NCBI GenBank assembly: GCA_046290465.1 | Contig: JBKAGP010000001.1 | Coordinates: forward strand, 3,520,001-3,584,000 | Reading direction: 5' to 3' | Length of the DNA stretch: 64,000 bases | Source: Planctomycetota bacterium | Lineage (GTDB): Bacteria; Planctomycetota; UBA1135; UBA2386 | In this document: positions 1 through 64,000 of the stretch, piece after piece | Layout: the number at the start of each line of letters is the position of its first letter | Position numbering within the stretch: position 1 is the first letter of the stretch | Program-made: the position numbers and the translations under genes | The notes under the pieces: generated by a model | The model's database searches: none | Told to the model about the DNA's origin: nothing | The model's input: only the letters and a program-made list of their open reading frames with translations

Positions 1-1776
1 TGGGCCGCGCTCGAGTGGGTCGGGCCGATGACCAGGCCGGCCGCGCTGGCCTGCACCATCCTGCCGCCGCTGGCGTTCGCCACCGCGCGCAACCACGACG
101 CCGACCCGTCGCTGGCGCTGTTCCTGAGCTTCTGCGTGCTGCTGGTCGGGATCATCCTCGACGGCCTGCACATCCCGCTGCTGCTCGGCTACGGCGCCGC
201 GGCGTTCCTGTCGCTGCACGGCGCGACGCTGCTGCACAGCTACCGCACCAGCACGCCGCGCAAGCAGCCGGCGCCGCTGCGCGCACTCGACGTCAACGCC
301 GTCAGCCTGATGGTGATGTCGTGCATCCTCGCGGTGTTCGCGATCGACCGCACGCTCAGCTGCCTGCCGTCGCCGAGCCGCGGCAGCACGTCGACGGCCG
401 ACGGCGGCGACTTCGCTGGCAACGATCGCGAGGTCGGCCTCGACGACACGTTCTCGTTCGACGGCACCGGCGGTGTGCTGTCGGAGCTGCGCGGAGAGCA
501 GCTGGTGCGCGCCGAGAGCCCCGACGGCCCGGTGTCCGACCGGATGTACCTGCGCTGCGGCTTCTTCACCGTGCCCGGCCTCGACCGCTGGGACATCGGC
601 CAGCTCAACCTGCGGCCGCAGTCGTCCAGCGACGGCCACGTGTTCCGCCGGCCCTCGCGCTTCGCGGCGACCAACACGCTGGTCGTCGAACGCTACGCCG
701 GCGCAGCCAAGTTCGTATTCCTGCCGCCGCACACCACGCAGGTGCGCGGCCTCGAGGACCTGGTCGTCGACACGCGCCGCGAGTGGATCCGGCCGCGCTC
801 GCCCAACTCCGAGCCATACGAAGTGCTGTGGCAGGAGTTCGCGCCGCTACCGGCGGGCGCCCAGGTCGACCGGCGCGCGCGGCTGCTCGGCATGCTGAGC
901 CTGCCGCCCCGGCTCGACCGTGTGCCGTTCGAAGAACTGCTGTCGAAGTGGCGGGTCGGCCGCGATCCGATGCAGGCGATGGAGGCGCTGGCCGACGGCC
1001 TCGCCCGCCACTGCCGCTACGACCGCAGCGCGCCGATCGGCCCCTACCCGCACGAACTCGAGAACTTCCTGTTCGCCGACGAGGACCGCCACGGCTACTG
1101 CATGCACTTCGCGTCGGCGGCCGCACTGATGCTGCGCATGCGCGGCATCCCGTGCCGCATCGGCGTCGGCCTCTACGGTGGCGAACCGAGCCGCGAAGGT
1201 CCCGACGTGCGCATCTACGGCTCGCAGCACGCGCACGCGTGGGTCGAGGTGCCGTTCGAAGGTCGCGGCTACGTGATCTTCGACCCGACGCCGCCGGGCG
1301 CACGCGGCCGCAGCTTCGTGCCCGACTCACGCCCGGCGATCGAGTCCGACCCCGACGTCGAGGTCGAGCGGCCGTTCTTCGAACCGGCGGTACGCGCGGT
1401 CACCGACGTCGTCACGACGCCGTGGACCTGGGCGATCGTGCTCGGCGCGGTGCTGCTGCTCGCGGTGTTGCCGCGGCGGGCCCCCAAGCCGCCGGAGCGC
1501 GCCTACGCCAACGTCGCACCGAAGGCGCGGCGCGCCCTGCAGAAGCTGATGCGCGCGCTGGCCCACGCCGGCCATCGCCGCGGCCACGGCCAGACGCTGG
1601 AGCTGTTCGCCCAGGATCTGGACCAACGCGCGCGGCTGCAGCCGGAGGTCAAGGCCGCGTTCGCCGCCTACCAGGAGGTCCGGTTCGGCGGCCGCGAGTT
1701 CGACGACGAACACGCGTCGACGATGGAGCAGGGCATCCGCGCCGCCGTGGCGATGCAGCCGCCGGCGCCCGAGTAG
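1..1776 (+). CDS. Transglutaminase-like membrane protein (TgpA/DUF3488-type), 5'-truncated by window edge
   Basis: Frame open from base 1; N-terminal TM helices; catalytic motifs GYCMHFASA, HAHAWVEV, FDPTP; C-terminal TM plus DUF4129-like tail (YQEVRFGG). Confidence 0.85.
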   Translation, partial: WAALEWVGPMTRPAALACTILPPLAFATARNHDADPSLALFLSFCVLLVGIILDGLHIPLLLGYGAAAFLSLHGATLLHSYRTSTPRKQPAPLRALDVNAVSLMVMSCILAVFAIDRTLSCLPSPSRGSTSTADGGDFAGNDREVGLDDTFSFDGTGGVLSELRGEQLVRAESPDGPVSDRMYLRCGFFTVPGLDRWDIGQLNLRPQSSSDGHVFRRPSRFAATNTLVVERYAGAAKFVFLPPHTTQVRGLEDLVVDTRREWIRPRSPNSEPYEVLWQEFAPLPAGAQVDRRARLLGMLSLPPRLDRVPFEELLSKWRVGRDPMQAMEALADGLARHCRYDRSAPIGPYPHELENFLFADEDRHGYCMHFASAAALMLRMRGIPCRIGVGLYGGEPSREGPDVRIYGSQHAHAWVEVPFEGRGYVIFDPTPPGARGRSFVPDSRPAIESDPDVEVERPFFEPAVRAVTDVVTTPWTWAIVLGAVLLLAVLPRRAPKPPERAYANVAPKARRALQKLMRALAHAGHRRGHGQTLELFAQDLDQRARLQPEVKAAFAAYQEVRFGGREFDDEHASTMEQGIRAAVAMQPPAPE

Positions 1777-1786
1777 ACGCGACGGG

Positions 1787-2785
1787 TCAGCGGGCGCGCG
1801 GCCAGCAGAACTCGAGGCCGATGCGGTCGCCGTCGTGCTCGCAGCGCAGGTCACCGCCGAGACGCCGCTGCAGGAACGCCGCGGTCAGGATCGCGTCGTA
1901 GGAACCGGCACCACGGGCGACGTCGGCGATCGCGCCCGATCGCATGCCGACGACCCCGGCGACGGTTTCGGCGCGCGTGCGGTCGACGCCGGTCGCATCA
2001 CAACGCGCGACGACGCAATCGCGCAAACGCCCTTCGGGGCAGCTCAGCGTGCGCTCCACGACCTCGAACCGCATCGTCGCCGCACCGATTTCGATCAGCA
2101 TGTGCAGCCCTTCCATCACCGCCTGCACGACCTCGACCGTGACGACGCGCACGTCGGGCAGGCCGTCCGGGACCGCCACCTCGAGTTCGATCCCGGCATG
2201 CTCGATGGTCTTGCGAACGACCGCGAGCGCGTCGTCGATCAGCGCACCGGCGGCGACCCGTTCGCGACGGGCCGGGGTGCGCACCAGGATGCGCGCCAAC
2301 ACCCCCGCCATGCGGGCACCGATCTTGGTGCCCTGCTCGAGATCGAGCAGGCTCTCGCGGTCGGCGTCGGTCCGCGCGTAGATCCCGAGCTGCGCCGACA
2401 GCGCCAGCACCGCGTTGAACTGGTTGTTGAGATCGTGCGACAGGCTCGCCGCCATGTTGCCGAGCGCGCGGCAGCGCACCGAGGCCAACACCGTCGCGGC
2501 GCGATGCTCGCGGTCGGTGACGTCCCGCGCGACCAGCCAGCCCTGGCCGTCGACTTCGTATCGCTGCAGCTCCCAGGCCTCGTCGTCGGTCAACATCACG
2601 ACGGGGTCTCCGGCGTCGAGGTCGGCGCGGTCGCCGTCGGCGAGCGGCAGCGCGTCGAGCGTGCCACCGAACTTCGAGGACCATGCCGCCATCGCGCCGG
2701 ACACCCCGGTCAGGGCACCGTTGGCGGCGACCAGCGCAACGGCGTCACGGACGCACGCCGAGGGCACGGACGAGGGCGGAGGCAT
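1787..2785 (-). CDS. Histidine kinase-like protein with intact H-box and degenerate ATPase domain
   Basis: LGNMAASLSHDLNN H-box; N, F and G2 boxes not recognisable. Confidence 0.7.
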   Translation of the reverse strand: MPPPSSVPSACVRDAVALVAANGALTGVSGAMAAWSSKFGGTLDALPLADGDRADLDAGDPVVMLTDDEAWELQRYEVDGQGWLVARDVTDREHRAATVLASVRCRALGNMAASLSHDLNNQFNAVLALSAQLGIYARTDADRESLLDLEQGTKIGARMAGVLARILVRTPARRERVAAGALIDDALAVVRKTIEHAGIELEVAVPDGLPDVRVVTVEVVQAVMEGLHMLIEIGAATMRFEVVERTLSCPEGRLRDCVVARCDATGVDRTRAETVAGVVGMRSGAIADVARGAGSYDAILTAAFLQRRLGGDLRCEHDGDRIGLEFCWPRAR

Positions 2786-2818
2786 GCCGACCTTGTAGCA
2801 GACGCGACCTGCGCGGCC

Positions 2819-4090
2819 TCACCGCACCGCGGTCAATCGCGCGCGACCGCGATCCAGCGTGACGCGGCAGCGGCTCAGCAGATCGATGCCAAGCACGCCG
2901 TGCACCGGGAAGACCTCGGCCCTGCCACGGTTTACGACCGGCAGCGTGACCTGCAGGAAGCGCGCGTCCGAGCAGCGCAGCACGAGATCTCGCACTTCTT
3001 TTACGGCCACCAGGCCGCCGCCGACCGTTCGCACGCGCCGGAACGACGGCACCGCGCGCTCGTCGCCACCGGGGATCCGCGACAGGCCGAGCGCGGTCAG
3101 GCTCGAATGGCTCGCGCCGGTGTCGAGCACGAACCACAACCGCGCGCCCTCGACCACCACCGGCACCAGGCAGCGCCCCTCGGCGCGCACGCACTGCACC
3201 GACTGCTGCACCGGCAGCCCGTGCGGCAGCGCCAGCACCACGCCGCCGCGTTCGGGGTCGACGGTCAGGCGGCAGGCGCCCAGCAGGTCGAGGCCGAGCA
3301 CGCCGCGGGGCACGCGCTCGGGGCCGCCGTGCAGGTCACGCAGCTTGAGCGCGCCGTCGGCGACCACCAGCACCGGCACGGCGCCGATGTCGACGTTGCC
3401 GACACGGAACTGCGGCAACAGCCCGACCTCGATCGGCAGGCGCCGACCGGCTCCGTCCAGCGCCTCGCCAGCGCGGCGCCGGCTGCGCACCCCGAGCTCG
3501 TCGGCGAAGCTCGCCGCGACCGTCGTCATCGACGTGCCGGTGTCGATCGCGAACGGACGCAGCCGGTCTTTCGTGCCGCAGACGAACTCCGGAACCTGCC
3601 CCGGCAGCAGCGGCTGCTCGGTCAAGAGCGGTCCGGAGAACCGCCGCACGAACGGCAACGCCGACGAGATCACCGCAAACGCGCGGCGCCGTTCGGCGTG
3701 TTCTGCCAGTGCGCCGGCGAGCAGCGGCGTCGAGCTCTCGCCCCAACGCCCCGACTGGAACAGCTGGTCGCCGAGCTGCCCGCGCAGATCGGCGACCAGG
3801 TCGTCGTCGCCGTCCGCCCGCGCCAGCCGGATCGCCGCCATGCGTTCCTGCACCGCCAGGTCGTCGTTCCACGTCAGGTCGGCGAGCAGCGCGCTCCACT
3901 GGGCCGCGCGGGTGTGCCGCGGATCCCGCTGGCGCGCCTCGACGACCAGTTCGCGCGCCTCGTCGAGACGGCCTTCGCCGAGCGCCTTCGACGCCAGCGC
4001 CAGCTGCTCGTCGATCGTGCGCAGCGCGCCGCGACCGACACAGGCCGACAGCAGCGCACACGCGAGCAGCCCTGCGGACGCGCGGCGCAT
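2819..4090 (-). CDS. Lipoprotein with TPR-like N-terminus and two retropepsin-like aspartyl protease domains
   Basis: Start MRRASAGLLACALLSAC (lipobox) overlaps upstream stop (TGATG); FAIDTGTS and FVLDTGAS motifs, each followed by GVLGxDLL. Confidence 0.85.
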   Translation of the reverse strand: MRRASAGLLACALLSACVGRGALRTIDEQLALASKALGEGRLDEARELVVEARQRDPRHTRAAQWSALLADLTWNDDLAVQERMAAIRLARADGDDDLVADLRGQLGDQLFQSGRWGESSTPLLAGALAEHAERRRAFAVISSALPFVRRFSGPLLTEQPLLPGQVPEFVCGTKDRLRPFAIDTGTSMTTVAASFADELGVRSRRRAGEALDGAGRRLPIEVGLLPQFRVGNVDIGAVPVLVVADGALKLRDLHGGPERVPRGVLGLDLLGACRLTVDPERGGVVLALPHGLPVQQSVQCVRAEGRCLVPVVVEGARLWFVLDTGASHSSLTALGLSRIPGGDERAVPSFRRVRTVGGGLVAVKEVRDLVLRCSDARFLQVTLPVVNRGRAEVFPVHGVLGIDLLSRCRVTLDRGRARLTAVR

Positions 4091-6771
4091 CAGTTGGTGG
4101 TGATCTGGATCGAACGGCTGGTCACCTGCCGCACGCCCGCCTCGATCAGGTCGATCGACTGCGCGTAGGCGACGAAGTCCCCGAACACGTCGGGCGACAC
4201 GATGTCGACTTCGCCGAACCAGGCCGTCACCGTCAACGTGTAGGTGCGTCCGGCGACCAGCGGCGTCTCGGCCTCGGTCGGCAGCGTCACGAACGTGAAG
4301 TCCGGCTGGTCGGGCCGCACCAGCACCTCCCACAGCAGCAGGTCGCTGCCGGTCTCCGAACGCAGCTCGACCTTGCCGCCGAGGCTGCCCGCCGGCAGCG
4401 AGAACTGCACCTCGAACCCCGTCGCCGGCACCGTCGCCCCCGGCAGCGGCCCGGTCAGCGTCGGGAACGGTTGGAACGCGAACCCGGTGGTCGGCGTCAC
4501 GGCCAGGTCGATCATCGAGTGGTGCGACGACGTCACCCCGCCCGCCGACGTCTCCCCGCCGAGCAGCGCCAGCCAGACCTCGCCGGCGGCGAGCGGCGGC
4601 AGGCCGAACAAGAGGTCGCTGCCGGACGCGCTGACCGAGCCGTCGATGCCGCGCGCGACGTCGACGACGCCGGCGTCCGCCACCTCCTGGCCGAGCGACA
4701 GCGTCAGCGTGTTGGGGTCGACCTCGGCCGGAGCGCTGGTCAGGGCACCGCCGAGCGTGAACGTCGTCACCGGCACCAGCGAGACCGGCGCGCCGAACGC
4801 CCCGCCCGCACCTTCGACCACGCCCTCGCGCAGGTCGGCGCGGATCGCCGCCTTCTGCAGCGTGTCCCGGCCGCCCGGACTGGTGAACTCGACCAGCGCG
4901 AGGTTGCCGCCCGCGAGCGGCAGGCCGACGCGGAAGTCGTCCTGCGTCGTCGCGATATCGATGTCGATCGGCACCGAGGACTGGATCGGCATGCCCTCGA
5001 CGACCGCATCCCACAGCTCCTGCCGGGTGATCCGCCGCGTGACGCGGGTCGCGTGCGACGCGGCCGGGTCGACGTTGGCGACGTTGCCGGTGATGTAGCC
5101 GTGGCGATCGAACCTGCCGAGCGGCTGACGCAGCACGCGGCGCATCGGGAACTCGAGGTGATCCGAACTCGGCAGTTCGACCGTGAAGCCGTGCGTGATC
5201 GTGAAGCCGTCGCGCGACGTGCGCACCGTCGCGGTGCCGCGCTTGTTGAAGCCGCGATCGGCGAACAGTTGGCCGTTCTCGCGGGTCTCGCCGACGTAGC
5301 CCTCGCCGGCGAACTCACCCTGCACGACGTCCGCGAACTCGACCGGCCCGCCGCCGATGCTGTCGCAGACGTAGCCGCGCGAGCTGCGCGTGCCCTGGAA
5401 CCACGGCCGATCGAACAAGAACTGGTAGCTGTCGAGCGAGCGACGACCGAACGCCAGGAAGCCGACCTGCTGGCCGTAGTACGACTCGACCCGGTTGCGG
5501 CGGCGCCCTTCCTGGTAGCCGAAGAAGCCGGCCGGCACGTCCTCGAAGGTCACCCGGCCGTCGGCATCGCTGACGCCGAACAGCGCCACGTCGCCGCGCA
5601 GGCTGCTGATCCGCGCCGGCTGGAACACGTCGGCACGCGCCCGCACGATCTGCTGCACGCGCACGTTGCCGGCCCGCACGGTGTCGAGCAGCAAGTCGCC
5701 GAGATCCTGTTGCGTCGCGCTGAACGGCGCGGTCTGCGTCGCGACCACCGGCAGCCAGGTCGCCCCGGCGAACACCTCGACCGTCGCGTCGCGCGGCGTG
5801 CCGTCCCCGAGCGTCGCCGGCACGCCGTCGATCAAGAACGAGCCGTCGCCGGCCGTCGACGCGTAGCGGTGGTCGACCTTGACCATCGCCTGTGACACCG
5901 GGTTACCGTCGACGTCGACGACGAAGCCGGTGACCGTTCGCGGCGTGACGCCGACGCCGAACGCATACAGGCCGCCCCGGGTGATCGCACCGAGCACCTG
6001 CAGGCGACCGCCCGACGCCGTCGCGAACGCCACCGGCCGCCACTCGCCGGTCTCGTCGTCGAGCCAGAACAGCTGCGCGTTCGGCGTGGTGATCGACAGG
6101 TCGTCGGGCACGTCGAGGTCGATGCCCGGCGTGAACGTCATCTCCTTGGGACCGATGTAGTAGCCGCGACCGAACAGGCGCGTGCCCGACGACCCGCTGA
6201 GCGGCAGGTCCCCCGGCAGGTGTTGCGCAGCCAGCTCTCCGAGCCCGACCCGCACCGTGACCGAACCGCCGACGACCGACGGCGGCGCCAGCGCGGTCGT
6301 GCCGAACGGGATCGTCAGCACCGCGCCGCTGGTCGAGGTGATCGTGCTGGTGCCGCCCTGCGAGCCGTTGCCGATCACGACGCTGGCTGCGTCGGGCTGG
6401 TCGGGCACGTGCAGCGGCATCGGCAGGTCGGTGTCGAGCACCGACAGCGCCACCCGGTAGCCACCGAGGGTGTCCCCATCGCTCGCCGCCGCCCACGACG
6501 GGTCGACGTCGAACAGCACGCGGCCGCGCGGTTCGGCGTAGAAGTCGCCGCGGCCGTTGCGACCGGTCACCGCGCGCGTCGTGCTGCCGGTGACGGTCAC
6601 CGTCGCCGACACGACCCCACGATTCTGGTCGTCGAGCAGCAGCACCCGCGTGCTGGCGTCGGGCAGCCGCGGCAGCCTCGGACCGATGTCGCTGCCCTCC
6701 CCGGCACAGGCAGAGAGCACCACGAACAGCGAGGCAGCGACCAGGTCGCGCCGACGAACCACACCCGTCAT
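4090..6771 (-). CDS. Large beta-rich lipoprotein with carboxypeptidase-regulatory-like domains
   Basis: Lipobox VLSAC; VTGFVVDVDGNPVSQAMV...DGSFLIDGVP motif; 893 aa with coding-like codon usage. Confidence 0.7.
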   Translation of the reverse strand: MTGVVRRRDLVAASLFVVLSACAGEGSDIGPRLPRLPDASTRVLLLDDQNRGVVSATVTVTGSTTRAVTGRNGRGDFYAEPRGRVLFDVDPSWAAASDGDTLGGYRVALSVLDTDLPMPLHVPDQPDAASVVIGNGSQGGTSTITSTSGAVLTIPFGTTALAPPSVVGGSVTVRVGLGELAAQHLPGDLPLSGSSGTRLFGRGYYIGPKEMTFTPGIDLDVPDDLSITTPNAQLFWLDDETGEWRPVAFATASGGRLQVLGAITRGGLYAFGVGVTPRTVTGFVVDVDGNPVSQAMVKVDHRYASTAGDGSFLIDGVPATLGDGTPRDATVEVFAGATWLPVVATQTAPFSATQQDLGDLLLDTVRAGNVRVQQIVRARADVFQPARISSLRGDVALFGVSDADGRVTFEDVPAGFFGYQEGRRRNRVESYYGQQVGFLAFGRRSLDSYQFLFDRPWFQGTRSSRGYVCDSIGGGPVEFADVVQGEFAGEGYVGETRENGQLFADRGFNKRGTATVRTSRDGFTITHGFTVELPSSDHLEFPMRRVLRQPLGRFDRHGYITGNVANVDPAASHATRVTRRITRQELWDAVVEGMPIQSSVPIDIDIATTQDDFRVGLPLAGGNLALVEFTSPGGRDTLQKAAIRADLREGVVEGAGGAFGAPVSLVPVTTFTLGGALTSAPAEVDPNTLTLSLGQEVADAGVVDVARGIDGSVSASGSDLLFGLPPLAAGEVWLALLGGETSAGGVTSSHHSMIDLAVTPTTGFAFQPFPTLTGPLPGATVPATGFEVQFSLPAGSLGGKVELRSETGSDLLLWEVLVRPDQPDFTFVTLPTEAETPLVAGRTYTLTVTAWFGEVDIVSPDVFGDFVAYAQSIDLIEAGVRQVTSRSIQITTN

Positions 6772-6798
6772 GCGCGAGATGCTACCCGTTCGCCCCGC

Positions 6799-8157
6799 CT
6801 ACTTCCTGCGCGTGCCGCTGCGCGGACGCTGCGCGAAGCGGTCCGGCTCGGGCGGGGTCGCGACCCGGCTGCGCGCGCCGTCGGCCGAGATCGAGCGGAC
6901 CCCGACCACGACATCGTCGAGGCAGACGCCGGGCATGCGCGCCAGCATCCGGCCCGAACGCGTCGGCTTCGGATCGGCCTCCGCCATCGACATCACGTGG
7001 GTCCAGTCGGCCTCGATCGTCTCCCGCCAGACGAACTCGCAGCGGCTCACGCCGTCGGGCAGCTTGTAGACCACCAGCGTGTCGTAGGCATCACGCGCCA
7101 GCCGCGCATTGCTGACCAGCGGCGGTGCCGGCGCCGACGCCAGCTCCGACAGCGTCGCCACGACCACGCGCGCGACGTTGGCCGAGTAGGCGAAGTTGGC
7201 GTAGTCCGGCAGGTCGCCGTAGGGCTTGCCGTCCTTCGGGCGAACGTTCTGGTGCTGCCGCGAGAAGTCCTCGCGCGGCTCGGTCATCCGCACCGACGGG
7301 TAACCCTGGTCGAAGAACGAGCGGTGGTCGCCACCGCGGCCGTAGCGGTCGCCGCGGTAGATCAGCTTGACGTCGAAGCCGTCGACGTAGCGACGGCCTC
7401 CGCGGCTGACGGCGCGCGCCAGGCTGCGGCCGAAGCTGTCGTTGCCGGTCGGCGCGTAGCTGAAGCAGCGCACGAAGCCGTCGTAGGTCTTGCCGTCCAT
7501 GCCGGTGGTGTTGCCGACGATGTCGCAGGTGATCATGCCGTCGACCCTGGCGCCGGCGTCGGCCAGGAACTGCGCGTGCGCCTTGGAGCCGAGCAGCCCC
7601 TGCTCCTCGCCGTCGTAGGCGACGAACAGCACCGTCGCGGGGAACGACCGCGTCGCCATCACGCGCGCCGCTTCGAGCGCGACCGCCGTGCCCGAGGCAT
7701 CGTCGACCGCGCCCGGCGCGGCGTTCTTGCCGTCGGCACCGTCGCTGTTGCGCGAGTCGTAGTGGCCGCCGACGACGTAGATGCGCGCCGGATCAGTGGC
7801 GCCGCGCAGCGTCGCGACGACGTTGACGACCTCGACCTCGCGCGGCATGCCGTTGCGCAGGCACGGCACCTTCGCCTTCTGCAGGCGAACGGTCATGCGA
7901 CCGCCGCTGGTGGCGGCGATCTTCTGGTACTCCGCCTCGAGCCAACGCCGCGCCGCGCCCGTGCCCTCGGTGTCGCTGTCGGTGCGCGACAGCACGTGGC
8001 GGGTGCCGAAGCTGCACAGCTTGCGCACCGTCGCCTCGATCCGCGCGGCGTCGACCTCCTGGACCGCCTCGGCGATGCGGGCCCGGATCGGGTCCTGCGC
8101 GTGGGCGACTGCGGCGAGCGTGGCCGCGAGAACGACACCGAGACGATCGTGGATCAT
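6799..8157 (-). CDS. Secreted M28 family metallopeptidase
   Basis: Signal peptide; GGHYDS, GAVDDASG, GEEQGLLGS, GGDHRSF motifs. Confidence 0.9.
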   Translation of the reverse strand: MIHDRLGVVLAATLAAVAHAQDPIRARIAEAVQEVDAARIEATVRKLCSFGTRHVLSRTDSDTEGTGAARRWLEAEYQKIAATSGGRMTVRLQKAKVPCLRNGMPREVEVVNVVATLRGATDPARIYVVGGHYDSRNSDGADGKNAAPGAVDDASGTAVALEAARVMATRSFPATVLFVAYDGEEQGLLGSKAHAQFLADAGARVDGMITCDIVGNTTGMDGKTYDGFVRCFSYAPTGNDSFGRSLARAVSRGGRRYVDGFDVKLIYRGDRYGRGGDHRSFFDQGYPSVRMTEPREDFSRQHQNVRPKDGKPYGDLPDYANFAYSANVARVVVATLSELASAPAPPLVSNARLARDAYDTLVVYKLPDGVSRCEFVWRETIEADWTHVMSMAEADPKPTRSGRMLARMPGVCLDDVVVGVRSISADGARSRVATPPEPDRFAQRPRSGTRRK

Positions 8158-9695
8158 GCGAACAAGTCGATTCCTTCCATGCCCTCGGACTTGTCGACGC
8201 CGAGGATCGGCAGCAGGGTGGTGGCGATGTCACAGAGGCGGCCGCCGCCCTTCATGCTGCGGCCGACCAATGCGTCCGAGCATACGACCAGCGGCACCGG
8301 GTTGGTGGTGTGCGCGGTGTGCACGCCGCCGGATTCGGGATCCAGCATCTGCTCGACGTTGCCGTGATCGGCGGTGATCGCGACGGTGCCGCCGAGCTGG
8401 GTGAACACCGGCACGATCCGCGCCAGGCACCGGTCGATCGTCTGCACCGCGGTGATCGCCGCCGGCACGATGCCGCTGTGGCCGACCATGTCGGCGTTGG
8501 CGAAGTTGAGGATCGTGACGTCGGGACGCTGATCCGACGCCATCGCCTCGAGCAGCTGGTCGGTGACCTCCACCGCGGACATCTCCGGCTGCATGTCGTA
8601 GGTCGCAACCTTCGGACTCGGCACCAGGATGCGCCGTTCGCCGGGCACCTCGGCCTCGTCGCCGCCCGAGAAGAAGAACGTGACGTGCGCGTACTTCTCG
8701 GTCTCGGCGATGCGCAGCTGGCTCAGCCCCGCGTCGCTGACGACCTGCGGCAGCGCGCCCTTCATGCTCTGCGGCGGGAACGCGATCGGGCAGGGGAAGT
8801 CCTCCCGGTAGCGCGTCATCGTCACGAAGTGCACGACCGGGAACGACGCGCGCGCGAAGCCCTCGAACTCGGTGCTGACGAACGCCTCGGTCAACTGCCG
8901 CGCACGGTCGGTGCGGAAGTTGAAGAACACCACCGCGTCGCCGGTGCGCACGCGGCCCTGGTCGGGCGAGCCGATCGCCGTCGGCTTGACGAACTCGTCG
9001 TTCTCGCCGCGCTCGTAGGCCTGCGCGATCGCCGCCTGCGCGGAGTCCGCCTGCAGCCCCTGGCCGAGCGTCAACGCGTCGTAGGCGAGCTGCACGCGCT
9101 CCCAGCGCTTGTCGCGGTCCATCGCGAAGTAGCGCCCGATCACCGAGGCGATCCGGCCGACGCCGAGCTCGGCCATCCAGCCCTCCAGCGTCTCGACGTA
9201 CTTCTGCGCCGAGCGCGGCGGCGTGTCACGGCCGTCGAGGAACGCGTGCACGGCGACGCGATCCCCGCGGAGGCCCTCGGCCTTGGCCATCTCCAGCAGC
9301 GCGCGCAGGTGGCGATCGCTGCTGTGCACCCCGCCGTCCGAGACCAGCCCGAACAGGTGCAGCGTGGCGCCCGAGTCCGCGACGTGCGCGAACGCCGAGC
9401 GCAGCGCCTCGTTGCCTGCGAAGCGGCCTTCCTGGATCTCGCGGTCGATGCGCGTGATCTCCTGGTAGACGACGCGGCCGGCGCCGATGTTGAGGTGGCC
9501 GACCTCGCTGTTGCCCATCAGCCCGCACGGCAGGCCGACGTCCTCGCCGCTGGCCGACAGCAGCGTCGACGGGTAGCGCTGGCGGAGGTCGTTCCAGAAC
9601 TTCGGCTCGGCCTGGTGGATCGCGTTGCCCGGCCCGGACGGCGCTTCGCCGAACCCGTCGAGCACGCACAGCAGCAGCGGCGCGCGTCGGCTCAT
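8154..9695 (-). CDS. gpmI: 2,3-bisphosphoglycerate-independent phosphoglycerate mutase
   Basis: LDGFG, MGNSEVGH, SDGGVHS, DGRDTPP, AETEKYAHVTFFF, DMVGH, TADHGN. Confidence 0.97.
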   Translation of the reverse strand: MSRRAPLLLCVLDGFGEAPSGPGNAIHQAEPKFWNDLRQRYPSTLLSASGEDVGLPCGLMGNSEVGHLNIGAGRVVYQEITRIDREIQEGRFAGNEALRSAFAHVADSGATLHLFGLVSDGGVHSSDRHLRALLEMAKAEGLRGDRVAVHAFLDGRDTPPRSAQKYVETLEGWMAELGVGRIASVIGRYFAMDRDKRWERVQLAYDALTLGQGLQADSAQAAIAQAYERGENDEFVKPTAIGSPDQGRVRTGDAVVFFNFRTDRARQLTEAFVSTEFEGFARASFPVVHFVTMTRYREDFPCPIAFPPQSMKGALPQVVSDAGLSQLRIAETEKYAHVTFFFSGGDEAEVPGERRILVPSPKVATYDMQPEMSAVEVTDQLLEAMASDQRPDVTILNFANADMVGHSGIVPAAITAVQTIDRCLARIVPVFTQLGGTVAITADHGNVEQMLDPESGGVHTAHTTNPVPLVVCSDALVGRSMKGGGRLCDIATTLLPILGVDKSEGMEGIDLFA

Positions 9696-10315
9696 CCCAG
9701 CTTCCTGTCGACGGACACGGCGATGACCTCCTGCTGGCGACGGATCTCGTCGCGAACGGCCGTCGCGCGGGCCATCGTGGTCTCGGCCAGCTCGCGGTTG
9801 GTCAGGTAGCCGGCATTGATGCGCACGTTGAGGAACGCGCCCTCGGCGGCGGCGAGCAGCAGCGCGGCGCCGGACGCGAGGTCGCTGACGATCGCCTTGC
9901 CGATGCAGTCACTGACCTGCTCCATCGCGACGAACACGTCGCGGATCATCGCCTGGGTCTCCTCGGGCACCACCATCGCGCCGACCATCGCCTCCTGGAT
10001 CGCCTTGTCGCGCAGCGTCTTCTGCTCGTCGGTGTCCTTGGGCATGCCGTACGCCGCCGAGACCATGTCGAACGCCTTGCAGTCGCGCTCGGCCATCGGC
10101 ATCAGCCGCTTGAGGTGGTCGCCGAGCAGCGACTCGACGCGCGCGAGATCGTCCTCGCGATCGACGTTGGCCTTCTTGCCCTGCGAGAAGCGGACGGTCA
10201 TCAAGAACAGGGACGTGCCCATGCACCCGGCCATCGCCGCCGCCGCGCCGCCACCGGGCGTCGGCGTCTTCGCGGCCATCGAGTCGACGAGCTCTTGGAA
10301 GGATTGCGTGATCAT
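9692..10315 (-). CDS. Cyclodeaminase/cyclohydrolase family protein (FTCD C-terminal type)
   Basis: PTPGGGAAAA, ISDL-like VSDLASG, NVRIN motifs; start MITQSFQE; stop overlaps gpmI start. Confidence 0.85.
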   Translation of the reverse strand: MITQSFQELVDSMAAKTPTPGGGAAAAMAGCMGTSLFLMTVRFSQGKKANVDREDDLARVESLLGDHLKRLMPMAERDCKAFDMVSAAYGMPKDTDEQKTLRDKAIQEAMVGAMVVPEETQAMIRDVFVAMEQVSDCIGKAIVSDLASGAALLLAAAEGAFLNVRINAGYLTNRELAETTMARATAVRDEIRRQQEVIAVSVDRKLG

Positions 10316-10405
10316 TTGAGGCAAACAGTGTCGGCAGGCGCGAATCGGAAACAAGGCCGGAGGTGGTTCCTTGCGGTCCCGGCGGGCGATTTGCACAGTG
10401 TCGGC

Positions 10406-10975
10406 ATGCGGCGAACCCGATGCGTCTGGCTGATCCTCCTGGCAGGCTGTGCGAGCCCGGCCGGGCCGTCGCTCGGCGAACTGCTGGCCGACTCCGCGAT
10501 CGGCCAGTCTGCCCGCATCACGATCGAAGGCGACGCGGTGGTCGCGTTCGCCACCCCCGCCGACTTCCGCGCGCTGCCGGCCGAAGCGCGCAAGACCTGT
10601 GACACGGTGGCGCCCGAGGGCACGCTGCTGTTCTGCGGTGTCGAACGCGGACCGCGCGGCGAAGGCTTCCGGGTCGAGAAGCGCTACGACGAGCCGAGCC
10701 CGCACGAACGTTCGCTGCTGGTCGACGAACTGGGCAAGGTGCTCGAACGCAGCCACACGCTGCCGGTGTCGCAGACGCCGCAACACGTATTGGCCACCGC
10801 GCTGCGCTGCGGACCGTTCGTCGAACGCGTCGAGATCGTCTCCGGGCCCGTTCGTGAGGAGTACTGGCGCGTGCTGGTCAAGGACCGCAGCAACCGCCGG
10901 TTCACCGCGACGATCGACCTCGACGGCGACCTGCTGCACCTGCGGCGTCGGACCGCGAGCCGCGTCGACAGCTAG
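10406..10975 (+). CDS. Hypothetical lipoprotein, possibly PepSY-like repeats
   Basis: MRRTRCVWLILLAGC lipobox; two repeats of the LP..V / D..G.VL pattern. Confidence 0.6.
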   Translation: MRRTRCVWLILLAGCASPAGPSLGELLADSAIGQSARITIEGDAVVAFATPADFRALPAEARKTCDTVAPEGTLLFCGVERGPRGEGFRVEKRYDEPSPHERSLLVDELGKVLERSHTLPVSQTPQHVLATALRCGPFVERVEIVSGPVREEYWRVLVKDRSNRRFTATIDLDGDLLHLRRRTASRVDS

Positions 10976-11009
10976 GAGCGCGTCCATGTAGTGGACGCGC
11001 TCCTAGCTG
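10969..11009. repeat. Perfect 18-bp inverted repeat with CTAG near each end
   Basis: CAGCTAGGAGCGCGTCCA-tgtag-TGGACGCGCTCCTAGCTG. Confidence 0.9.
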
Positions 11010-11087
11010 CGTCGACACCGCGCCACGCGCCGACCTTTGGCGGAAACGGGCATCGCCCGCCGGCTGGCGGTGCCCTACGCTGCGAGC

Positions 11088-11435
11088 ATGCGCAACACCA
11101 AGCGAGTCGGCGCCCTGCTCGTGCTCAGCACGCTGCTCGGCTCCTGCGCCGCCGGGCCGCACCAGCTGCGGCGCTCCGTCGACGACTGGGACCACCAGGT
11201 CTACGTCAACAGCCCGTGGCTCAACGCCGCGATGTGGATCGTGCCGGTCTATCCGGTGTGCCACGCCGGCGCGCTGGTGATCGACTTCGCGATCACCGAT
11301 CCGTACTACTTCTGGTTCGACGACGCCTGGGACGGCAACGGCACGGGCTTCCAGCACCTCGACGTCGAGTGGACCGATGGCCACGTCGACAGCCTGCTGT
11401 CCGACCGTTCGGGCTGGACGCGAACGGAGCGGTAA
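11088..11435 (+). CDS. Small lipoprotein, DUF3332-like
   Basis: Lipobox LLGSC; C.G...L....DW...PVY.....D......FW pattern recalls DUF3332. Confidence 0.6.
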   Translation: MRNTKRVGALLVLSTLLGSCAAGPHQLRRSVDDWDHQVYVNSPWLNAAMWIVPVYPVCHAGALVIDFAITDPYYFWFDDAWDGNGTGFQHLDVEWTDGHVDSLLSDRSGWTRTER

Positions 11436-11439
11436 CGAC

Positions 11440-12654
11440 ATGTCGCCGCGCGTCACGTCGCTGCTGTTGCCGACGGTCGCGCTCGCGCTGGCGGCGCCGA
11501 CCACCGCGCAGTTCCTCAACCGCGCCGTCTGGCTCGGCCTCGACGAGGAGGGCGTGCGCCGCGACTTTGCGCAGGGTCGTGAGTACTACATCGACCGGAT
11601 GTCGTACGTGACGCTGGCGCCGTGGTGGGACCGCGGCCTGCAGCGGTTCGGCAACGAGGTGCGCTACCAGCTCGGCTCGGTCAGCTCGCGCGACTTCACG
11701 ATCGAAGGGCACATCGACCACCGGATCGAGCTCGGTGACGGGTTCTCGTTCCGCTACCACGTGCTGCAGGGCGAGAACCGCGACACGCGCTTCGTGCGCA
11801 ACGCGATCGGGCTCGAGTACGAACTCGACGACACGACGGCGCTGTTCGTGCAGGGCACGCCGTTCGCCGACAAGAGCGCCATCGACGTGTCGGCCGGCGC
11901 CTGGCTGTGGCGACGCGGGGACCAGGCGCTGCGTGTGATGCTGACGTCGGTCGATGCACCGAGCGACAAGAGCCGGACGTTCGAGTTCGAACGGGCGCCC
12001 TACGGGCTGCAGGTCGCGGGCGCGTTCGGCGACGCGGACGGCCACCGGCTGGTGTTCGACGTCGCCGCCCAGCTGCCGTTCGAGCTGCGCGAACTCGACA
12101 GCGGCAACCACTTCGAGATGGAGCGCTACATCGCCAACCTCGAGACCCATCTGCACGTCGACGAGGACGACCGCATCGTCTGCGCGATCGAGGCCGAATA
12201 CGCGGACAAGATGCTGCGCCCGGTCGGTGACGGCGATCCGCTGCGCGAGCACTTCGACCGTGAGTTCCACCAGATCCGATTCGAGTGGTGGCGCGACGGT
12301 CCGCAGCCGTGGTCGATCGGGTTCGCGCACACCTACCTCAGCGAACGCGGCAACCGACCCAACGATCCCGTTAACGACCTGCGCGCGCTGCGCAGCGAGT
12401 GGATGGGGATCGTGCGCTACCAGCTGCCGATCGACGGCCGCCTGTCGTTCGAACCGCAGCTGCTGGCCGGCAACGTGCGCGACCGCTTCTTCGACGGCGA
12501 CGGCCGCCGCGGCAGTTCGCGGTTCGAGGGCAAGATCGCGTGGAACGCACGCTGGGACTTCTCGCCGAACGTCACCCTCGCGCTGATCGTCAGCACCCAG
12601 CTCGACGAACTCGCGTTCGGCGGCGGCGGCGCCCAGTTCGTCGCGCGCTTCTGA
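11440..12654 (+). CDS. Putative outer-membrane beta-barrel protein
   Basis: Signal peptide; amphipathic beta strands; C-terminal Phe (AQFVARF). Confidence 0.65.
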   Translation: MSPRVTSLLLPTVALALAAPTTAQFLNRAVWLGLDEEGVRRDFAQGREYYIDRMSYVTLAPWWDRGLQRFGNEVRYQLGSVSSRDFTIEGHIDHRIELGDGFSFRYHVLQGENRDTRFVRNAIGLEYELDDTTALFVQGTPFADKSAIDVSAGAWLWRRGDQALRVMLTSVDAPSDKSRTFEFERAPYGLQVAGAFGDADGHRLVFDVAAQLPFELRELDSGNHFEMERYIANLETHLHVDEDDRIVCAIEAEYADKMLRPVGDGDPLREHFDREFHQIRFEWWRDGPQPWSIGFAHTYLSERGNRPNDPVNDLRALRSEWMGIVRYQLPIDGRLSFEPQLLAGNVRDRFFDGDGRRGSSRFEGKIAWNARWDFSPNVTLALIVSTQLDELAFGGGGAQFVARF

Positions 12655-12721
12655 CGACCGGGGCCGCGGGCGCTGTCCTGGTCCGTCAGGTCTGCTCCCG
12701 GAACGACCTTACGAACCGACC

Positions 12722-13648
12722 TTACGGACCGAACAGGTTGGCGAGCGCTTCGTCGAGGGTGGGGAAGGCGAAGGGGAAGGCGTCTTCGGCGAGGCGGTGC
12801 GAGGCGCAGTAGCGGCCGAGCGTGGCCAGTTCGGGGTCGGTGCGCAGCAGCAGCGGCGCGCCGATGCGGACCATCCAGCGGGCTGCCGGCAGGCCGAAGG
12901 GCACCCCCATCGCGCGCCGCAGCGACCGCATGAACCGCGCGTTCGAAACCGGGTTCGGCGCGGTCGCGAGGTAGGCACCGCGCATGTCCTGGTCCTCGAT
13001 GGCGCGCACGAACAGCGCGTCCATGTCGCGCTCGTGGATCCAGCTGATGCCCTGCCGACCGTGACCGATGCGGCCGCCGAGGAAGCACCGCGCCAACAAC
13101 GCCAGCCGCGGCAGCGCGCCACCGCTGCGACCGAGCACGAAGCTGGTGCGCAACACGACGCTGCGCATGCCTTCGAGCAGCCCTTCGGTGTGCGCGCGCT
13201 CCCACGCCTGACCGACCATCGGCGCCAGCCCGACCCCGAACGCGCTGCGTTCGTCGCACAGCTGCTCGCTCGGATCGCCGTAGATGTGCGCGGTCGACAT
13301 CTGCACCCACACGGCCGGCGGCGCATCGAGGTCGCGCAGCGCGCGCCCCAGCGCGGTGGTCGACTCGACCCGCGAACGCAGGATCTCGTCCTGGTGCTCC
13401 GGCGTCTTGATGCAATCGACGGTACGGCCGGCGAGGTTGACCAGGGCCGTCGCGCCATCGAGTTCGCGCTTCCAGTCGCCGACCGTGCGACCGTCCCAAC
13501 CGACGAACTCACCGACCGGCTGCACCGGCCGGGTCCTGCCGAGCACGGTGACCCGGTAGCCGCGCCGCAGCAGGTCGGCCGCCAGGTTGGCGCCGAGGAA
13601 GCCGGTGCCGCCGGCGATCACCACCCGACCGTTCGTCGCGCGTTCCAC
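12722..13648 (-). CDS. NAD-dependent epimerase family protein (TIGR01777/DUF1731 type)
   Basis: [40 protein letters not shown]. Confidence 0.9.
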
Positions 13649-13675
13649 GAACGGACAACGCGACCGCCAGCCCGC

Positions 13676-14323
13676 CTATTTCGTGTGATCGACCAGCTCG
13701 ACCATCGTGTCCCCCAGCAGCTGGCGGACCTCGATGCCCGGATCCGGCGCGAACCAGATCATCTGGGTGCGAGTCAGGAACTTGCCCTGCGCCTCGGGCA
13801 CGCCGAGCCGTAGCGTGCGCGCGATCCGCAGCGCCTCGAACGTGCCCGCCGGCACCTCGATGCGGTCCATCCCCTCGACGTGGTAGCTGGCCAGCATCGG
13901 CAGCGCCTTGCCGTCCCGCACGCGATCGACGAACTCGCACTGCCAGCGCTTGCCGACCCAGAGCGGCCAGTGGTAGCGCACGTCTGCCGGCGTCATCAGC
14001 CGCTGCGGCTCGTCCGCGACCCACTCGCCGAGGTTGCCCAGGTCGAGGTCGCGGCGCAGTTGCCGGTCGTCGCCCATGTCGATCACGTAGGCGCCGTCCT
14101 CGATCGCGACGACCTCGAACGTGCCGCGCAGCTGTTCGCCGCGGACCAGCGAGAAGCGGTCGCCGACCGACCACTGCGGCCGGTCCCAGGTCTGCACGCC
14201 GTCCGGCCGTGGATCCACCTGCAGCACGCCGCGGCCTTCGCCAGCGGGCAGCGTGCCCTCCAGGCCGGAGCACGAGGCCAGCGCCAGCAGGGCGAACGTC
14301 GACGACCAGACGCGGGGGTTCAC
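13676..14323 (-). CDS. Hypothetical lipoprotein
   Basis: Lipobox LASC; IEVPAGTFEAL motif; start overlaps upstream stop. Confidence 0.65.
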   Translation of the reverse strand: MNPRVWSSTFALLALASCSGLEGTLPAGEGRGVLQVDPRPDGVQTWDRPQWSVGDRFSLVRGEQLRGTFEVVAIEDGAYVIDMGDDRQLRRDLDLGNLGEWVADEPQRLMTPADVRYHWPLWVGKRWQCEFVDRVRDGKALPMLASYHVEGMDRIEVPAGTFEALRIARTLRLGVPEAQGKFLTRTQMIWFAPDPGIEVRQLLGDTMVELVDHTK

Positions 14324-15033
14324 GGCAGTTCGATCGGGATCGGTCGGAAGTCGATCGCGTCCACCGACGCGAGGTAGTAGCGGATGCCGTCGGCCTCGCC
14401 CTGGAAGCCGTACTTGTGGTCCTTGCCGTGCAGGTGGCCGTAGACGCAGACCTGCACGCAGGCGTCGCGCAGGATCTGCACCGCGTCGGTCTCACGCCCG
14501 TCGGAGTAGCGCGGCGGGTAGTGCACCAGCGCGATCGTGCGGTCGCCGTCCGGCACGCAGCCGCCGAGCTTGCGGCCCGCCTGGACCGACAGCTTGAGCC
14601 GCTCGAGTTCGCGCGCGAACACGGTGCCGGCCTTGTCGTCGGCCCACGGGGCATCGGGCGGATCCCACAGGCGCGTGCCGATGACCACGGTGCCGTCCGG
14701 CATCTTGATCGCGTTGTTCTGCAGCAGCTGCACCGAGTCGTCGAGCGCGCGCTCGACCTTGGCACGCGACTGCCACCAGGTGCAGTGGTTGCCCTTGATC
14801 AGGATCTTGTGGCCGGGCCGCGCGCACAGCCAGTCGAGGTCCGGCTGCGCCTGGGCGAGGTTGAGCCCCCACGAAGTGTCGCCGCCGACCAGCACCCAGT
14901 CGTCCGGGCCGATCATCTCGTCCCAGGCCTCGCGCATCCGTTCGGCGTGGTTGACCCACTGCTCGCCGAAGATGTCCATCGGCTTGTCGACGCCGAGGCT
15001 CAGGTGCAGGTCACTGATGGCGAACAGTCGCAA
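14320..15033 (-). CDS. Calcineurin-like metallophosphoesterase
   Basis: AISDLHL, GGDTSW, KGNH, HYPP, YGHLH; TTG start inferred. Confidence 0.9.
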   Translation of the reverse strand: MRLFAISDLHLSLGVDKPMDIFGEQWVNHAERMREAWDEMIGPDDWVLVGGDTSWGLNLAQAQPDLDWLCARPGHKILIKGNHCTWWQSRAKVERALDDSVQLLQNNAIKMPDGTVVIGTRLWDPPDAPWADDKAGTVFARELERLKLSVQAGRKLGGCVPDGDRTIALVHYPPRYSDGRETDAVQILRDACVQVCVYGHLHGKDHKYGFQGEADGIRYYLASVDAIDFRPIPIELP

Positions 15034-15054
15034 GGTGGTCTTCGGTGCGGGGCG

Positions 15055-15108
15055 GATGGCTCGGGCTGATGGCTCGGGCCTGGGAGCTCGGGCTGATCGC
15101 TCGGGCTG
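15055..15108. repeat. Degenerate 13-14 bp tandem repeat, 4 copies
   Basis: GCTCGGGC at 15059, 15072, 15086, 15099. Confidence 0.75.
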
Positions 15109-15190
15109 GGGGCGTCGCAGTGAACGGCCCTTGGCCCGGCTTGGCAAGCGCACCTAGCGTTCTGCGCGGAGAAGTTCCGCCGCGATGCGA

Positions 15191-16393
15191 CTAGACCGGC
15201 GGCAGCTCGTCGACGTTGACGGCGCCGGGCGGCAGCGTCTTCGCCGCGCCGCCGAACCCGAGCGCGTGCAGCGCACGGCCGACGAACTCCTGCAGGCGCT
15301 CGAAGCTGGCCGCGGTGACGACCGCCGGCGTGACCATCTGCAGCGCCGGGCGCAGCAGGCTGCGGGCGGCGAACAGGTGGAACGCGAGCGACCGGTCCTT
15401 CGGCTCCACCGCGTCGCCCATCGCCAGCAGCAGCACGTCGTGCATCTTCCAGCTGTCGGGCTGGCCGCTGACGCCGAGTTCGCTGCGACGCGGGATCGCG
15501 TGGTCCAGCAGCGCCGTCTCCATGACCGACGCCAGCATCACGGTCGCGATCCGGTAGTCCCCGGCCGCGGCCGAGCGTTCGTAGGCGGTCAGGTCCATGC
15601 CGACCAGCGAACGCAGCCGCGGGTCGCGGATCTTGTTGCGGTCGAGCAGGGCCGGGGCGGATTCCGAACCCGCCGTCACCTCGTCCAGCAGTTCGGGCGC
15701 CTCCGGCTCGGGGCCGGGCAGCGGCTGGGTCGCCGCCGGCGAGCCGCTCTGCCAGTCGTCCTGGGAGCCGACCCCGGCCATGTGGTCGCCGAACGACGTG
15801 ATCCCCTGCGCCATGCTCGGCGCGTGCGACGCACCGCCACCTGCAGCGGGGTCGCCACCGAGCGCGCCGGTCCCGGGCGCGACGATCTTCTGCCGCGCGG
15901 CGACGTCGCCGAAGACCTTGTTCTGGATGCGCGTGTTGAGCGCCCGAACGGCCTCCCCCATCACCGGGGCGAGGCGCGGCAGCGGCAGGTCAACGACCGG
16001 CTTCTCGGCCAGCTCGACCGCCCAGTCTCCGAGCACCTGGCGCTTCTTGGTCAGCCACTGCCGTTCGTCCGGCGCCATCGCGCGCTCGACCAGCCGCACG
16101 TCGATCGCCTCGACCGCGCGCCGACAGCTGGCGACCAGCAGGCTGGCATCACCCTCGCTCAGGTCCAGCGCGACGATGTCCTGGTAGCCGCTGGCGCAGC
16201 GCTGCAGGTAATCGCGCAGGCGGCGCACGTCGCCATAGAGCCGCGGCAGCGTGTCCGGCCCCGCGACGCTCTGCTGCGAGAGCTCGAGGCGGTGTGCTCC
16301 GAGCTGCTCGAGCGTCAGCTTCGCCGCTTCGAGGAAGCAGACGGCGACGACCTTCTTGACCTGCAATTCCGGCATGGGTGGCAACGCAGCCAT
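15191..16393 (-). CDS. Hypothetical protein with C-terminal HEPN/DUF4145-like helical domain
   Basis: 401 codons; C-terminal AAAGDYRIATVMLASVMETALL...LFAARSLLRP pattern; alternative start at 16375. Confidence 0.6.
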   Translation of the reverse strand: MAALPPMPELQVKKVVAVCFLEAAKLTLEQLGAHRLELSQQSVAGPDTLPRLYGDVRRLRDYLQRCASGYQDIVALDLSEGDASLLVASCRRAVEAIDVRLVERAMAPDERQWLTKKRQVLGDWAVELAEKPVVDLPLPRLAPVMGEAVRALNTRIQNKVFGDVAARQKIVAPGTGALGGDPAAGGGASHAPSMAQGITSFGDHMAGVGSQDDWQSGSPAATQPLPGPEPEAPELLDEVTAGSESAPALLDRNKIRDPRLRSLVGMDLTAYERSAAAGDYRIATVMLASVMETALLDHAIPRRSELGVSGQPDSWKMHDVLLLAMGDAVEPKDRSLAFHLFAARSLLRPALQMVTPAVVTAASFERLQEFVGRALHALGFGGAAKTLPPGAVNVDELPPV

Positions 16394-16613
16394 CGACAGA
16401 AACCCGTACACTCCTTGACCGTTCGTGGTGGCCGCGGCCCGGGTTCGGACACCCGGGCACAAGCAGCCGCTCGGAAATGACTTACAGAAGCCCTCCCCGC
16501 GACGGCGCCGAATCGTCACGGCCGCCTGCAAATCGACAGCCTCCAGGCCCGTAGCGGCCACCTTGCCCCCGTCGAGATCCTGCTCGCAACCCACGCTGCC
16601 CGCCCCTGCCACG

Positions 16614-17519
16614 ATGAGCCGCCTCGTGCCGATCCTCTGCGCCGTTGCCACCGTTGGCATCGGCCTGACCGCATGGTCCCAACTGTCCGCCGGCGACACC
16701 GACCTCGAGATTCCCAAGGGCGCGACGCCCGCGGCCCCGCCGGCCGGGCAGGACGCCGGCGCCGCGCTGCGCAAGGCCCGCCAGCAGTGCTCGCTCGCCG
16801 CGATCGACGCCGTCGTCGCCAAGGTCCGGGGAGACGCCGAGGCGCGCCCCGAGGATGCCGCGACGTGGCGGCTGCTCGCGGAAGCCCACCTCGAACGGGC
16901 CCAGCAGCGCACCCACCTGCGCGGCATCGCGGTCGGCGAGCCGGTGTTCGACAAGCTGCCGGCGGCGCTCGAGGCCGACCTCGAAGCCGGCATGGCCGCG
17001 GTCGCCAGGGCGCGCGAGCACGGCGACGACACGGGCCAGCTGTTCCGCATCGAGGCCGGCCTGATGAGCCAACGCATCACCGGCTGGACCAGCGCGCTGC
17101 AGTGGAACGGCAAGATCGGCCGCGCCCTGAAGGAGGCCGGCGAGCGCGACGCCGACGACCCGAAGCTGCACGTGGCCCTCGGCCTGCGCAAGCTGCTGGC
17201 GCCGAAGCTGTTCGGCCACGACCCGGAGAAGGCGCTCGAGTACTTCGAGTTCGCCGCCGCGCAGGACGACGACGAGCGTCCGGCGGTGTTCGCGGGCATG
17301 GCCAGCTACCTGCAGAAGAAGCGGCAGCAGGCGATCGGCTGGCTCGAGCAGGCCGTCGCGAAGAACCCGTCGAACAGGTTCGCGCGCGTCGTGCTCGAGC
17401 GCCTGCGCCGCGGCGAGGAAGACCCCTTCGGTCGTGACGTGACCGAAGCGGAGTTCGCCGCCCTCGGCGGCAAGTACGGCGGCCGGCCGCCCTATCGGTC
17501 GCGGCGCTCGCGCAGGTAG
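16614..17519 (+). CDS. Secreted TPR-repeat protein
   Basis: Signal peptide; TPR-like helices (AIGWLEQAVAKNPSN). Confidence 0.7.
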   Translation: MSRLVPILCAVATVGIGLTAWSQLSAGDTDLEIPKGATPAAPPAGQDAGAALRKARQQCSLAAIDAVVAKVRGDAEARPEDAATWRLLAEAHLERAQQRTHLRGIAVGEPVFDKLPAALEADLEAGMAAVARAREHGDDTGQLFRIEAGLMSQRITGWTSALQWNGKIGRALKEAGERDADDPKLHVALGLRKLLAPKLFGHDPEKALEYFEFAAAQDDDERPAVFAGMASYLQKKRQQAIGWLEQAVAKNPSNRFARVVLERLRRGEEDPFGRDVTEAEFAALGGKYGGRPPYRSRRSRR

Positions 17520-19153
17520 CGCACGCGCGACGGGCCGACGAACTCGCCGCGGCGGCCAGAGACTCGGCGCCAGCGCTCCTGCGGGGCGTCGTGGCTCTCG
17601 CGGCCGCGCAGCATCTGCCGGATCTCCTGCATCATCTCGCGGAGCTCGCGCATCTCGGCGCGCATCTCCTCGATCATCTCGGCGAGTTCCTCGACCTCTT
17701 CCTCGATCTCCTCGCACTCCTCTTCGCACTCCTCGCACTCCTCCTCGTGCTCGGCGTGCGCGTGCCCTTCATGCACGTCGTGCTCACCGTGGACGGCGCG
17801 CTCGACCCACTCGTAGACCGCCTTGTGGTCGCCGTCGCCTTCTTCGAAGACGAACAGGCCGCCGTTCGACGGCTTGTCCTTGCTCTGGACCCAGACGTCG
17901 ACCTGCGGCTGCTCGCCGACGATCGCGTGCGCCTTGGCCTTGGCGGGCTTGCCGTGCTCGTCGTGCACGATGACGTCGAACTCGACCGCGGCGTGGCCCT
18001 TGAAGTCCTTCATCGCCTTGGCGATGTGCTCCTCGATGCCCTCGACGTCGATCTTCGCGTCGCCGTCCCGCTCGAACGTGAAGAAGCGGTTCTCGACCTT
18101 CGCCTTGCCGGCGGCCCCGGTGTCGACGTCGAACGTGAAGAACGCGTTGTTGTCGGCCTTCGCCTTGGCCTTGTTCTTCGCCTTGGCCTTGTTCTTGATC
18201 TTGTTCTTGGCCTTGGCCTTGTTCTTGGCCCGGTCGGGGTCCTGGTGGTACTCGTCGAAGTAGAGGACCTCGGCCTCGACCTCGCTGCCGTCGCCCTTGT
18301 GGACCTGGAAGATCCGGTTGCCGTGCGCCTTGCGGGCACGCTCGTGCACCTTGATCGCCTCCTCGTGCGCGCGCAGCGCATCCGCGTGCGCCTTGACGGC
18401 GGTCTCGGCCGCGCGCCGGGCGTCCTCGGCCGAGCGGTACTGGAGGATCACGCGGCCGTCGCTACCGGTCGCGACCTTGTCGAGGATGCCGCCGGCCTTC
18501 GACACCTTGCCGAGGCGCGCGCGGAGTCGCTCGGCGCGATCGCCGAGGTCGACCTTGCGGACCTTCTTGTTCTTCTTCGGGTCCTGCACGATCGCGGTGT
18601 CGACCTCGACGACGACGTCGCCTTCGACCTCGGCCGGCTTGACCGACAGGAAGCGCGGCCGCTCGACCGACTCGGTCTCGACGACGCGGGCGACGTTGTT
18701 CTTCTTGTCGACGTGCCAACGAACCGACGGCTTGCCCGCCTTGGCCTTGGACTCGACGATCTTGCGGACGACGTCCTCGCGCCGCGCGTCCTCGACGTCG
18801 ACGACGACCGCGACCTCATCGCCCCCGTTGCGGCGCAGGCGCGACACGATCGGGCGCGCGTGCAGCAGCGCGTCCTTCTCGACGTTGACCGAGCCCAGCA
18901 GCTCGATCAGCTCGCGCTTGCACTTGCTGCGCTCGGCGTCCGACAGGTCACCGTCGCTGAGCTTTTCGACGAGCGCGAGCACCAGCGCGTGGCGCCTGGC
19001 ACGGCTCGCCTTGCTCTTGACGGGGTCCTGCTGGGACGGCGACGGCCGGGCCTCGGTGGCCTTGCGTACGATCACTTCATGCTCGTGCTGTGCGGGAACC
19101 AGCGCGCCGCCAAGGCACGCGGCGGCCACGATTCGGATCAGGTTGGGGGTCAT
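17492..19153 (-). CDS. Secreted low-complexity protein with Lys/Ala repeat, His/Glu/Cys tract and C-terminal coiled coil
   Basis: Signal peptide; AGGAG RBS; 27 bp downstream of the M56 gene. Confidence 0.75.
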   Translation of the reverse strand: MTPNLIRIVAAACLGGALVPAQHEHEVIVRKATEARPSPSQQDPVKSKASRARRHALVLALVEKLSDGDLSDAERSKCKRELIELLGSVNVEKDALLHARPIVSRLRRNGGDEVAVVVDVEDARREDVVRKIVESKAKAGKPSVRWHVDKKNNVARVVETESVERPRFLSVKPAEVEGDVVVEVDTAIVQDPKKNKKVRKVDLGDRAERLRARLGKVSKAGGILDKVATGSDGRVILQYRSAEDARRAAETAVKAHADALRAHEEAIKVHERARKAHGNRIFQVHKGDGSEVEAEVLYFDEYHQDPDRAKNKAKAKNKIKNKAKAKNKAKAKADNNAFFTFDVDTGAAGKAKVENRFFTFERDGDAKIDVEGIEEHIAKAMKDFKGHAAVEFDVIVHDEHGKPAKAKAHAIVGEQPQVDVWVQSKDKPSNGGLFVFEEGDGDHKAVYEWVERAVHGEHDVHEGHAHAEHEEECEECEEECEEIEEEVEELAEMIEEMRAEMRELREMMQEIRQMLRGRESHDAPQERWRRVSGRRGEFVGPSRVRYLRERRDR

Positions 19154-19180
19154 GGGTTTCTCCTCGTAACGATCTTCGAA

Positions 19181-20497
19181 CTAACGGTTGAGAGACGAAC
19201 CCCGGCCGAGCCGCGCCCGCAGGCGCGACCGGAGCCGGGTGAGAACGGTGAGGCGCGACTGCAGCAGCTGCTGCAGCTCTGCGGCCTCCGGATCGGGCTG
19301 GATCCGGAGCAGCGCCTGCAGCTGTCGCGCCTCGCGCACGACCGCGGCGTACTCCGTTTCGACCAACGCGACGTACGGCTGAAGCTGCGCTGCCACCGAG
19401 GTTTCGTCGGCGGCGAACGCGGCGACGAACTCGTCGCTGGCGCTGGGCGAGGCGACCGCCTGGCCATCGAGGCCCGGCGCCGCCATCGTCAGCGCGGCCA
19501 GCGACAGCACCGCGACCGAACCGCTGGCGAGGCGACGCGCGGTCGGCGGCTCGGCCGCGCCGAGCGCGGCCTCGACCCGTTCGCGCAGCGCCGACGGGCG
19601 GGCCGCCATGCCGAGCGCCACGGCGGTCGGGGTCGGCTGCGGCCGCAGCCACTCGGCGACCTCGATCAGGCAGCGCGCGACCGCGGTCGGGCTGGTGTGG
19701 TGGGCGGCCTCGGCGTCACAACGCAGCTCGACGACGCGCGACCACTGGCGCCGCACCGCGAGCAGCAGCAGCTGCCACGGGAACAGCGCGTGCACCCAGG
19801 CGGCGATCCACATCCACGCCGGGTCGGCGCGACGCAGGTGCGCGAGTTCGTGGCTGAGCATCGCATGCAGCGAAGCCTCGTCGAGGCTCGCGGCGCGCTC
19901 GGGCAGGCAGACCTCCGGGCGCACGAAGCCGAACGCGATCGGGGTGCACAACCGTTCGGCGCGGCTGATGTGTGGGGAGTGGCGCAGGCCCAGCGACTCG
20001 GCGAGGCGCGCGGCGGCAGCCAGCACCCGCGGGTCGGTCTCGGGACGGCGCGTGGCGAGGATGCGACCCAGGCGCCACCAGGTCCGCCACAGCAGGAACG
20101 CGCCGATCGCGCCGAGCAGCAGCGCGACGCCGACGACGATCGTCGCCCACGGCAGCGGCGCCGCCGGTGCGATCACGGCAGGGTCGGTGGCGGCCGGCGC
20201 TTCGACGACCATGCCGACCAGCGGCACCAGTTCGTCGACGGTCAGCTGCGGCTCGGCCGACAGCAGCGACGTCCACAGGCTGCCGACCAGCGCGAACTGC
20301 AGCGTCGCGCTGACGAACGGCAGCCACATCACCTGCCGCAGCAGCGCATCCTGCAGCGGCAGGCGACGACGGCCGAACAGGCGCGTGACCGTCCAGGTCA
20401 GGGCCAGTGCTACGGTCGAGTGGATCGCGAACGTGCCGAGCCAGGCGGCGACCGGCTCGAGGGTCCGTTCGAGGTCGGCGAGCGAGAGCGCGATCAT
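19181..20497 (-). CDS. BlaR1/MecR1-type M56 family metallopeptidase
   Basis: TM helices; P...G..RP..CLP, HELAHLRRAD, ELRCD motifs; start overlaps repressor stop. Confidence 0.92.
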   Translation of the reverse strand: MIALSLADLERTLEPVAAWLGTFAIHSTVALALTWTVTRLFGRRRLPLQDALLRQVMWLPFVSATLQFALVGSLWTSLLSAEPQLTVDELVPLVGMVVEAPAATDPAVIAPAAPLPWATIVVGVALLLGAIGAFLLWRTWWRLGRILATRRPETDPRVLAAAARLAESLGLRHSPHISRAERLCTPIAFGFVRPEVCLPERAASLDEASLHAMLSHELAHLRRADPAWMWIAAWVHALFPWQLLLLAVRRQWSRVVELRCDAEAAHHTSPTAVARCLIEVAEWLRPQPTPTAVALGMAARPSALRERVEAALGAAEPPTARRLASGSVAVLSLAALTMAAPGLDGQAVASPSASDEFVAAFAADETSVAAQLQPYVALVETEYAAVVREARQLQALLRIQPDPEAAELQQLLQSRLTVLTRLRSRLRARLGRGSSLNR

Positions 20498-20901
20498 GAC
20501 GGGTCCTCCTGGCGGTCGGCCCCTTCCTGGCGCTGCTCGGCGTCGGACACGGCGCGGCGCAGATCCTCGAGCTCGTCGAGCTCGATGTCGCCGGCGCGCA
20601 GCAGGTGGTTGACGAGTGCCAGCGGATCGCCGTCGAACAGGCGGGTGACGAGGTCGCCGACCAAGTTCTTCTGCACCAGCTCCGGGTCGACCTCGGCGCG
20701 ATAGAGGAAGCTGCGCCCCTGGCCGCGGTGCGACACGAGGCCCTTCTCCTCCATCTTGCGCAGCATCGTCGCGATCGTGGTCAGCGCCAGACCACGGTCG
20801 TGCAACGCCTTGTGCACTTGGGAAACCGGCGCCTCACCGCGCTCCCAGAGGGTGCGCAGGATGGCCAGTTGCAGATCGCCTAGGTTCTTCGGTCCCTGCA
20901 T
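20494..20901 (-). CDS. BlaI/MecI/CopY family transcriptional repressor
   Basis: LGDLQLAILRTLWERGE, LTTIATMLRKMEEKGLV, LFDG motifs. Confidence 0.93.
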   Translation of the reverse strand: MQGPKNLGDLQLAILRTLWERGEAPVSQVHKALHDRGLALTTIATMLRKMEEKGLVSHRGQGRSFLYRAEVDPELVQKNLVGDLVTRLFDGDPLALVNHLLRAGDIELDELEDLRRAVSDAEQRQEGADRQEDPS

Positions 20902-20912
20902 GAGCTTCGTCT

Positions 20913-20948
20913 GCTACCACAGTAGTCGGCCACAACTACTCCGGTAGT
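20913..20948. promoter_or_regulatory. Tandem BlaI-type operator palindromes (CTAC-N4-GTAG x2)
   Basis: GCTACcacaGTAGT (20913-20926) and ACTACtccgGTAGT (20935-20948), 22 bp apart, just upstream of the repressor start. Confidence 0.7.
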
Positions 20949-21033
20949 AGAGAAAGCTCCGCGATTTCTCGGCGATCGGGAAAAGTGCGCGGCGGCGCGC
21001 GGCCCCGATCGCGGCAGCGCCGGGCGCAGCGAC

Positions 21034-22083
21034 TCAGCCGCCGAGCGGCGCGACGATCGTCCAGAGCCCCGGGGAGACGCACAAGAAGCTGTTGATCGAC
21101 AGCGGGTCGAACACCACCCATTGGGTGTAGATCGACATGCCGACGTAGCCGGTGGTGCCCGGCAGGTTGATCGGCACCTGCGCCTGGCCGGCGCCCGCGC
21201 CGCCACCGACCGTCATCACGCCGATCGCGTTGACCGGGTTGGTCAGCAGGTCACAGGTCCCGGGCGGCAGCCCGAACAGCGACGTCAGGTCGACCGGGAA
21301 CGGCGCCGTGTTGGTGTCGCCGATGACCCAGAACGCCGTGCGCTGCGACGGCGCGTTGCCGATCCGGTTGACCCACGTGATCGCCGGTGAGGCGATCTGG
21401 TCGGCGGTGTTCTGCGGGATGACGTTGCCCTCGCACGGGCAGCCCGAACCGAACTCGATCATCACGCCCGGCCGCGCGTTGAAGCGCGTGACCATGCCCC
21501 AACCCTGCTGCACGGTGCCGTTGACGGCGCCCGGGTTGTTGTTCGCGTAGACGCGCGAGGTCTGGCCGATCAGCTGCGTGGTGCCGGCGTTGTTGAAGAA
21601 GAAGGTCTGGTTGCCGACGCTGTTGCCGGTGATCCGGATCTCGATCAGGATCGGCCGGAAGCGGTCCCACGTGAACAGGTTGGTGAACGGGATCGTGCAC
21701 GCGACCGAGCCGGTCGGACCGACCGTCAGGCTGACCTGGCCGGGCGGGAACGCCTGCACCGGGGTGCCGTCCCAGTTGTTGTCGAACGTGCCGAACACGC
21801 CCGAGAACTTGCCGTGGCCGATCAGCACCTCGCAGTTGACCGTCACCGGCTGTGGCGCCTGCGCGTTGTTTGAGCCGCACAGGAACTGGACCTGCTGGAT
21901 GCGCATCGGCTCGGTGATCGCCCCGGTCAGCACCGGCGTCGGGTTGTACCACTGCTGGTAGCGGCCAAGGCCCCCGGCGAACGGACGGTCGATGTTCGTC
22001 GGCGAAGCGAGGTTCGGGTGGTCGACGATGACCTGGGCGCTGGCGGTGGCCGCCAGGAGACAGGTGAGCAGGAATGCGCGCAT
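21034..22083 (-). CDS. Secreted hypothetical protein with conserved-looking C-terminal beta domain
   Basis: Signal peptide ATASA-Q; Asn/Thr/Gly-rich; ends SIYTQWVVFDP...VSPGLWTIV. Confidence 0.75.
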   Translation of the reverse strand: MRAFLLTCLLAATASAQVIVDHPNLASPTNIDRPFAGGLGRYQQWYNPTPVLTGAITEPMRIQQVQFLCGSNNAQAPQPVTVNCEVLIGHGKFSGVFGTFDNNWDGTPVQAFPPGQVSLTVGPTGSVACTIPFTNLFTWDRFRPILIEIRITGNSVGNQTFFFNNAGTTQLIGQTSRVYANNNPGAVNGTVQQGWGMVTRFNARPGVMIEFGSGCPCEGNVIPQNTADQIASPAITWVNRIGNAPSQRTAFWVIGDTNTAPFPVDLTSLFGLPPGTCDLLTNPVNAIGVMTVGGGAGAGQAQVPINLPGTTGYVGMSIYTQWVVFDPLSINSFLCVSPGLWTIVAPLGG

Positions 22084-22349
22084 ATGGAGAAAGGGGGCCG
22101 AAGGCAGCTCGGCCAGAGGCAGTGTAGCGGATTGCGGCCCGGCGAGGCGCCAGGGGCGCGGGCGAAGAACGCCGTGCGGCCGCTCCGACCAGGGCTAGTC
22201 CGCGACCGGGAACGGGCAACACGCCCCTCGCAAGGACGCCTCCGTGCACGGTGTGGCGCAAGGAGCGGGAGTGTCGCAGTGGGACGCTCCTCCGGAGCGG
22301 ACGAGGCATGGTCGAAAAAGCCGCGACAGGACGAGCGGCCGATCGGACA

Positions 22350-22374
22350 CGAATGCGAACGAGAATCGCATTCG
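22350..22374. promoter_or_regulatory. Putative TetR operator
   Basis: CGAATGCGA-N7-TCGCATTCG perfect 9-bp arms, ending 3 bp before the inferred TTG start. Confidence 0.6.
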
Positions 22375-22376
22375 CT

Positions 22377-23036
22377 TTGAGTTCGACCCCCGACAGCCCG
22401 TCCGACTTCGCCAAGACGACCTCGCAGGAGCGCAGCGCGGCGACCGCGCAGCGCATCCTGCAGGCCGCGGCGGACATCTTCGAAGCGGGTGGGTTCGACA
22501 CCACGCCGGTCGCCGAGATCGCCCGGCGGGCCGGGGTCTCGGTCGGCGGCCTCTACCGCCGCTACCAGAACAAGGCCGACCTGCAGCGCGCGGTCGCGGA
22601 GGCGCGCATGGTCCGCTTCCGCCGGATCTTCGCCGACGCGCTGCAGCCCGACGAACTCGGGGCGGCCGACGCCGCCGATGTCGTGCGGCGCTACGCCGCG
22701 TGCCTGGTCGACTTCATGAGCGGCCCGGACCGCGGCGTGCTGCGCCGCCTCGCGCTGCTGCTGCGCAGCGACCGCGACCTGCCGGCCAGCCAGACCCTGC
22801 AACAACACAACCGGGCCGTGCACGGCATGTTCGCCGCCGCGCTGATGGCGCGCCGTGACCAATTCGACGTTCCCGACCCGGACACCGCGATCGAGTTCGC
22901 CGACCTCGCGATGAGCGCCGCGGCGCGCGAGTCGCTGCTGCACGACGGCCTCCGCGACCTCCCCGACCACGACGAGATGGTCGACCGCCTGACCGCGCTC
23001 GGCTGCGCCTACCTGCAGATTCCCTACCGACGATGA
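22377..23036 (+). CDS. TetR/AcrR family transcriptional regulator
   Basis: QERSAATAQRILQAA...IARRAGVSVGGLYRRYQNK helix-turn-helix; start uncertain. Confidence 0.9.
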   Translation: MSSTPDSPSDFAKTTSQERSAATAQRILQAAADIFEAGGFDTTPVAEIARRAGVSVGGLYRRYQNKADLQRAVAEARMVRFRRIFADALQPDELGAADAADVVRRYAACLVDFMSGPDRGVLRRLALLLRSDRDLPASQTLQQHNRAVHGMFAAALMARRDQFDVPDPDTAIEFADLAMSAAARESLLHDGLRDLPDHDEMVDRLTALGCAYLQIPYRR

Positions 23037-24517
23037 ACACCTCCCGCACCTTCGCCACGTTCCTGCTGCCCGCGATCCTGTTGCTGACGTCCGTCGCCGC
23101 GACCCAGTCCGGCCCCGACCCGCTGGTCGGTCCGTGGCGCGGCACTCTGCTCGTCGGCATCGCCAAGCTCGAGGTCGTGCTGCACATCGAGCGGCAGGAC
23201 GACGGCTACCACGCGACGTTCGACAGCGTCACGCAGGGCGCACGCGGCATCCCGGTCGCGTCGCTCGCGCGCGAGGGCGACACGGTGACGGCCAAGCTGC
23301 CGCGCATCGGCGCGGAGTACGTCGCGACCTTCGTGGCGGCAACCGACGGCGCCGCGGCCCGGCTCGACGGAACGTGGAAGCAGGGCGGACGTTCGCTCGA
23401 CCTCGACCTCGAGCCCGGTGGTGAGAAGCCGCTGAACCGGCCACAGCACCCGACCGGGGAGGTGCCGTACGGCGTCGAGGAGGTGGCGTTCGGACACGAC
23501 CCGAAGCAGCCGCTGGCCGAGTCGTTCGTCGTCGGCCAGGGCGCACCGGTCACGCTGGCCGCGACGCTGACGCTGCCGCGCGGCGACGGGCCGCACCCGG
23601 TCGCGGTGATGATCAGCGGCAGCGGCCCGCAGGACCGCGACGAATCGCTGCTCGGCCACAAGCCGTTCTGGGTGATCGCCGACCACCTGACCCGCAACGG
23701 CGTCGCCGTGCTGCGCTACGACGACCGCGGCACCGCCGGCTCGACCGGCGACTTCGCCGCGGCAACGTCGGCCGACTTCGCCGTCGACGCGCGCGCCGCG
23801 CTGCGCTACCTGCGCACGCGCGACGACATCGACCACGCCCGCATGGGCCTGATCGGACACAGCGAAGGCGGCCTGATCGCGCCGATGGTGGCCGCGGGAC
23901 CGGACCGCGACCTGGTCGCGTTCGCGGTGCTGCTGGCTCCCCCCGCGGTCAACATCCGCGACGTCATCACACGACAGAGCGCGCTGATCGGCGCGGCCGA
24001 GGGCGGCGATCCCGACGAGGTGGCACTCGACGCCGAGATGAGCGGTGCCGCGCTCGCCGCGGTCGCTGCCAACCGCGACGACGCGAAGGCGCGCGAAGCC
24101 GCGCTGCAGGCGATCGCCGACGAGTACTGGCCGAAGTTGCCGGAGGAGTCGCGCAAGCAGGTCGGCGGCACGCCCGCCGACCTCGCCAAGATGATGCAGC
24201 GCCTGAACACGCCGTGGATGAACTGGCTCGTGCACCACGACCCGGTGCCGACGCTGAAGGCGATGCGCTGTGAGGTGCTGGCGCTGTTCGGCGGCAAGGA
24301 CCTGCAGGTCGAGCCCGCCCAGAACGTCCCGCCGCTCGAGGCAGCGCTGGCCGGCCGCCAACCGAAGGCCACCATCGTGACCATCGACGGCGTCAACCAC
24401 CTCTTCCAGCACACCGAGACCGGCAAGCCCTCCGAGTACGGCGACCTCGAGGAGACGTTCGCGCCAAAGGCCCTGCAGACCATCCAGCACTGGCTCGATC
24501 GCATCCTGAAGCGCTGA
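23033..24517 (+). CDS. Secreted alpha/beta-fold hydrolase (S9/S15-like)
   Basis: SGSGPQDRDE, RYDDRG, GHSEGG, GKDLQV, NHLFQ; ATGA overlap with the TetR gene. Confidence 0.9.
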   Translation: MNTSRTFATFLLPAILLLTSVAATQSGPDPLVGPWRGTLLVGIAKLEVVLHIERQDDGYHATFDSVTQGARGIPVASLAREGDTVTAKLPRIGAEYVATFVAATDGAAARLDGTWKQGGRSLDLDLEPGGEKPLNRPQHPTGEVPYGVEEVAFGHDPKQPLAESFVVGQGAPVTLAATLTLPRGDGPHPVAVMISGSGPQDRDESLLGHKPFWVIADHLTRNGVAVLRYDDRGTAGSTGDFAAATSADFAVDARAALRYLRTRDDIDHARMGLIGHSEGGLIAPMVAAGPDRDLVAFAVLLAPPAVNIRDVITRQSALIGAAEGGDPDEVALDAEMSGAALAAVAANRDDAKAREAALQAIADEYWPKLPEESRKQVGGTPADLAKMMQRLNTPWMNWLVHHDPVPTLKAMRCEVLALFGGKDLQVEPAQNVPPLEAALAGRQPKATIVTIDGVNHLFQHTETGKPSEYGDLEETFAPKALQTIQHWLDRILKR

Positions 24518-24598
24518 CACCGCATACCGAACCGGGTTCATCCTGCGCCACTTGTCGCGCACGTGGCGCAGGATGAACCCGGTTCGGTATGCGGTGTC
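24516..24598. repeat. Perfect 36-bp inverted repeat (REP/MITE-like) between convergent genes
   Basis: GACACCGCATACCGAACCGGGTTCATCCTGCGCCAC, 11-nt loop, then exact reverse complement. Confidence 0.95.
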
Positions 24599-24600
24599 GG

Positions 24601-26793
24601 TCAGAAGCGGAGGGTGTGGGCGATCTTGAGGTTGACGGCTTGTTCGGTCGGGACGATCGACTCGTCCTCGGTGCGCTGCCAGGTCGAGCCTACGACGAAG
24701 AAGAACTCGCGGCCGGGCTCGTAGATCCAGCGCAGCCGGCTCTGCCAGCCGATCGCGTTCGACTCGTTGTCGTACTGCAGCAGGTTGCGCAAGCTAAGCT
24801 CCGGCGAAAAGAACAGGTCGAGGGTGCTCGCCGCGATGTGCGTGGTGAAGCTGCCGTCCTGCTTCAGGTCGACGTCGGTGGTTCGATACTCCATGCCGAC
24901 CTGCAGCAGCGGCGACGTGCGCCAGTCGACCTCGAGCACCCCGCTCGTGCTGGTGCCGCCGAAGAAGTCGCCGTGCGAGACGCTCGCCTGGCCGCTCACC
25001 GGTCGCCCCTCGCTGCCGCGGAAGCGCAACGTGCTGCGCGTGTTCCAGTAGTCGCCGGCGCGGACCAGGCCGCGCGGCGCCTCGCCGTCCCGTTCGAACA
25101 GTGTGAAGTCGTTGAACACGCGGTCGAACCGACGGTCGACGGTGAGCGTGACGCGATCGTCGTTCTGGAACTGCACCCCGATCTCGTCGAGACGGAAGCC
25201 GACCTCCTGGGGCGCCCCTTCCCACCGCTCCGCGCGGCTGGTGCTGACGGCGAACAGATAGCGACGGATCACGCTGCCCGGTGCAACGCGCGGACGGTAG
25301 CCGACCTGCAGCTCCGACTGGCGGATGCCGCGCCGCGACACGAAGCCGAGCGCCGGCTGGAAGTCGTCCGAGACCCAGCGCGTGCCGGCCTGCGCGGTCC
25401 ACTCCTGCCCGCGCGCCTCGAGGTCCACGCCGAAGCTCTCGCCGTCGTCGTCCAACCCTTCGCCGGTCGAGCCGACCGCGTCAATGTTGATCTGCAGGTC
25501 CATGTCCCCGACGAACTCGGGGATGCGGTGGTAGAAGTCGACGCCGAACACGCTGTTGGCACCGGTGCTCTGGGGATTGCCGTTGGTGCCGATCAGGCCG
25601 ACCGTGGTCTGCTCGCCGAGCGCGTACTTGACCCGCGCGACCGCGAGGTTCTCCTCGTCGGTGGTCTCGGTGCCGTCGACCTGCGTGTCGATCAGGCCCA
25701 CCTCGAACGGTCCGGCCTCGCCCTGCAGCTTCATGCCCCACAGGATCGGCACCGGCGAACCGGAGATCAGGCCGATGCGCCGCGTGAAGTACGGCAAAAA
25801 CCGCGTGCCGCCCGCGAACTGCGAACCGAACGTGTAGTAGCTCTCGCCGTCGAGGAAGAAGTCGCGCTTCTCGGGGAAGAACAGCGGGAAGCGGTTGAGG
25901 TTGATCTGACGACCGTCGTTCTCGGTCTGCGCGAAGTCGGTCAGGATCGTCGTCGCGAACGTCATCGACGGCGACACGCGGTAGTAGATCTCGCCACCGG
26001 CGTCGGGGTCGAAGTCCCAGTCGCTGTCCGCCGCAGAACGGTCGCGCGTGATCCCCGCCGCCAGATACGGAACGACCTCGAGGCCGATGCCGCCGTCGAC
26101 CTCACCGAGCCCGGTCATCGTGCCGAACTCGCTGACGCGGAAGAACGGCACCGACTGGCTCGGGTTGGCCCATTGGTATTCCTCGTTGCGGTCGCGCATG
26201 TAGCGCTTCAAGTTGAAGCCCCACGAGCGCGCGCCCTGCTTGCGCGGAATGCTGCGGAACGGGATCGCCAGCTCCGCAACCCAGCCGTCGTCGGTGCGGC
26301 GCGCCTGCGCCCGCCACAGCGCGTCCCAGGGCTTGTTGAAGCGCGTGCCGTTCGCCGACACGATCGCATCGCCGAGCGATCCGCCGGCACCGATCTGGAA
26401 GAAGTAGGCGGTGCGGCGGTTCTCGAACGGATCGATCAGGATCTCGATGCGGTCGTCGGGGTCGAGCCGCGCGTCGCGGACCCGCTGGCTGTCGCGCACG
26501 GTCGCCGGGTCCTGCTCGCACCAGATGCTCATGTAGAGGTTCTGGCGGTCGTGCAGGAGCTTGATGATGGTCTGCTCCTTCGGTCGGCGGCCGACCCACG
26601 GCTCGACCATCACCAGCTCGCCGATCGCCGGCGCCCCCTTCCAGCAGGCATCGTCGAGCAGGCCGTCGATGCGCGGCGCATGCTCGACCTCGACGCGACC
26701 CACCTGGCAGGTTCGCCGGGTCCCGTCGCCCTGCGAGAGCAGCGCGGACGCGGCGCTGAGCGACAGCAGCAAGCGGGCGAGTGGCAACGACAT
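24601..26793 (-). CDS. CBM9-like/DUF5916 outer-membrane protein
   Basis: PRIDGLLDDACW, GWVAELAIPF, DFAQTE.D...INL.RF.LFFPEKRDFF, TRRIG; C-terminal Phe. Confidence 0.88.
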   Translation of the reverse strand: MSLPLARLLLSLSAASALLSQGDGTRRTCQVGRVEVEHAPRIDGLLDDACWKGAPAIGELVMVEPWVGRRPKEQTIIKLLHDRQNLYMSIWCEQDPATVRDSQRVRDARLDPDDRIEILIDPFENRRTAYFFQIGAGGSLGDAIVSANGTRFNKPWDALWRAQARRTDDGWVAELAIPFRSIPRKQGARSWGFNLKRYMRDRNEEYQWANPSQSVPFFRVSEFGTMTGLGEVDGGIGLEVVPYLAAGITRDRSAADSDWDFDPDAGGEIYYRVSPSMTFATTILTDFAQTENDGRQINLNRFPLFFPEKRDFFLDGESYYTFGSQFAGGTRFLPYFTRRIGLISGSPVPILWGMKLQGEAGPFEVGLIDTQVDGTETTDEENLAVARVKYALGEQTTVGLIGTNGNPQSTGANSVFGVDFYHRIPEFVGDMDLQINIDAVGSTGEGLDDDGESFGVDLEARGQEWTAQAGTRWVSDDFQPALGFVSRRGIRQSELQVGYRPRVAPGSVIRRYLFAVSTSRAERWEGAPQEVGFRLDEIGVQFQNDDRVTLTVDRRFDRVFNDFTLFERDGEAPRGLVRAGDYWNTRSTLRFRGSEGRPVSGQASVSHGDFFGGTSTSGVLEVDWRTSPLLQVGMEYRTTDVDLKQDGSFTTHIAASTLDLFFSPELSLRNLLQYDNESNAIGWQSRLRWIYEPGREFFFVVGSTWQRTEDESIVPTEQAVNLKIAHTLRF

Positions 26794-26882
26794 CGGGCCG
26801 AGCACCCTACGGATCCGCGCCCCGTTGGGATGCGCTTTTTTGCACCGCGAACGTCGCGACTCCCCCGGGTTACATTCGCCCA

Positions 26883-27584
26883 GTGAGCGACGACCTCTGG
26901 TATCCGATCACCCGGCCGACCAGCCGCGGTGGTGCGTTCCGCAGCGCGCTCGGCCTCACCTGGCCCGACCTCGCCGACGCTCCGCGTTGGCTCGACGGCA
27001 TGGGCGAAGCGGGCGTGCTCGACGAGCACGAGGTCCGGCAGTTCGGCTCCTGGATCGACGACGGCTTCCTGCAGCTGCCCGGCGCCATCCCGACCGCCGA
27101 CGTCGACGCGCAGCACATGCACCAGGACACGGCCTACGTACCGGTCAACTCCCCGATGGAGATGGTCGGCGTATGGATCGCACTGGAAGACGTGCAGCCC
27201 GGCACCGGCGAACTGCAGTACTTTGTCGGCAGCCACCGCATTCCCGAGTATCGCTTCGACGGCAGGTGGCGCAGAAAGCGCTCGGACGACCCGGACGACG
27301 AGCCGTTCCTGCGTCACGTCTACGAGCAGTCGGTCGCCGCAGGCTGCGAGTTGGTGCGGTTCCTGCCGAAGAAGGGCGATGTGCTGGTCTGGCACGCCGA
27401 CCTCGTGCACGGCGGCGCGCAGGACGGTCGCGAGGGCGCGACCCGCAAGAGCTTCGTCACCCACTTCTGTCCGAGCGACGTGATGCCCGGCTGGATGCGC
27501 GACGGAGTCCCCCATTCGGAGATCCGACGACACGAATCGCTGGGCGCATACACCTGCTACCTCGACTACGCCCAGCAGGTCTGA
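26883..27584 (+). CDS. Phytanoyl-CoA dioxygenase (PhyH) family protein, apparently internally shortened
   Basis: HQD, VWIALED, GSH, KGDVLVWHADLVHGG, TRKS motifs; GTG start inferred. Confidence 0.8.
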   Translation: MSDDLWYPITRPTSRGGAFRSALGLTWPDLADAPRWLDGMGEAGVLDEHEVRQFGSWIDDGFLQLPGAIPTADVDAQHMHQDTAYVPVNSPMEMVGVWIALEDVQPGTGELQYFVGSHRIPEYRFDGRWRRKRSDDPDDEPFLRHVYEQSVAAGCELVRFLPKKGDVLVWHADLVHGGAQDGREGATRKSFVTHFCPSDVMPGWMRDGVPHSEIRRHESLGAYTCYLDYAQQV

Positions 27585-27938
27585 CCGGCGCCATTCGCAC
27601 GAATTTCGGCGGTTTTCGCACGCCATGCGCGAGCTGGGGTCGTCCCCGACCGCCCGGTGCAACCGGTTTCGGACAAGGCTCGTAGCGACACAGGCATTGC
27701 CACGGGTCGCGCTCGCGGCGCAAGGACCCGGGGGGAAACCTCCATTATCAACGCCCATAGCGCGCGACGAAGTGCCACCTAACAGCCCAGAGGCGGCGCT
27801 CGCGCGATCACGGCGCGAGGTGCCACTGCCGAAACGGTAGCGGATGTAGGTGAGCGCACGGAAACGCTCACGCCGGAGGCGCAGACGCGTTCACGCGTTC
27901 GCGCGCGGCGCCGCCTGATTGGGTCGGGGAGGATCCAC

Positions 27939-29819
27939 ATGCACGGAATCCGACGTTGCGCGAAGCCGTTCGCGTCTCGGCCGAAGCCATTCGGTCCAGA
28001 CACGGACGCCGTCGCCTTCTCCCGCAGCACGCTGGCGCGGTTCTGCCGCGCCGGCCTCGGCTGCGCCTTCGTGTCCGCGGCCGCAGCTCAGGCGCCGCAG
28101 CCGTTCTTGCCGCCAAAGGCAGAACCGCACTTCTCGCTGTCCGCGCAGATCGCGGCGCTCGACCTCAACCGCGACGGCAGCGCCGACGTGCTGTCGCCAG
28201 GGTTGTTCTTCGGCAGCGTGCTCGCGACGCTCGACGAGCACGGCAACACGCTGGCCAAGTCCAACCTCAACGTCGGCATCGCGACCAACCTGCGCTCGCC
28301 GATCGTGCCGACGCCGGTGACGATGGCCAGCGGCGACCTCGACCACGACGGTCGCCGCGACCTCGTGTTCACGCTCGCCGACGGCACGCTGCACCTGCAG
28401 CGCAACCTCGGCGCGACGCGCATCGACCAGCCGAACTTCGCGCCGGCCCAGGCGATCGACTACCTCGGCAGCATGCTGCCGACCAACCCGCCGTTCGCGA
28501 TCGCGACGTTCGCAGCGCTGAAGGTGCTCGACCTCAACGGCGACGGCCTCAACGACATCGTGCTCGGCTGCGGCCTGCACGACACGTGGAGCGCGTTCGC
28601 CGGTCAGGGCGTCGTCGCCGTCTACCTCGCCAACGGCAATGGCGGCTTCCAACCGATCCGCTACCAGACCACCGGCAGCATCTCCGACATCGAGTGGGCC
28701 GACATCGACGGGGATGGCCAGCCCGACCACCTGGTGGTGCTGCAGGAATCCGGCGCCGCCGGCGCCTACCTGCACGAGATGCTGCACCTCAGCCTGCAGA
28801 ACGGCACGCTGGTGTCGAGCAAGCCGCCGCTGCTGCTCGGCCCCGGCCGTCCGGTCGCGCTCGAGGTCGGCGACGTCGACCTCGACGGCCTGCCCGACTA
28901 CGTGGTCGCGATGCTGCACTCGGGCGGCGGTGCGGTCGACTCGAGCGTGGTCTGCTTTGCCGGCGACGGCAACGGCACGCCGAACGTCGGCACGTTCCAG
29001 ACGCTGCCGCTGCCGGCGATGACGACGCTCGGCTCGTACATCCCATCGGTGCAGGTCGAGGACTTCAACCGCGACGGCGTGCTCGACGTCGCCTGCGTGC
29101 GAGGCCACATCACCACCTACCCGACGCTCACCCAGCTGGCGCACACGGGCGCTGCCGAGGTCTACGTCTGCATGGGGCCGACGCCGTTCAACGCCACGGC
29201 GGAGTCGCTCGCGCTCGACGGCGCCTGCTACTTCGGCCACTGCCTCAAGTGGTCGTGCAACGTGCTGCCGCTGCGGACGGAACCCGACCAGCTGCGCGTG
29301 CTCGACCTCGGCAGCGACGGCAACCCGGACTTGATGATGTCGGCGATCCGGCCCGTGGCGCAGCCGACCACGATCGAACGCATCACGCTGTGCAACGGCA
29401 CGCCGCCGCAGTTCGGGGACTGCGCGTTCGTCAAGGTCGGCGACCCGTCCGGCGGGGACCCACAGCTCCCCGCGCGGATCGGCTTCGACGGCGGCGAGCC
29501 GCGCCTCGGCAACGGGTCGTTCGCGTGCACCATCCAGAACCTGCACGCCAACTGCCTGTGCGGGCTGATGTGGGGACCGTACGGGATGGCCAACATCGCC
29601 AACGTCTACGGCTTCGACCTGCACATCGGGCCGCAGGAGTTCGGCTACGCGACGATCAGCAGCGGACCGCCGAACCGCGCCTTCGCCAGCTACGCGCTGC
29701 CGATCCCCAACGATCCGTCGCTGATCGGCGACGCCGGCTACTTCCAGTTCAACTACTACGACCCGGCGGTCGGCGCCTTCGGTGCGACCCAGGCGACCGG
29801 CGTCTGGATCGGGAGCTGA
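27939..29819 (+). CDS. Secreted FG-GAP/VCBS repeat beta-propeller protein
   Basis: Seven DxxxDGxxD repeats; GGAGG RBS; C-terminal LPIPNDPSLIG...Q....DP domain. Confidence 0.85.
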   Translation: MHGIRRCAKPFASRPKPFGPDTDAVAFSRSTLARFCRAGLGCAFVSAAAAQAPQPFLPPKAEPHFSLSAQIAALDLNRDGSADVLSPGLFFGSVLATLDEHGNTLAKSNLNVGIATNLRSPIVPTPVTMASGDLDHDGRRDLVFTLADGTLHLQRNLGATRIDQPNFAPAQAIDYLGSMLPTNPPFAIATFAALKVLDLNGDGLNDIVLGCGLHDTWSAFAGQGVVAVYLANGNGGFQPIRYQTTGSISDIEWADIDGDGQPDHLVVLQESGAAGAYLHEMLHLSLQNGTLVSSKPPLLLGPGRPVALEVGDVDLDGLPDYVVAMLHSGGGAVDSSVVCFAGDGNGTPNVGTFQTLPLPAMTTLGSYIPSVQVEDFNRDGVLDVACVRGHITTYPTLTQLAHTGAAEVYVCMGPTPFNATAESLALDGACYFGHCLKWSCNVLPLRTEPDQLRVLDLGSDGNPDLMMSAIRPVAQPTTIERITLCNGTPPQFGDCAFVKVGDPSGGDPQLPARIGFDGGEPRLGNGSFACTIQNLHANCLCGLMWGPYGMANIANVYGFDLHIGPQEFGYATISSGPPNRAFASYALPIPNDPSLIGDAGYFQFNYYDPAVGAFGATQATGVWIGS

Positions 29820-29839
29820 GCTTCGCGATAGTCGGGCGC

Positions 29840-30187
29840 ATGCTCGTCTACAAGATCCTCCGCGACCAGGAGTGGCTGGCGCTGCAGCGCGACGGCGTGA
29901 CCGCCGGCGCGCCGATCGACCGGACCGATGGCTACGTGCACCTGTCGACCGGGGCCCAGGTCGTCGAGACCGCCGCGAAGCACTTCGCCGGCGTCGACGG
30001 CCTGCGGCTGCTGGCGCTCGAGGCCGACGCCCTCGGCGACGCGCTGCGCTGGGAGCCTTCCCGCGGCGGTGCGCTGTTCCCGCACCTCTACCGCGAACTG
30101 CGTCTCGGCGACGTGCGATGGGAGCAGCCGCTGCCGCTCGACGGCGAGCGGCACGCGTTCCCGGAGCTGGAACCCGACCAGCGTTAG
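29840..30187 (+). CDS. DUF952 family protein
   Basis: YKI....W, D..DGYVHLST, WEPSRGGALFPHLY. Confidence 0.9.
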   Translation: MLVYKILRDQEWLALQRDGVTAGAPIDRTDGYVHLSTGAQVVETAAKHFAGVDGLRLLALEADALGDALRWEPSRGGALFPHLYRELRLGDVRWEQPLPLDGERHAFPELEPDQR

Positions 30188-30208
30188 CGCCGCACGCGGA
30201 CGCGGCAC

Positions 30209-30329
30209 TCAGCGCCGCTCGACCAACGCGTCGCTTGCGACGCGAGTGGAGCGGCGTTCAGCGCCGCGGAACCAACGCGTCGCTTGCGACGCGAGTCAAC
30301 GCGGCGCTCAGCGCCGCTCGACCAACGCG
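30209..30329. repeat. Tandem 49-50 bp palindromic repeat (2 full copies + partial)
   Basis: Units start TCAGCGCCGC at 30209, 30258, 30308; the two full units contain CGCGTCGCTTGCGACGCG. Confidence 0.9.
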
Positions 30330-33300
30330 GCGCGTTCGTTCCGCAGGTCGAGCAGCATCACGAAGTCGCGGTCGAGCAGTTCGATGCCGAGGAAGACCGG
30401 CGCGGTCGTCGGCACCGAGTCGAGCGAACGCACCGTCGGCCACAGCACGGAGACGTCCTCGAGCGGCTGGCCGGCGAGCGTGGCGTTGCGGATCTTGCCG
30501 CCGAGCATGCCGTGTCGGGCGGTGATCGATCCGGCGACGTGGAGGCTGTCGCGATCGATCCGGTAGCCGCGGAAGACCGCGCCACCTCCGAACAGGAACT
30601 TGCCTCGCATAGGGCCGAAGACCAGCGGACATGCGACGACGGTCTTGCGGTCGAGCTGCAGCGGCACGGTGGGGCAACGCGCCAGGTAGCCGACCTCGAC
30701 GAACTCGCCCGGATGATCGTCGAACGAACCGGGAGGCGTCAGCCGCAGGACCTGCGCGCGATGGTCGAGCTCGACGCAGGCGCGCGCGGCGATCGCGATC
30801 CCGATCGTGCCGTTGGTGGTGACCAGGTCCGCCGCGGCGCCGTTGCGGTCGGCGTCGCCAGCCTCGGCGGGCGGATCCGGCATCACGCGCACGACGTGGT
30901 CCCGCATCGTCATCGGCCCGACCCGCAATCGCTTGACCGTCGCCCACATCTCGTCGTCCTTGACGCCGACGCCCATCTCGCGCAGCGCGCTGCGGGTGAT
31001 GGCGGTCTCCGTCGCCCACAGCGAGAACTGCAGCCAGACCTGTTTGCCGCCGGCCTGCACCTGGACGACGCCGCCGTGATCGCTGCGGAACCCGGCCTCG
31101 GGCTCACCCCTGAACACGGTGTCGTCCTTGGCCACCGGACGCGCCGGGCGGCCCTCGCGCATCGTCGCCGTCTTCCACGACCGGACGCGGTAGGCCTCCG
31201 AACCTTCGGGGCCGGGATGGCGCACGACGTAGGGCAGCATGCGGCCGCGCACGGCGCGGTAGTCCCCGAGTCGATACGGCGTCACGAAGCCCTGTGCGTG
31301 CCCGTTCATCGAGAACGCCGAAGGCAGACCGGTGTCCGGGTCCAGCCAGACGCGCATGCACGTGTCGGACGTCACGAACGTCATCAACACCTCCGGCGGC
31401 GTGCCCGGCAGCGCATCGGCCGGCAGCGACAGCTGGATGCCCGCCGGCGACTCGGTCCACTGGCCCGACCAGATCGCGTTGAACGCGATCAACAGGTCGC
31501 GCTCTGCGATGCCGAGCGTGCGCGGCAGCCGACCCTCGTTGCGCGACCAGGCCTCGGCACCGGTCCAGACGTTCTCCTCGTAGGCGATCGCGTCGATGCG
31601 GTTGTGGATGTAGCCCTGCTTGCCGCAGACGAACGCAAACGTGCCGTCGACGTCCCGGTAGCGGCTCGCCCCCTGTGCCCGCAGCGCCGCGGCGCGCGCC
31701 GGCCACGGCCCGATCGCCTTGCGCGAGCGTGCCAGCAGCGCCTCGAGTCGCTGCTCGCGGCGATCGGAACGAAACCGGAAGACGCCCTCCGAACGCAGTC
31801 CGGACGGCGACCGCGAGGTCGAGAACCGGCACCCGGCGAACATCCGCAGGGCCTCGCCGACCGCACAGGAAGCGAGGTTGATGTAGGCTCCGTCCATGAC
31901 CGTGGCGCGCTCGGACGACCCGGCCAGCAGGCTGCCGATGCCGGCCCCGATCGAGCGCACCACCGCCGCGAGCCGCACCCCGTTGGTGGCGCCGGCCGCG
32001 ACCGTGCCGGCGGGCTGCTCCAGGATGCGGACCTCCTGCATGCCCGCGATGATGGCTCGACTGATCTTCGGGGACGTCGACAGCACCAGGTGGCCGTCGA
32101 CGACGAACCCGTGCAGGTCGACGTCGAGCGTGGCGCTGCCCGGCGGCATCGGGATCGGCAGACTCACCGTCGGCACGCCGAGCCCGAGCGCGCGACCGCG
32201 CTCCTCGACGTCGGTCTGCCCGTCCAAGCCCAGGACCGAGACCAGTTCGGCCGCGATCCGGCGCAGGTAGGCCCGCCCGTCGGCGCCGGCGCGCAGCCGG
32301 CCCGCCATCACCAGACCGGGCGCGCGCCACTGGATGCCGTCCCGAGCGCGGGGCTGGTCGACCAGCGCCAGCGTCGGCGCACGCAGCACCTTGGCCCCCT
32401 CGGTGCGCAGCAGCTCGCGCAACGCACGCGCACGTTCGTAGTAGGCCTCGGTCTGCTCGACGAGTTGCTCGGCGTTGTCGGCACCGCGCTCCCACGCCTC
32501 GCCGCTGCGACGCTCGAACGTCTCGTCGACCCGCAGCATCAGGTCGTAGGCCGACTCGGCCAGCGTCGTCGTGCCGTCGACGTGGTAGAACGCCGCCGTC
32601 TCCGGGACGAACCGCCACAGCGAGCTGTCGACGACGTCCTCGACGGTGCCGGCGGCCGGCTGCTCGAGCGCGAAGTAGACGCCCCCTTCGTCCCAGCCGA
32701 TCGCACCGCTCATGCGCTGACGCTGCCGCATCTCCCGTTCGAACAGCGCCAGGTCGTCCTGCACGCCGCTGCCGTCCCAGCCGACCACGATCTTGCCGAG
32801 TTCCTTGTTGCGGTACTCCTGCCAGAACGCGTCGGCGCTCGCGAGCGTGTCGGCGGCACTGCCGAGGTCGATCTGCCAGCTGGCGAGCGCGTCCCCGCGC
32901 ACCGAAGGAACGGGCAGCATCGGCGTCGCCGCGGCCGCGGCCCCGCCGCGATCGGCACAGACCTGGATCACGATCGTGCGACCGTCGAGCACCGCCTCAA
33001 GTTCTCGCACGACGCCTTCGAGGACCTGCCAGGCGGCCTCGCGCGCCTCGTCCTCGTCGATGACGTAGTCGGCGAACACCGGATCGAACACCTCCAGCGG
33101 CAGCAGGTCGTGCAGCGGCATGCGCACGCGCACCCGGCTGTCGCTCGTCTCGAGCTGTTCCTCCTCGTCGGGCAGGAACTCGAGTTCGTCGGCCACCGAC
33201 TCGAACCACTCGTCGGCGACCCGCTCCGTCCGGCACTGCAACGAGACCGAGAACGCGATGCCGGCGACGCCGCGCACGGCATCGACGAGCGTCGCGCGTG

Positions 33301-33727
33301 CGTGCTCGCGGGCGGCCTGCAGTCGCTGCTCCGGCGTGCGCTCGGCGCCGTAGGTCGCAGCCAGCACGTCGCGCGCGACCGAAGCGCGGAGCACCTGCAT
33401 GACACCGCCCGACGTCGACGGCGGAAAGGCCAGCGTCACCCGCTCGGGCACGAGGTCCTCGAACAGCTGGACCTGCCGCCACAGGTTGGCCGGCACGACG
33501 TCCCGGGCCAGCTCGGTGACGGCCAGCACATCGCCCAGCGGACCGCTGCGAACGGCCTGCGCGACGACCTCACTGGTCAGCGCGGCGCGGATCCACGGCA
33601 GCGGATCGTCGACCGTGATGCGGCACGTATGACCTTCCGGCAAAAGGCCTTGAGACAATCCGACCTGCTCCTGGGCCGGGGCGAACGTCGCGGCCATCGC
33701 AGCGACGGCCAGCACTCCACTTCTCAT
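30308..33727 (-). CDS. Large secreted multidomain protein with C-terminal degenerate retropepsin-like domains
   Basis: Signal peptide FAPA-Q; WLDPDTGLP...DYRAVRG region; FLGIELLDRDFVMLLD ending. Confidence 0.65.
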   Translation of the reverse strand: MRSGVLAVAAMAATFAPAQEQVGLSQGLLPEGHTCRITVDDPLPWIRAALTSEVVAQAVRSGPLGDVLAVTELARDVVPANLWRQVQLFEDLVPERVTLAFPPSTSGGVMQVLRASVARDVLAATYGAERTPEQRLQAAREHARATLVDAVRGVAGIAFSVSLQCRTERVADEWFESVADELEFLPDEEEQLETSDSRVRVRMPLHDLLPLEVFDPVFADYVIDEDEAREAAWQVLEGVVRELEAVLDGRTIVIQVCADRGGAAAAATPMLPVPSVRGDALASWQIDLGSAADTLASADAFWQEYRNKELGKIVVGWDGSGVQDDLALFEREMRQRQRMSGAIGWDEGGVYFALEQPAAGTVEDVVDSSLWRFVPETAAFYHVDGTTTLAESAYDLMLRVDETFERRSGEAWERGADNAEQLVEQTEAYYERARALRELLRTEGAKVLRAPTLALVDQPRARDGIQWRAPGLVMAGRLRAGADGRAYLRRIAAELVSVLGLDGQTDVEERGRALGLGVPTVSLPIPMPPGSATLDVDLHGFVVDGHLVLSTSPKISRAIIAGMQEVRILEQPAGTVAAGATNGVRLAAVVRSIGAGIGSLLAGSSERATVMDGAYINLASCAVGEALRMFAGCRFSTSRSPSGLRSEGVFRFRSDRREQRLEALLARSRKAIGPWPARAAALRAQGASRYRDVDGTFAFVCGKQGYIHNRIDAIAYEENVWTGAEAWSRNEGRLPRTLGIAERDLLIAFNAIWSGQWTESPAGIQLSLPADALPGTPPEVLMTFVTSDTCMRVWLDPDTGLPSAFSMNGHAQGFVTPYRLGDYRAVRGRMLPYVVRHPGPEGSEAYRVRSWKTATMREGRPARPVAKDDTVFRGEPEAGFRSDHGGVVQVQAGGKQVWLQFSLWATETAITRSALREMGVGVKDDEMWATVKRLRVGPMTMRDHVVRVMPDPPAEAGDADRNGAAADLVTTNGTIGIAIAARACVELDHRAQVLRLTPPGSFDDHPGEFVEVGYLARCPTVPLQLDRKTVVACPLVFGPMRGKFLFGGGAVFRGYRIDRDSLHVAGSITARHGMLGGKIRNATLAGQPLEDVSVLWPTVRSLDSVPTTAPVFLGIELLDRDFVMLLDLRNERAALVERR

Positions 33728-33761
33728 GCCGTGGACTATGCCACGACCGGAGTCGGATCGC

Positions 33762-33798
33762 GACCTCGCCGACGCGGGCATCCCGCGTCGGCGAGGTC
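33762..33798 (-). terminator. 17-bp perfect hairpin downstream of pilT (no U-tract)
   Basis: GACCTCGCCGACGCGGG-cat-CCCGCGTCGGCGAGGTC. Confidence 0.5.
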
Positions 33799-33807
33799 CG
33801 GCGCGCC

Positions 33808-35097
33808 TCAGCGCCCCTTCGGCATCCGCATCTTGACCCCGCCGGAGCGCGCGCCGCCGACCACGCCGGTCGGCCGCGGCCGCGGAGCGCCACCGGTAAC
33901 GCCCCCGCCGCCGCCCATGCCGCCGCCGCCCATCGCGCCCCCGGCGCCGCCACCGCCGCCCGCGCCGACCGGCGCCGGCCGCTGCCGCGTGCCCGCCCCC
34001 ATCGTGTCGAGGCTGCTGCTCGGCTGCGCCTTGGGCTTGACCGTCTCCATGCGGCGACGCACGTCGTCCGGCCGGTTGGCCTTGGCGATGCAGTCGTCGG
34101 CGGAGATCAGGCCCTCGACGTAGGCGTTGAGCAGTTCGTCCTCGAGCGTGGTCATGCCGAACTGCTTGCCGGTCTGCATCAGGTTGAGGATCTGCGCCGA
34201 CTTGCCCTCGCGGACCAGCGACTTGACCGCATCAGTGCCGACCAGGATCTCGCGCGCCGCGACCCGGCCGCCGCCGATCTTGGGCACCAGCGTCTGCGAG
34301 ATCACGCCCTGCAGCGTGGACGCCATCTGCACCCGCACCTGCTGCTGCGCGTCCGTCGGGAACACGTCGATGATGCGGTCGACGGTCGAGATCGCGCTGG
34401 TCGTGTGCAGCGTGCCGAACACCAGGTGGCCGGTCTCGGCCGCCGAGATCGCCATCGAGATGGTCTCGAGGTCGCGCATCTCACCGATCAGGATCACGTC
34501 CGGGTCCTGGCGCAGCGCGCGGCGCAGGCCTTCGCGGAACGTGTTGCAGTCCTGCCCGATCTGGCGCTGCGTGACGAAGCACTTCTTGTCCTGGTGCACG
34601 AACTCCAGCGGGTCCTCCATCGTCAGGATGTGGCCCGACTCGGTCTGGTTGATGTAGTCGATCATCGCCGCGAGCGTGGTCGACTTGCCCGAGCCCGTCG
34701 GCCCCGTGACCAGCACCAGACCACGCGGCTTGGCGGCGAGGTCGAGCGTGATCTGCGGCAGCCCGAGCGTCTTGTAGTCCGGGATCGTGTCCGGGATCTG
34801 GCGCACGACGATGCCGACGGCGTTGCGCTGGTGCAGCGCGTTGACGCGGAAGCGCGCGCAGTCGGTCACGGCGTGCGAGAAGTCGATGTCCTTGTCGTCG
34901 AGGAACCGCTCCCACTGCTCCGGCGACATCAGCTGGCGCGCCAGCTCCGAGGTCATCTCCGGCGTCAGCCGCCCGAACTCCTCCTGCGGCTGGACCTCGC
35001 CGTCGATCCGGAAACCAGGCGGGCTCCCCGCCTTGACGTGAAGGTCGGACGCGCCCCTCTGGACCATCGCTCGCAACAGTTCGTCGATCTGCAACAC
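33808..35097 (-). CDS. pilT: Type IV pilus retraction ATPase PilT with Gly-rich C-terminal tail
   Basis: GASDLH, GPTGSGKSTT, EDPLE, ALRQDPDVILIGEMRD, AETGHLVFGTLH; GTG start with GGGAG RBS. Confidence 0.92.
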   Translation of the reverse strand: MLQIDELLRAMVQRGASDLHVKAGSPPGFRIDGEVQPQEEFGRLTPEMTSELARQLMSPEQWERFLDDKDIDFSHAVTDCARFRVNALHQRNAVGIVVRQIPDTIPDYKTLGLPQITLDLAAKPRGLVLVTGPTGSGKSTTLAAMIDYINQTESGHILTMEDPLEFVHQDKKCFVTQRQIGQDCNTFREGLRRALRQDPDVILIGEMRDLETISMAISAAETGHLVFGTLHTTSAISTVDRIIDVFPTDAQQQVRVQMASTLQGVISQTLVPKIGGGRVAAREILVGTDAVKSLVREGKSAQILNLMQTGKQFGMTTLEDELLNAYVEGLISADDCIAKANRPDDVRRRMETVKPKAQPSSSLDTMGAGTRQRPAPVGAGGGGGAGGAMGGGGMGGGGGVTGGAPRPRPTGVVGGARSGGVKMRMPKGR

Positions 35098-35417
35098 CGG
35101 CAACTCTCCCTCTCCCAAGTGAACCGACTTCCTTTCCCGGCACCGGAATCGGTAAGCGCCGGGCGGCGCTTGACGCGGCCTGTCAGGGGTTGCCCCATCC
35201 CGAGACGGCCCGGCCGGGCGGTCGCCGCGGGACGGCTCCGATCGGGCCGTAGCGCGGCACATCCCCGCTTCCCCCCGCTCGCCCACACCGGTATCCTGCT
35301 CGCCCCACGATTCGAGGAGAGCAGGCGCCCCGTTCGCCTGCGCAGGACCTGGAAAACCCGTGGGGAATCGTTGGCTGCGCCCAGACAGGCGCGGTGGAAT
35401 ACCGATACCAGCACCAG

Positions 35418-37667
35418 ATGACCGATCTTCCCGAACTCCCCCCACAGCGCCACCGCACCGACAGCCTGGGCCGCCTGCACCGGCTGCCCGAGGTCCAGGG
35501 GGGAGGGGGAGCCGAGGAGATCCGGCCGGTTGCCAAGGACGCGCCGCTCACGTCGATCGACAAGAAGACGCTGTTCGTCAACCGGGAGCTGTCGTGGCTG
35601 GCGTTCAACCGGCGCGTGCTCGAGGAGGCGCAGGATCCCAACAACCCGCTGCTGGAGCGGGTCAAGTTCCTGGCGATCGCGAGCACCAACCTCGACGAGT
35701 TCTTCGAGATCCGCGTCGCTGGCGTGATGGAGATGGTCGACGCCGAGATCCAGGCCGAGAGCCACGACGGCCTGAAGCCGCCGGAGGAGCTCGAGAAGGT
35801 GCGCGCCGACTGCCACGCGTTCACCACCGCGATGCACCGCACGTGGAGCGAACGGCTGCTGCCCGAACTGGTCAAGGCGGGCATCCAGTTCCCGTCGATC
35901 CGGGAGCTGACCGGCGAGCAGAAGCGCTTCGTCGACTCGTACTTCCTGCGCGAGGTCTACCCGATCCTGACGCCGCTGGCGGTCGACCCGGCGCACCCGT
36001 TCCCGGTGCTGCTCAACAAGTCGCTCAACATCGTCGTGCTGCTGCAGGACCCGCAGAAGAAGGAGCGCCGCGCGCACCGGATGGCGGTCGTGCAGGTGCC
36101 GCGCTCGCTGCCGCGCATCCTGCGCCTGCCCGAGCAGGACGGCCACCGCGCCTACGTGTTCACCGCGGACGTCGTGCAGGCCAACCTGCAGGAGCTGTTC
36201 CCCGGGCTCGAGGTCGTGCAGACCAGCACGTTCCGCGTCACGCGTGACGGCAACCTCGAGGTCGACGAGATGCAGGTCACCGACCTGATGAGTTCGATCG
36301 AGAAGGAGCTGATCAAGCGCCGCCGTGGCGAGCCGGTCCGCCTCGAGATCGACAGCGACGCGCACCCCGAGATGCTCGAGCGCTTCCTGAAGGCGTTCCA
36401 GCTCGAGAACGACGACATCTACTTCTGCGACGGCCCGGTCAACCTCGGCCGGATCATGGAGCTCTACTCCCTGATCGAGAAGCCGGGCATGAAGGAGGCG
36501 CCGGCCAAGCCGCGCCGGCAGTGGCGGTGGAGCTCGCCGGACGACATGTTCGCCGACCTGCGCGAAGGCGACATCCTGCTGCACCACCCGTACGACTCGT
36601 TCTCCAACGTCGAGGACTTCATCCGGCTGGCCGCGCGCGACCCCAACGTGCTCGCGATCAAGCAGACGATCTACCGCGCCGGCAGCAAGAACGTGATGGT
36701 CGAGGCGCTGATCGAAGCGGCGCAGCAGCGCAAGCAGGTCACGGCGATCGTCGAGCTGAAGGCGCGCTTCGACGAAGAGGCCAACATCCAGTGGGCCCGG
36801 CGCATGGAGCAGGCCGGCGTGCACGTCGTCTACGGCATCGTCGGCATGAAGACGCACGCCAAGTGCACGCTGATCGTTCGCCGCGAGGACGACGGCAGCC
36901 TGCGCCGCTACTGCCACATCGGCACCGGCAACTACAACCCGGCGACGGCGCGCCTCTACACCGACATCGGCGTGATGACGGCGCGCCACGAGATCGGCGA
37001 GGAGGTCTCCGAGACCTTCAACATGATCACCGGCTACACGCGCGTGCCGCACATGGAGCACCTGCTGGTGTCGCCGTTCACGATGCAGAAGCAGGTGATC
37101 GCCAACATCCGGCGCGAGATCGACAACCACCGCGCCGGCCGGCCGTCGGGCGTCAAGGCCAAGCTCAACAACCTGGCCGACCCCAAGGTCATCCTGGCGC
37201 TCTACGAGGCGTCGCGCGCCGGCGTCAAGATCGAGCTCAGCGTGCGCAGCGTCTGCTGCCTGCGCCCCGGCGTGCCCGGGCTCAGCGAGAACATCACCGT
37301 CAAGGCGATCGTCGACCGCTTCCTCGAGCACAGCCGCGTCTACTACTTCGAGAACGCCGGCGACCCGCAGGTCTACCTGTCGTCCGCCGACTGGATGATC
37401 CGCAACCTCGAACGCCGCGTCGAGGTCGCCGCCCCGATCCTCGACCCAGAGCTGAAGCAGCGCGTCATCGAGGAGGTGCTCGGCATGGCGCTGAAGGACA
37501 ACGTCAAGGCGCGCCGCATCCGCCCCGACGGCCAGAGCGAGCGCATCGCGCGCCCGGTCGGCGAACTGCCGCTGCGCAGCCAGATGGCGCTGCTCGAGAT
37601 GACGATGCGCAAGGTCGACGACGCCGGCGCGACCGCGGTGCGCCGCGGCAAGAAGAAGTCGCGGTAG
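35418..37667 (+). CDS. ppk1: Polyphosphate kinase 1
   Basis: NRELSWLAFNRRVL, HPFP, LLHHPYDSF, ELKARFDE, KTHAK, GTGNYN, RFLEHSR, SADWM. Confidence 0.97.
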   Translation: MTDLPELPPQRHRTDSLGRLHRLPEVQGGGGAEEIRPVAKDAPLTSIDKKTLFVNRELSWLAFNRRVLEEAQDPNNPLLERVKFLAIASTNLDEFFEIRVAGVMEMVDAEIQAESHDGLKPPEELEKVRADCHAFTTAMHRTWSERLLPELVKAGIQFPSIRELTGEQKRFVDSYFLREVYPILTPLAVDPAHPFPVLLNKSLNIVVLLQDPQKKERRAHRMAVVQVPRSLPRILRLPEQDGHRAYVFTADVVQANLQELFPGLEVVQTSTFRVTRDGNLEVDEMQVTDLMSSIEKELIKRRRGEPVRLEIDSDAHPEMLERFLKAFQLENDDIYFCDGPVNLGRIMELYSLIEKPGMKEAPAKPRRQWRWSSPDDMFADLREGDILLHHPYDSFSNVEDFIRLAARDPNVLAIKQTIYRAGSKNVMVEALIEAAQQRKQVTAIVELKARFDEEANIQWARRMEQAGVHVVYGIVGMKTHAKCTLIVRREDDGSLRRYCHIGTGNYNPATARLYTDIGVMTARHEIGEEVSETFNMITGYTRVPHMEHLLVSPFTMQKQVIANIRREIDNHRAGRPSGVKAKLNNLADPKVILALYEASRAGVKIELSVRSVCCLRPGVPGLSENITVKAIVDRFLEHSRVYYFENAGDPQVYLSSADWMIRNLERRVEVAAPILDPELKQRVIEEVLGMALKDNVKARRIRPDGQSERIARPVGELPLRSQMALLEMTMRKVDDAGATAVRRGKKKSR

Positions 37668-37842
37668 CCCCCGCCGAGCCCACCACGGGCACCGCTGGGT
37701 CGCGTCGATGGCCCCACCTGGGGAAATCCCTAAGGAACGAGACTCAGGCTTCTACGCATTCTGGCCGATGTCAGGAGTGCCTGGGGGCGCGAGCCCCGAC
37801 GCGAACCTGCCCGGCCAACCTCTCAGTCGCCGGGCGGGTCCT

Positions 37843-37885
37843 GGCGGCCGCAGCACCTGGGAGCTGCGGCCGCCGCGTTTTCTCT
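37843..37885 (+). terminator. Intrinsic terminator-like hairpin upstream of a hypothetical ORF
   Basis: GGCGGCCGCAGC-N8-GCTGCGGCCGCC followed by GCGTTTTCTCT. Confidence 0.6.
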
Positions 37886-37912
37886 CATCCGACCACCGAC
37901 CACCGACCACCC

Positions 37913-38305
37913 ATGCAGCCATCCGACGATGCAGCCGCGACGGCCGTCATAGCCATCGTGATGGCGGAGATGGGCCACCTCGCCAGCGAGGTCGTGGTCG
38001 GAGCCGACCAGATGCAGCACCGCTGCCTCGGCTGCATGGCCGGCTCGTCGGGCCGCCTGCCAGCGCGAGACCTGCGCATCCTCGACACCGCGCGCCAGGT
38101 GTTCGCGATGCACCTGAAGAGCTACCGCCACACCCGCCGGATCCCGCCACACGCTCCCGCAGCCAACCTGATGGACGGCTCCACCACCGCCATCGACGCG
38201 ACCGTGCGGCGCCGCTTCGCCGCCGTGATGGAGCTGGCCGAACGACTCGAGGAGAGCGACTGGCTGCCGGGCTCGGAGGTCGGTCGGGTGCTGGCCGGCG
38301 AGTAG
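37913..38305 (+). CDS. Hypothetical protein (130 aa)
   Basis: GC3-rich coding-like frame; CxxC-like CLGC; no family recognised. Confidence 0.6.
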   Translation: MQPSDDAAATAVIAIVMAEMGHLASEVVVGADQMQHRCLGCMAGSSGRLPARDLRILDTARQVFAMHLKSYRHTRRIPPHAPAANLMDGSTTAIDATVRRRFAAVMELAERLEESDWLPGSEVGRVLAGE

Positions 38306-38316
38306 CAGCGGCCGGG

Positions 38317-38359
38317 AAAAGAGAAACCCCTCGGAGCGCGAGTGGCACTCCGAGGGGTT
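38317..38359 (-). terminator. Intrinsic terminator of tRNA-Asp (possibly bidirectional)
   Basis: AACCCCTCGGAG / CTCCGAGGGGTT stem with U-rich tail on the minus strand. Confidence 0.75.
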
Positions 38360-38364
38360 CCTGC

Positions 38365-38441
38365 TGGCGAGGACGAAGGGACTCGAACCCTCAACCACCG
38401 GATCGACAGTCCGGGACTCTAACCAATTGAGCTACGTCCCC
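38365..38441 (-). tRNA. tRNA-Asp (GTC)
   Basis: GGGGACGTAGCTCAATTGGTTAGAG...CTGTCGA...GGTTCGAGTCC...CTCGCCA; 77 nt with encoded CCA. Confidence 0.97.
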
Positions 38442-38459
38442 ACGCGTTGGGGGCCGAGG

Positions 38460-38487
38460 AATCTACCGACCGCCCGGCGCTTTGCAA
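38460..38487 (-). promoter_or_regulatory. Sigma70-type promoter for tRNA-Asp
   Basis: TTGCAA-N16-TAGATT followed by a GC-rich discriminator. Confidence 0.6.
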
Positions 38488-38545
38488 GCGTCTTCTATCG
38501 GACAATTCGCGGTCCCGGCGATGGTGACGGGCGACCGGTGGGGGT

Positions 38546-38582
38546 AAAAAATCGGCCGGCGGGCTCACACCCCGCCGGCCGA
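38546..38582 (-). terminator. Orphan intrinsic terminator
   Basis: TCGGCCGGCGGG / CCCGCCGGCCGA 12-bp stem followed by a U-run on the minus strand. Confidence 0.75.
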
Positions 38583-38714
38583 AGCCACTCTTCGCTCTCT
38601 CGTGTCGAAGCGGCCGCCTTGTCCCTGGTGCCTGGCGGCGCCAGGGGCCGGACGACCGGCTCGCTACTACGGTGGTTAGGACGGGTGGTTCCTGGGCCCA
38701 AGATCAAGCAGACG

Positions 38715-39761
38715 ATGTTCTTCTCGGGTTCGGCAGAAGGTCCGACGGCAAGGCTCGAACTGGGCTACGCAGGCGGCGCGGGTGTACCAGATCCGCACCT
38801 GTCGGTGGACGGCATGACGCCTGCCGGGCCCAACCTGTCGCACTGGCCGGGGAACCGCACGCCGCCGCAGTGGAAGGCCGACCTCAGCACCGGCATCGCG
38901 CTGCGGTTCGCGCGCGCGCCGGCCGCGGAGCAGCAGGCGTTCCTGGGCGACGCGCTGCACGTCGTCAACGACCACTACGACACCGACGGGTTCGGCTCGC
39001 TGCTGGCGGTGCTGCGGCCGGACCTCGCGTTCCGCTGCGAGGACCGGTTGATCTCGGCGGCGACGGTCGGCGACTTCGGGCTGTGGCACACCTGGCGCGG
39101 CTTCGCGATCGACCGCATCGTCAAGAACCTGATGCGATCCGATTCCCCGGTGCGCGGTGCGTTCCACGGCGTCGAGGGCGACGACCAATTGGCATTGGCG
39201 CGCTACCGCTGGCTGCTCGACAACGCCGAGTCGGTCGTCGAGCACACCGGTGGCTACCGCGTGCTGTACGAGGAGGAGATGGCGCAGGTGCAGCAGGAGA
39301 TCGACCGCGGCCTGCGCGGGGCGCTCGACGTTCGCCTCGATCGAGAACGCGGATTCAGCACCGTCACGACCGCCGGCCCGCGGCACCGGATGACGCTCAA
39401 CACGCTGGCCGGCGCGTGGCGCGTGCTGCACGTGATCGAAGGCGATGACGGCCCGCGCTACCGCTACCACGACCGCACCGAGAGCTGGTTCGAACTGGTC
39501 ACGTTCCACGCCCCGCCGCGGCGCGACCTGCGACCGCTGTGCCAACGGCTGCGCGCACTCGAGCCCGAGCGCGACGGCGCGTCGTGGAACGCCGATCCGC
39601 CCGACACGCCGATCCCGGAGCTCTACTTCGGCGTGCCGTCGGCGCAGGAATACGGCGAGATCACGCGCGAGCTGCGGCCGAGCCGACTGACCCCGGAGCA
39701 GGTCCGCGGCGCGTTCGTCGGCTTCTTCGACGAACCGGCCCGTGGCGGCCGCGCGCCCTAG
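38715..39761 (+). CDS. DUF6687-like protein (possible DHH-related hydrolase)
   Basis: SVDG, LSHWPGNRTP, KADLST, NDHYDTDG, GDF motifs. Confidence 0.65.
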   Translation: MFFSGSAEGPTARLELGYAGGAGVPDPHLSVDGMTPAGPNLSHWPGNRTPPQWKADLSTGIALRFARAPAAEQQAFLGDALHVVNDHYDTDGFGSLLAVLRPDLAFRCEDRLISAATVGDFGLWHTWRGFAIDRIVKNLMRSDSPVRGAFHGVEGDDQLALARYRWLLDNAESVVEHTGGYRVLYEEEMAQVQQEIDRGLRGALDVRLDRERGFSTVTTAGPRHRMTLNTLAGAWRVLHVIEGDDGPRYRYHDRTESWFELVTFHAPPRRDLRPLCQRLRALEPERDGASWNADPPDTPIPELYFGVPSAQEYGEITRELRPSRLTPEQVRGAFVGFFDEPARGGRAP

Positions 39762-39792
39762 AAACGCTGCGGCGCGCCGTCATGATCGATGC

Positions 39793-40758
39793 ATGGCCTG
39801 GTCGCTGCGCACGTTCCTGATCGCCCTCGGCACGCTGGCCGCGTGCGGGCCGCAACCGGTGACCACCGACGACGCGGGCCGCATGCACGTCGCGGCGGTG
39901 TGTGCGCCCGAGGCCCTGACGGCGACCCTGCAGCAGCACGACGAAGCGACGCTGGTGGTCGCGCTCGACGTTGGGGGCGCCGACGTGCTGGCCTCGGTCC
40001 GTGCCGCCGGCCGCGCGCAGCAGCCGTTCGTGGTGGCGGTCGGCCCGTATCGCGAGGGCATGCCGCTGCCGGACGCGCTGGTCGCCGAGGCGACCGGCGC
40101 CGACGTCGCGATCGACCTCGCGCTGCTGGCGTGCACCGGCATCCCGACCAAGAACACCCGCTACGAGGTCGGCACGCGCACCTGGACCGAGGCCAACCGC
40201 CGGGCCGGCGGCACCGCGACGCTGGCGCCGGCCGACCCGATCCTGGCGATGCTGCGCGCGCAGCACGCCCAGCGGCTGACCACCAGTCCCGCTACCGACG
40301 AAGTGCACCGCATCGCGTTCGTGCTGCCGGGGGACGCTGCGCCGTGGCAGCGCGCCGCGCTCGCCGAGGCCGAAGCGGCCGCCGCGCGCTACCCGCAGCT
40401 GGACCTGGCCGTCGCCAGCGATGCCGAGACCGCCGTCCAGGGCCAGCCGCGCCTGCTGATCCTGGCGACGCACGATGCCGCCGAGACCGCGGCTGTGCGG
40501 CAGGCCGCCGGGAGCCTGCCCGACGGGCCGCGCCCGGTGATCGTGCTCGACCCGCTGCTCGACGATCGACACGACACCTGCCGCATCGGCTGCTCGCCGC
40601 GCACGCTCGCACAGGCCGCGGCCGTGCAGGTGCGCGCGCTGCTGCCCGACGGCGGCAACCTGGTCGTGTGCGTGCGCAAGGGCGGCACCGCGACGACCTC
40701 GATGCGGCTCGACGCGTTCGCCGAAGCGATGGGCTTCGACCCGGCGGCCCTGCGTTGA
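39793..40758 (+). CDS. Lipoprotein, degenerate periplasmic sugar-binding-like fold
   Basis: Lipobox LAAC; AEAAARYP.L, PVIVLD, IGC....A...A pattern. Confidence 0.55.
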   Translation: MAWSLRTFLIALGTLAACGPQPVTTDDAGRMHVAAVCAPEALTATLQQHDEATLVVALDVGGADVLASVRAAGRAQQPFVVAVGPYREGMPLPDALVAEATGADVAIDLALLACTGIPTKNTRYEVGTRTWTEANRRAGGTATLAPADPILAMLRAQHAQRLTTSPATDEVHRIAFVLPGDAAPWQRAALAEAEAAAARYPQLDLAVASDAETAVQGQPRLLILATHDAAETAAVRQAAGSLPDGPRPVIVLDPLLDDRHDTCRIGCSPRTLAQAAAVQVRALLPDGGNLVVCVRKGGTATTSMRLDAFAEAMGFDPAALR

Positions 40759-41639
40759 GCCGGCCCGACCGGCACGTGCCGGCGACCGGCGGCGGCCTGC
40801 ACTACATGGTGCAGGCGGCGTTCTGGTTCGCGGTGATGGCGATGCTCGTCAAGCTGGCGGGCGGCCGCGGCCTGCCGACGATGCAGATCGTGCTGGCGCG
40901 CGCCGTCGTGACGCTGGCGCTGAGCGCGATCGGGCTGGTGCGCGCGCGGCAGCGGCCGTGGGGCACCAACAACGGCCTGCTGGTGCTGCGCGGCGTGTTC
41001 GGCTCCGGCGGCTTCATCTGCTTCTACGCGGCGGTCAACCACCTGCCGCTCGCCGAGGCGACCGTGATCCACCACATCTCGCCGATCCTGACCGCCGTGG
41101 TCGCCGCGCTGTGGATCGGCGAACGGCTCGAAGGGCGCGTGCTGCTCGGCATGGGGCTCGCGTTCGTCGGGGTGCTGCTGATCGCGCAGCCGGGCTCGCT
41201 GTTCGGCGCCGACGACGCGCCGACCGACGTCCCGTGGCCGTTCGTGCTGGTCGGCGTGCTCGGCGCGCTGCTGGCGTCGTTCGCCTACGTGTCGGTGCGC
41301 CAGCTGGGCAGGACCGAGCCGCCGATCCTGGTGGTGTTCTACTTCCCGGCCGTATCGGTGCCGGTCAGCCTGCCGTTCGCGCTCGCCGACTGGGTCTGGC
41401 CGGACGCGTGGGGATGGCTGCTGCTGCTCGGCGTCGGCACGTCGACGCAGATCGCGCAGCTGGCGCTGACCAAGGGCCTCGCGCGCGAACGCGCCGGCCG
41501 CGCGACGTCCGTCGGCTACCTGCAGATCGCGTTCGCGGCGGTGTTCGGGCTGGTGCTGTTCGGGGACGTGCCGGGACCGTGGAGCTGGGCTGGCATGGCG
41601 CTGATCGTCGGCAGCCTGTTCGTCGCGCGACGACGGTAG
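40755..41639 (+). CDS. DMT/EamA family transporter
   Basis: About 10 TM helices; LPLAEATVI, LWIGE, YLQIAFA; TTG start overlaps upstream stop. Confidence 0.9.
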   Translation: MSRPDRHVPATGGGLHYMVQAAFWFAVMAMLVKLAGGRGLPTMQIVLARAVVTLALSAIGLVRARQRPWGTNNGLLVLRGVFGSGGFICFYAAVNHLPLAEATVIHHISPILTAVVAALWIGERLEGRVLLGMGLAFVGVLLIAQPGSLFGADDAPTDVPWPFVLVGVLGALLASFAYVSVRQLGRTEPPILVVFYFPAVSVPVSLPFALADWVWPDAWGWLLLLGVGTSTQIAQLALTKGLARERAGRATSVGYLQIAFAAVFGLVLFGDVPGPWSWAGMALIVGSLFVARRR

Positions 41640-41693
41640 GGCCGGCACCCGACGCGCGGCAGGTTGCCGCGCGGTTCGGCTACGTTGGCTGCC

Positions 41694-44600
41694 ATGGCCC
41701 GCCTCGGCACCCTCGTCGCGCTGGCGCTGCTGCTGCTCGCAGCCGCGTTCTGGCTGTTCGACCGGCAACCGGACGCCCCGATCGGCGGCCCCGACGCCCC
41801 GCCAGGATCCGGCTCCCCGCGAGCCGATCTCGCCGCCGCCGACGCCGACCTGCAGACCGGCAACGAACTCGATACGCTGCGCACCGACGCCGAGGTCGTT
41901 CGCGACGCGCCGGACTACGTCGTGCGCGGCACCGTGGTCGCCGACGAGCGGGCGCCGGACCTCTCGCAGGTGCGGGTGCTCGCCTACGAAGGGCAGCCAC
42001 AGGACGCGTCGGGGATCGTCACCGGCGCGATGGCGACGATGCAGCGCGGTGCGCGCGCGCCGGGATTCGTGCTGAAGGGCGACCCGATCGCCGAGGGCCG
42101 GGTCGCCGCCGACGGCGCGTTCGAACTGCGGACGCGCACGCCGCACCTGCGCGTCACGATCGACCACGACTTCTACCTGCAGCCGGTGCCCGAGGTCGTG
42201 CACGTCAACGCCGACACCCGCCGGCACCACCTCGTGCTGTCGCCGCTGCTCGGCGCCAAGGTCCGCGGCCGCCTGCTCGGCCCGCGCAGCGGCGACGTCG
42301 ACGCCGTCAAGCTGACGCTCGAGCCCGACCCGATGGCGATCCTGCGGGACGCGCGGCTGATGATGGCCGCGATGCTCGCCGCGACGCGGCCCGAGGCGCG
42401 GCCGCGCGACGACGGCACGTTCTCGTTCCGCGCCGTCGCACCCGGCGCGCAGCTCGCGTTCGCGGTCGACGGCAGCGGCGTGTCGGGCCGCACCCAGGAA
42501 CCGGCGCTGCAGGCCGGCGAGGTGCGCGACGTGGTGCTGCCGGTGCAGGACGCGGCGATCCTGATCGTCGAGGTCGTCGACGAACGGGGCGGTCCGCTGG
42601 CCGGGGTGCGCGTGCACGTTCGCCCCGCCGGCGGCGCCGGCATGACCGCGATGCTGCAGGCCCACGCCGAACGTACCGACGAGCGCGGCCACTGCAGGTT
42701 CGATCGCCTGGCGGCCGGCGCCTTCCAGGTCGAGGCCAACGCGCGCGGCCGCACCACCGCCCGCCGCGACCTCGACCTCGAACGGCGCGACGAGCCGCAC
42801 CGGCTGCAGCTGACGCTCGGCGTGGGCGGCGTCGTGACCGGCATCGTGCGCACGCCCGACGGCCGACCGCTGGCCGGCGCGCGGGTCGCGCACCACCCCG
42901 CGGCCGACATCCCGCTGCTCGGCGACCTGACCGACCAGCTCGGCCCCGAATACCTGCGCCAGATCGCGCAGGAGGGCGCCGAGACCGACGAGTCGGGTCA
43001 CTTCCGACTGACCGGCATCTCGGACCAGGATCCGTTCCTGGTGGTCGGCGCGCACGAGGACTTCGGCGCCGGTGTGGCGCGCGAGGTTGCGATCGGCGAC
43101 GAAGACGTGGTGGTCGAGCTGCAGCGGCTGAGCGGCGTGCTCGGCACCGTCACGCGCGCCGACGACCACCAGCCGGTGCCGCGGTTCTCGGTGTCGATCG
43201 TGCGCACGGCGTTCCTGGTCATGAAGATGCCGGTCGCCTCGGACACGTTCGTCACCGCCGACGGCACGTTCTCGCTGCGCGGCATCAGCCCCGGCAGCTA
43301 CACCGTCGAGGTCGAGGCGGACGGCTTCGGGACGTTCGAGAAGGGCATCAAGGTCGTCGAAGGGCAGGACGTCGTCGTCACCGGCATCGAACTGCAGCGC
43401 GCCGCCAGCATCCGCGGGGTGGTGCGCGACGAGCACGGCAACCCGATCGCCAACGCGATGGTGCAGAAGCGCAAGGGCGCGATGGCCGACAACCCGATGC
43501 TGACGATGCTGATGGGCTCGGGTTCGCGCACGTTCAGCGACGCCACCGGTCGGTTCGTGCTCGAACCGGTCAGCCCCGGCAAGCTGCAGCTGCTCGCCAC
43601 CGCGAACGGCTTTGCCAGCGGCCGCAGCGAACGCGTCGCGGTCGCGCCGGGACAGCAGCTCGAAGGCGTCGTGATCGAGCTGGGCCACGGTGGTTCGATC
43701 GACGGCGTGCTGCGCTGGAACGCCCAGCAGAACCCCGAAGACTTCCTGCTGCTGGCACAGCACCAGGTCACGCAGAACACCGCCACCGCCGAGCTGCGGC
43801 CTGACGGCACCTTCCGGATCGACAACCTGGACCCCGGCTCCTACCAGGTGCAGGCGATGCCGGCCGCGCTGATGAGCGGCTTCCAGGGACACGACTGGCG
43901 CCCGGGCGAAGGCCTCGACATCGGCGAGATGATGAAGCAGGTCACCGACAACGTCGTCTCGCAGCGCTGCCGGGTGCGCGCCGACGAGACCGCCAAGGTC
44001 GAACTCGACGTCCGTGACCTGGCGATCGGCGCGCAGTGGATCGTGCACGTCGACGTCGCCGGCGAGCCGCAGGCCGCCGGCATGGTCGAGGCGACGTCGC
44101 TCGAGACCGGCGCGCTGCGCGTCGCGATGATCGAGCACGGCACCGCGATCTTCGGTCGTGTGCACCCGGGCCGCCACCGCATGCAGGTGCGCTCCGGCCT
44201 GACGATGACGCCGGTCGGTGCGCCGCAGGACCTCGAGTTCCCCGCGGGCGCCGACGAGCACACATCGACGTTGTCGCTGCCCGGCGGCGAGCTGCGCGGC
44301 CGCGTCGTCGACGACCGCACCGGCGAGCCGCTGGCGCGCGCGATCGTGCGGCTGCACCACGACGGCCACGGCGAACGCGACGACCCGATCGGCATGTGCC
44401 TGACCGATGCCGACGGCGGCTTCCGGTTCACGGGGCTGACCGACGGCAGCTACAGCCTGGTGGCCGCCGAGCCGCTGCTGGGTGCCGGCCAGAACACCGC
44501 GTCGCGCCGTTCGGGCATCGAGGTCCGCACCGGCACCAGCCGCGATCCGGTCGAACTGCGTTCGCGGCCCGCGGCGGGCGCGACGGTGCAGGTCACGACC

Positions 44601-45098
44601 GCGGACGGCCGGCCGATCCGCGGCGCGACCGTGCTGTGCGTCGACGACGAAGGCCGTCCGCTCGGCAACCTCGGCGTCGCCGCGACCGGCCCCGACGGCA
44701 CCGCGTCGTTCGGCGGCATGGCCGACGGTCCGGCCCGCGTCGTCGGCAGAGCGCCCGGCTACGCGCCCGGGGCGACCCTGGTGCAGACGCTGTCGGCTGA
44801 GGCCAACACGCGCTTCGAACTGCGGCTCGGCGACGGTGCTCCGACCCGCATCTCGGTCGTCGACGGACTCGGCAAGCGGCTGCGCGGCGCGACCGTCACG
44901 GCGCGCGTCGGCGACCACCCGTGGCTGCCGCCGATGCTGCTGGTGCAGGCGATCGGGCCCGACGGCACCATCGACGTCGGCGAGCTCGGCCCGGGCCGCT
45001 GGAGCTTCCGCGTCCACCATCCGTCGGTCGGCACGATCACCCGCGAACGCACGATTTCGGGGACGGCGCCGGTGACCATCGTCGTCAGCAAGCCCTGA
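41694..45098 (+). CDS. Membrane-anchored protein with multiple carboxypeptidase-regulatory-like repeats
   Basis: N-terminal TM; repeated G.V.D..G.PL.GA.V...TD..G.F....L..G.Y units. Confidence 0.85.
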   Translation: MARLGTLVALALLLLAAAFWLFDRQPDAPIGGPDAPPGSGSPRADLAAADADLQTGNELDTLRTDAEVVRDAPDYVVRGTVVADERAPDLSQVRVLAYEGQPQDASGIVTGAMATMQRGARAPGFVLKGDPIAEGRVAADGAFELRTRTPHLRVTIDHDFYLQPVPEVVHVNADTRRHHLVLSPLLGAKVRGRLLGPRSGDVDAVKLTLEPDPMAILRDARLMMAAMLAATRPEARPRDDGTFSFRAVAPGAQLAFAVDGSGVSGRTQEPALQAGEVRDVVLPVQDAAILIVEVVDERGGPLAGVRVHVRPAGGAGMTAMLQAHAERTDERGHCRFDRLAAGAFQVEANARGRTTARRDLDLERRDEPHRLQLTLGVGGVVTGIVRTPDGRPLAGARVAHHPAADIPLLGDLTDQLGPEYLRQIAQEGAETDESGHFRLTGISDQDPFLVVGAHEDFGAGVAREVAIGDEDVVVELQRLSGVLGTVTRADDHQPVPRFSVSIVRTAFLVMKMPVASDTFVTADGTFSLRGISPGSYTVEVEADGFGTFEKGIKVVEGQDVVVTGIELQRAASIRGVVRDEHGNPIANAMVQKRKGAMADNPMLTMLMGSGSRTFSDATGRFVLEPVSPGKLQLLATANGFASGRSERVAVAPGQQLEGVVIELGHGGSIDGVLRWNAQQNPEDFLLLAQHQVTQNTATAELRPDGTFRIDNLDPGSYQVQAMPAALMSGFQGHDWRPGEGLDIGEMMKQVTDNVVSQRCRVRADETAKVELDVRDLAIGAQWIVHVDVAGEPQAAGMVEATSLETGALRVAMIEHGTAIFGRVHPGRHRMQVRSGLTMTPVGAPQDLEFPAGADEHTSTLSLPGGELRGRVVDDRTGEPLARAIVRLHHDGHGERDDPIGMCLTDADGGFRFTGLTDGSYSLVAAEPLLGAGQNTASRRSGIEVRTGTSRDPVELRSRPAAGATVQVTTADGRPIRGATVLCVDDEGRPLGNLGVAATGPDGTASFGGMADGPARVVGRAPGYAPGATLVQTLSAEANTRFELRLGDGAPTRISVVDGLGKRLRGATVTARVGDHPWLPPMLLVQAIGPDGTIDVGELGPGRWSFRVHHPSVGTITRERTISGTAPVTIVVSKP

Positions 45099-45147
45099 CG
45101 GGATCGCGTTGCCGGCCGGGTTCGCGTACCGTTCCTGCCCGCAGTTC

Positions 45148-46041
45148 ATGGCTGATCGTTCGTCGTTGCAGTTCTGGGTCGGCCGCTTCCTGCTCGGCGT
45201 CGGCATCCTGGTCGCCGCCGGCCTCGGCTTCGTGCCGCGCGTGCTGCACCTCAAGGACCCGCTCGGCCTCGCCACCGTCGCGCTCGGCTTCGTCGGCTTC
45301 TACATCGCGCTGGCCGCGGTCGCGCCGATGGCGCGCATCCGCAGCTACCGTTCGCGCACCCGCAAGGCCTGGAACGACGCCGCCCGCACCGCCTGGGACC
45401 GCGCCTCGCTGCCGCGCCGCATCTACTACCTGCTGTTCGCGGTCGCGCAGGCCGACGGCCCGATCACGCAGAGCGAACGCGACATCGTACGCACGTTCCT
45501 GCTGCCGCGGTTTCCGATCGAGGACCACGAGATCCGCACCTGGGAGCGGCAGCCGCTGCAGGTCAACGACCGCGTCGGCCTCGCCGCGCGCATCGCGGTC
45601 GGCCTCGACGAGGCCGAGCTCGACACGCTGTTCTGCTGGTGCGCGATGGTCGCGTTCGCCGACGGCCGCTTCCGACCGGACGAGCACGAGGCGCTGCACG
45701 AGATCGCGCGCGGCCTCGACATCCCGCCGCCGCGCGCGCGCATGCTGTTCCACCTGGCGCGGGCGCAGTTCCTGGCCGGATCGCATCGCGACGACGGCCG
45801 GGGTCGGCAGCGCAGCCAGCCGCAGGACGCCTCGCCGCCCAACGCGCGCATCGACGCACTCGCCGTGCTCGGCCTGCCGGTGCACGCGTCCGAGGACCAG
45901 ATCCGCAAGCGCCACCGCGAATTGGTGCGCAAGTTCCACCCGGACGCGCAGCCCAACCTCGGCGAGGCCGCGCAACAGGAGGCGACCGAGCGCTTCACGG
46001 CCATCCAGCGCGCCTACGAAGTGCTGACCAAGCCGGCCTGA
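45148..46041 (+). CDS. DjlA-like co-chaperone (TM + TerB-like + J domain)
   Basis: AVAQADG, AFADG...E; C-terminal J domain with KFHPD. Confidence 0.85.
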   Translation: MADRSSLQFWVGRFLLGVGILVAAGLGFVPRVLHLKDPLGLATVALGFVGFYIALAAVAPMARIRSYRSRTRKAWNDAARTAWDRASLPRRIYYLLFAVAQADGPITQSERDIVRTFLLPRFPIEDHEIRTWERQPLQVNDRVGLAARIAVGLDEAELDTLFCWCAMVAFADGRFRPDEHEALHEIARGLDIPPPRARMLFHLARAQFLAGSHRDDGRGRQRSQPQDASPPNARIDALAVLGLPVHASEDQIRKRHRELVRKFHPDAQPNLGEAAQQEATERFTAIQRAYEVLTKPA

Positions 46042-46059
46042 CCCGGCTACGCTGCGGCC

Positions 46060-46467
46060 ATGGTCACGATCCAAGCCACCTACGAGGGCGACCTCTGCTG
46101 CACCGCCGTGCACGGTCCGTCCGAGCACACCATCCAGACCGACGCGCCCAAGGACAACATGGGCCTCGGCCGCTACTTCTCCCCCACCGACCTGGTGGCG
46201 ACCGCGCTTGCGACCTGCATCCTGACCACGCTCGGCATCGTCGCGAAGCGGCGCGAGATCGACCTGAAGGGTGCCAGGGCCACGGTCGAAAAGCACATGA
46301 ACGCCGACCCGCGGCGGATCGGCCGGCTGCCCGTCGAACTGACGATCGAGGGCAGCTACAGCGACGAACAGAAGACCGTGCTCGAACGCGCCGCCAACAC
46401 CTGCCCGGTGCACAAGAGTCTGCACCCGGACATCGACGCGACGATCACGTTCTGCTGGCTGGGCTGA
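46060..46467 (+). CDS. OsmC family protein
   Basis: TDAPKDN.G.G..FSPTDL.ATALATC, CPVHKSL. Confidence 0.92.
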   Translation: MVTIQATYEGDLCCTAVHGPSEHTIQTDAPKDNMGLGRYFSPTDLVATALATCILTTLGIVAKRREIDLKGARATVEKHMNADPRRIGRLPVELTIEGSYSDEQKTVLERAANTCPVHKSLHPDIDATITFCWLG

Positions 46468-46479
46468 GCGGAACGTCGC

Positions 46480-47031
46480 TCACTCGCTGGCGGCCTTCAC
46501 GCTGGCGGCCTGCACGCTGGCGGCCTGCACGCTGGCGGCCCGCACCGTCGCCGGGGCGTCGGTGACGTAGTAGACGTCGGGCCAGCTCAGCAGCCCCCAC
46601 AGCAGGCTCGCCTCGGTCTCGACGCGCCAGCCCGAAGGCACCTTGACGTCGTTGCGCTTGCGCTGCCACAAGCCCCACGCGGCGTGGGTCTGCTGCTCGC
46701 GTTCGTAGAGTTCCTTGCCCTGGCCGTAGTGGAACTTCTCGACGTCGCCGGCGAAGAACAGCGGCCCGTAGGCGTCGAAGTCGGTATAGGAGGTGCCGGC
46801 AGCAAGGTGCGGCTTCGATGGCCCGTAGATCTCGCCCTGCAGGTTGAGCAGCGGGATCCAGGTGAAGGCGCCGACCGAGTCGTCCTGGTCGGGATCGTCG
46901 GCGCGCGCCTTCTCGAGCGCGGCCAGGTCGGGCAGGCCGTCGCGCTGCGGCCAGGCGTCGTCGTAGGTGGAACAGGCGGACAGGAACAGCGCGGCGATCC
47001 CGCCCGCGCACGGCAGCAGACTAGCTCTCAT
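46480..47031 (-). CDS. Hypothetical lipoprotein with C-terminal (VQAAS)n repeat
   Basis: Lipobox FLSAC. Confidence 0.65.
   Translation of the reverse strand: MRASLLPCAGGIAALFLSACSTYDDAWPQRDGLPDLAALEKARADDPDQDDSVGAFTWIPLLNLQGEIYGPSKPHLAAGTSYTDFDAYGPLFFAGDVEKFHYGQGKELYEREQQTHAAWGLWQRKRNDVKVPSGWRVETEASLLWGLLSWPDVYYVTDAPATVRAASVQAASVQAASVKAASE
46485..46545. repeat. 15-bp tandem repeat, 4 copies
   Basis: CGCTGGCGGCC at 46485, 46500, 46515, 46530. Confidence 0.9.
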
Positions 47032-47095
47032 CTGGGTGTCTCTCATCGGACGGCGCCGCCGAGCGCACGTCGCCGGACCGTGTTGCCGGCAGCGA

Positions 47096-47416
47096 CTAGA
47101 AAGACGACTCGCTGGTGTTGGTCGCGAACGGGTCGTGCAGGTTTCGATACGGCTCGTCGACCTCGCGCGTCAGACAGTTGATGTCGCTGATGATGCCGGT
47201 CACCAGCCCGCCGACCGCACCGACCGCCGAGATCACGACGAGGCCGCACAGCGCGCCGCGCGCGTCGCAGCCGCAGGTGGTGCTGTTGCCGAGCACGTAG
47301 ATCGGCGCGGTGACGGCGCAGACCACCGGCTTGGCCAGCGTGCACGAGGACGACGAGAACGCCACGCCACCGACCAGCACGGCCGGGAGCAGGCGACGGA
47401 GCAGTCGAGGTGGCAT
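47096..47416 (-). CDS. Small Cys-rich membrane/lipoprotein
   Basis: Signal-like N-terminus SSSSC; 6 Cys; Gly-rich hydrophobic helix. Confidence 0.6.
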   Translation of the reverse strand: MPPRLLRRLLPAVLVGGVAFSSSSCTLAKPVVCAVTAPIYVLGNSTTCGCDARGALCGLVVISAVGAVGGLVTGIISDINCLTREVDEPYRNLHDPFATNTSESSF

Positions 47417-47452
47417 GGCGGCGCAGAGCGCACCGCGACCCGGGCCGTGGCG

Positions 47453-47821
47453 TCAGCGGCGGAATCTGACCCGGATCGGACCGCGGGCGGTGCTCGGGTC
47501 GACCATCCGGCCGCGCTGCGTGATCTCGACGGCACCGGCGTCCACGAGCCGCCGGGCCGCCATCCGGGCGCGCTCCATCAGCGGTCGCCAGTCCTCGGCG
47601 ACCGCCCGCGCCGCCTCGGACGGGCAGATGGTCGCGCCGGCCGCGCGCTGCTCGAGCAGTTCGACGATCTTGCGTTCGAGCGCGGCATCGACGCCGTCCG
47701 GCCGGCTGCGGCGGCAGCGCTCTCCGCAGTAACGGACCTGCTCCCAGCAGCCCGCCCACTTCTTGCGCCAGGCGAACGTCCGGCCGCAGCGGGCGCAGAT
47801 CTTCTCTCGCCGTTCGGGCAC
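47453..47821 (-). CDS. DUF2256 + DUF3253 domain protein
   Basis: KIC..CGR.F.WRKKW...W..VRYC..RCR and TICPSEAAR...WR.LM...ITQ.G...RGPIR; start uncertain. Confidence 0.85.
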
Positions 47822-47883
47822 GCCGTGCGGTTCGGCCGCGGCCCCCGCCGGGATGCCCGCGCCCAAGAAAAACCGGACCGCCC

Positions 47884-47910
47884 AAAACCCCGTTCGCCGG
47901 CCGTCGTCTT
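47884..47910 (+). promoter_or_regulatory. Putative ECF-sigma autoregulatory promoter
   Basis: AAAC-N16-CGTCT, about 20 bp upstream of the ECF gene ATG. Confidence 0.5.
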
Positions 47911-47928
47911 CACCGGCACGATCGATTC

Positions 47929-48480
47929 ATGAGCACTGCCGAACCGATCCTCGCAGAGCTGTTTCAGGCCCATCGGAGGGGCCTGGCGGGGGCGGTGCGC
48001 AGTGTGCTGGGTCCTTCGGAGGACGTGACCGAAGTGCTGCAGGACGCCTTCCTCAAGTGTTGGCGCGCGTGGCAACATGGCACCCGACCGAACGACCCGG
48101 TGGCATGGATCTTCGTCATCGTCTGGAACGCCGCAACCGACGCGAGGAGACGTCGGCAGCGACGACCCAACCACGAACCACTCGACGAGGAACGAACCGT
48201 GTCCGTCACCGCCAGAACCACCCCTTCGCCGTCACACGCGCTCGAGCAGCGCGAGGCGGTTGCAGAGGCCCAGGCCGCCGTCGCCCGGCTCAACGAGGAC
48301 GACCAGCAGGTGTTCCTGCTGCGCGTCGCCGGCGAGCTCAGCTACGAGGCCGTCGCCGCATCGCTGAGCATCCCCGTCGGCACCGCCAAGACCCGCATGC
48401 GCCGCGCGCTGATGCAGCTGCGCAGCATGCTCGGCGCCAAGGCCACGACCACCAACTTCACCAAGGAGAGCCTGCAATGA
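47929..48480 (+). CDS. ECF RNA polymerase sigma factor
   Basis: EVLQDAFLKCW, AWIF.I..N...D..R (region 2); LSYE.VA..L.IPVGTAKTRM.RA (region 4). Confidence 0.93.
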   Translation: MSTAEPILAELFQAHRRGLAGAVRSVLGPSEDVTEVLQDAFLKCWRAWQHGTRPNDPVAWIFVIVWNAATDARRRRQRRPNHEPLDEERTVSVTARTTPSPSHALEQREAVAEAQAAVARLNEDDQQVFLLRVAGELSYEAVAASLSIPVGTAKTRMRRALMQLRSMLGAKATTTNFTKESLQ

Positions 48481-51400
48481 GCGCGCCCGGCAACTGGAGC
48501 CCCGAAGAACGCGAGCAGCTGGTGCAAGAGCTGCTCGAACTGCACTTCGGCTGTCACGAAGCCCCTGACCAACTCGAGGCGCGCCTCGCCCAGGACCCGG
48601 CGCTGCGCGCGCTGCAGGCAGAGGTGGCGGGCCAGGCCGGCGTCATCGAGGAGGCCGTCAAGCCCGAGCAGGCGCGCCTCGAACTGCCCGCCGACGACGT
48701 GCACGCAAGCGCCGCTCGCCGCCCGCGCTGGTACCACACGCCGATCGGCCGCGTGACGATGGCCTTTGCCGCCGCCGCGCTCGTGGTCCTCGGCCTGCTC
48801 GGCCTCGAGCGCGTACACGACTGGCAGCTCGACGGCTACCGCGAGGACCACCTGCACCTGACCGTCAGCGCACCGCGCGCGGTCCCCGCCGGTGCCCCGT
48901 GGAGCTTCACCGTCGAGACCAAGGACCTGTCCGGCGGCCCCGCCGAATGCCGCGTGCGCTGGACCGCCTTCGGGGAGAAGGGCGAGGCGCTCGCCAGCGG
49001 CGAGGCGCCGACCGAGGCCGGCAGCGCAGTCATCGCGATGGGCAGCGACCTGGCCGTGCCGACGCGCGTCGAGGTCGTTGCGAGCCACCACGCCGACGAG
49101 GCGAAGCAGATCTTCGCGCTGTCGACGGCCTACGCCAGCCCGCTCGTGCACGTCAGCACCGATCGCCCGGTCTACCGTCCGGGCGAGCCGGTGTTCGTGC
49201 GCGTCACCGTGCTCGACCGCGTCTCGCGGCTGCCGCTGAAGCGGCCGTCGCCGATGTATGCCGAGCTGATCGACGCCAAGGGCGCATCGATCGCCAACGA
49301 CTTCGACGGTGTCGTGCCGAACGGCGTCGGCACGTTCCGCATGCAGGTCCCGGCCGACAGCGCCGGCGGCGTGCACCAGGTCCGCGTGCGCTCGCAGATG
49401 CAGCTGTTCCCGGAGGAGACCGCCGAGCTCGTCGTGCGCTCGTTCCGCAACCCGCAGCTCGATCAGGAGATCGTGCTCGATCGCAAGAGCTACGCGCCCG
49501 GCGCGCGCGGCGCGGCGACGGTGACCGCGACGCGGCTCGGCGACGGCCAGCCGTGCTCGCTCGCCAAGGTGCGCGGCGCGGTGATCGTCGACGGCAACGA
49601 GGTCTGGAGTGAGGAGAGCGGCCTCGGAGCTCAGGGCGAGATCACGTTCCGCTTCCAGATCCCGAAGGAGATCGAACGGGGAGCGGCGCGCTTCGTCGCG
49701 CAGGTGACGGACGGCGGCGTCGTCGAGTCGGCGATCGAGCCGTTCGTCGTGCCGACGGGGAAGGTCGCGGTGGCGGCCTTCCCCGAGGGTGGCGAGCTGG
49801 TCGCCGGCATCGAGAACGGCCTCTACCTCGAGTGCACCGACGCGCTCGACCGCCCGATCGACACCACCGGCGAGCTGATCGACGCCGACGGCCGCCGCGT
49901 CGCGTCGTTCCGCACGCAGCACCAGGGCCGCGTGCGGATGACGTTCGTGCCCGAGAAGGGCGCCACCTACCGCGTCCGCGTCGCCGGCAAGGCCGAGACC
50001 TTCGAGCTGCCGGCGGTGCGCGAGTCCGGCGTCGCGATGCGGCTGCTCGGCGACGACGTCGGCGCCGGCCAGCCGCTGCGCATGGCGCTCGGCGGCCGCG
50101 GCAACGGCCCGTGGGTGCTCGGCGTGTTCTGCCGCGGCGTGATGGTCGCGCAGACGACGCTGCGGCCGAACGACAACGGCGAACTGCACGCGCGCCCCGA
50201 GATCGCGCTGCCCGACACCGCGATCGGCGTGCTGCGCGCGACCGTCTTCGACCGCGAGCTCAAGCCGGTCGCCGAGCGCCTGCTGCGCCGCCGCAGCACG
50301 CACACGCTCGACGTGCGCCTGGCCACCGAGCACGACGTGCTGGCTCCCGGCGACCGCCAGCAGGTCAAGGTCACCGCGATCGACGAGACCGGTGAGCCAA
50401 CCCGCGCCGTGCTCGGCGTGCGCTGCACCGACGTCGCCGCGACGTCGATGGGCGACGAGCCGCGCATCTCGCTGGTCGACCAGGCGATGCTGTTCGGCGA
50501 CGTGCACGAGATGGAGGACCTCGGCGACTTCTTCCTGTCCAACGAGGCGGGTGGACGCAACGCCGACCTCTTGCTCGGCACGCGCGGCTGGCGCCGCTTC
50601 GTCTGGCGCAACGACGCCGCCGCCAAGCAGGCGATCGTCGACGCCGGCGACGCCGGCAAGGGCATCCTGGCGCGCGAGGGCTTCTCGCAGACGCCGCAGG
50701 TGCGCAGCAACCTGAAGGCCGCGATGGCGCCGTTCGCGGAGGCGCAGGAGCGCGTGCGCGACTCGCGGCAGCTGCTCGCGGGCATGGCCACGCTCGGCAT
50801 CATGCTGCTGCTGTTGCTGATCGTCGCCGAACTGGTCGCGTGGGGCCTGCGCAGCTGGCGCAGCGTGTCCGCGTCGACACAGGTGTTCGCCGGCATCGTG
50901 GTCGCGGTCCTGCTGTTCGGCTCCTTCTCGGTGCTACAGCTGTTCGGCTCGCAGCTGCTGGAGCCGGCGGACGGCGCCGCGATGGCCCCGGCGCGGAGCG
51001 GCGAAGCCGTCGACTTCGAAGGACCGTCGATGTTCGCCACGCACGCCCAGCCACTCGCTGCACCGGCGTGGCGCGGCCTGCAAGCCGGCAGGTACTTCAA
51101 CGACGGCATTGCCGGCGACATCTCGTTCGACTACTTCGGCATCGGCGCCACCGCCGGCGGTGGCCAGATCGACCTGCCCGTCGTGCACCGGTTCTCGTCT
51201 CGCTTCGACGACGTGCAACCGTCGCTCTTCCTGCCGCCGCAGATCCGCGAGATCCCGAGTGAGGAGGCCGAAGAACTCCTCGGCGAAGCCGCCCCGCGTT
51301 CGGATGCCTACTTCGCGCCCGCGTTCCGCTACGACCCCAGGACGATTCTGCAGAACTACAAGCAGCACTGGATCCAGCGCCAGTACGCCCACCGCCACGT

Positions 51401-53513
51401 CGCCTCCGAGCAACGCCGCGACTTCACCCCGACGATCTACTGGGACACGCTGCTGCTGACCGACGAGCGCGGCGAGGCGACGATCGCGTTCGACACCACC
51501 GACGCCGTCACCACCTGGCAGGTCGAAGCTGACGCGCACGTCGCGATCGGCGACACCGGCCGCCTCGGCCAGGCGTCGACGACGTTCACGACGCAGCTGC
51601 CGCTGCAGATCGAGCCGAAGCTGCCCGACGAGGTCTCGTGCGGCGACCGCCTGCAGCTGCCGGTCGCGGCAATCCTCAAGCAGGCCCGCGCCGGCGAGGT
51701 CGCGCTGACCGTCAAGCTCGGCCCCGGCCTGCGCCTCGGCAAGGACGCGCCCAGCGCGATCGCGCTCGAGGGCCAGAGCGGCGGCACCGGCCGCGGCCGG
51801 GCCCTGCTGCCCGTCGAGGTCACCGACTTCGTCGGCACCACCACGATCGAGCTGGAGGCTCGCGCCGGCGGCTTCGTCGACCGTGTGCGCCACACGCTGC
51901 AGGTCGCGCCGCGCGGCTTCCCCCACCGCCGCTCGGCCGGCGGCCAGGCGATCGCCGGCACCGATGGCCGCTGGTCGGTGACGATCCCGGACGACGCGGT
52001 GCCGGGCTCCGGCCAGGCGACGCTGGTCGTCTACCCGTCGCCGATCGCCGCGCTGACCGAAGGCCTCGAGGGCATCCTGCGCGAACCGCACGGCTGCTTC
52101 GAGCAGACCAGCTCGTCGAACTACCCCAACACGCTGGTGCTCCGCCTGATCGAGGCCAGCGGCGACGACCTGCCGCGGATCGCGGCGCGCGCCCGCGACC
52201 TGCTGCCGCGCGGCTACCGCCGCATCGTCGGCTACGAGTGCCCCGAGAAGGGCTACGAGTGGTGGGGCAAGGACCCCGGTCACGAGACGCTGACGGCCTA
52301 CGGCCTGCTGCAGTTCCACGACATGTCGAAGGTCTACGACGTCGACGTGGAGATGGTCGATCGCACCCGCAGGTGGCTGCTCGGACGGCGTGACGGCGAA
52401 GGCAACTTCGTGCGACCGACCGGCAACAGCCACAGCTTCGGTGGCCGTGACCCGAAGGTCACCAACGCCTACGTCACCTACGCGCTGCTGCAGACCGGCA
52501 CGCCGGAGGCGGAGCTGAAGGTCGAGATCGACGCGCTGGTCGCGCGCATCGAGCAGGCCGACGCCTACGAGCTGGCGCTGATCGCGTGCGCGCTCGCCCT
52601 CACCGAGCGCGTCGAGGCCGCCGAGGCGCGCGACCGCCTCGCGTCGCTGCAGCAGGACGACGGCTCGGTGCCGGGCGCCAGGACGACGATCACGATGAGC
52701 GGCGGCCGCGACCGGATCGTCGAGACCACCGGCTTCGCCGTGCTGGCGTGGCTGCGAGACCCGGCCAAGGCGGGCCACGTGCGCAAGGCCGTCGCCTACC
52801 TGCATGCGGCGCGCGGCGGCCACGGCACGTTCGGCGCCACGCAGGCGACCATCGTGGCGCTGCGAGCGCTGACCGAATACGCGACCGTCAGCCGCACGAT
52901 GCGGGAGGCCGGTGCGATCCAGGTCTTCGACGGCGAGCGCCTGCTGGCTCGCCAACCGTTCGCGGCGCACGACGTCGGGCCGATCAAGTTCGAACTCTGG
53001 AACGAACTCACGCCAGGCGCACACTCGCTGCGCATCGAGCTCACCGGCGGCGGCAAGTCGCCGATGCCCTGGTCCGGCGAGATCGCCTACCACGCCGAAC
53101 TTCCGGCCACCGACCCGCTGACGCAGACGGCGGTGACGACCCGGCTGCGCGAGGCGAGCGTCGAAGAAGGTCGCACCGTGGCCCTTGACGTCACCATCGA
53201 GAACGTCACCGACGACGAGCTGCCGACCCCGATGGCGATCGTCGGCCTGCCGGCCGGCCTCGACATCTCGACCGAGGTGCTCGAGGACATGAAGAAGGCC
53301 CAGCGGTTCGACTACTGGGAACTGCAGGGCCGCGAGCTGGTGCTCTACTGGCGCAAGCTCGATGCCACCGAGCGGCGCGAGCTGACGTTCGACCTGACGG
53401 CGCGCATCCCGGGCACGTCGCGCGGGCCAGCGTCGCGGTCCTACCTCTACTACACGCCGCAGCAGAAGCAGTGGGCGCAGCCGCTGGAGATCGAGGTGCG
53501 CCCAGCGGGATGA
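48477..53513 (+). CDS. Alpha-2-macroglobulin family protein with anti-sigma-like N-terminus and internal TM hairpin
   Basis: STDRPVYRPGE (MG2), FPEGG.LV, RRDF..TIYW, LREPHGCFEQ thioester, LTAY, TQAT..AL.AL; ATGA overlap with the sigma gene. Confidence 0.9.
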   Translation: MSAPGNWSPEEREQLVQELLELHFGCHEAPDQLEARLAQDPALRALQAEVAGQAGVIEEAVKPEQARLELPADDVHASAARRPRWYHTPIGRVTMAFAAAALVVLGLLGLERVHDWQLDGYREDHLHLTVSAPRAVPAGAPWSFTVETKDLSGGPAECRVRWTAFGEKGEALASGEAPTEAGSAVIAMGSDLAVPTRVEVVASHHADEAKQIFALSTAYASPLVHVSTDRPVYRPGEPVFVRVTVLDRVSRLPLKRPSPMYAELIDAKGASIANDFDGVVPNGVGTFRMQVPADSAGGVHQVRVRSQMQLFPEETAELVVRSFRNPQLDQEIVLDRKSYAPGARGAATVTATRLGDGQPCSLAKVRGAVIVDGNEVWSEESGLGAQGEITFRFQIPKEIERGAARFVAQVTDGGVVESAIEPFVVPTGKVAVAAFPEGGELVAGIENGLYLECTDALDRPIDTTGELIDADGRRVASFRTQHQGRVRMTFVPEKGATYRVRVAGKAETFELPAVRESGVAMRLLGDDVGAGQPLRMALGGRGNGPWVLGVFCRGVMVAQTTLRPNDNGELHARPEIALPDTAIGVLRATVFDRELKPVAERLLRRRSTHTLDVRLATEHDVLAPGDRQQVKVTAIDETGEPTRAVLGVRCTDVAATSMGDEPRISLVDQAMLFGDVHEMEDLGDFFLSNEAGGRNADLLLGTRGWRRFVWRNDAAAKQAIVDAGDAGKGILAREGFSQTPQVRSNLKAAMAPFAEAQERVRDSRQLLAGMATLGIMLLLLLIVAELVAWGLRSWRSVSASTQVFAGIVVAVLLFGSFSVLQLFGSQLLEPADGAAMAPARSGEAVDFEGPSMFATHAQPLAAPAWRGLQAGRYFNDGIAGDISFDYFGIGATAGGGQIDLPVVHRFSSRFDDVQPSLFLPPQIREIPSEEAEELLGEAAPRSDAYFAPAFRYDPRTILQNYKQHWIQRQYAHRHVASEQRRDFTPTIYWDTLLLTDERGEATIAFDTTDAVTTWQVEADAHVAIGDTGRLGQASTTFTTQLPLQIEPKLPDEVSCGDRLQLPVAAILKQARAGEVALTVKLGPGLRLGKDAPSAIALEGQSGGTGRGRALLPVEVTDFVGTTTIELEARAGGFVDRVRHTLQVAPRGFPHRRSAGGQAIAGTDGRWSVTIPDDAVPGSGQATLVVYPSPIAALTEGLEGILREPHGCFEQTSSSNYPNTLVLRLIEASGDDLPRIAARARDLLPRGYRRIVGYECPEKGYEWWGKDPGHETLTAYGLLQFHDMSKVYDVDVEMVDRTRRWLLGRRDGEGNFVRPTGNSHSFGGRDPKVTNAYVTYALLQTGTPEAELKVEIDALVARIEQADAYELALIACALALTERVEAAEARDRLASLQQDDGSVPGARTTITMSGGRDRIVETTGFAVLAWLRDPAKAGHVRKAVAYLHAARGGHGTFGATQATIVALRALTEYATVSRTMREAGAIQVFDGERLLARQPFAAHDVGPIKFELWNELTPGAHSLRIELTGGGKSPMPWSGEIAYHAELPATDPLTQTAVTTRLREASVEEGRTVALDVTIENVTDDELPTPMAIVGLPAGLDISTEVLEDMKKAQRFDYWELQGRELVLYWRKLDATERRELTFDLTARIPGTSRGPASRSYLYYTPQQKQWAQPLEIEVRPAG

Positions 53514-53574
53514 CTGTCGCGATGACTGTCGCGATGACTGTCGCGATGACTGTCGCGATGACTGTCGCGATGAC
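53509..53574. repeat. Perfect 12-bp VNTR, (GATGACTGTCGC) x5.5
   Basis: Read directly; overlaps the macroglobulin stop codon. Confidence 0.97.
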
Positions 53575-53599
53575 GCGGGCAGGCTATGCTGCCCGCGTC

Positions 53600-54955
53600 A
53601 TGCGCCTCGCCGCCGCCATCCTCCTCGCGCTGACCGCGACCGCCGCCGGTCAGGCCCCCGCGAACTACTACAACACGGTCGTCACCGCGAACGCCGCGCA
53701 GCTGCGCGCGACCCTGCACGCGGTGATCGACGACCACCAGCGGTTCCCCTACACGTCGGGCGGCACCGACACGTGGGACATCCTCGAGGACGCCGACCAG
53801 GATCCGGGCAACGCATCGCGCATCCTCGACGTCTACCGCAACGCGTCGTACGCGAAGGTCGGCGGCGGCAACTCCAACTACAACCGCGAGCACGTCTGGC
53901 CCAACAGCTACGGCTTCCCGAACGACGGCGGCGGCAACTACCCCTACACGGACTGCCACAACCTGTTCCTCTGCAACATCGGCTACAACGGCCAGCGCGA
54001 CCGCAAGCCGTTCGACAACGGCAGCGCCAGCTGGGTCGAGCTGACGACCGTCGGCGGCGGCAGCGGCAGTTACCCGGGCAACTCCAACTGGCGCACGACG
54101 AGCAACTCGCCGGGCGGCTTCGAGGTCTGGCAGGACCGCCGCGGCGACATCGCGCGCGCGCTGTTCTACATGGACGTTCGCTACGAGGGCGGCACGCACC
54201 AGAACGGCAGCGCCGAGCCGGACCTGATCCTGACCGACACGGTGTCGTTGATCACCAGCAGCGCGACCGGCAACAACGAGTCGGTGGCCTACATGGGCAA
54301 GCTCAGCGTGCTGCTGCAGTGGCACGCGCAGGACCCGGTCGACGGCAAGGAGATGGCACGCAACGACGCGGTGTTCGGCTACCAGGGCAACCGCAACCCG
54401 TTCGTCGACCACCCGGAGTGGGTCGACTGCATCTTCGCCAACCAGTGCAGCACCTCGACGTCGCAGCGCGAGCCCGAGGTCTGGATCAACGAGCTGCACT
54501 ACGACAACGCCGGCGCCGACCTCAACGAGTTCGTCGAACTGGCCGGCCGCGCCGGCGAACGCATCGACGGCTGGATGCTGGTCGCCTACGACGGTGCCAC
54601 CGGCCAGGCCTACGACCGCGTCGCGCTGCGCGGCACGTTCGCCGACCAGCAGAACGGGTTCGGCACGTTGTCCTTCGCGTTCCCCGGCCTACAGAACGGT
54701 CTCGACGGGGTCGCCGTGGTGACCTCGACCGGAGTCGTGATGCAGTTCCTCAGCTACGGCGGCACGTTCGTCGCCAGCAACGGCGCCTGCAAGGGCCGCA
54801 GCTCGGTCGACATCGGCGTCACCGAAGGCGCCTCGACGCCGGTCGGGTTCTCGCTGCGGCTCTCCGGGACCGGCAGCGGCTACGCGCAGTTCGCCTGGCA
54901 GCCGCCGTTCGTGCAGACCCCCGGCACCCCGAACGTCAGCCAGACCTTCCAGTAA
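53600..54955 (+). CDS. Secreted endonuclease I/Bsn family nuclease with C-terminal lamin-tail-like domain
   Basis: NREHVWP, DCHNL, GDIARALFYM, QGNRNPFVDHPE; WINELHYDN..D..EFVEL. Confidence 0.9.
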   Translation: MRLAAAILLALTATAAGQAPANYYNTVVTANAAQLRATLHAVIDDHQRFPYTSGGTDTWDILEDADQDPGNASRILDVYRNASYAKVGGGNSNYNREHVWPNSYGFPNDGGGNYPYTDCHNLFLCNIGYNGQRDRKPFDNGSASWVELTTVGGGSGSYPGNSNWRTTSNSPGGFEVWQDRRGDIARALFYMDVRYEGGTHQNGSAEPDLILTDTVSLITSSATGNNESVAYMGKLSVLLQWHAQDPVDGKEMARNDAVFGYQGNRNPFVDHPEWVDCIFANQCSTSTSQREPEVWINELHYDNAGADLNEFVELAGRAGERIDGWMLVAYDGATGQAYDRVALRGTFADQQNGFGTLSFAFPGLQNGLDGVAVVTSTGVVMQFLSYGGTFVASNGACKGRSSVDIGVTEGASTPVGFSLRLSGTGSGYAQFAWQPPFVQTPGTPNVSQTFQ

Positions 54956-54970
54956 GCCATGCTCTGAGCC

Positions 54971-55147
54971 CTGAACACCCCGAAGAGGATCGCGGTCGCG
55001 GCCCTCGTCACCGCCGCCGGATGGGCACTTCAGCACTACGCCGGCGTGCCGCACGCGCTGGTGCTCGGGCTGTTCGTGGGGCTGTTCGCGGCGCGGCTGG
55101 TTCCGGCGGGCGCGTGCGCGGTGCCGCGCGCCGAAGCGCGGGACTAG
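54971..55147 (+). CDS. Putative 58-aa two-TM small protein (CTG start)
   Basis: LNTPKRIAVAALVTAAGWALQHYAGVPHALVLGLFVGLFAARLVPAGACAVPRAEARD*; absent from the ORF track. Confidence 0.45.
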   Translation: MNTPKRIAVAALVTAAGWALQHYAGVPHALVLGLFVGLFAARLVPAGACAVPRAEARD

Positions 55148-55239
55148 GGGCGTTCGGCGACGGAGGTGACAACGGTGTCACGAACCCACGTTCGGCGGGA
55201 CGTCGGCGCCGCGCGCTCATTCGCTAGGATATGCGCGCC

Positions 55240-58200
55240 ATGCCTCGTCCGACCCGCCGACTCCTCGGGGGCGTTGCCCTCGTACTGACCACGACCGCCG
55301 CCGCCCAGCACGACGGGGTCGTGCCCGAGCCAGCCGCCGCCGCCAGCGTCGACTACCTGCGCGACGTGCGGCCGATCCTGGCCGAGCACTGCTACAGCTG
55401 CCACGGCCCCGACCAGAAGGAACGCAAGGGCGACCTGCGCCTCGACCTGAAGAAGGACGCGTTCGCCGACCGCGGCGACTACGCAGTCGTCAAGCCCAAC
55501 GATCCGGACGACTCCGAACTGCTGCTGCGCATCACCAGCGACGACCCCGACGAGGTGATGCCGCCGCCGGACTGCGACGACGCGCTGAAGCCTGCCGAGG
55601 TCGAGGTGCTGCGCAAGTGGATCGCGGAAGGCGCTGGCTGGCAGGAGCACTGGGCGTTCGTGCCGCCCAAGCGGCCGGCGACGCCACCGGTTCAGGACGG
55701 CGACTGGACCCGCAACGACATCGACGCGTTCGTGCTCGCACGACTCGAACAGCAGGGGCTGCGTCCCAGCGGTGAGGCGACCCGCGAACAGTGGCTGCGG
55801 CGCGTCACGTTCGACTTGATCGGCCTGCCGCCGACTCCGAAGGAGATCGACGCCTTCTTGCGCGACACCTCGGCCGACGCCTACGCCAAGGTCGTCGACC
55901 GCCTGCTCGCCGACGAACGCTACGGCGAGCGCATGGCGACCGACTGGCTCGACGCCGCCCGCTACGCCGATTCGAGCGGCTACCAGCGCGACAGCTCGCG
56001 CGAGGCGTGGAAGTGGCGCGACTGGGTCATCGACGCGCTCAACCAGAACATGCCGTTCGACCGGTTCGCGATCGAACAGCTGGCCGGCGACCTGCTGCCG
56101 GAGCCGACGCTGGACCAGCGCATCGCGACCGGCTTCAACCGAAACCACCCGGTCAACACCGAGGCGGGCGAGGAGCTCGACGAGTACCGTTCGGCCTACG
56201 TCATCGACCGCGTGCACACGACGGCGACGACCTTCCTCGGCCTGACGGTCGCGTGCGCGCAGTGCCACGACCACAAGTACGACCCGATCTCGCAGAAGGA
56301 GTTCTACTCGTTCTACGGGTTCTTCAACTCGATCAAGGAGCGCGACAACGGCAGCGGCCGCAACCCGAAGCCGGCGATCGCAGCCCCCGACGAGGACCAG
56401 CTCGCCAGGCTGCGCGACCTCGAGGCGCGCATCGAGATGCTCAAGAAGCGGCTCGAACAGGACGACCCGATCACCGACCAGTTCCAGACGCGCTGGGAGA
56501 ACGCGACGCGCAAACGGCTCGGCGGGCCGATCGCGTGGACGCCGCTGAAGCCGACCGAGTTCATGGCGCGCTACGGCTCGCGGCTGGTGCTGCAGGACGA
56601 CCACTCGGTGCTCGCGACCGGTCCGACGCCGTCGCGCGACACCTACGACCTCGTGTTTGCGCCCGGCAAGCGCAAGATCCAGGCGATCCGCATCGAGGTG
56701 CTGCCGGACCCGTCGATGCCGCACGGCGCTTCGGGCCGCGCCGACGACGGCCGCTTCATCCTGTCGCGCCTGACGTCGCGCATGACCAGCGTCTCGGACA
56801 GCAGCGACCCGCCGCTGATCGCCTACGCGCTGGCCGAAGCCGACATCAACCAGAAGCGCGACCGCGACGAGCACTACCTGACCGCGATCAACCCCGGCTC
56901 GTTCGGTGCGTCCGTCGCGGTCGAGGACGACTCGGGCAGCGGCGGCTTCCGCCGTTCGTTCGGCGGCTGGAGCATCGCCGGCGACGAGCGCAAGCAGGCA
57001 CGCGAGGCGGTGCTGATCCCGATCGAACCGCTCGACTCCAACGCGATGTCGCTGCTGCGGCTGACGCTCGAACACAACTCGCGCAACAAGTTCCGCAGCC
57101 TGATCGGCCGCTTCCGCGTGTCGTTCACCGAGGACCCGCGCGTCCGCGAGCAACTGGTGCCGCTGGCCGAGACGCACTGGCGCAGCATCGGGCCGTTCCC
57201 GGCCCCGTCCGTCGCAGCCGCGCACGCGCTGCCGTTCGGCCCGGAGAAGGACCTCAAGGAGCCCAACTGGAAGAAGAAGCACAACCAGCCGATCCTGCCG
57301 AAGAAGGAGGAGGCAAGCAGCAAGAAGCCGGCGGGCGGCGGCAAGCCCGGCGAGAAGGCGCCGGCGGCCAATGCCGCGGTCGCCAAGGGCAAGCCGCGGC
57401 CAGCCGGCCCGAAGACGGCCGAGGCCGGCAAGGGCAGGGCGGACACGCCGAAGCCCGCGGCGACGACGGGCGCGGCGAAGGGCAAGCCGACCGGCAAGGC
57501 CGACCCGAAGCCGGTCGCCGCGGCGCCGGCGAAGAAGCCCGCCCCCCAGCAGCAGGACGACGAGAAGGACGACGAGCAGGCCAGGCCGAAGCGCAAGCCG
57601 AAGCCCAAGCGCCTCGCGTGGACCGAGCAGACGAAGTGGCGTGACGGCAGCCGCGCGACCGTGCCCGTCACCGGACCGGCGTCGGCGACCTACCTGTCGC
57701 GCACGCTGACGACCAGGCAGCCGCGCACCGCGCGCATCGAGTTGTCCGGCGGCGAAGGTGCCAAGGTCTGGCTCAACGGCAAGGTCGTCGGCGACTTCGC
57801 GCCGAGCCCGACCCCGGCGACGCCGCCGAAGCCGCAGACCGGCAGCCCGATGGCGTTCGACCCGGCCGACTTCGATCCGGAGACCTTCGACTTCGCCAAC
57901 TTCGATCCGGCGATGTTCGAGAACTTCGACCCGTCGCAGCTGCGCCGCAGCCGCTCGACGAGCAAGCCGCGCGAGCTGCGCATCGGCCTGCGCAAGGGCG
58001 AGAACCACCTCGTCGTCAAGCTGACCGGCAAGGGCAGTTCGCCGTCGTCGTCCCGCCGCGGTGGCGGTTCGTCGACGAGCCCGTCGCCGATGTCGCGACG
58101 CAGCCGCAGCAGCGGCACGTCGTTCACGTTCGAGATCGTGCCCGAGGGCGACGACGTGCTGAACTACGAGACGATGCTCGCCGTGCGCGGCCGCGCCGGC

Positions 58201-59559
58201 GACGCGCCGAGCAAGGCCGCCGAAGCCAGCGTGAGCAAGCCGGACGGCGACAAGGCCGACAAGAAGAGCAAGCAGCTGACCCCGGTCGAACGCCGCGCCA
58301 AGGTCGCTCGCGAATGGTACCGGACCCGCATCGACGTGGCCGGCCGCGTGCTGGCCGACGAGCTGCGCAAGCTCGAGCGCGAGAAGGGCGAACTCGAACG
58401 CACGCTGCCGTCGGCGCTGGTCATGGAGGAGCTCGACGAGCCGCGCAAGACGCGCGTGTTCGTGCGTGGCGACTACCGCAACCCCGGCGAGGAGGTCGAG
58501 GTCGGCACGCCGTCGATGCTGCCCCCGATGCCGAAGGACCTGCCGAAGAACCGCCTCGGCCTGGCCAGGTGGCTGATGTCGGGCGATCACCCGCTGACCG
58601 CGCGGGTCACCGTCAACCGGGCGTGGCAGCAGTTCTTCGGCCGCGGCATCGTCAGCACGGCGGAGGACTTCGGCATCCGCGGTGCGCAGCCGAGCCACCC
58701 GCAGCTGCTCGACTGGCTGGCGACCGAGTTCGTGCAGAGCGGCTGGAACCTCAAGAAGCTGCACCGCTCGATCGTGCTGTCGGCGACCTACCGCCAGAAC
58801 GCGCACATGTCGAAGCAGGCCCTGGCCAGCGACCCCGACAACGTGCGGCTGGCGCGCGGCCCGCACCAACGCCTGACGGCCGAGATGGTGCGCGACCAGG
58901 CGCTGCACGTCGCCGGCCTGCTCAAGCAGAAGGTCGGCGGCAAGAGCGTCAAGCCGTTCCAGCCCGAGGGCCTGTGGCGCGCGACGCTCGGCTCGGGCCG
59001 CTGGTCGCAGGACAAGGATGACGAACGCTACCGCCGCGGCCTCTACGTCTACTGGAAGCGCGGCGTGCCGTACCCGTCGTTCATGGCGTTCGACGCGAGC
59101 AAGCGCGAGACCTGCACGGTGACGCGCACGCGCACGACCACGCCGCTGCAGGCGCTCGTCATGCTCAACGACCCGGTCTACGCCGAGGCCGGCCGCCACC
59201 TGGGCCAGCGCCTGCAGAAGGACGGCGGCGACGACGATCGCGCCCGCATCGCGTTCGGCTTCAAGCTGGTCGCCTCGCGCGCGCCCGAGCCCAAGGAGGT
59301 CGAGCTGCTGACCCGGCTGCTCGGCCAGCTCCGCAAGCACTACGAGGCCAACGACAAGGACGCCAAGGCGGTGCTCGGCCTGGAGGAGAAGAAGCCGAAC
59401 TCACGAGGGCGCTCGCGCGGCACCCCGACACCGAAACCCAAACCCGTCGCGCGGTCGTCGAAGCAGCGCAAGGACGACGTGCCGCCGGCCGAGGCCGCGG
59501 CCTGGGCGCAGCTCGGCTGCACGCTGCTGAACCTCGAAGCCGCGATCCGGAGGGGCTGA
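55240..59559 (+). CDS. PSD1/planctomycete cytochrome c domain protein (DUF1549 + DUF1553)
   Basis: CYSCH and [11 protein letters not shown] heme motifs; [46 protein letters not shown]; alternative start 55231. Confidence 0.93.
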
Positions 59560-59567
59560 TCATGAAC

Positions 59568-60998
59568 ATGTCCGAACACCTTTCGCGCCGTTCCTTCGTC
59601 GGCGGCAGCGCCATGGGCCTCGGCTCGCTGGCGTTCTCGATGCTGTCGCAGCGCGGCCTCGCCCAGACTGCAGCGCCGACGCTGCAGGGACCGCAGGACC
59701 CCGAATGGAAGCTCGACAAGGCGCAGGCCAAGCGCGTCGTCGTGATCTTCCTGTCGGGTGGCCTGTCGCAGCAGGACCTGTTCGACGAGAAGCCGCTGCT
59801 CAACGAACGCCGCGGCGAGCAGCTGCCGCCGTCGGTGCGCCAGGGCGGCCGCGTCTCGGGCCTGACCGAGCGCCAGGGGCAGCTGCCCGTGGTCGGCAGC
59901 AAGTTCGAGTTCGAGGACTACGGCAAGTCCGGCCTGCGCATGTCCGAACTGGTGCCGCACCTCGGCGAGGTCGCCGACGACCTGTGCCTGATCCGTTCGC
60001 TGCAGAGCGACCACGTGCTGCACGAAGCCGCCAACACGATCTTCTTCACCGGCACGCAGCTGCTCGGCAGACCGTCGTGGGGCGCCTGGTCGTCGTACGC
60101 GCTCGGCGACGGCAAGAGCAACCTGCCGGAGTTCGTCGTGCTGCTGTCCAACCCCAACCCGTCGACGCCGCTGCACCCGCGGCTGTGGCACAACGGCTTC
60201 CTCGAGGGCCGCCACCAGGGCGTTCCGTTCCGCAGCGGCAAGGACCCGGTGCTGTTCGTGAAGAGCCCGAAGGGCGTCGACGAGAAGGTGCGCAAGTACC
60301 AGCTCGACGCGTTGAAGGAGCTCAACCAGATGGAGGCCGGCCGCAGCGGCGACCCGGACGCGGTCGCGCGGCTGGCGGCCTACGAGACCGCCGCGCGCAT
60401 GCAGACGAGCGTGCCCGAACTCGCCGACCTGTCGGACGAACCGGACGAACTGCTCGAGGACTACGGCGCCGAGCCGGGCGAGAGCAGCTTTGCCAACAAC
60501 TGCCTGCTGGCGCGCCGCCTGCTCGAGCGCGGGGTCAAGTTCGTGCAGCTGTGCGACGCCGGTTGGGACCACCACTTCAACATCCCGCGCGTGCTGCCGC
60601 GCAAGTGCGAACAGGTCGACAAGCCGACCGCCGCGCTGATCCGCGACCTCAAGAACCGCGGCATGCTCGACGACACGATCGTGGTGTTCGCCGGCGAGTT
60701 CGGCCGCACGCCCTACTGTGAGGGCCCGCTGGCGTTCGACACCTACGGCCGCGACCACAACAATCTGGCGTGCTCGGCGATCGTCGCCGGCGGCGGCTTC
60801 AAGGGCGGCTACGCGCACGGCAAGACCGACGACTGGGGCTGGTCCGCCGCCGAGGACATCGTGCACGTGCACGACCTGCACGCGACGATCCTGCACCAGC
60901 TGGGCATCAACCACGAGAAGCTGACCGTTCGCAGCCAGGGCCGCGACTTCCGCCTCACCGACGTCGCCGGCCGCATCGAACCCCGACTCCTCACCTGA
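59568..60998 (+). CDS. DUF1501 domain protein with Tat signal
   Basis: SRRSF; AKRVV.IF.SGG.SQ.DLFD.KP, LLARRL.ERGV.FV, WDHH, GEFGRTP, GRDH; alternative start 59562. Confidence 0.93.
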   Translation: MSEHLSRRSFVGGSAMGLGSLAFSMLSQRGLAQTAAPTLQGPQDPEWKLDKAQAKRVVVIFLSGGLSQQDLFDEKPLLNERRGEQLPPSVRQGGRVSGLTERQGQLPVVGSKFEFEDYGKSGLRMSELVPHLGEVADDLCLIRSLQSDHVLHEAANTIFFTGTQLLGRPSWGAWSSYALGDGKSNLPEFVVLLSNPNPSTPLHPRLWHNGFLEGRHQGVPFRSGKDPVLFVKSPKGVDEKVRKYQLDALKELNQMEAGRSGDPDAVARLAAYETAARMQTSVPELADLSDEPDELLEDYGAEPGESSFANNCLLARRLLERGVKFVQLCDAGWDHHFNIPRVLPRKCEQVDKPTAALIRDLKNRGMLDDTIVVFAGEFGRTPYCEGPLAFDTYGRDHNNLACSAIVAGGGFKGGYAHGKTDDWGWSAAEDIVHVHDLHATILHQLGINHEKLTVRSQGRDFRLTDVAGRIEPRLLT

Positions 60999-61012
60999 GT
61001 TGCGGTACGGTA

Positions 61013-61074
61013 CGCGGTTCATCCTCCAACGTTCGCGAACGCAAGCACTCGCGAACGTTGGACGATGCATCGCG
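61013..61074. repeat. Imperfect 26-bp inverted repeat between convergent genes
   Basis: CGCGGTTCATCCTCCAACGTTCGCGA-N10-TCGCGAACGTTGGACGATGCATCGCG (3 mismatches). Confidence 0.8.
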
Positions 61075-61104
61075 CGCCCGCTCGGGCAACGTTCGCCGGT
61101 CCAT

Positions 61105-61443
61105 TCACTTCTTTGCCGTGCGGCGGGTCGCCGTCGCGACGGCGAACTGCCAGGCGGACTGCACGGCGTCCTCGACGACCTGACGCGGCACGCGGTCGAG
61201 CGACACCAGCGTGCAGCCGGCGCGGCCCCACGCACCGCTCGCCGGTCGGAACGCGTCGCCCGAGGCGAGCAGTTGCTGCTGCGTGCCCGGCGGCACCTTG
61301 ACCATCGCGGTCACCCCGTCGGCGTGCAGCGTCGCGAACACGCGGCCGCCGTGGCGGAAGTCGGCGTTGCCGTGGTGCGAACCCTCGACGCAGTCGGGAC
61401 AGGCGAGCGCAAACCTGCGGAACTGATCGGGCGTGACGGGCAC
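61105..61443 (-). CDS. MmcQ/YjbR family protein
   Basis: FRRFALA.P...EGSH.G..DFR.GGRVFATL, GAWGR.G.T.V.L. Confidence 0.85.
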   Translation of the reverse strand: MPVTPDQFRRFALACPDCVEGSHHGNADFRHGGRVFATLHADGVTAMVKVPPGTQQQLLASGDAFRPASGAWGRAGCTLVSLDRVPRQVVEDAVQSAWQFAVATATRRTAKK

Positions 61444-61592
61444 CCGCGAGATGCTAACCGCCTCCGCACGAGCGGCTCCAGGTCGACGACCGACCCGTCC
61501 ACCCCCGCGCGCGACGGCGCCACCCCTCTGCCCACAACCTTCCGCATCCGGCAGTAGGCCGCGGCTATGATCGGCGCGCCGTTCGGCCATCG

Positions 61593-64000
61593 ATGGAAGA
61601 TCTCCGCACAGACCCGCTGCTCGCCAAGACCACCGAGGTCAAGGGCTTCAAGGTGCTGCCGCCGTGCGTGCTCTACGCCCGCATCGGCGCCGGCGGCATG
61701 GGAGCGGTCTACCGCGGCCACCACCTCAACCTCGACATCGAGGTGGCGGTCAAGTGCCTGAAGCCCGGCCTCGTCGTCGACGACCCGACGTTTGTCGACC
61801 GCTTCAAGCGCGAGGGCCGCTCCGCGGCGCGCATCAACCACCAGAACGTGATCCGCGTGTTCGACGTCGCGGAGAACCTCGGCCTGCACTACCTGATCCT
61901 CGAATACGTGCAGGGCGAGACCGCGCGGCAGCGGGTCGAACGCAAGGGCCCGCTCGCGGTCCCCGAAGCGCTGCAGATCGTCTACGAGGCGTCGCTCGGC
62001 CTCGGCGAGGCGCACCGCATGGGGATCATCCACCGCGACATCAAGCCCGACAACCTGCTGATCTCGGTGCGCGGCCAGGTCAAGGTCGCCGACCTCGGCC
62101 TGGCCAAGCCTTCGATCGGCGGCGGCCAGTCGGTCGTGTCGATGGCGGGTCAGGTGATGGGCACGCCGCCCTACATGCCGCCCGAGCAGTGGGGCGAAGG
62201 AACGGTCACCAACGCGTCCGACGTCTGGGCGATGGGCGCGGTGCTCTACTACCTGCTGACGGCGCGCGAGGCGATCCAGGGCGACTCGCTCGCCAACATC
62301 ATGAGCCGCATCGTGCTGCAGGACTTCCCGGACGTGCGCGAACTGCGTCCGGACGTTCCGCACAGCGTCGCGGCGCTGATGGCCAAGGCCACGGCCAAGG
62401 ACGCGGGACAACGGTTCTTCGACGCCACCGAGCTGGCGCACGCGGTCGCCGAGTTGCCCGAACACCGCATCTCGCTGATCGACACCGACGCCGGTACGAC
62501 CGAGCTGCGCACGATGCTGTCCCCGCCGCCGATGCCGCAGCTCGACGAGATCAAGCAGCTGCTGCGCGAGGGCAAGGTCACGACGCGCAACCAGGCGGGG
62601 CCCAACGGCCCGGCCACGGACCGGACCGGCACGGACGGTACCGGCGGGAACGGCACCGACGAGCAAACGGCCGAACGGACCGGTGCGAGGTTTCGCTGGG
62701 CGATCGTGCTGCTGGTGCTCGTGCTCGGCGGCGGCGGGGCCACCGCATGGATCAACCGGGACGCGCTGTTCGGAACCTCGCGACCGTCGGACCCCGTCCC
62801 CAACCCGGCGCGACCGAGCGTCGACCCGCTCGCGCAAGCGCGCGAACTGCAGCAGCAGCAGCGCTTCGTCGCGGCGCTGGTCGCGGCGCGCACCGCCTTC
62901 GACGATGGCGACGTTGCCGAGGACCAGGTGCTGCTGTCGCAGCTGCGCGAGGGCAGCCGCGCGCAGCTCGCCACCGCGCTGCAGCAGCTCGCGCCGAAGG
63001 CGCCGGTGCCGCGCGACCAGCCGGTGCGCTTCGAAGGCCGCTACGACGGCCCGAAGATCGACGCGCTGCTGCTCGACGACGAGCCGGTCGAGCTGGTCGC
63101 CGGCAGCTTCGCCGCGACGCGCACGCCGCCGCCGAACGGCGCCATCGAACTGGCCGCGCGCATCACGCCGACGGACACCGTGCCGATCGCGACGTGGCAG
63201 GTGACGTTTGCACCGGCCGGCCGCGACGAGCCCGCCGCGGCACCGGTGCAGTTCGTCGGCGCGGTGACCACCGACCCCGCGCTCGGGCCGCGCAACACGA
63301 TCGGCCGGTTCCCGATCACGCTCGTGGGCCGCGCCAGCGAGCCGGATCTCGAACTGCTGCTCGGCGACCAGGTGCTGACCGCCGTGCAGTGGCAGCCCGA
63401 CGGCGCGTTCACGACCGGCATCCTGCTTGCCAGGGAAGGCCGCAACGACCTGCAGCTGACCGTGCGGCGCCCCGGCGAGTTCGACGGCGCCACGACCTCG
63501 CTCGAAGTCGTGCGCCTGATCGAGCCGCCGAACGCGCGGATCGTGAGCCCGGCTGCCGCGTCGATGTCGACCAACCGGACCCGGATCGACATCGAGGTCG
63601 AGGCAGACGAGTGGACCGACCAGGTGGTGGCCGTGCTGCGCGAGCAGCGCACGGCGCTGCAGCGCATCGACGGCGGCGAACGCTGGCAGACGCCCGCACC
63701 GATCGAGCTCGACGACGGCAACAACGCGTTGGTCGTCGAAGTTCGCAACCTGACCGGCAAGGTGCGTTCGCTGCCGCTCGACGTCACCTGCACGGCGCCG
63801 ACGCCGAAGATCACAGGCGTCGCGATCGAGGTCGGCGGCGAGCGTCGCACGGTGCAGCCCGGCGAACGCGTCTGCGTGAAGCAACGACCGGGACTCGAGG
63901 TCGCGATCGACGACCCGACCGCAAAGCTCGAGGTCGACGGAAACGCACGCGAGCGCCGGTTCCTGCTGTCCTCGGGCCAACCGGGCAAGGCCCGCTCGCT
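61593..64000 (+). CDS. Membrane Ser/Thr protein kinase with extracytoplasmic Ig-like region, 3'-truncated by window edge
   Basis: IGAGGMGAVY, VAVK, HRDIKPDN, DLGLAK, GTPPYMPPEQ, DVWAMG; TM FRWAIVLLVLVLGGGG; absent from the ORF track because no stop lies in the window. Confidence 0.95.
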   Translation, partial: MEDLRTDPLLAKTTEVKGFKVLPPCVLYARIGAGGMGAVYRGHHLNLDIEVAVKCLKPGLVVDDPTFVDRFKREGRSAARINHQNVIRVFDVAENLGLHYLILEYVQGETARQRVERKGPLAVPEALQIVYEASLGLGEAHRMGIIHRDIKPDNLLISVRGQVKVADLGLAKPSIGGGQSVVSMAGQVMGTPPYMPPEQWGEGTVTNASDVWAMGAVLYYLLTAREAIQGDSLANIMSRIVLQDFPDVRELRPDVPHSVAALMAKATAKDAGQRFFDATELAHAVAELPEHRISLIDTDAGTTELRTMLSPPPMPQLDEIKQLLREGKVTTRNQAGPNGPATDRTGTDGTGGNGTDEQTAERTGARFRWAIVLLVLVLGGGGATAWINRDALFGTSRPSDPVPNPARPSVDPLAQARELQQQQRFVAALVAARTAFDDGDVAEDQVLLSQLREGSRAQLATALQQLAPKAPVPRDQPVRFEGRYDGPKIDALLLDDEPVELVAGSFAATRTPPPNGAIELAARITPTDTVPIATWQVTFAPAGRDEPAAAPVQFVGAVTTDPALGPRNTIGRFPITLVGRASEPDLELLLGDQVLTAVQWQPDGAFTTGILLAREGRNDLQLTVRRPGEFDGATTSLEVVRLIEPPNARIVSPAAASMSTNRTRIDIEVEADEWTDQVVAVLREQRTALQRIDGGERWQTPAPIELDDGNNALVVEVRNLTGKVRSLPLDVTCTAPTPKITGVAIEVGGERRTVQPGERVCVKQRPGLEVAIDDPTAKLEVDGNARERRFLLSSGQPGKARS

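What the first reader, a model, noticed from the sequence alone, without database searches (positions are those of the whole stretch)
47884..53513. ECF sigma factor coupled to an anti-sigma/alpha-2-macroglobulin fusion: candidate protease-sensing system
Seen: the ECF gene overlaps (ATGA) a 1678-aa ORF. Its first ~90 aa (ELLELHFG...LEARLAQDPALRAL) resemble the helical N-terminus of membrane anti-sigma factors, followed by one TM helix and a full macroglobulin with an intact GCFEQ thioester motif (52092-52106). An AAAC-N16-CGTCT promoter precedes the pair. Known: characterised bacterial A2Ms (E. coli YfhM) are lipoprotein protease traps, and the gene after an ECF is usually its anti-sigma. Inference: trapping an invading protease could be signalled across the membrane to release the sigma factor.
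Basis: partly seen in the sequence, partly recalled or inferred. Interest (0 to 1): 0.85.

Follow-up and report, generated by a model that had tools for sequence, protein, structure and literature searches.

The report
Macroglobulin trap fused to anti-sigma factor
A planctomycete membrane protein joins a sigma-factor inhibitor inside the cell to an animal-style protease trap (alpha-2-macroglobulin) outside it, and it always sits behind a sigma-factor gene, so it probably turns an attack on the cell envelope into gene expression; the trigger itself is untested.

Summary
Observation confirmed and extended. An ECF sigma gene (47929-48480) overlaps a 1678-aa gene encoding a cytoplasmic three-helix domain, a TM helix and a complete animal-type (CD109/A2ML1-like) thioester macroglobulin.

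Anti-sigma role is well supported:
- an ECF lies upstream of 54 of 54 Planctomycetota homologues with this N-terminus and 0 of 34 loci with signal-peptide versions;
- orthologues carry a true zinc anti-sigma motif;
- a predicted complex scores 0.82 against a best control of 0.04;
- the promoter is conserved.

The only clear target is the operon itself. Best reading: a trap-and-report loop in which bait cleavage frees sigma and more trap is made (about 50%; inferred). Against: the hairpin also occurs without sigma, and sigma-paired forms occur without it.

No description was found in ten literature searches, but two key planctomycete ECF papers were unavailable. This scan had not noted the fusion. 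It had noted a split ECF/anti-sigma/thioester locus and the side finding (UGA, probably selenocysteine, at the thioester Cys in 19 homologues here, 9 of them fusions) on other DNA.

The parts
47884..47909 (+). ECF-type promoter (-35 AAAAC, -10 CGTCT), likely autoregulatory
   Evidence: Strict motif upstream of 28 of 33 loci of this ECF clade, -10 element in the other 5; top-ranked site in the genome
47929..48480 (+). ECF sigma factor, 183 aa
   Evidence: Pfam Sigma70_r2 and r4_2; TIGR02937 above cut-off
48477..53513 (+). 1678-aa anti-sigma/macroglobulin fusion; ATGA overlap with the sigma gene
   Evidence: 204 homologues at E<=1e-20
48501..48692 (+). Cytoplasmic anti-sigma domain (residues 9-72): three helices, a zinc-free relative of the ZAS fold
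   Evidence: Helices 9-60 at pLDDT>90; predicted complex with the sigma 0.82 vs best control 0.04; residues 9-60 are 62% identical across 97 homologues, as high as TED
48753..48809 (+). TM1 (residues 93-111), N-in/C-out signal anchor
   Evidence: mean net charge +3.7 before vs +0.5 after in 107 homologues
48852..50708 (+). MG1-MG5, first half of MG6, and LNK (residues 126-744), periplasmic
   Evidence: AlphaFold2 model; Foldseek best hits CD109, C5, C3, TEP1
50772..50936 (+).
   Evidence: two helices counted in 107 of 120 homologues, loop K+R 2.7 vs D+E 0.2; E785 in 74 of 97
50949..51356 (+). Bait-like region (residues 825-960): disordered and hypervariable
   Evidence: pLDDT<50 over most of it; 10% mean identity; TM3-to-MG6b distance 79-202 aa in 93 homologues
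51414..51911 (+). MG6b-MG7 (Pfam A2M 986-1064)
52053..52880 (+). Thioester domain; GCFEQ at 52092-52106; His1319 (52431-52433) at the position aligned with an A2ML1 histidine
   Evidence: G, C, E, Q in 97 of 97; position 1319 His in 57, Asp in 37 of 97
53124..53510 (+). MG8 with an invariant Tyr-Tyr (1658-1659)
   Evidence: weak A2M_recep/bMG10 hits; both Tyr in 97 of 97; a role in shielding the thioester is recalled, not tested

Best explanation
A two-gene trap-and-report module. The large protein is an inner-membrane class I anti-sigma factor. Its N-terminal three-helix domain holds the ECF sigma in the cytoplasm (supported in silico, about 90%). Its periplasmic part is an intact animal-type thioester macroglobulin, anchored by TM1 and by a TM2-TM3 hairpin placed just before the bait (sequence and model). 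Inferred steps: (1) a foreign or mislocalised protease in the periplasm cuts the disordered bait; (2) the CUB-TED-MG8 arm swings and the thioester binds the protease covalently, leaving TM3 with a short stub and a tethered, still active protease at the membrane; (3) the spent protein is cut further near TM1 and then within the membrane by an RseP-type protease; (4) the anti-sigma domain is degraded and the sigma transcribes its own operon, replacing the single-use trap. This is the logic of RsiV (inhibitor, receptor and anti-sigma in one chain), with protease in place of lysozyme.
For: ECF directly upstream of 54 of 54 genes with a cytoplasmic N-terminal domain (37 overlapping, 14 within 120 nt, 3 at 238-537 nt) vs 0 of 34 loci (35 genes) with signal-peptide or signal-anchor N-termini. 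The label needs 5 changes on a 66-row tree, at least 4 forced, shuffled mean 19.8, so the pairing tracks the N-terminus over several events. 7 of 33 N-termini pass the Pfam zf-HC2 cut-off, 5 of them in the window protein's own clade. Profile match of the window-type N-terminus to ZAS-type ones: E=0.002, score 18.9 vs at most 13.5 in 20 reordered controls. Predicted complex 0.82 vs best control 0.04; the mark was reached by 116 of 157 solved and 2 of 215 mismatched pairs; runs agree in >=91% of contacts, partner pLDDT 89; contacts on both sigma2 and sigma4 (like complexes are solved, so this shows likeness). Thioester, bait position and MG8 tyrosines are kept in 97 of 97. Only the operon's own promoter stands out. 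An RseP-like M50 protease gene is in the genome. Precedents: RsiV (PMC5014341, abstract), DdvA (PMC11506125, abstract and part of Discussion).
Against: No experiment links bait cleavage to sigma release. MG1-6 and LNK, to which TM1 and TM2 attach, are the static part in animal A2M-family proteins (PMC13069473, PMC9156758 passages). A disordered linker (62-83) separates TM1 from the anti-sigma domain, so direct mechanical coupling is doubtful and a second cut must be assumed. The membrane insert occurs without anti-sigma domain or ECF (L104, L127, L128; 23 of 120 hits begin with a signal anchor). ECF-paired forms without the hairpin exist (L066-L068, L087, L091, L116), so the hairpin is neither necessary nor exclusive to signalling. 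One ZAS-bearing homologue in the phylum of a Polyangiales genome (L165) has no confirmed ECF upstream. The window's own N-terminus has no anti-sigma Pfam hit. Insect TEPs of the same architecture have no shown protease inhibition.
Confidence: 0.52

Rival explanations
1. It is an anti-sigma factor and the macroglobulin is the sensor, but the trigger is not bait proteolysis. The thioester reacts with amines, hydroxyls (imported polysaccharide, a phage or predator surface) or water under envelope stress, as in complement C3 or TEP1, and the collapse of the arm exposes a site-1 cut.
For: His1319 aligns with an A2ML1 histidine; in A2ML1, C3 and C4B a nearby histidine gives hydroxyl reactivity. Small amines alone induce the conformational change in A2M. 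UGA (probably Sec) replaces the thioester Cys in 19 homologues, 9 of them ECF fusions, which points to selection on this bond's reactivity.
Against: A long disordered hypervariable bait is retained, the signature of a protease lure. The invariant MG8 tyrosines suggest a shielded thioester (role recalled). Position 1319 is Asp in 37 of 97.
Confidence: 0.2
2. The macroglobulin is cargo, not sensor. The anti-sigma domain responds to something else (redox or metal at Cys26/His27 or at the ZAS zinc, membrane stress sensed by the 2-8 TM insert, or generic envelope-stress proteolysis). Fusion only ties production of the trap to that stress.
For: Several unrelated ECF types were recruited (clade-profile scores 189-260 vs 29-166; different NCBIfam best hits). 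The insert varies from 0 to 8 helices. Cys26 and His27 are kept in 88 and 90 of 97, and Cys26 lies in the predicted interface.
Against: A fused effector would be destroyed or shed on each activation for no gain. In the membrane anti-sigmas read here (RsiV, DdvA) the extracytoplasmic domain is the shown or proposed sensor.
Confidence: 0.18
3. The N-terminus no longer binds the sigma (vestigial, or only a topology determinant). The pair is a sigma factor plus its target gene.
For: The ZAS cysteines are lost in the window's clade and there is no anti-sigma Pfam hit. An earlier scan note describes an ECF/anti-sigma pair beside a separate secreted thioester protein (e1-2293332; not tested here).
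Against: The domain is as conserved as TED (62% vs 63.5%) while the adjoining linker is 30%. No other anti-sigma gene flanks the sigma. The complex prediction passes. The pairing is 54 of 54 vs 0 of 34.
Confidence: 0.06

Closest known systems
Class I (ASD-I/ZAS) membrane anti-sigma factors: RsiW, RslA, RskA, MucA, RseA
   Same: Gene +1 of an ECF with translational coupling; N-terminal three-helix domain predicted to bind sigma2 and sigma4; TM helix N-in; conserved autoregulatory promoter. Best PDB sequence-profile hit is RslA 3hug_B (E=0.021), RsiW 5wuq_C fourth (E=0.27), both weak.
   Different: The extracytoplasmic part is a ~1,500-aa thioester macroglobulin; the chain crosses the membrane three times (more in relatives); zinc ligands are lost in this clade.
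RsiV-sigmaV (Bacillus subtilis and other Gram-positives; PMC5014341)
   Same: One chain would be anti-sigma, receptor and inhibitor of an attacking hydrolase, with release by regulated intramembrane proteolysis. Closest functional analogue.
   Different: No homology tested or expected in the sensor domain; RsiV binds lysozyme non-covalently and is single-pass; here a covalent, single-use trap with a bait.
DdvA-DdvS (Myxococcus xanthus; PMC11506125)
   Same: ZAS-type domain, TM helix and an unusually large periplasmic module of the proteolysis world; the bulky domain blocks RseP until removed.
   Different: DdvA carries a caspase-like protease and controls a CBASS-CRISPR island; here a protease trap, extra TM helices, and no target beyond its own operon was found.
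Animal monomeric thioester proteins A2ML1, CD109, TEP1, C3/C4
   Same: Best sequence and fold matches; same domain order MG1-6/LNK/bait/MG7/CUB/TED/MG8 without the two extra bacterial N-terminal domains; thioester plus aligned His.
   Different: They are secreted or GPI-anchored; none of those read has membrane helices at the bait or a cytoplasmic regulatory domain.
Bacterial Type I (E. coli ECAM/YfhM, Salmonella Sa-A2M) and Type II (P. aeruginosa MagD) alpha-2-macroglobulins (PMC5764988)
   Same: Periplasmic A2M-family fold; CxEQ as in Type I.
   Different: No sequence hit to them among 35 PDB matches (ECAM only at Foldseek rank 38); no lipobox, no PBP1c neighbour, no mag operon; integral membrane; sigma-coupled.

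Membership tests
Class I membrane anti-sigma factor | Encoded directly downstream of, and coupled to, an ECF gene | tested here: met
   ATGA overlap; 54 of 54 vs 0 of 34
Class I membrane anti-sigma factor | N-terminal cytoplasmic three-helix domain followed by a TM helix, N-in | tested here: met
Class I membrane anti-sigma factor | Detectable homology to ASD-I/ZAS | tested here: inconclusive
   Own N-terminus: no Pfam hit; 7 of 33 relatives pass zf-HC2; profile E=0.002; RslA E=0.021; fold searches not significant
Class I membrane anti-sigma factor | Binds and inhibits the cognate sigma | not testable with these tools
   Prediction only: 0.82 vs control 0.04
ZAS (zinc-binding) anti-sigma | HxxxCxxC zinc motif | tested here: not met
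   Absent from the window protein; present in orthologues L029, L030, L049, L052, L053
A2M/thioester protein superfamily | MG ring, CUB, TED, MG8 order with CxEQ | tested here: met
   (CUB, TED and MG8 by sequence only; only residues 1-1060 were folded)
A2M/thioester protein superfamily | Bait inserted in MG6 after LNK | tested here: met
   Disordered hypervariable 825-960 before MG6b; in relatives the insert lies between Pfam A2M_BRD and A2M
A2M/thioester protein superfamily | Forms a thioester and traps proteases after bait cleavage | not testable with these tools
   needs biochemistry
Type I bacterial A2M (YfhM/ECAM) | Lipoprotein anchor, two extra N-terminal domains, pbpC neighbour | tested here: not met
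   No lipobox; 5.5 MG domains before LNK; neighbours are DUF2256/DUF3253 and endonuclease I
Type II bacterial A2M (MagD) | No CxEQ; six-gene operon | tested here: not met
   CFEQ present; two-gene unit
Named ECF group (Casas-Pastor 2021) | Match to a group HMM | not testable with these tools
   Group models not available; no 'macroglobulin' in the main text or the held, truncated supplement

The most novel reading that the evidence does not exclude
A widespread, undescribed class of covalent trap-and-report receptors. A complement/A2M-like thioester protein (selenoester in some lineages) is stitched into the inner membrane at its bait and wired to an ECF sigma, so that being cut by and capturing a protease is itself the signal. 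This would be the first membrane-spanning, transcription-coupled member of the A2M/complement superfamily, recruited repeatedly by different sigma factors.
Probability: 0.45. Interest if true: 0.92.

Novelty: new variant of a known kind. Interest (0 to 1): 0.78.

Why it matters
How bacteria detect foreign proteases in the periplasm, and what bacterial macroglobulins are for, are open questions. This fusion makes both testable with one reporter: the promoter, the sigma and a programmable bait (a TEV site) are all defined here. It adds an architecture not found in the papers searched (integral-membrane, 0-8 helices at the bait) to the A2M/complement superfamily, in its animal-like branch. It would also be a generic protease-to-transcription switch for synthetic biology. 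A cultured species, Roseimaritima ulvae (WP_068139880.1), has the same protein architecture.

Tried and rejected
- Frameshift or assembly artefact: rejected; the open fusion recurs in about 100 independent full-length sequences.
- N-terminus as a cleaved signal: rejected; the hydrophobic helix starts at residue 93 behind a conserved acidic helical domain, whereas true signal-peptide relatives look different.
- Larger regulon: not found. Matrix hits above 19 bits were 7 vs 4 in the reversed genome. A regex gave 12 vs 4, with only the own site and two sites before housekeeping-like genes close to a crudely called start.
- Downstream endonuclease I as a system member: conserved only in 4 same-genus loci (L024, L027, L031, L032) of 40 examined; rejected.
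- Fold searches of the N-terminal domain: no significant match (best Z 5.7; PupR 4.8, RsiW 4.6, RslA 4.5 among unrelated rows; Foldseek no E<=0.001).
- The search for related loci in genome contigs with the single protein: 3 weak TED hits only.
- ESM Atlas: only A2M/TEP clusters.
- Consensus SECIS for 17 UGA genes is weak (-0.19 kcal/mol), though most fold individual hairpins. SelB is in 64 of 69 genomes, so it does not discriminate.
- R. ulvae synteny could not be checked; no near-identical match among 301 genomes.
- Wiegand 2020 and Jogler 2012 (planctomycete ECF groups) were not held.
Full report
OBSERVATION. The coordinates are right. A 183-aa ECF sigma gene (47929-48480) overlaps by ATGA a 1678-aa ORF (48477-53513) with Pfam MG2, A2M and TED domains and GCFEQ at 52092-52106. 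The promoter-like element is at 47884-47909. It is the only gene of its kind in the 6.6-Mb genome. NCBI names on the homologues point to Planctomycetota.

ANATOMY. An AlphaFold2 model of residues 1-1060 (46 sequences, pLDDT 81.5) gives three helices at 9-60 (pLDDT>90), a disordered linker 62-83 and a helix 89-124 containing TM1. Then follow five and a half MG domains (126-652), a LNK-like region, helices 746-792 and 799-827 (the hairpin), a disordered stretch 825-951, and the second half of MG6. CUB, TED and MG8 rest on sequence only. Best sequence hits in the PDB are A2ML1, CD109, A2M and TEP1; no bacterial A2M is among the 35 hits. Foldseek ranks CD109 first and E. coli ECAM 38th. This is therefore the animal-like branch, not YfhM. 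Of the 120 best homologues (of 204 at E<=1e-20), 95 show TM1, two insert helices and the thioester motif, and 107 show the two insert helices. The motif is in 118, and the two without it are partial sequences (the motif-bounded count missed some hairpins visible). Charges fit N-in/C-out for TM1 (+3.7 before, +0.5 after, n=107) and a cytoplasmic hairpin loop. Across 97 full-length homologues, mean identity to the window protein is 62% in residues 9-60, 30% in the linker, 63.5% in TED and 10% in the bait. G, C, E, Q of the thioester and the MG8 Tyr-Tyr are invariant, and position 1319 is His in 57 and Asp in 37.

IS THE N-TERMINUS AN ANTI-SIGMA DOMAIN? The family supplies its own control. A profile search hit 110 of 401 Planctomycetota genomes. 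I fetched part of these places (19 full-length loci, then 40 and 20 regions from the ranked list) plus 12 regions from close relatives. Genes with a cytoplasmic segment of 60 aa or more before the first TM had an ECF upstream on the same strand in 54 of 54 cases (37 overlapping, 14 within 120 nt, 3 at 238-537 nt). Genes starting with a signal peptide or signal anchor had none in 34 loci (35 genes). Caveats: I sorted the N-termini by eye with the ECF results in view. L078 and L131 had under 500 nt of upstream flank, and L094 and L096 have unclear starts. L025 (no flank), L126 (no motif match) and duplicates were dropped. Kin are not independent, but on a 66-row tree of the C-terminal half (FastTree; partial, duplicate and UGA genes left out) the ECF label needs 5 changes, at least 4 forced by strong branches (shuffled mean 19.8). 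The partner sigmas are of several types. Seven of 33 N-termini pass the Pfam zf-HC2 cut-off, five of them in the window protein's clade; the window's own does not. A profile comparison links the two types weakly (E=0.002; 18.9 vs at most 13.5 in 20 controls). A profile of 29 N-termini, which includes ZAS members, finds RslA first in the PDB (E=0.021). The predicted complex of the sigma with residues 5-75 scores 0.82 against a best control of 0.04. The mark was reached by 116 of 157 solved and 2 of 215 mismatched pairs, counts that hold only roughly with my alignments; runs agree in at least 91% of contacts and partner pLDDT is 89. Contacts span sigma2 and sigma4. Like complexes are solved, so the pass shows likeness, not binding. 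One ZAS-bearing homologue among 20 loci from the phylum of a Polyangiales genome has only an unconfirmed 136-aa overlapping ORF upstream; the other 15 genes with a thioester motif there had no ECF hit. Similar N-termini occur in Verrucomicrobiota proteins (synteny not tested) and in Roseimaritima ulvae (synteny not tested).

OUTPUT. The promoter motif precedes 28 of 33 sigma genes of this clade, and the -10 element is present in the other five. A matrix built without the own site ranks it first in the genome, and other sites are not above the reversed-genome control. Downstream genes vary. The simplest output is the operon itself. Weaker target promoters could be missed.

MECHANISM. Shown by sequence or model: domain order, topology, intact thioester motif, bait, pairing, promoter. 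Established for the family (passages read in PMC5764988, PMC9156758 and PMC13069473): bait cleavage moves MG7-CUB-TED-MG8 and exposes the thioester, which binds the protease; the fragments stay associated; MG1-6 and LNK stay mostly static in animal members; trapped proteases remain active on small substrates. Inferred: cleavage leaves TM3 with a short stub and a tethered protease at the membrane, a second cut near TM1 lets an RseP-type enzyme (present) act, and sigma is freed to remake the trap. I put this at about 0.5. Direct mechanical transmission is less likely, given the static ring and the disordered linker. The hairpin cannot be the universal transducer: ECF-paired forms without it exist, and forms with 2-8 helices but no anti-sigma domain exist. 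Rivals are thioester chemistry as the trigger (0.2), the macroglobulin as cargo (0.18), and a vestigial N-terminus (0.06).

SIDE FINDING. Twenty-two loci were examined, chosen because the search flagged an internal stop. In 19 genes from 15 genomes, TGA lies exactly at the thioester Cys codon; 2 have TGC and 1 gave no motif match. All 11 of those genomes tested have SelB and the other 4 have SelA, but SelB is in 64 of 69 genomes tested and a shared SECIS fold is weak. Nine of the 19 are ZAS fusions behind an ECF. The window's own copy has Cys. The scan noted such UGA codons before on other genomes (e1-1166815, e1-1168202).

KNOWN OR NEW. It works like RsiV (PMC5014341, abstract read) and is built like DdvA (PMC11506125, abstract and first part of the Discussion). 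It meets the testable criteria for a class I membrane anti-sigma and for the A2M superfamily, and fails those for ZAS proper and for Type I and Type II bacterial A2Ms. Ten full-text searches listed no paper describing the fusion or a Sec-containing macroglobulin; listings only were seen for most hits. 'Macroglobulin' is absent from the main text and the held, truncated supplement of PMC7826278 (Planctomycetes passages 1-15 of 23 read) and from the held supplements of PMC7406223 and PMC13326102. 'Sigma', 'transmembrane' and 'selenocysteine' are absent from a 2026 A2M review (PMC12939704). The CAGE preprint is unrelated (passages). Wiegand 2020 and Jogler 2012, which classify planctomycete ECFs, could not be read, and their supplements may list this pair. 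Automated annotation already labels one relative 'anti-sigma factor RsiW' and others 'YfaS family'. The scan holds no look-alike of this stretch, but it has one note on a split ECF/anti-sigma/secreted thioester locus. The names LNK, ASD-I and RseP, the MG numbering and the role of the MG8 tyrosines rest partly on my own knowledge.

VERDICT. Real, conserved, widespread and apparently undescribed: a new variant of membrane anti-sigma factor with a macroglobulin as its outer domain, and a new membrane-spanning form of macroglobulin. Anti-sigma role about 0.9, protease-triggered signalling about 0.5, interest 0.78.

Noticed in passing
L085:5501-5503, L096:5358-5360, L114-L132 (17 further genes): In-frame TGA exactly at the thioester Cys codon in 19 homologues from 15 genomes with Sec machinery; probable selenocysteine (selenoester). 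Five database proteins (P0176, P0183, P0201, P0205, P0216) end right before this position. Noted earlier by the scan on other genomes.
   Followed up: partly
L097-L100, L102, L118, L120, L122, L123, L127, L128; P0123-P0242: A deeper clade carries 3-8 (mostly 6) membrane helices at the bait position instead of 2, with variable N-termini (ZAS, zinc-free helical domain, or signal anchor only); named members include Verrucomicrobiota, Kiritimatiellae, Myxococcota and Thermoanaerobaculaceae.
   Followed up: partly
P0117, P0118, P0120 (end of TM3); L093, L104, L119; L121: The last insert helix looks like a re-used export signal: lipobox-like ending in three Planctomycetia-type proteins, prepilin-like helix (recalled resemblance) in others. 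In L121 the C-terminal half appears as a separate ORF with its own signal-like start. The chain may be processed there, or may have arisen by fusion of two exported halves.
   Followed up: no
L069-L085, L088-L090, L095, L103: Secreted relatives lack MG1 altogether (matches start at MG2) and lack the hairpin; MG1 and the hairpin co-occur on the tree. L070 has two tandem copies.
   Followed up: partly
L118:strand - 2915-3452, L120, L123: One or two small ORFs with a single hydrophobic helix lie between the ECF and the ZAS-macroglobulin gene.
   Followed up: no
window 53509-53574: Perfect 12-bp tandem repeat, 5.5 copies, starting at the stop codon of the fusion gene; not seen in the printed downstream stretches of related loci.
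   Followed up: no
window 53600-54955 (+): Secreted endonuclease I with a weak lamin-tail hit directly downstream; neighbour conserved only within the genus.
   Followed up: partly
window 46480-47046 (-), 46485-46545: Lipoprotein-like ORF without Pfam hit ending in a 15-bp tandem repeat (4.1 copies).
   Followed up: no
window 41664-45098, 45109-46041, 46060-46467, 47453-47866: Neighbours: carboxypeptidase-regulatory repeat protein, TerB-DnaJ membrane protein, OsmC protein, and a divergent DUF2256-DUF3253 gene that shares the intergenic region with the ECF promoter.
   Followed up: no
G000:C1:1310644-1311717: The window's genome encodes SelA, although its macroglobulin has Cys.
   Followed up: no

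Follow-up and report, generated by a model that had tools for sequence, protein, structure and literature searches.

A conserved, predicted membrane hairpin in the bait-region domain of a planctomycete alpha-2-macroglobulin and its possible coupling to an ECF sigma factor

We analysed a 64,000-nucleotide stretch of Planctomycetota bacterium DNA (hereafter referred to as the window) and give roughly even chances to a reading in which a conserved membrane hairpin is set in the bait-region domain of an alpha-2-macroglobulin (A2M), the N-terminus of the same protein binds an ECF sigma factor, and a cut in the bait releases the thioester half, fires the trap and is reported to the sigma factor. Known A2M-family proteins are soluble traps or carry a single anchor, and known ECF anti-sigma factors are sensors that cross the membrane once. 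The family described here appears to unite an A2M trap with an ECF anti-sigma factor, with the trigger region of the trap threaded through the membrane.

The A2M gene (Table 1) is present in a single copy in the 6.59-Mb genome, has an AAGGAG 5' of its ATG, and is adjoined by an ECF sigma factor gene and an endonuclease I-like gene. The TGA of the sigma gene overlaps the ATG of the A2M gene (ATGA), and the sigma factor consists of regions 2 and 4 only (Pfam Sigma70_r2, 50.4 bits; Sigma70_r4_2, 47.7 bits; NCBIfam TIGR02937, 82.3 bits, cutoff 42.9). No transglycosylase was detected among the nine neighbouring ORFs scanned, and only the sigma-A2M pair is general across loci; two candidates for a conserved third gene, an upstream 1144-aa ORF (3 loci) and the endonuclease I-like ORF (4 loci), were rejected because they recur in close relatives only. 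A split-gene form was likewise rejected: a search for shorter forms returned 31 matches, many of which carried a 'partial' annotation or came from contigs <10 kb, and among these 31 there was no recurrent split at the hairpin and no form ending after the second transmembrane segment (TM2).

Table 1. Coordinates of the gene pair and of the protein features in the window (residue numbers refer to the 1678-aa protein)
Feature	Position in window	Strand	Basis
ECF sigma factor gene, 183 aa	47929..48480	+	Pfam and NCBIfam
Anti-sigma::alpha-2-macroglobulin gene, 1678 aa, three TM segments	48477..53513	+	ORF, RBS, Pfam, Foldseek
N-terminal cytoplasmic helical domain (residues 1-61), predicted anti-sigma, ELLELHFGCHE motif conserved	48477..48659	+	AF2, complex model
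TM1 (residues ~89-112), Ala-rich signal-anchor	48741..48812	+	KD, AF2 helix 89-124
MG1-MG5 and first strands of MG6 (residues 126-652), predicted periplasmic	48852..50432	+	AF2, Pfam
Helical N-terminal part of bait-region domain (residues 653-765), LLLGTRGWRRF and amphipathic TM2 lead-in	50433..50771	+	AF2
TM2 (residues 766-790), predicted stop-transfer, periplasm to cytoplasm	50772..50846	+	KD, AF2
Basic loop LRSWRSVSAST (residues 791-801), predicted cytoplasmic	50847..50879	+	Conserved Arg
TM3 (residues 802-825), predicted re-export, cytoplasm to periplasm	50880..50951	+	KD, AF2
Disordered variable linker (residues 826-967), probable bait	50952..51377	+	Low pLDDT, unalignable
Bait-region domain end and first post-bait strand (residues 968-989, QYAH..RRDFTPTIYW)	51378..51443	+	Profile
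Thioester domain (residues 1193-1468)	52053..52880	+	Pfam TED_complement 96.9 bits (cutoff 22)
Candidate MG8/receptor-binding-like domain at the C-terminus (residues 1559-1664)	53151..53468	+	Sub-cutoff Pfam, profile

The protein belongs to the alpha-2-macroglobulin/thioester-containing superfamily. AlphaFold2 (AF2) on residues 1-1190 with a 49-row alignment gave a mean pLDDT of 81.3 and a pTM of 0.72, with residues 126-652 all-beta and mostly above a pLDDT of 90. Foldseek matched CD109, C3, C5, A2M and ECAM at E<1e-28, those to CD109, C3 and A2M extending over ~1100 columns at E<1e-30 and the top ones being CD109, C3 and C5; its output carries no residue ranges, so that it confirms the fold and does not place the insert. 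Pfam identified MG2 at residues 224-312 (46.8 bits, cutoff 32.8) and A2M, covering MG6/MG7 (36.9 bits, cutoff 21). Within the thioester domain, CFEQ (residues 1207-1210, nt 52095-52106) is the putative thioester motif, and G1206, C1207, F1208, E1209 and Q1210 are invariant in the 49 rows. At the C-terminal domain both Pfam matches fall below cutoff (A2M_recep, 18.7 bits against 21.7; bMG10, 16.4 against 26.2), and the alignment of the family profile with TEP1 and C3 reaches position 1630.

The original prediction described a three-TM A2M with two helices at the bait position, and its quoted 58 residues are exactly the translation of window positions 50772-50945 on the forward strand (residues 766-823). 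Three TM-like segments are indeed present, as judged from hydropathy, predicted helices and topological consistency: the Kyte-Doolittle (KD) average over a 19-residue window exceeds 1.6 at three places only, residues 89-114 (peak 2.12), 763-794 (2.70) and 796-828 (2.26). AF2 renders TM2 as part of helix 746-792 and TM3 as helix 799-827 in a helix-turn-helix arrangement, and the two segments are predicted to span the inner membrane twice as a helical hairpin. Their sequences are poorly conserved save for a few positions, namely E785 in TM2 (32 of 49 rows), R792 (33 of 49, with K in five more) and R793 (31 of 49) in the loop, and G806; in TM1, A97 is kept in 39 and A98 in 35 of the 49 rows. The loop holds a mean of 2.65 K/R across 107 relatives that do not have a lipobox. 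The flank before TM2, periplasmic in the topology proposed below, is also K/R-rich (mean 3.2 per 15 residues), which weakens the positive-inside argument.

Alignment to homologues and to human A2M maps the insertion inside the bait-region domain and not outside it, in agreement with the original prediction, and the two motifs between which it had been set, LLLGTRGWRRF (residue 698) and RRDFTPTIYW (residue 980), were both located in the ORF. The low-structure stretch said to follow the second helix was also recovered, as pLDDT values below 50 at residues 825-843, 850-926 and 936-951. A phmmer search of residues 590-1100 against the PDB gave no match at E<=1, and the domain boundary was mapped instead by the family profile, whose YAH..RDFxETxYW segment aligns to human A2M (6tav residues 719-745, RLVHVEEPHTETVRKYFPETWIW); the C3b alpha' chain enters the alignment with its residue 16, at profile position 959. 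The human bait-region domain (BRD) is described as inserted between strands 4 and 5 of MG6, with region IV, Glu729-Arg732, at its end (PMC9181621). On the N-terminal side of the hairpin, AF2 helices cover residues 653-657, 666-673, 682-685, 692-701, 714-723, 725-734 and the start of 746-792, and D697, L698, L700, G701, W705 and R706 are invariant in the 49 rows. On the C-terminal side lie ~125 disordered residues, and the linker 826-967 is unalignable, varies in length among relatives and holds a short YFNDGxxGD motif ([FY][FY]NDG in 25 of 174 full-length relatives). In four hairpin-less proteins (P0114, P0115, P0119 and P0122) the two motifs are joined by a variable linker that is shorter. 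This position in A2Ms is normally that of a cleavable bait, and the disordered stretch after TM3 is likely the bait of the window protein.

A hydrophobic pair occupies this position in 116 of the 120 homologues listed, down to 34% identity and with varying residues, and in 108 of 130 assessable representatives of 50%-identity clusters (150 listed, of which 8 were without the anchor motif and 12 were too short). The hairpin is also encoded in 30 of 69 assessable genome loci; all 30, as well as all named carriers, are Planctomycetota. In a tree computed without the insert columns, the carriers fall into two clades of 32 and 16 rows, both deep and well supported; the hairpin is kept in them down to ~31-34% identity, and none of 200 label shuffles was as parsimonious as the observed distribution. 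Given this conservation among homologues, the hairpin is more than a chance feature. Some automatic labels on the tree were discarded by eye: the 'hairpin' of L026 was a single weak 15-mer, and the regex 'lipobox' calls inside the window protein's own clade reflected a Cys inside the helix.

A true lipobox pattern is limited to one clade of Pirellulales type (support 97), which includes P0120, NCBI-named for Roseimaritima ulvae. In 11 of 11 Pirellulales-type sequences, a basic loop of 5-9 residues (mean 3.45 K/R, no D/E) precedes an uncharged run of 16-22 residues with [LVIMF]x[G]C[GSA] at its end, and ~21 cluster representatives carry the pattern (19 by regex, one of which, P0154, was false by eye, and three more by eye). 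The second helix of this clade looks like an internal lipoprotein signal peptide, and the motif suggests that the peptide link between TM2 and TM3 is probably cut by signal peptidase II. As a result, the hairpin cannot serve as a general means of transmitting force; what the TM and lipobox forms have in common is membrane tethering of the bait start, not a continuous hairpin. The idea that the lipobox clade translates the C-terminal half separately was dropped as inconsistent, the start codon at the basic loop being ATG in four of eight loci, TTG in one and absent from three.

The chain before TM1 comprises 88 residues, is helical and has no N-terminal lipobox. AF2 places helices at residues 9-23, 30-39 and 41-60 (pLDDT >90), and residues 1-90 returned no Pfam or NCBIfam match, with no zf-HC2 (PF13490) at E<=0.1; the cysteine motif is HFGCH (HxxCH), not the Hx3Cx2C of zf-HC2. 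A complex model of the sigma factor with residues 1-90 reached an ipSAE of 0.82, against 0.00 for the best of three controls, a mark attained by 116 of 157 solved complexes and by 2 of 215 mismatched pairs. The runs had at least 87% of contacts in common with a partner pLDDT of at least 79, and the contacts fall on sigma residues 9-45 and 107-168, that is, regions 2 and 4. The model thus supports binding of the co-transcribed ECF sigma factor by the N-terminal domain between regions 2 and 4, although its score may reflect likeness to known structures because sigma/anti-sigma complexes have already been solved. A sigma orthologue lies directly 5' of the A2M gene in 26 related loci, 25 of which fall among the 30 scored hairpin loci, the remaining five having <370 nt of upstream DNA. 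Among loci with enough upstream DNA, the hairpin was never seen apart from the anti-sigma domain and the sigma gene. The converse does not hold: L033 and P0115 combine an ECF sigma factor, a zf-HC2 anti-sigma domain with the canonical motif, one TM segment and an A2M without the hairpin, so the hairpin is not required for sigma-A2M coupling.

In the topology that we propose, the anti-sigma domain would be cytoplasmic, TM1 would run outward, MG1-6 would be periplasmic, TM2 would return inward to a cytoplasmic basic loop, and TM3 would lead outward again to a periplasmic bait, MG7, CUB, TED and MG8. Because inserting two helices leaves the overall topology unchanged, neither half of the trap would leave the periplasm, and the hairpin likely fixes the beginning of the disordered bait at the membrane. 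In human A2M, discontinuity of the bait is described as the essential trigger (PMC9352918). Bait continuity in the window protein would run through TM3, and in the lipobox clade through the lipid anchor. Cleavage between TM3 and residue ~968 would therefore set the plug segment loose and fire the trap, which would collapse around the protease. Anchored by TM1 and TM2, the MG1-6 ring may then pass the change to the anti-sigma domain, with the last and weakest step proceeding either via a three-helix bundle or via exposure to regulated proteolysis.

Taking the modelled sigma complex into account, the protein would likely report extracellular protease attack to gene expression inside the cell. 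Signal transfer through the macroglobulin, raised as a possibility in the original prediction, is plausible, and reasonable in that the N-terminus is modelled to bind a translationally coupled ECF sigma factor. The hairpin-less L033 and P0115 and the probably cut link of the lipobox clade nevertheless speak against the hairpin itself as the signalling wire. Site-1/site-2 proteolysis of the RseA/RseP kind needs a short periplasmic stub. A bait cut after TM3 would leave MG1-6 attached between TM1 and TM2, and the classical route is not obviously opened by bait cleavage. We also consider, tentatively and as somewhat doubtful, a transmembrane protease receptor made from a complement-like thioester trap, with its bait threaded through the inner membrane, in which one periplasmic cut both springs the trap and frees the ECF sigma factor, the sister clade having turned TM3 into an internal lipoprotein signal peptide that yields a two-chain, lipid-anchored, C3-like bacterial A2M.

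It is unlikely, in our judgement, that the hairpin takes no part in signalling and serves passively as a second anchor or as an aid to export, the sigma factor being controlled otherwise. Such an element could hold a long bait near the membrane or restart Sec export of the ~1580-residue periplasmic region, and it would accord with the sigma-coupled A2Ms that do without a hairpin, with the mostly poor conservation of the helix sequences, and with E. coli ECAM, which is described as merely anchored in the inner membrane (PMC4498604). This account fits less well with retention of the hairpin in two deep clades and with its occurrence only alongside the anti-sigma domain and sigma gene. The conserved E785, R792, R793 and G806 and the Ala-rich TM1 suggest specific helix packing rather than a generic anchor.

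An alternative that we regard as quite improbable treats TM3 as an internal signal peptide: TM2 would stop transfer, TM3 would restart export and be cut, and two chains would result, one with the anti-sigma domain, TM1, MG1-6 and TM2 and the other with the bait, MG7, CUB, TED and MG8. Structurally, the cut would coincide with the point of division of C3 and C4 into beta and alpha chains, the position at which two chains meet in C3 PDB entries, and would be made by signal peptidase I in the window protein's clade and by signal peptidase II, with lipidation, in the Pirellulales-type clade. An internal signal peptide is known to be cut in a bacterial polyprotein, the cytochrome b/c1 precursor FbcH of Bradyrhizobium. 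The Pirellulales-type lipobox after the basic loop agrees with this account. In the window protein's clade, P-x-[TASV]-[LI]-G-[SGA] frequently comes after TM3 and is compatible with the -3/-1 rule (LQLFG/S in the window protein), although that pattern is weak evidence because small residues are common in Ala/Gly-rich sequence. Counting against such a cut in the window protein, there is no Cys in or just after TM3 (residues 791-840), hence no lipobox of the form [LVI][ASTVI][GAS]C where the hydrophobic region ends, and the uncharged run of 33 residues is long for a cleavable signal peptide. A signal peptidase I cut without a lipid anchor would moreover break bait continuity and leave the protein spent at birth, since a bait break fires human A2M (PMC9352918). 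Finally, it is very improbable that the segments are buried helices of a soluble domain or a frameshift or gene-fusion artefact. Sub-cutoff Pfam matches on them to DUF6234 (19.9 bits) and DUF2567 (17 bits) would speak for such a reading, but these and Phage_holin_2 read as compositional TM matches. Against it, each segment has at least 20 mostly apolar residues (KD 2.3-2.7), is modelled as a long helix on an otherwise all-beta MG scaffold and is lacking from soluble relatives, and the ORF runs unbroken in the window as well as in >100 homologues from independent assemblies.

If the preferred mechanism of bait cleavage reported to the sigma factor is true, this family would provide a direct route from protease sensing to gene switching and a bacterial counterpart to complement two-chain processing and post-cleavage signalling. 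The TM-tethered, lipid-tethered and untethered sigma-coupled forms are natural variants with which the control of the A2M conformational switch by bait continuity could be dissected, and the internal lipobox, if it acts as one, would represent unusual lipoprotein processing inside a polytopic precursor. Roseimaritima ulvae, of the lipobox clade, is a possible experimental organism.

Among known systems, ECAM/YfhM of E. coli (4ziq, 4rtd, 5a42) and Sa-A2M of Salmonella (4u48) likewise have a periplasmic MG chain tethered to the inner membrane, a disordered bait, a CUB domain and a thioester TED with CxEQ, and the fold match to the ECAM type reached E ~1e-28 to 1e-32 (Foldseek). ECAM/YfhM is anchored by an N-terminal lipoprotein signal peptide. 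It differs in having this N-terminal anchor only, no cytoplasmic domain and a soluble bait, whereas the window protein has an anti-sigma-like domain with TM1, two TM helices in the bait domain and an ECF sigma partner. Profile positions 973-1236 match 4rtd residues 954-1224, from just past the ECAM bait, which includes Arg923-Leu942 (PMC4498604); the same source gives pbpC as the neighbour of the ECAM gene and proposes a partnership with Pbp1C (PMC4498604). In sequence comparison, the window protein matches metazoan-type A2M, CD109 and TEP1 better (E 1e-59 to 1e-65) than it does ECAM (1e-20). Metazoan A2M, A2ML1, CD109 (a cell-surface family member; PMC12927315) and C3/C4/C5 have their domains in the same order, and at the same point of insertion lie the BRD in A2M and ANA with alpha'NT in C3, which according to its PDB chains is a two-chain protein split at the hairpin position. 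Among the metazoan thioester protein structures and literature compared, we found no membrane crossing at the bait site and no fusion to a transcription-factor inhibitor.

In the literature search, no paper came up on A2Ms fused to anti-sigma domains, on bait regions with a TM segment or on internal signal peptides of bacteria, and the main text and part of one supplement of Casas-Pastor 2021 (PMC7826278) hold no mention of macroglobulin or A2M. Class I anti-sigma factors of the RseA and RsrA/ChrR types also have a short N-terminal helical domain held between sigma regions 2 and 4 (here as modelled), a TM helix followed by an extracytoplasmic sensor, and a gene translationally coupled to that of the sigma factor; the window protein differs from them in having no zf-HC2 and in a sensor that is a ~1560-residue thioester protease trap predicted to re-enter the membrane.

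Translation of 50772-50945 (+) returned exactly the 58 residues of the original prediction, which form residues 766-823 of a 1678-aa anti-sigma::alpha-2-macroglobulin (A2M) protein. A Kyte-Doolittle scan (19-residue window, threshold 1.6) rose above 1.6 at three sites only in this protein (residues 89-114, 763-794, and 796-828), and residues 1-1190 were folded with AlphaFold2 (49-row alignment; mean pLDDT = 81.3, pTM = 0.72). The exact translation, the latter two hydropathy peaks, and the model helices bear out the claimed pair of hydrophobic helix segments, and the low-structure stretch said to follow them was recovered (pLDDT < 50 at residues 825-951). Pfam matches comprised MG2 (224-312), A2M (986-1064), and the thioester domain (1193-1468), while C-terminal MG8-type matches were weak and below threshold; the thioester motif is CFEQ (residues 1207-1210). 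A Foldseek search with the model returned CD109, C3, C5, A2M, A2ML1, and ECAM, all at E < 1e-28.

Features of the A2M locus (window positions) and of the modelled protein (residues)
Feature	Position	Strand	Remark
1144-aa ORF	41664-45098	+	49-52% identity over ~1060 residues to same-position upstream ORFs in loci L006, L010, L011
ECF sigma factor ORF	47929-48480	+	stop codon overlaps A2M start codon
A2M ORF	48477-53513	+	ATG at 48477, AAGGAG ahead of start
Endonuclease I-like protein	53471-54955	+	Pfam PF04231, 121 bits; directly downstream of A2M gene
PSCyt1/PSCyt2/PSD1 (DUF1549/DUF1553) planctomycete protein	55231-59559	+	1442 aa
N-terminal domain	residues 9-60		three helices, confident; AlphaFold2 model
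Spacer	residues 62-83		disordered; AlphaFold2 model
TM1	residues 89-124		long helix; AlphaFold2 model
MG domains	to residue 652		all-beta; AlphaFold2 model
Helical stretch	residues 653-734		AlphaFold2 model
TM2 with amphipathic lead-in	residues 746-792		long helix, then turn; AlphaFold2 model
TM3	residues 799-827		helix; AlphaFold2 model
Stretch after TM3	residues 825-951		pLDDT < 50; AlphaFold2 model
Helix, then beta strands	residues 954-967, strands from 986		AlphaFold2 model

Around the A2M gene, a 1628-aa ORF without a Pfam match (40389-45275, -) overlaps the 1144-aa ORF and is probably a shadow frame; synteny of the endonuclease I-like gene with A2M was seen only in loci L001, L002, L003, and L005.

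We located the helix pair (TM2 and TM3, hereafter the hairpin) relative to the bait. In a MAFFT alignment, it lies between the conserved motifs DLLLGTxGWRRF and (R)xYAH..RxDFxETxYW, and four homologues without it (P0114, P0115, P0119, and P0122) have a shorter variable linker at the same place. A profile of 49 family members aligned the second motif with human A2M residues 719-745, RLVHVEEPHTETVRKYFPETWIW (PDB 6tav). The human bait-region domain (BRD), as described in passages of PMC9181621, consists of 127 residues inserted between MG6 strands 4 and 5, beginning with a region of two short helices (Gln602-Leu627) and ending with region IV (Glu729-Arg732). Since the second motif aligns there, R980/R981 of the window protein fall where the human BRD ends, and by this alignment the helical stretch, the hairpin, and the disordered linker jointly fill the predicted BRD position. 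The C3b alpha' chain, which from its residue 16 matches profile position 959, and ECAM, which aligned to the family profile from just past its bait (Arg923-Leu942 in a passage of PMC4498604), agree with this placement; insertion at the bait region, as originally proposed, thus held against both the homologues and human A2M. Separately, a cassette, (ANPLAG)AFFNDGxDGDIRARxENFF, recurs in the otherwise disordered bait linker of 25 of 174 full-length relatives (including P0004, P0008, P0010, P0012, P0013, P0023, P0025, P0035, and P0041). A degenerate copy, GRYFNDGIAGDISFDYF, occurs in the window at 51000-51070 (residues ~868-885), and a cassette-like string is also present in the hairpin-less P0115.

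Hydrophobic segments at the hairpin position were found in 116 of the 120 matches listed from a word-index search (222 homologues), down to 34% identity. An exhaustive HMMER search with residues 640-1000 against 1.84 billion cluster representatives (E ≤ 1e-3) gave 171 matches; among the 150 listed, 8 lacked the motif, 12 were too short, and the 130 assessable ones had two segments (108), one (8), or none (14). A genome scan with one genome per species yielded 75 loci, of which 6 lacked an anchor motif and 69 were assessed (present = 30; absent = 39). All 30 carriers are titled Planctomycetota, including Brocadiaceae, Isosphaeraceae, Pirellulales, Thermoguttaceae, and Planctomycetaceae. The 39 loci without the segments encode ~1400-aa forms and come from Myxococcota, Lentisphaerota, Acidobacteriota, Melainabacteria, Gammaproteobacteria, and some Planctomycetota, with signal-peptide-like N-termini in nine of ten inspected and an anti-sigma form in the tenth (L033). 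In a FastTree tree (86 rows, insert columns left out, 11 incomplete rows skipped), carriers fell into two supported clades, one of 32 rows including the window protein (support = 96) and one of 16 rows (support = 100); the fork between these clades and the non-carriers was unresolved, so the tree is compatible with a single origin of the hairpin or without one.

The sigma factor gene travels with the hairpin form. With the window sigma as tblastn query, 26 loci had an orthologue immediately ahead of the A2M gene, 25 of them among the 30 hairpin loci and the 26th (L035) outside hairpin scoring; the other five hairpin loci have < 370 nt of upstream DNA present. No orthologue adjoined the A2M gene in the 39 hairpin-less loci by tblastn, where a divergent sigma is possible, as in L033. 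The N-terminal domain had no match in Pfam or NCBIfam. A complex model of residues 1-90 with the sigma factor scored 0.82, against 0.00 for the best of three controls; of 157 solved complexes, 116 scored at least this high, as did 2 of 215 mismatched pairs. Because complexes of this kind have already been solved, such a pass indicates likeness rather than binding. The runs had at least 87% of contacts in common (partner pLDDT at least 79), and the contacts fell on sigma regions 2 and 4 (residues 9-45 and 107-168). The modelling supports a putative binding of the N-terminal domain to the sigma factor. The conserved motif ELLELHFGCHE (HxxCH; window 48540-48560, residues 19-28) of the window's clade has the Cys-less counterpart ELLELHYGLLE in the Pirellulales-type clade, and neither matches the canonical zinc-binding motif of anti-sigma factors; in the complex model, residues 24-26 make some of the best-defined contacts to sigma region 4. 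L033 (6503-12089) is an independent architecture, in which a divergent ECF sigma ORF immediately precedes a canonical Hx3Cx2C zf-HC2 anti-sigma domain, one TM helix, and a hairpin-less A2M; its tree sister P0115 carries PF13490. Sigma-coupled A2Ms therefore exist with and without the membrane stitch.

If the N-terminal domain sits on the cytoplasmic sigma factor, TM1 runs inside-to-outside and MG1-6 is periplasmic. TM2 would then return to the cytoplasm, the loop LRSWRSVSAST would be cytoplasmic, and TM3 would lead outward again, placing the bait and thioester half in the periplasm, as a protease trap needs. The loop is basic family-wide (R792 in 33/49 rows, R793 in 31/49; mean 2.65 K/R over 107 sequences) and so is the flank ahead of TM2 (mean 3.2 K/R in 15 residues), so charge alone leaves the orientation unsettled. 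Conserved positions within the helices, namely a Glu in TM2 (E785, 32/49) and a small residue in TM3 (G806, 31/49), together with the Ala-rich TM1 (A97 in 39/49 rows), suggest specific helix packing.

Members of a Pirellulales-type subclade have a short second helix, preceded by an all-basic loop of 5-9 residues and terminating in VLGC, LVGC, LSGC, VYGC or similar, then G, S or A ([LVIMF]x-G-C-[GSA]). This pattern, ~95-135 residues past the GWRRF motif, was present in 11 of 11 members (P0117, P0118, P0120, L053, L059, L063, L068, L070, L071, L072, and L074; P0120 is Roseimaritima ulvae by NCBI name) and in ~21 cluster representatives among the matches listed (19 flagged by a regular expression, P0154 being false by eye, and three added by eye). 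Judged by its residues, it is a predicted lipoprotein signal peptide lying within the chain, and the precursor would probably be lipidated and cut. Such processing would yield an A2M of two chains, with a lipid anchor at the start of the bait. In the window protein, this position lacks a cysteine, and the uncharged run after the loop extends over 33 residues. A potential start codon falls exactly at the basic loop (n-region) in five of eight lipobox loci (ATG in L059, L068, L070, and L071; TTG in L053), which could be chance, a gene-fusion relic or an internal start.

The TM-anchored and lipid-anchored forms would share an upstream bait end fixed to the membrane, which is why we prefer to read the hairpin as a membrane clamp for the bait. 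In human A2M, bait discontinuity is the essential trigger, freeing a plug segment from the central channel (abstract of PMC9352918). A protease cut within the disordered residues 826-967 would break the one covalent connection that holds the thioester module to the membrane-bound MG1-6 ring, and so fire the trap, and the change might reach the anti-sigma domain via TM1, through a three-helix bundle or exposure to further proteolysis. This transfer would face real difficulties. The hairpin appears dispensable for sigma coupling, because the hairpin-less L033 type is coupled, as does a continuous TM2-TM3 peptide, because of the lipobox clade. Site-2 proteases usually need a short periplasmic stub, which a bait cut would not yield, since the MG1-6 ring is left between TM1 and TM2. 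Alternatively, TM3 might act in the window's clade too as an internal signal peptide that is cut off, as a semi-conserved P-x-[TASV]-[LI]-G-[SGA] past TM3 (LQLFG/S in the window protein) would allow, but a cut without an anchor would end bait continuity at birth. The hairpin could also be a passive anchor or export aid. The weakest reading, that of non-TM segments or an artefactual gene, has against it an unbroken frame in > 100 independent homologues and no recurrent split forms in a search for shorter proteins.

No report of an anti-sigma/A2M fusion or of a membrane-spanning bait region came up in a full-text literature search, and the main text and part of one supplement of the ECF reclassification paper (PMC7826278) mention neither macroglobulin nor A2M. 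A2M traps and ECF anti-sigma factors are both established kinds of protein; the unusual points here are a predicted bait stitched through the membrane and an internal lipobox.
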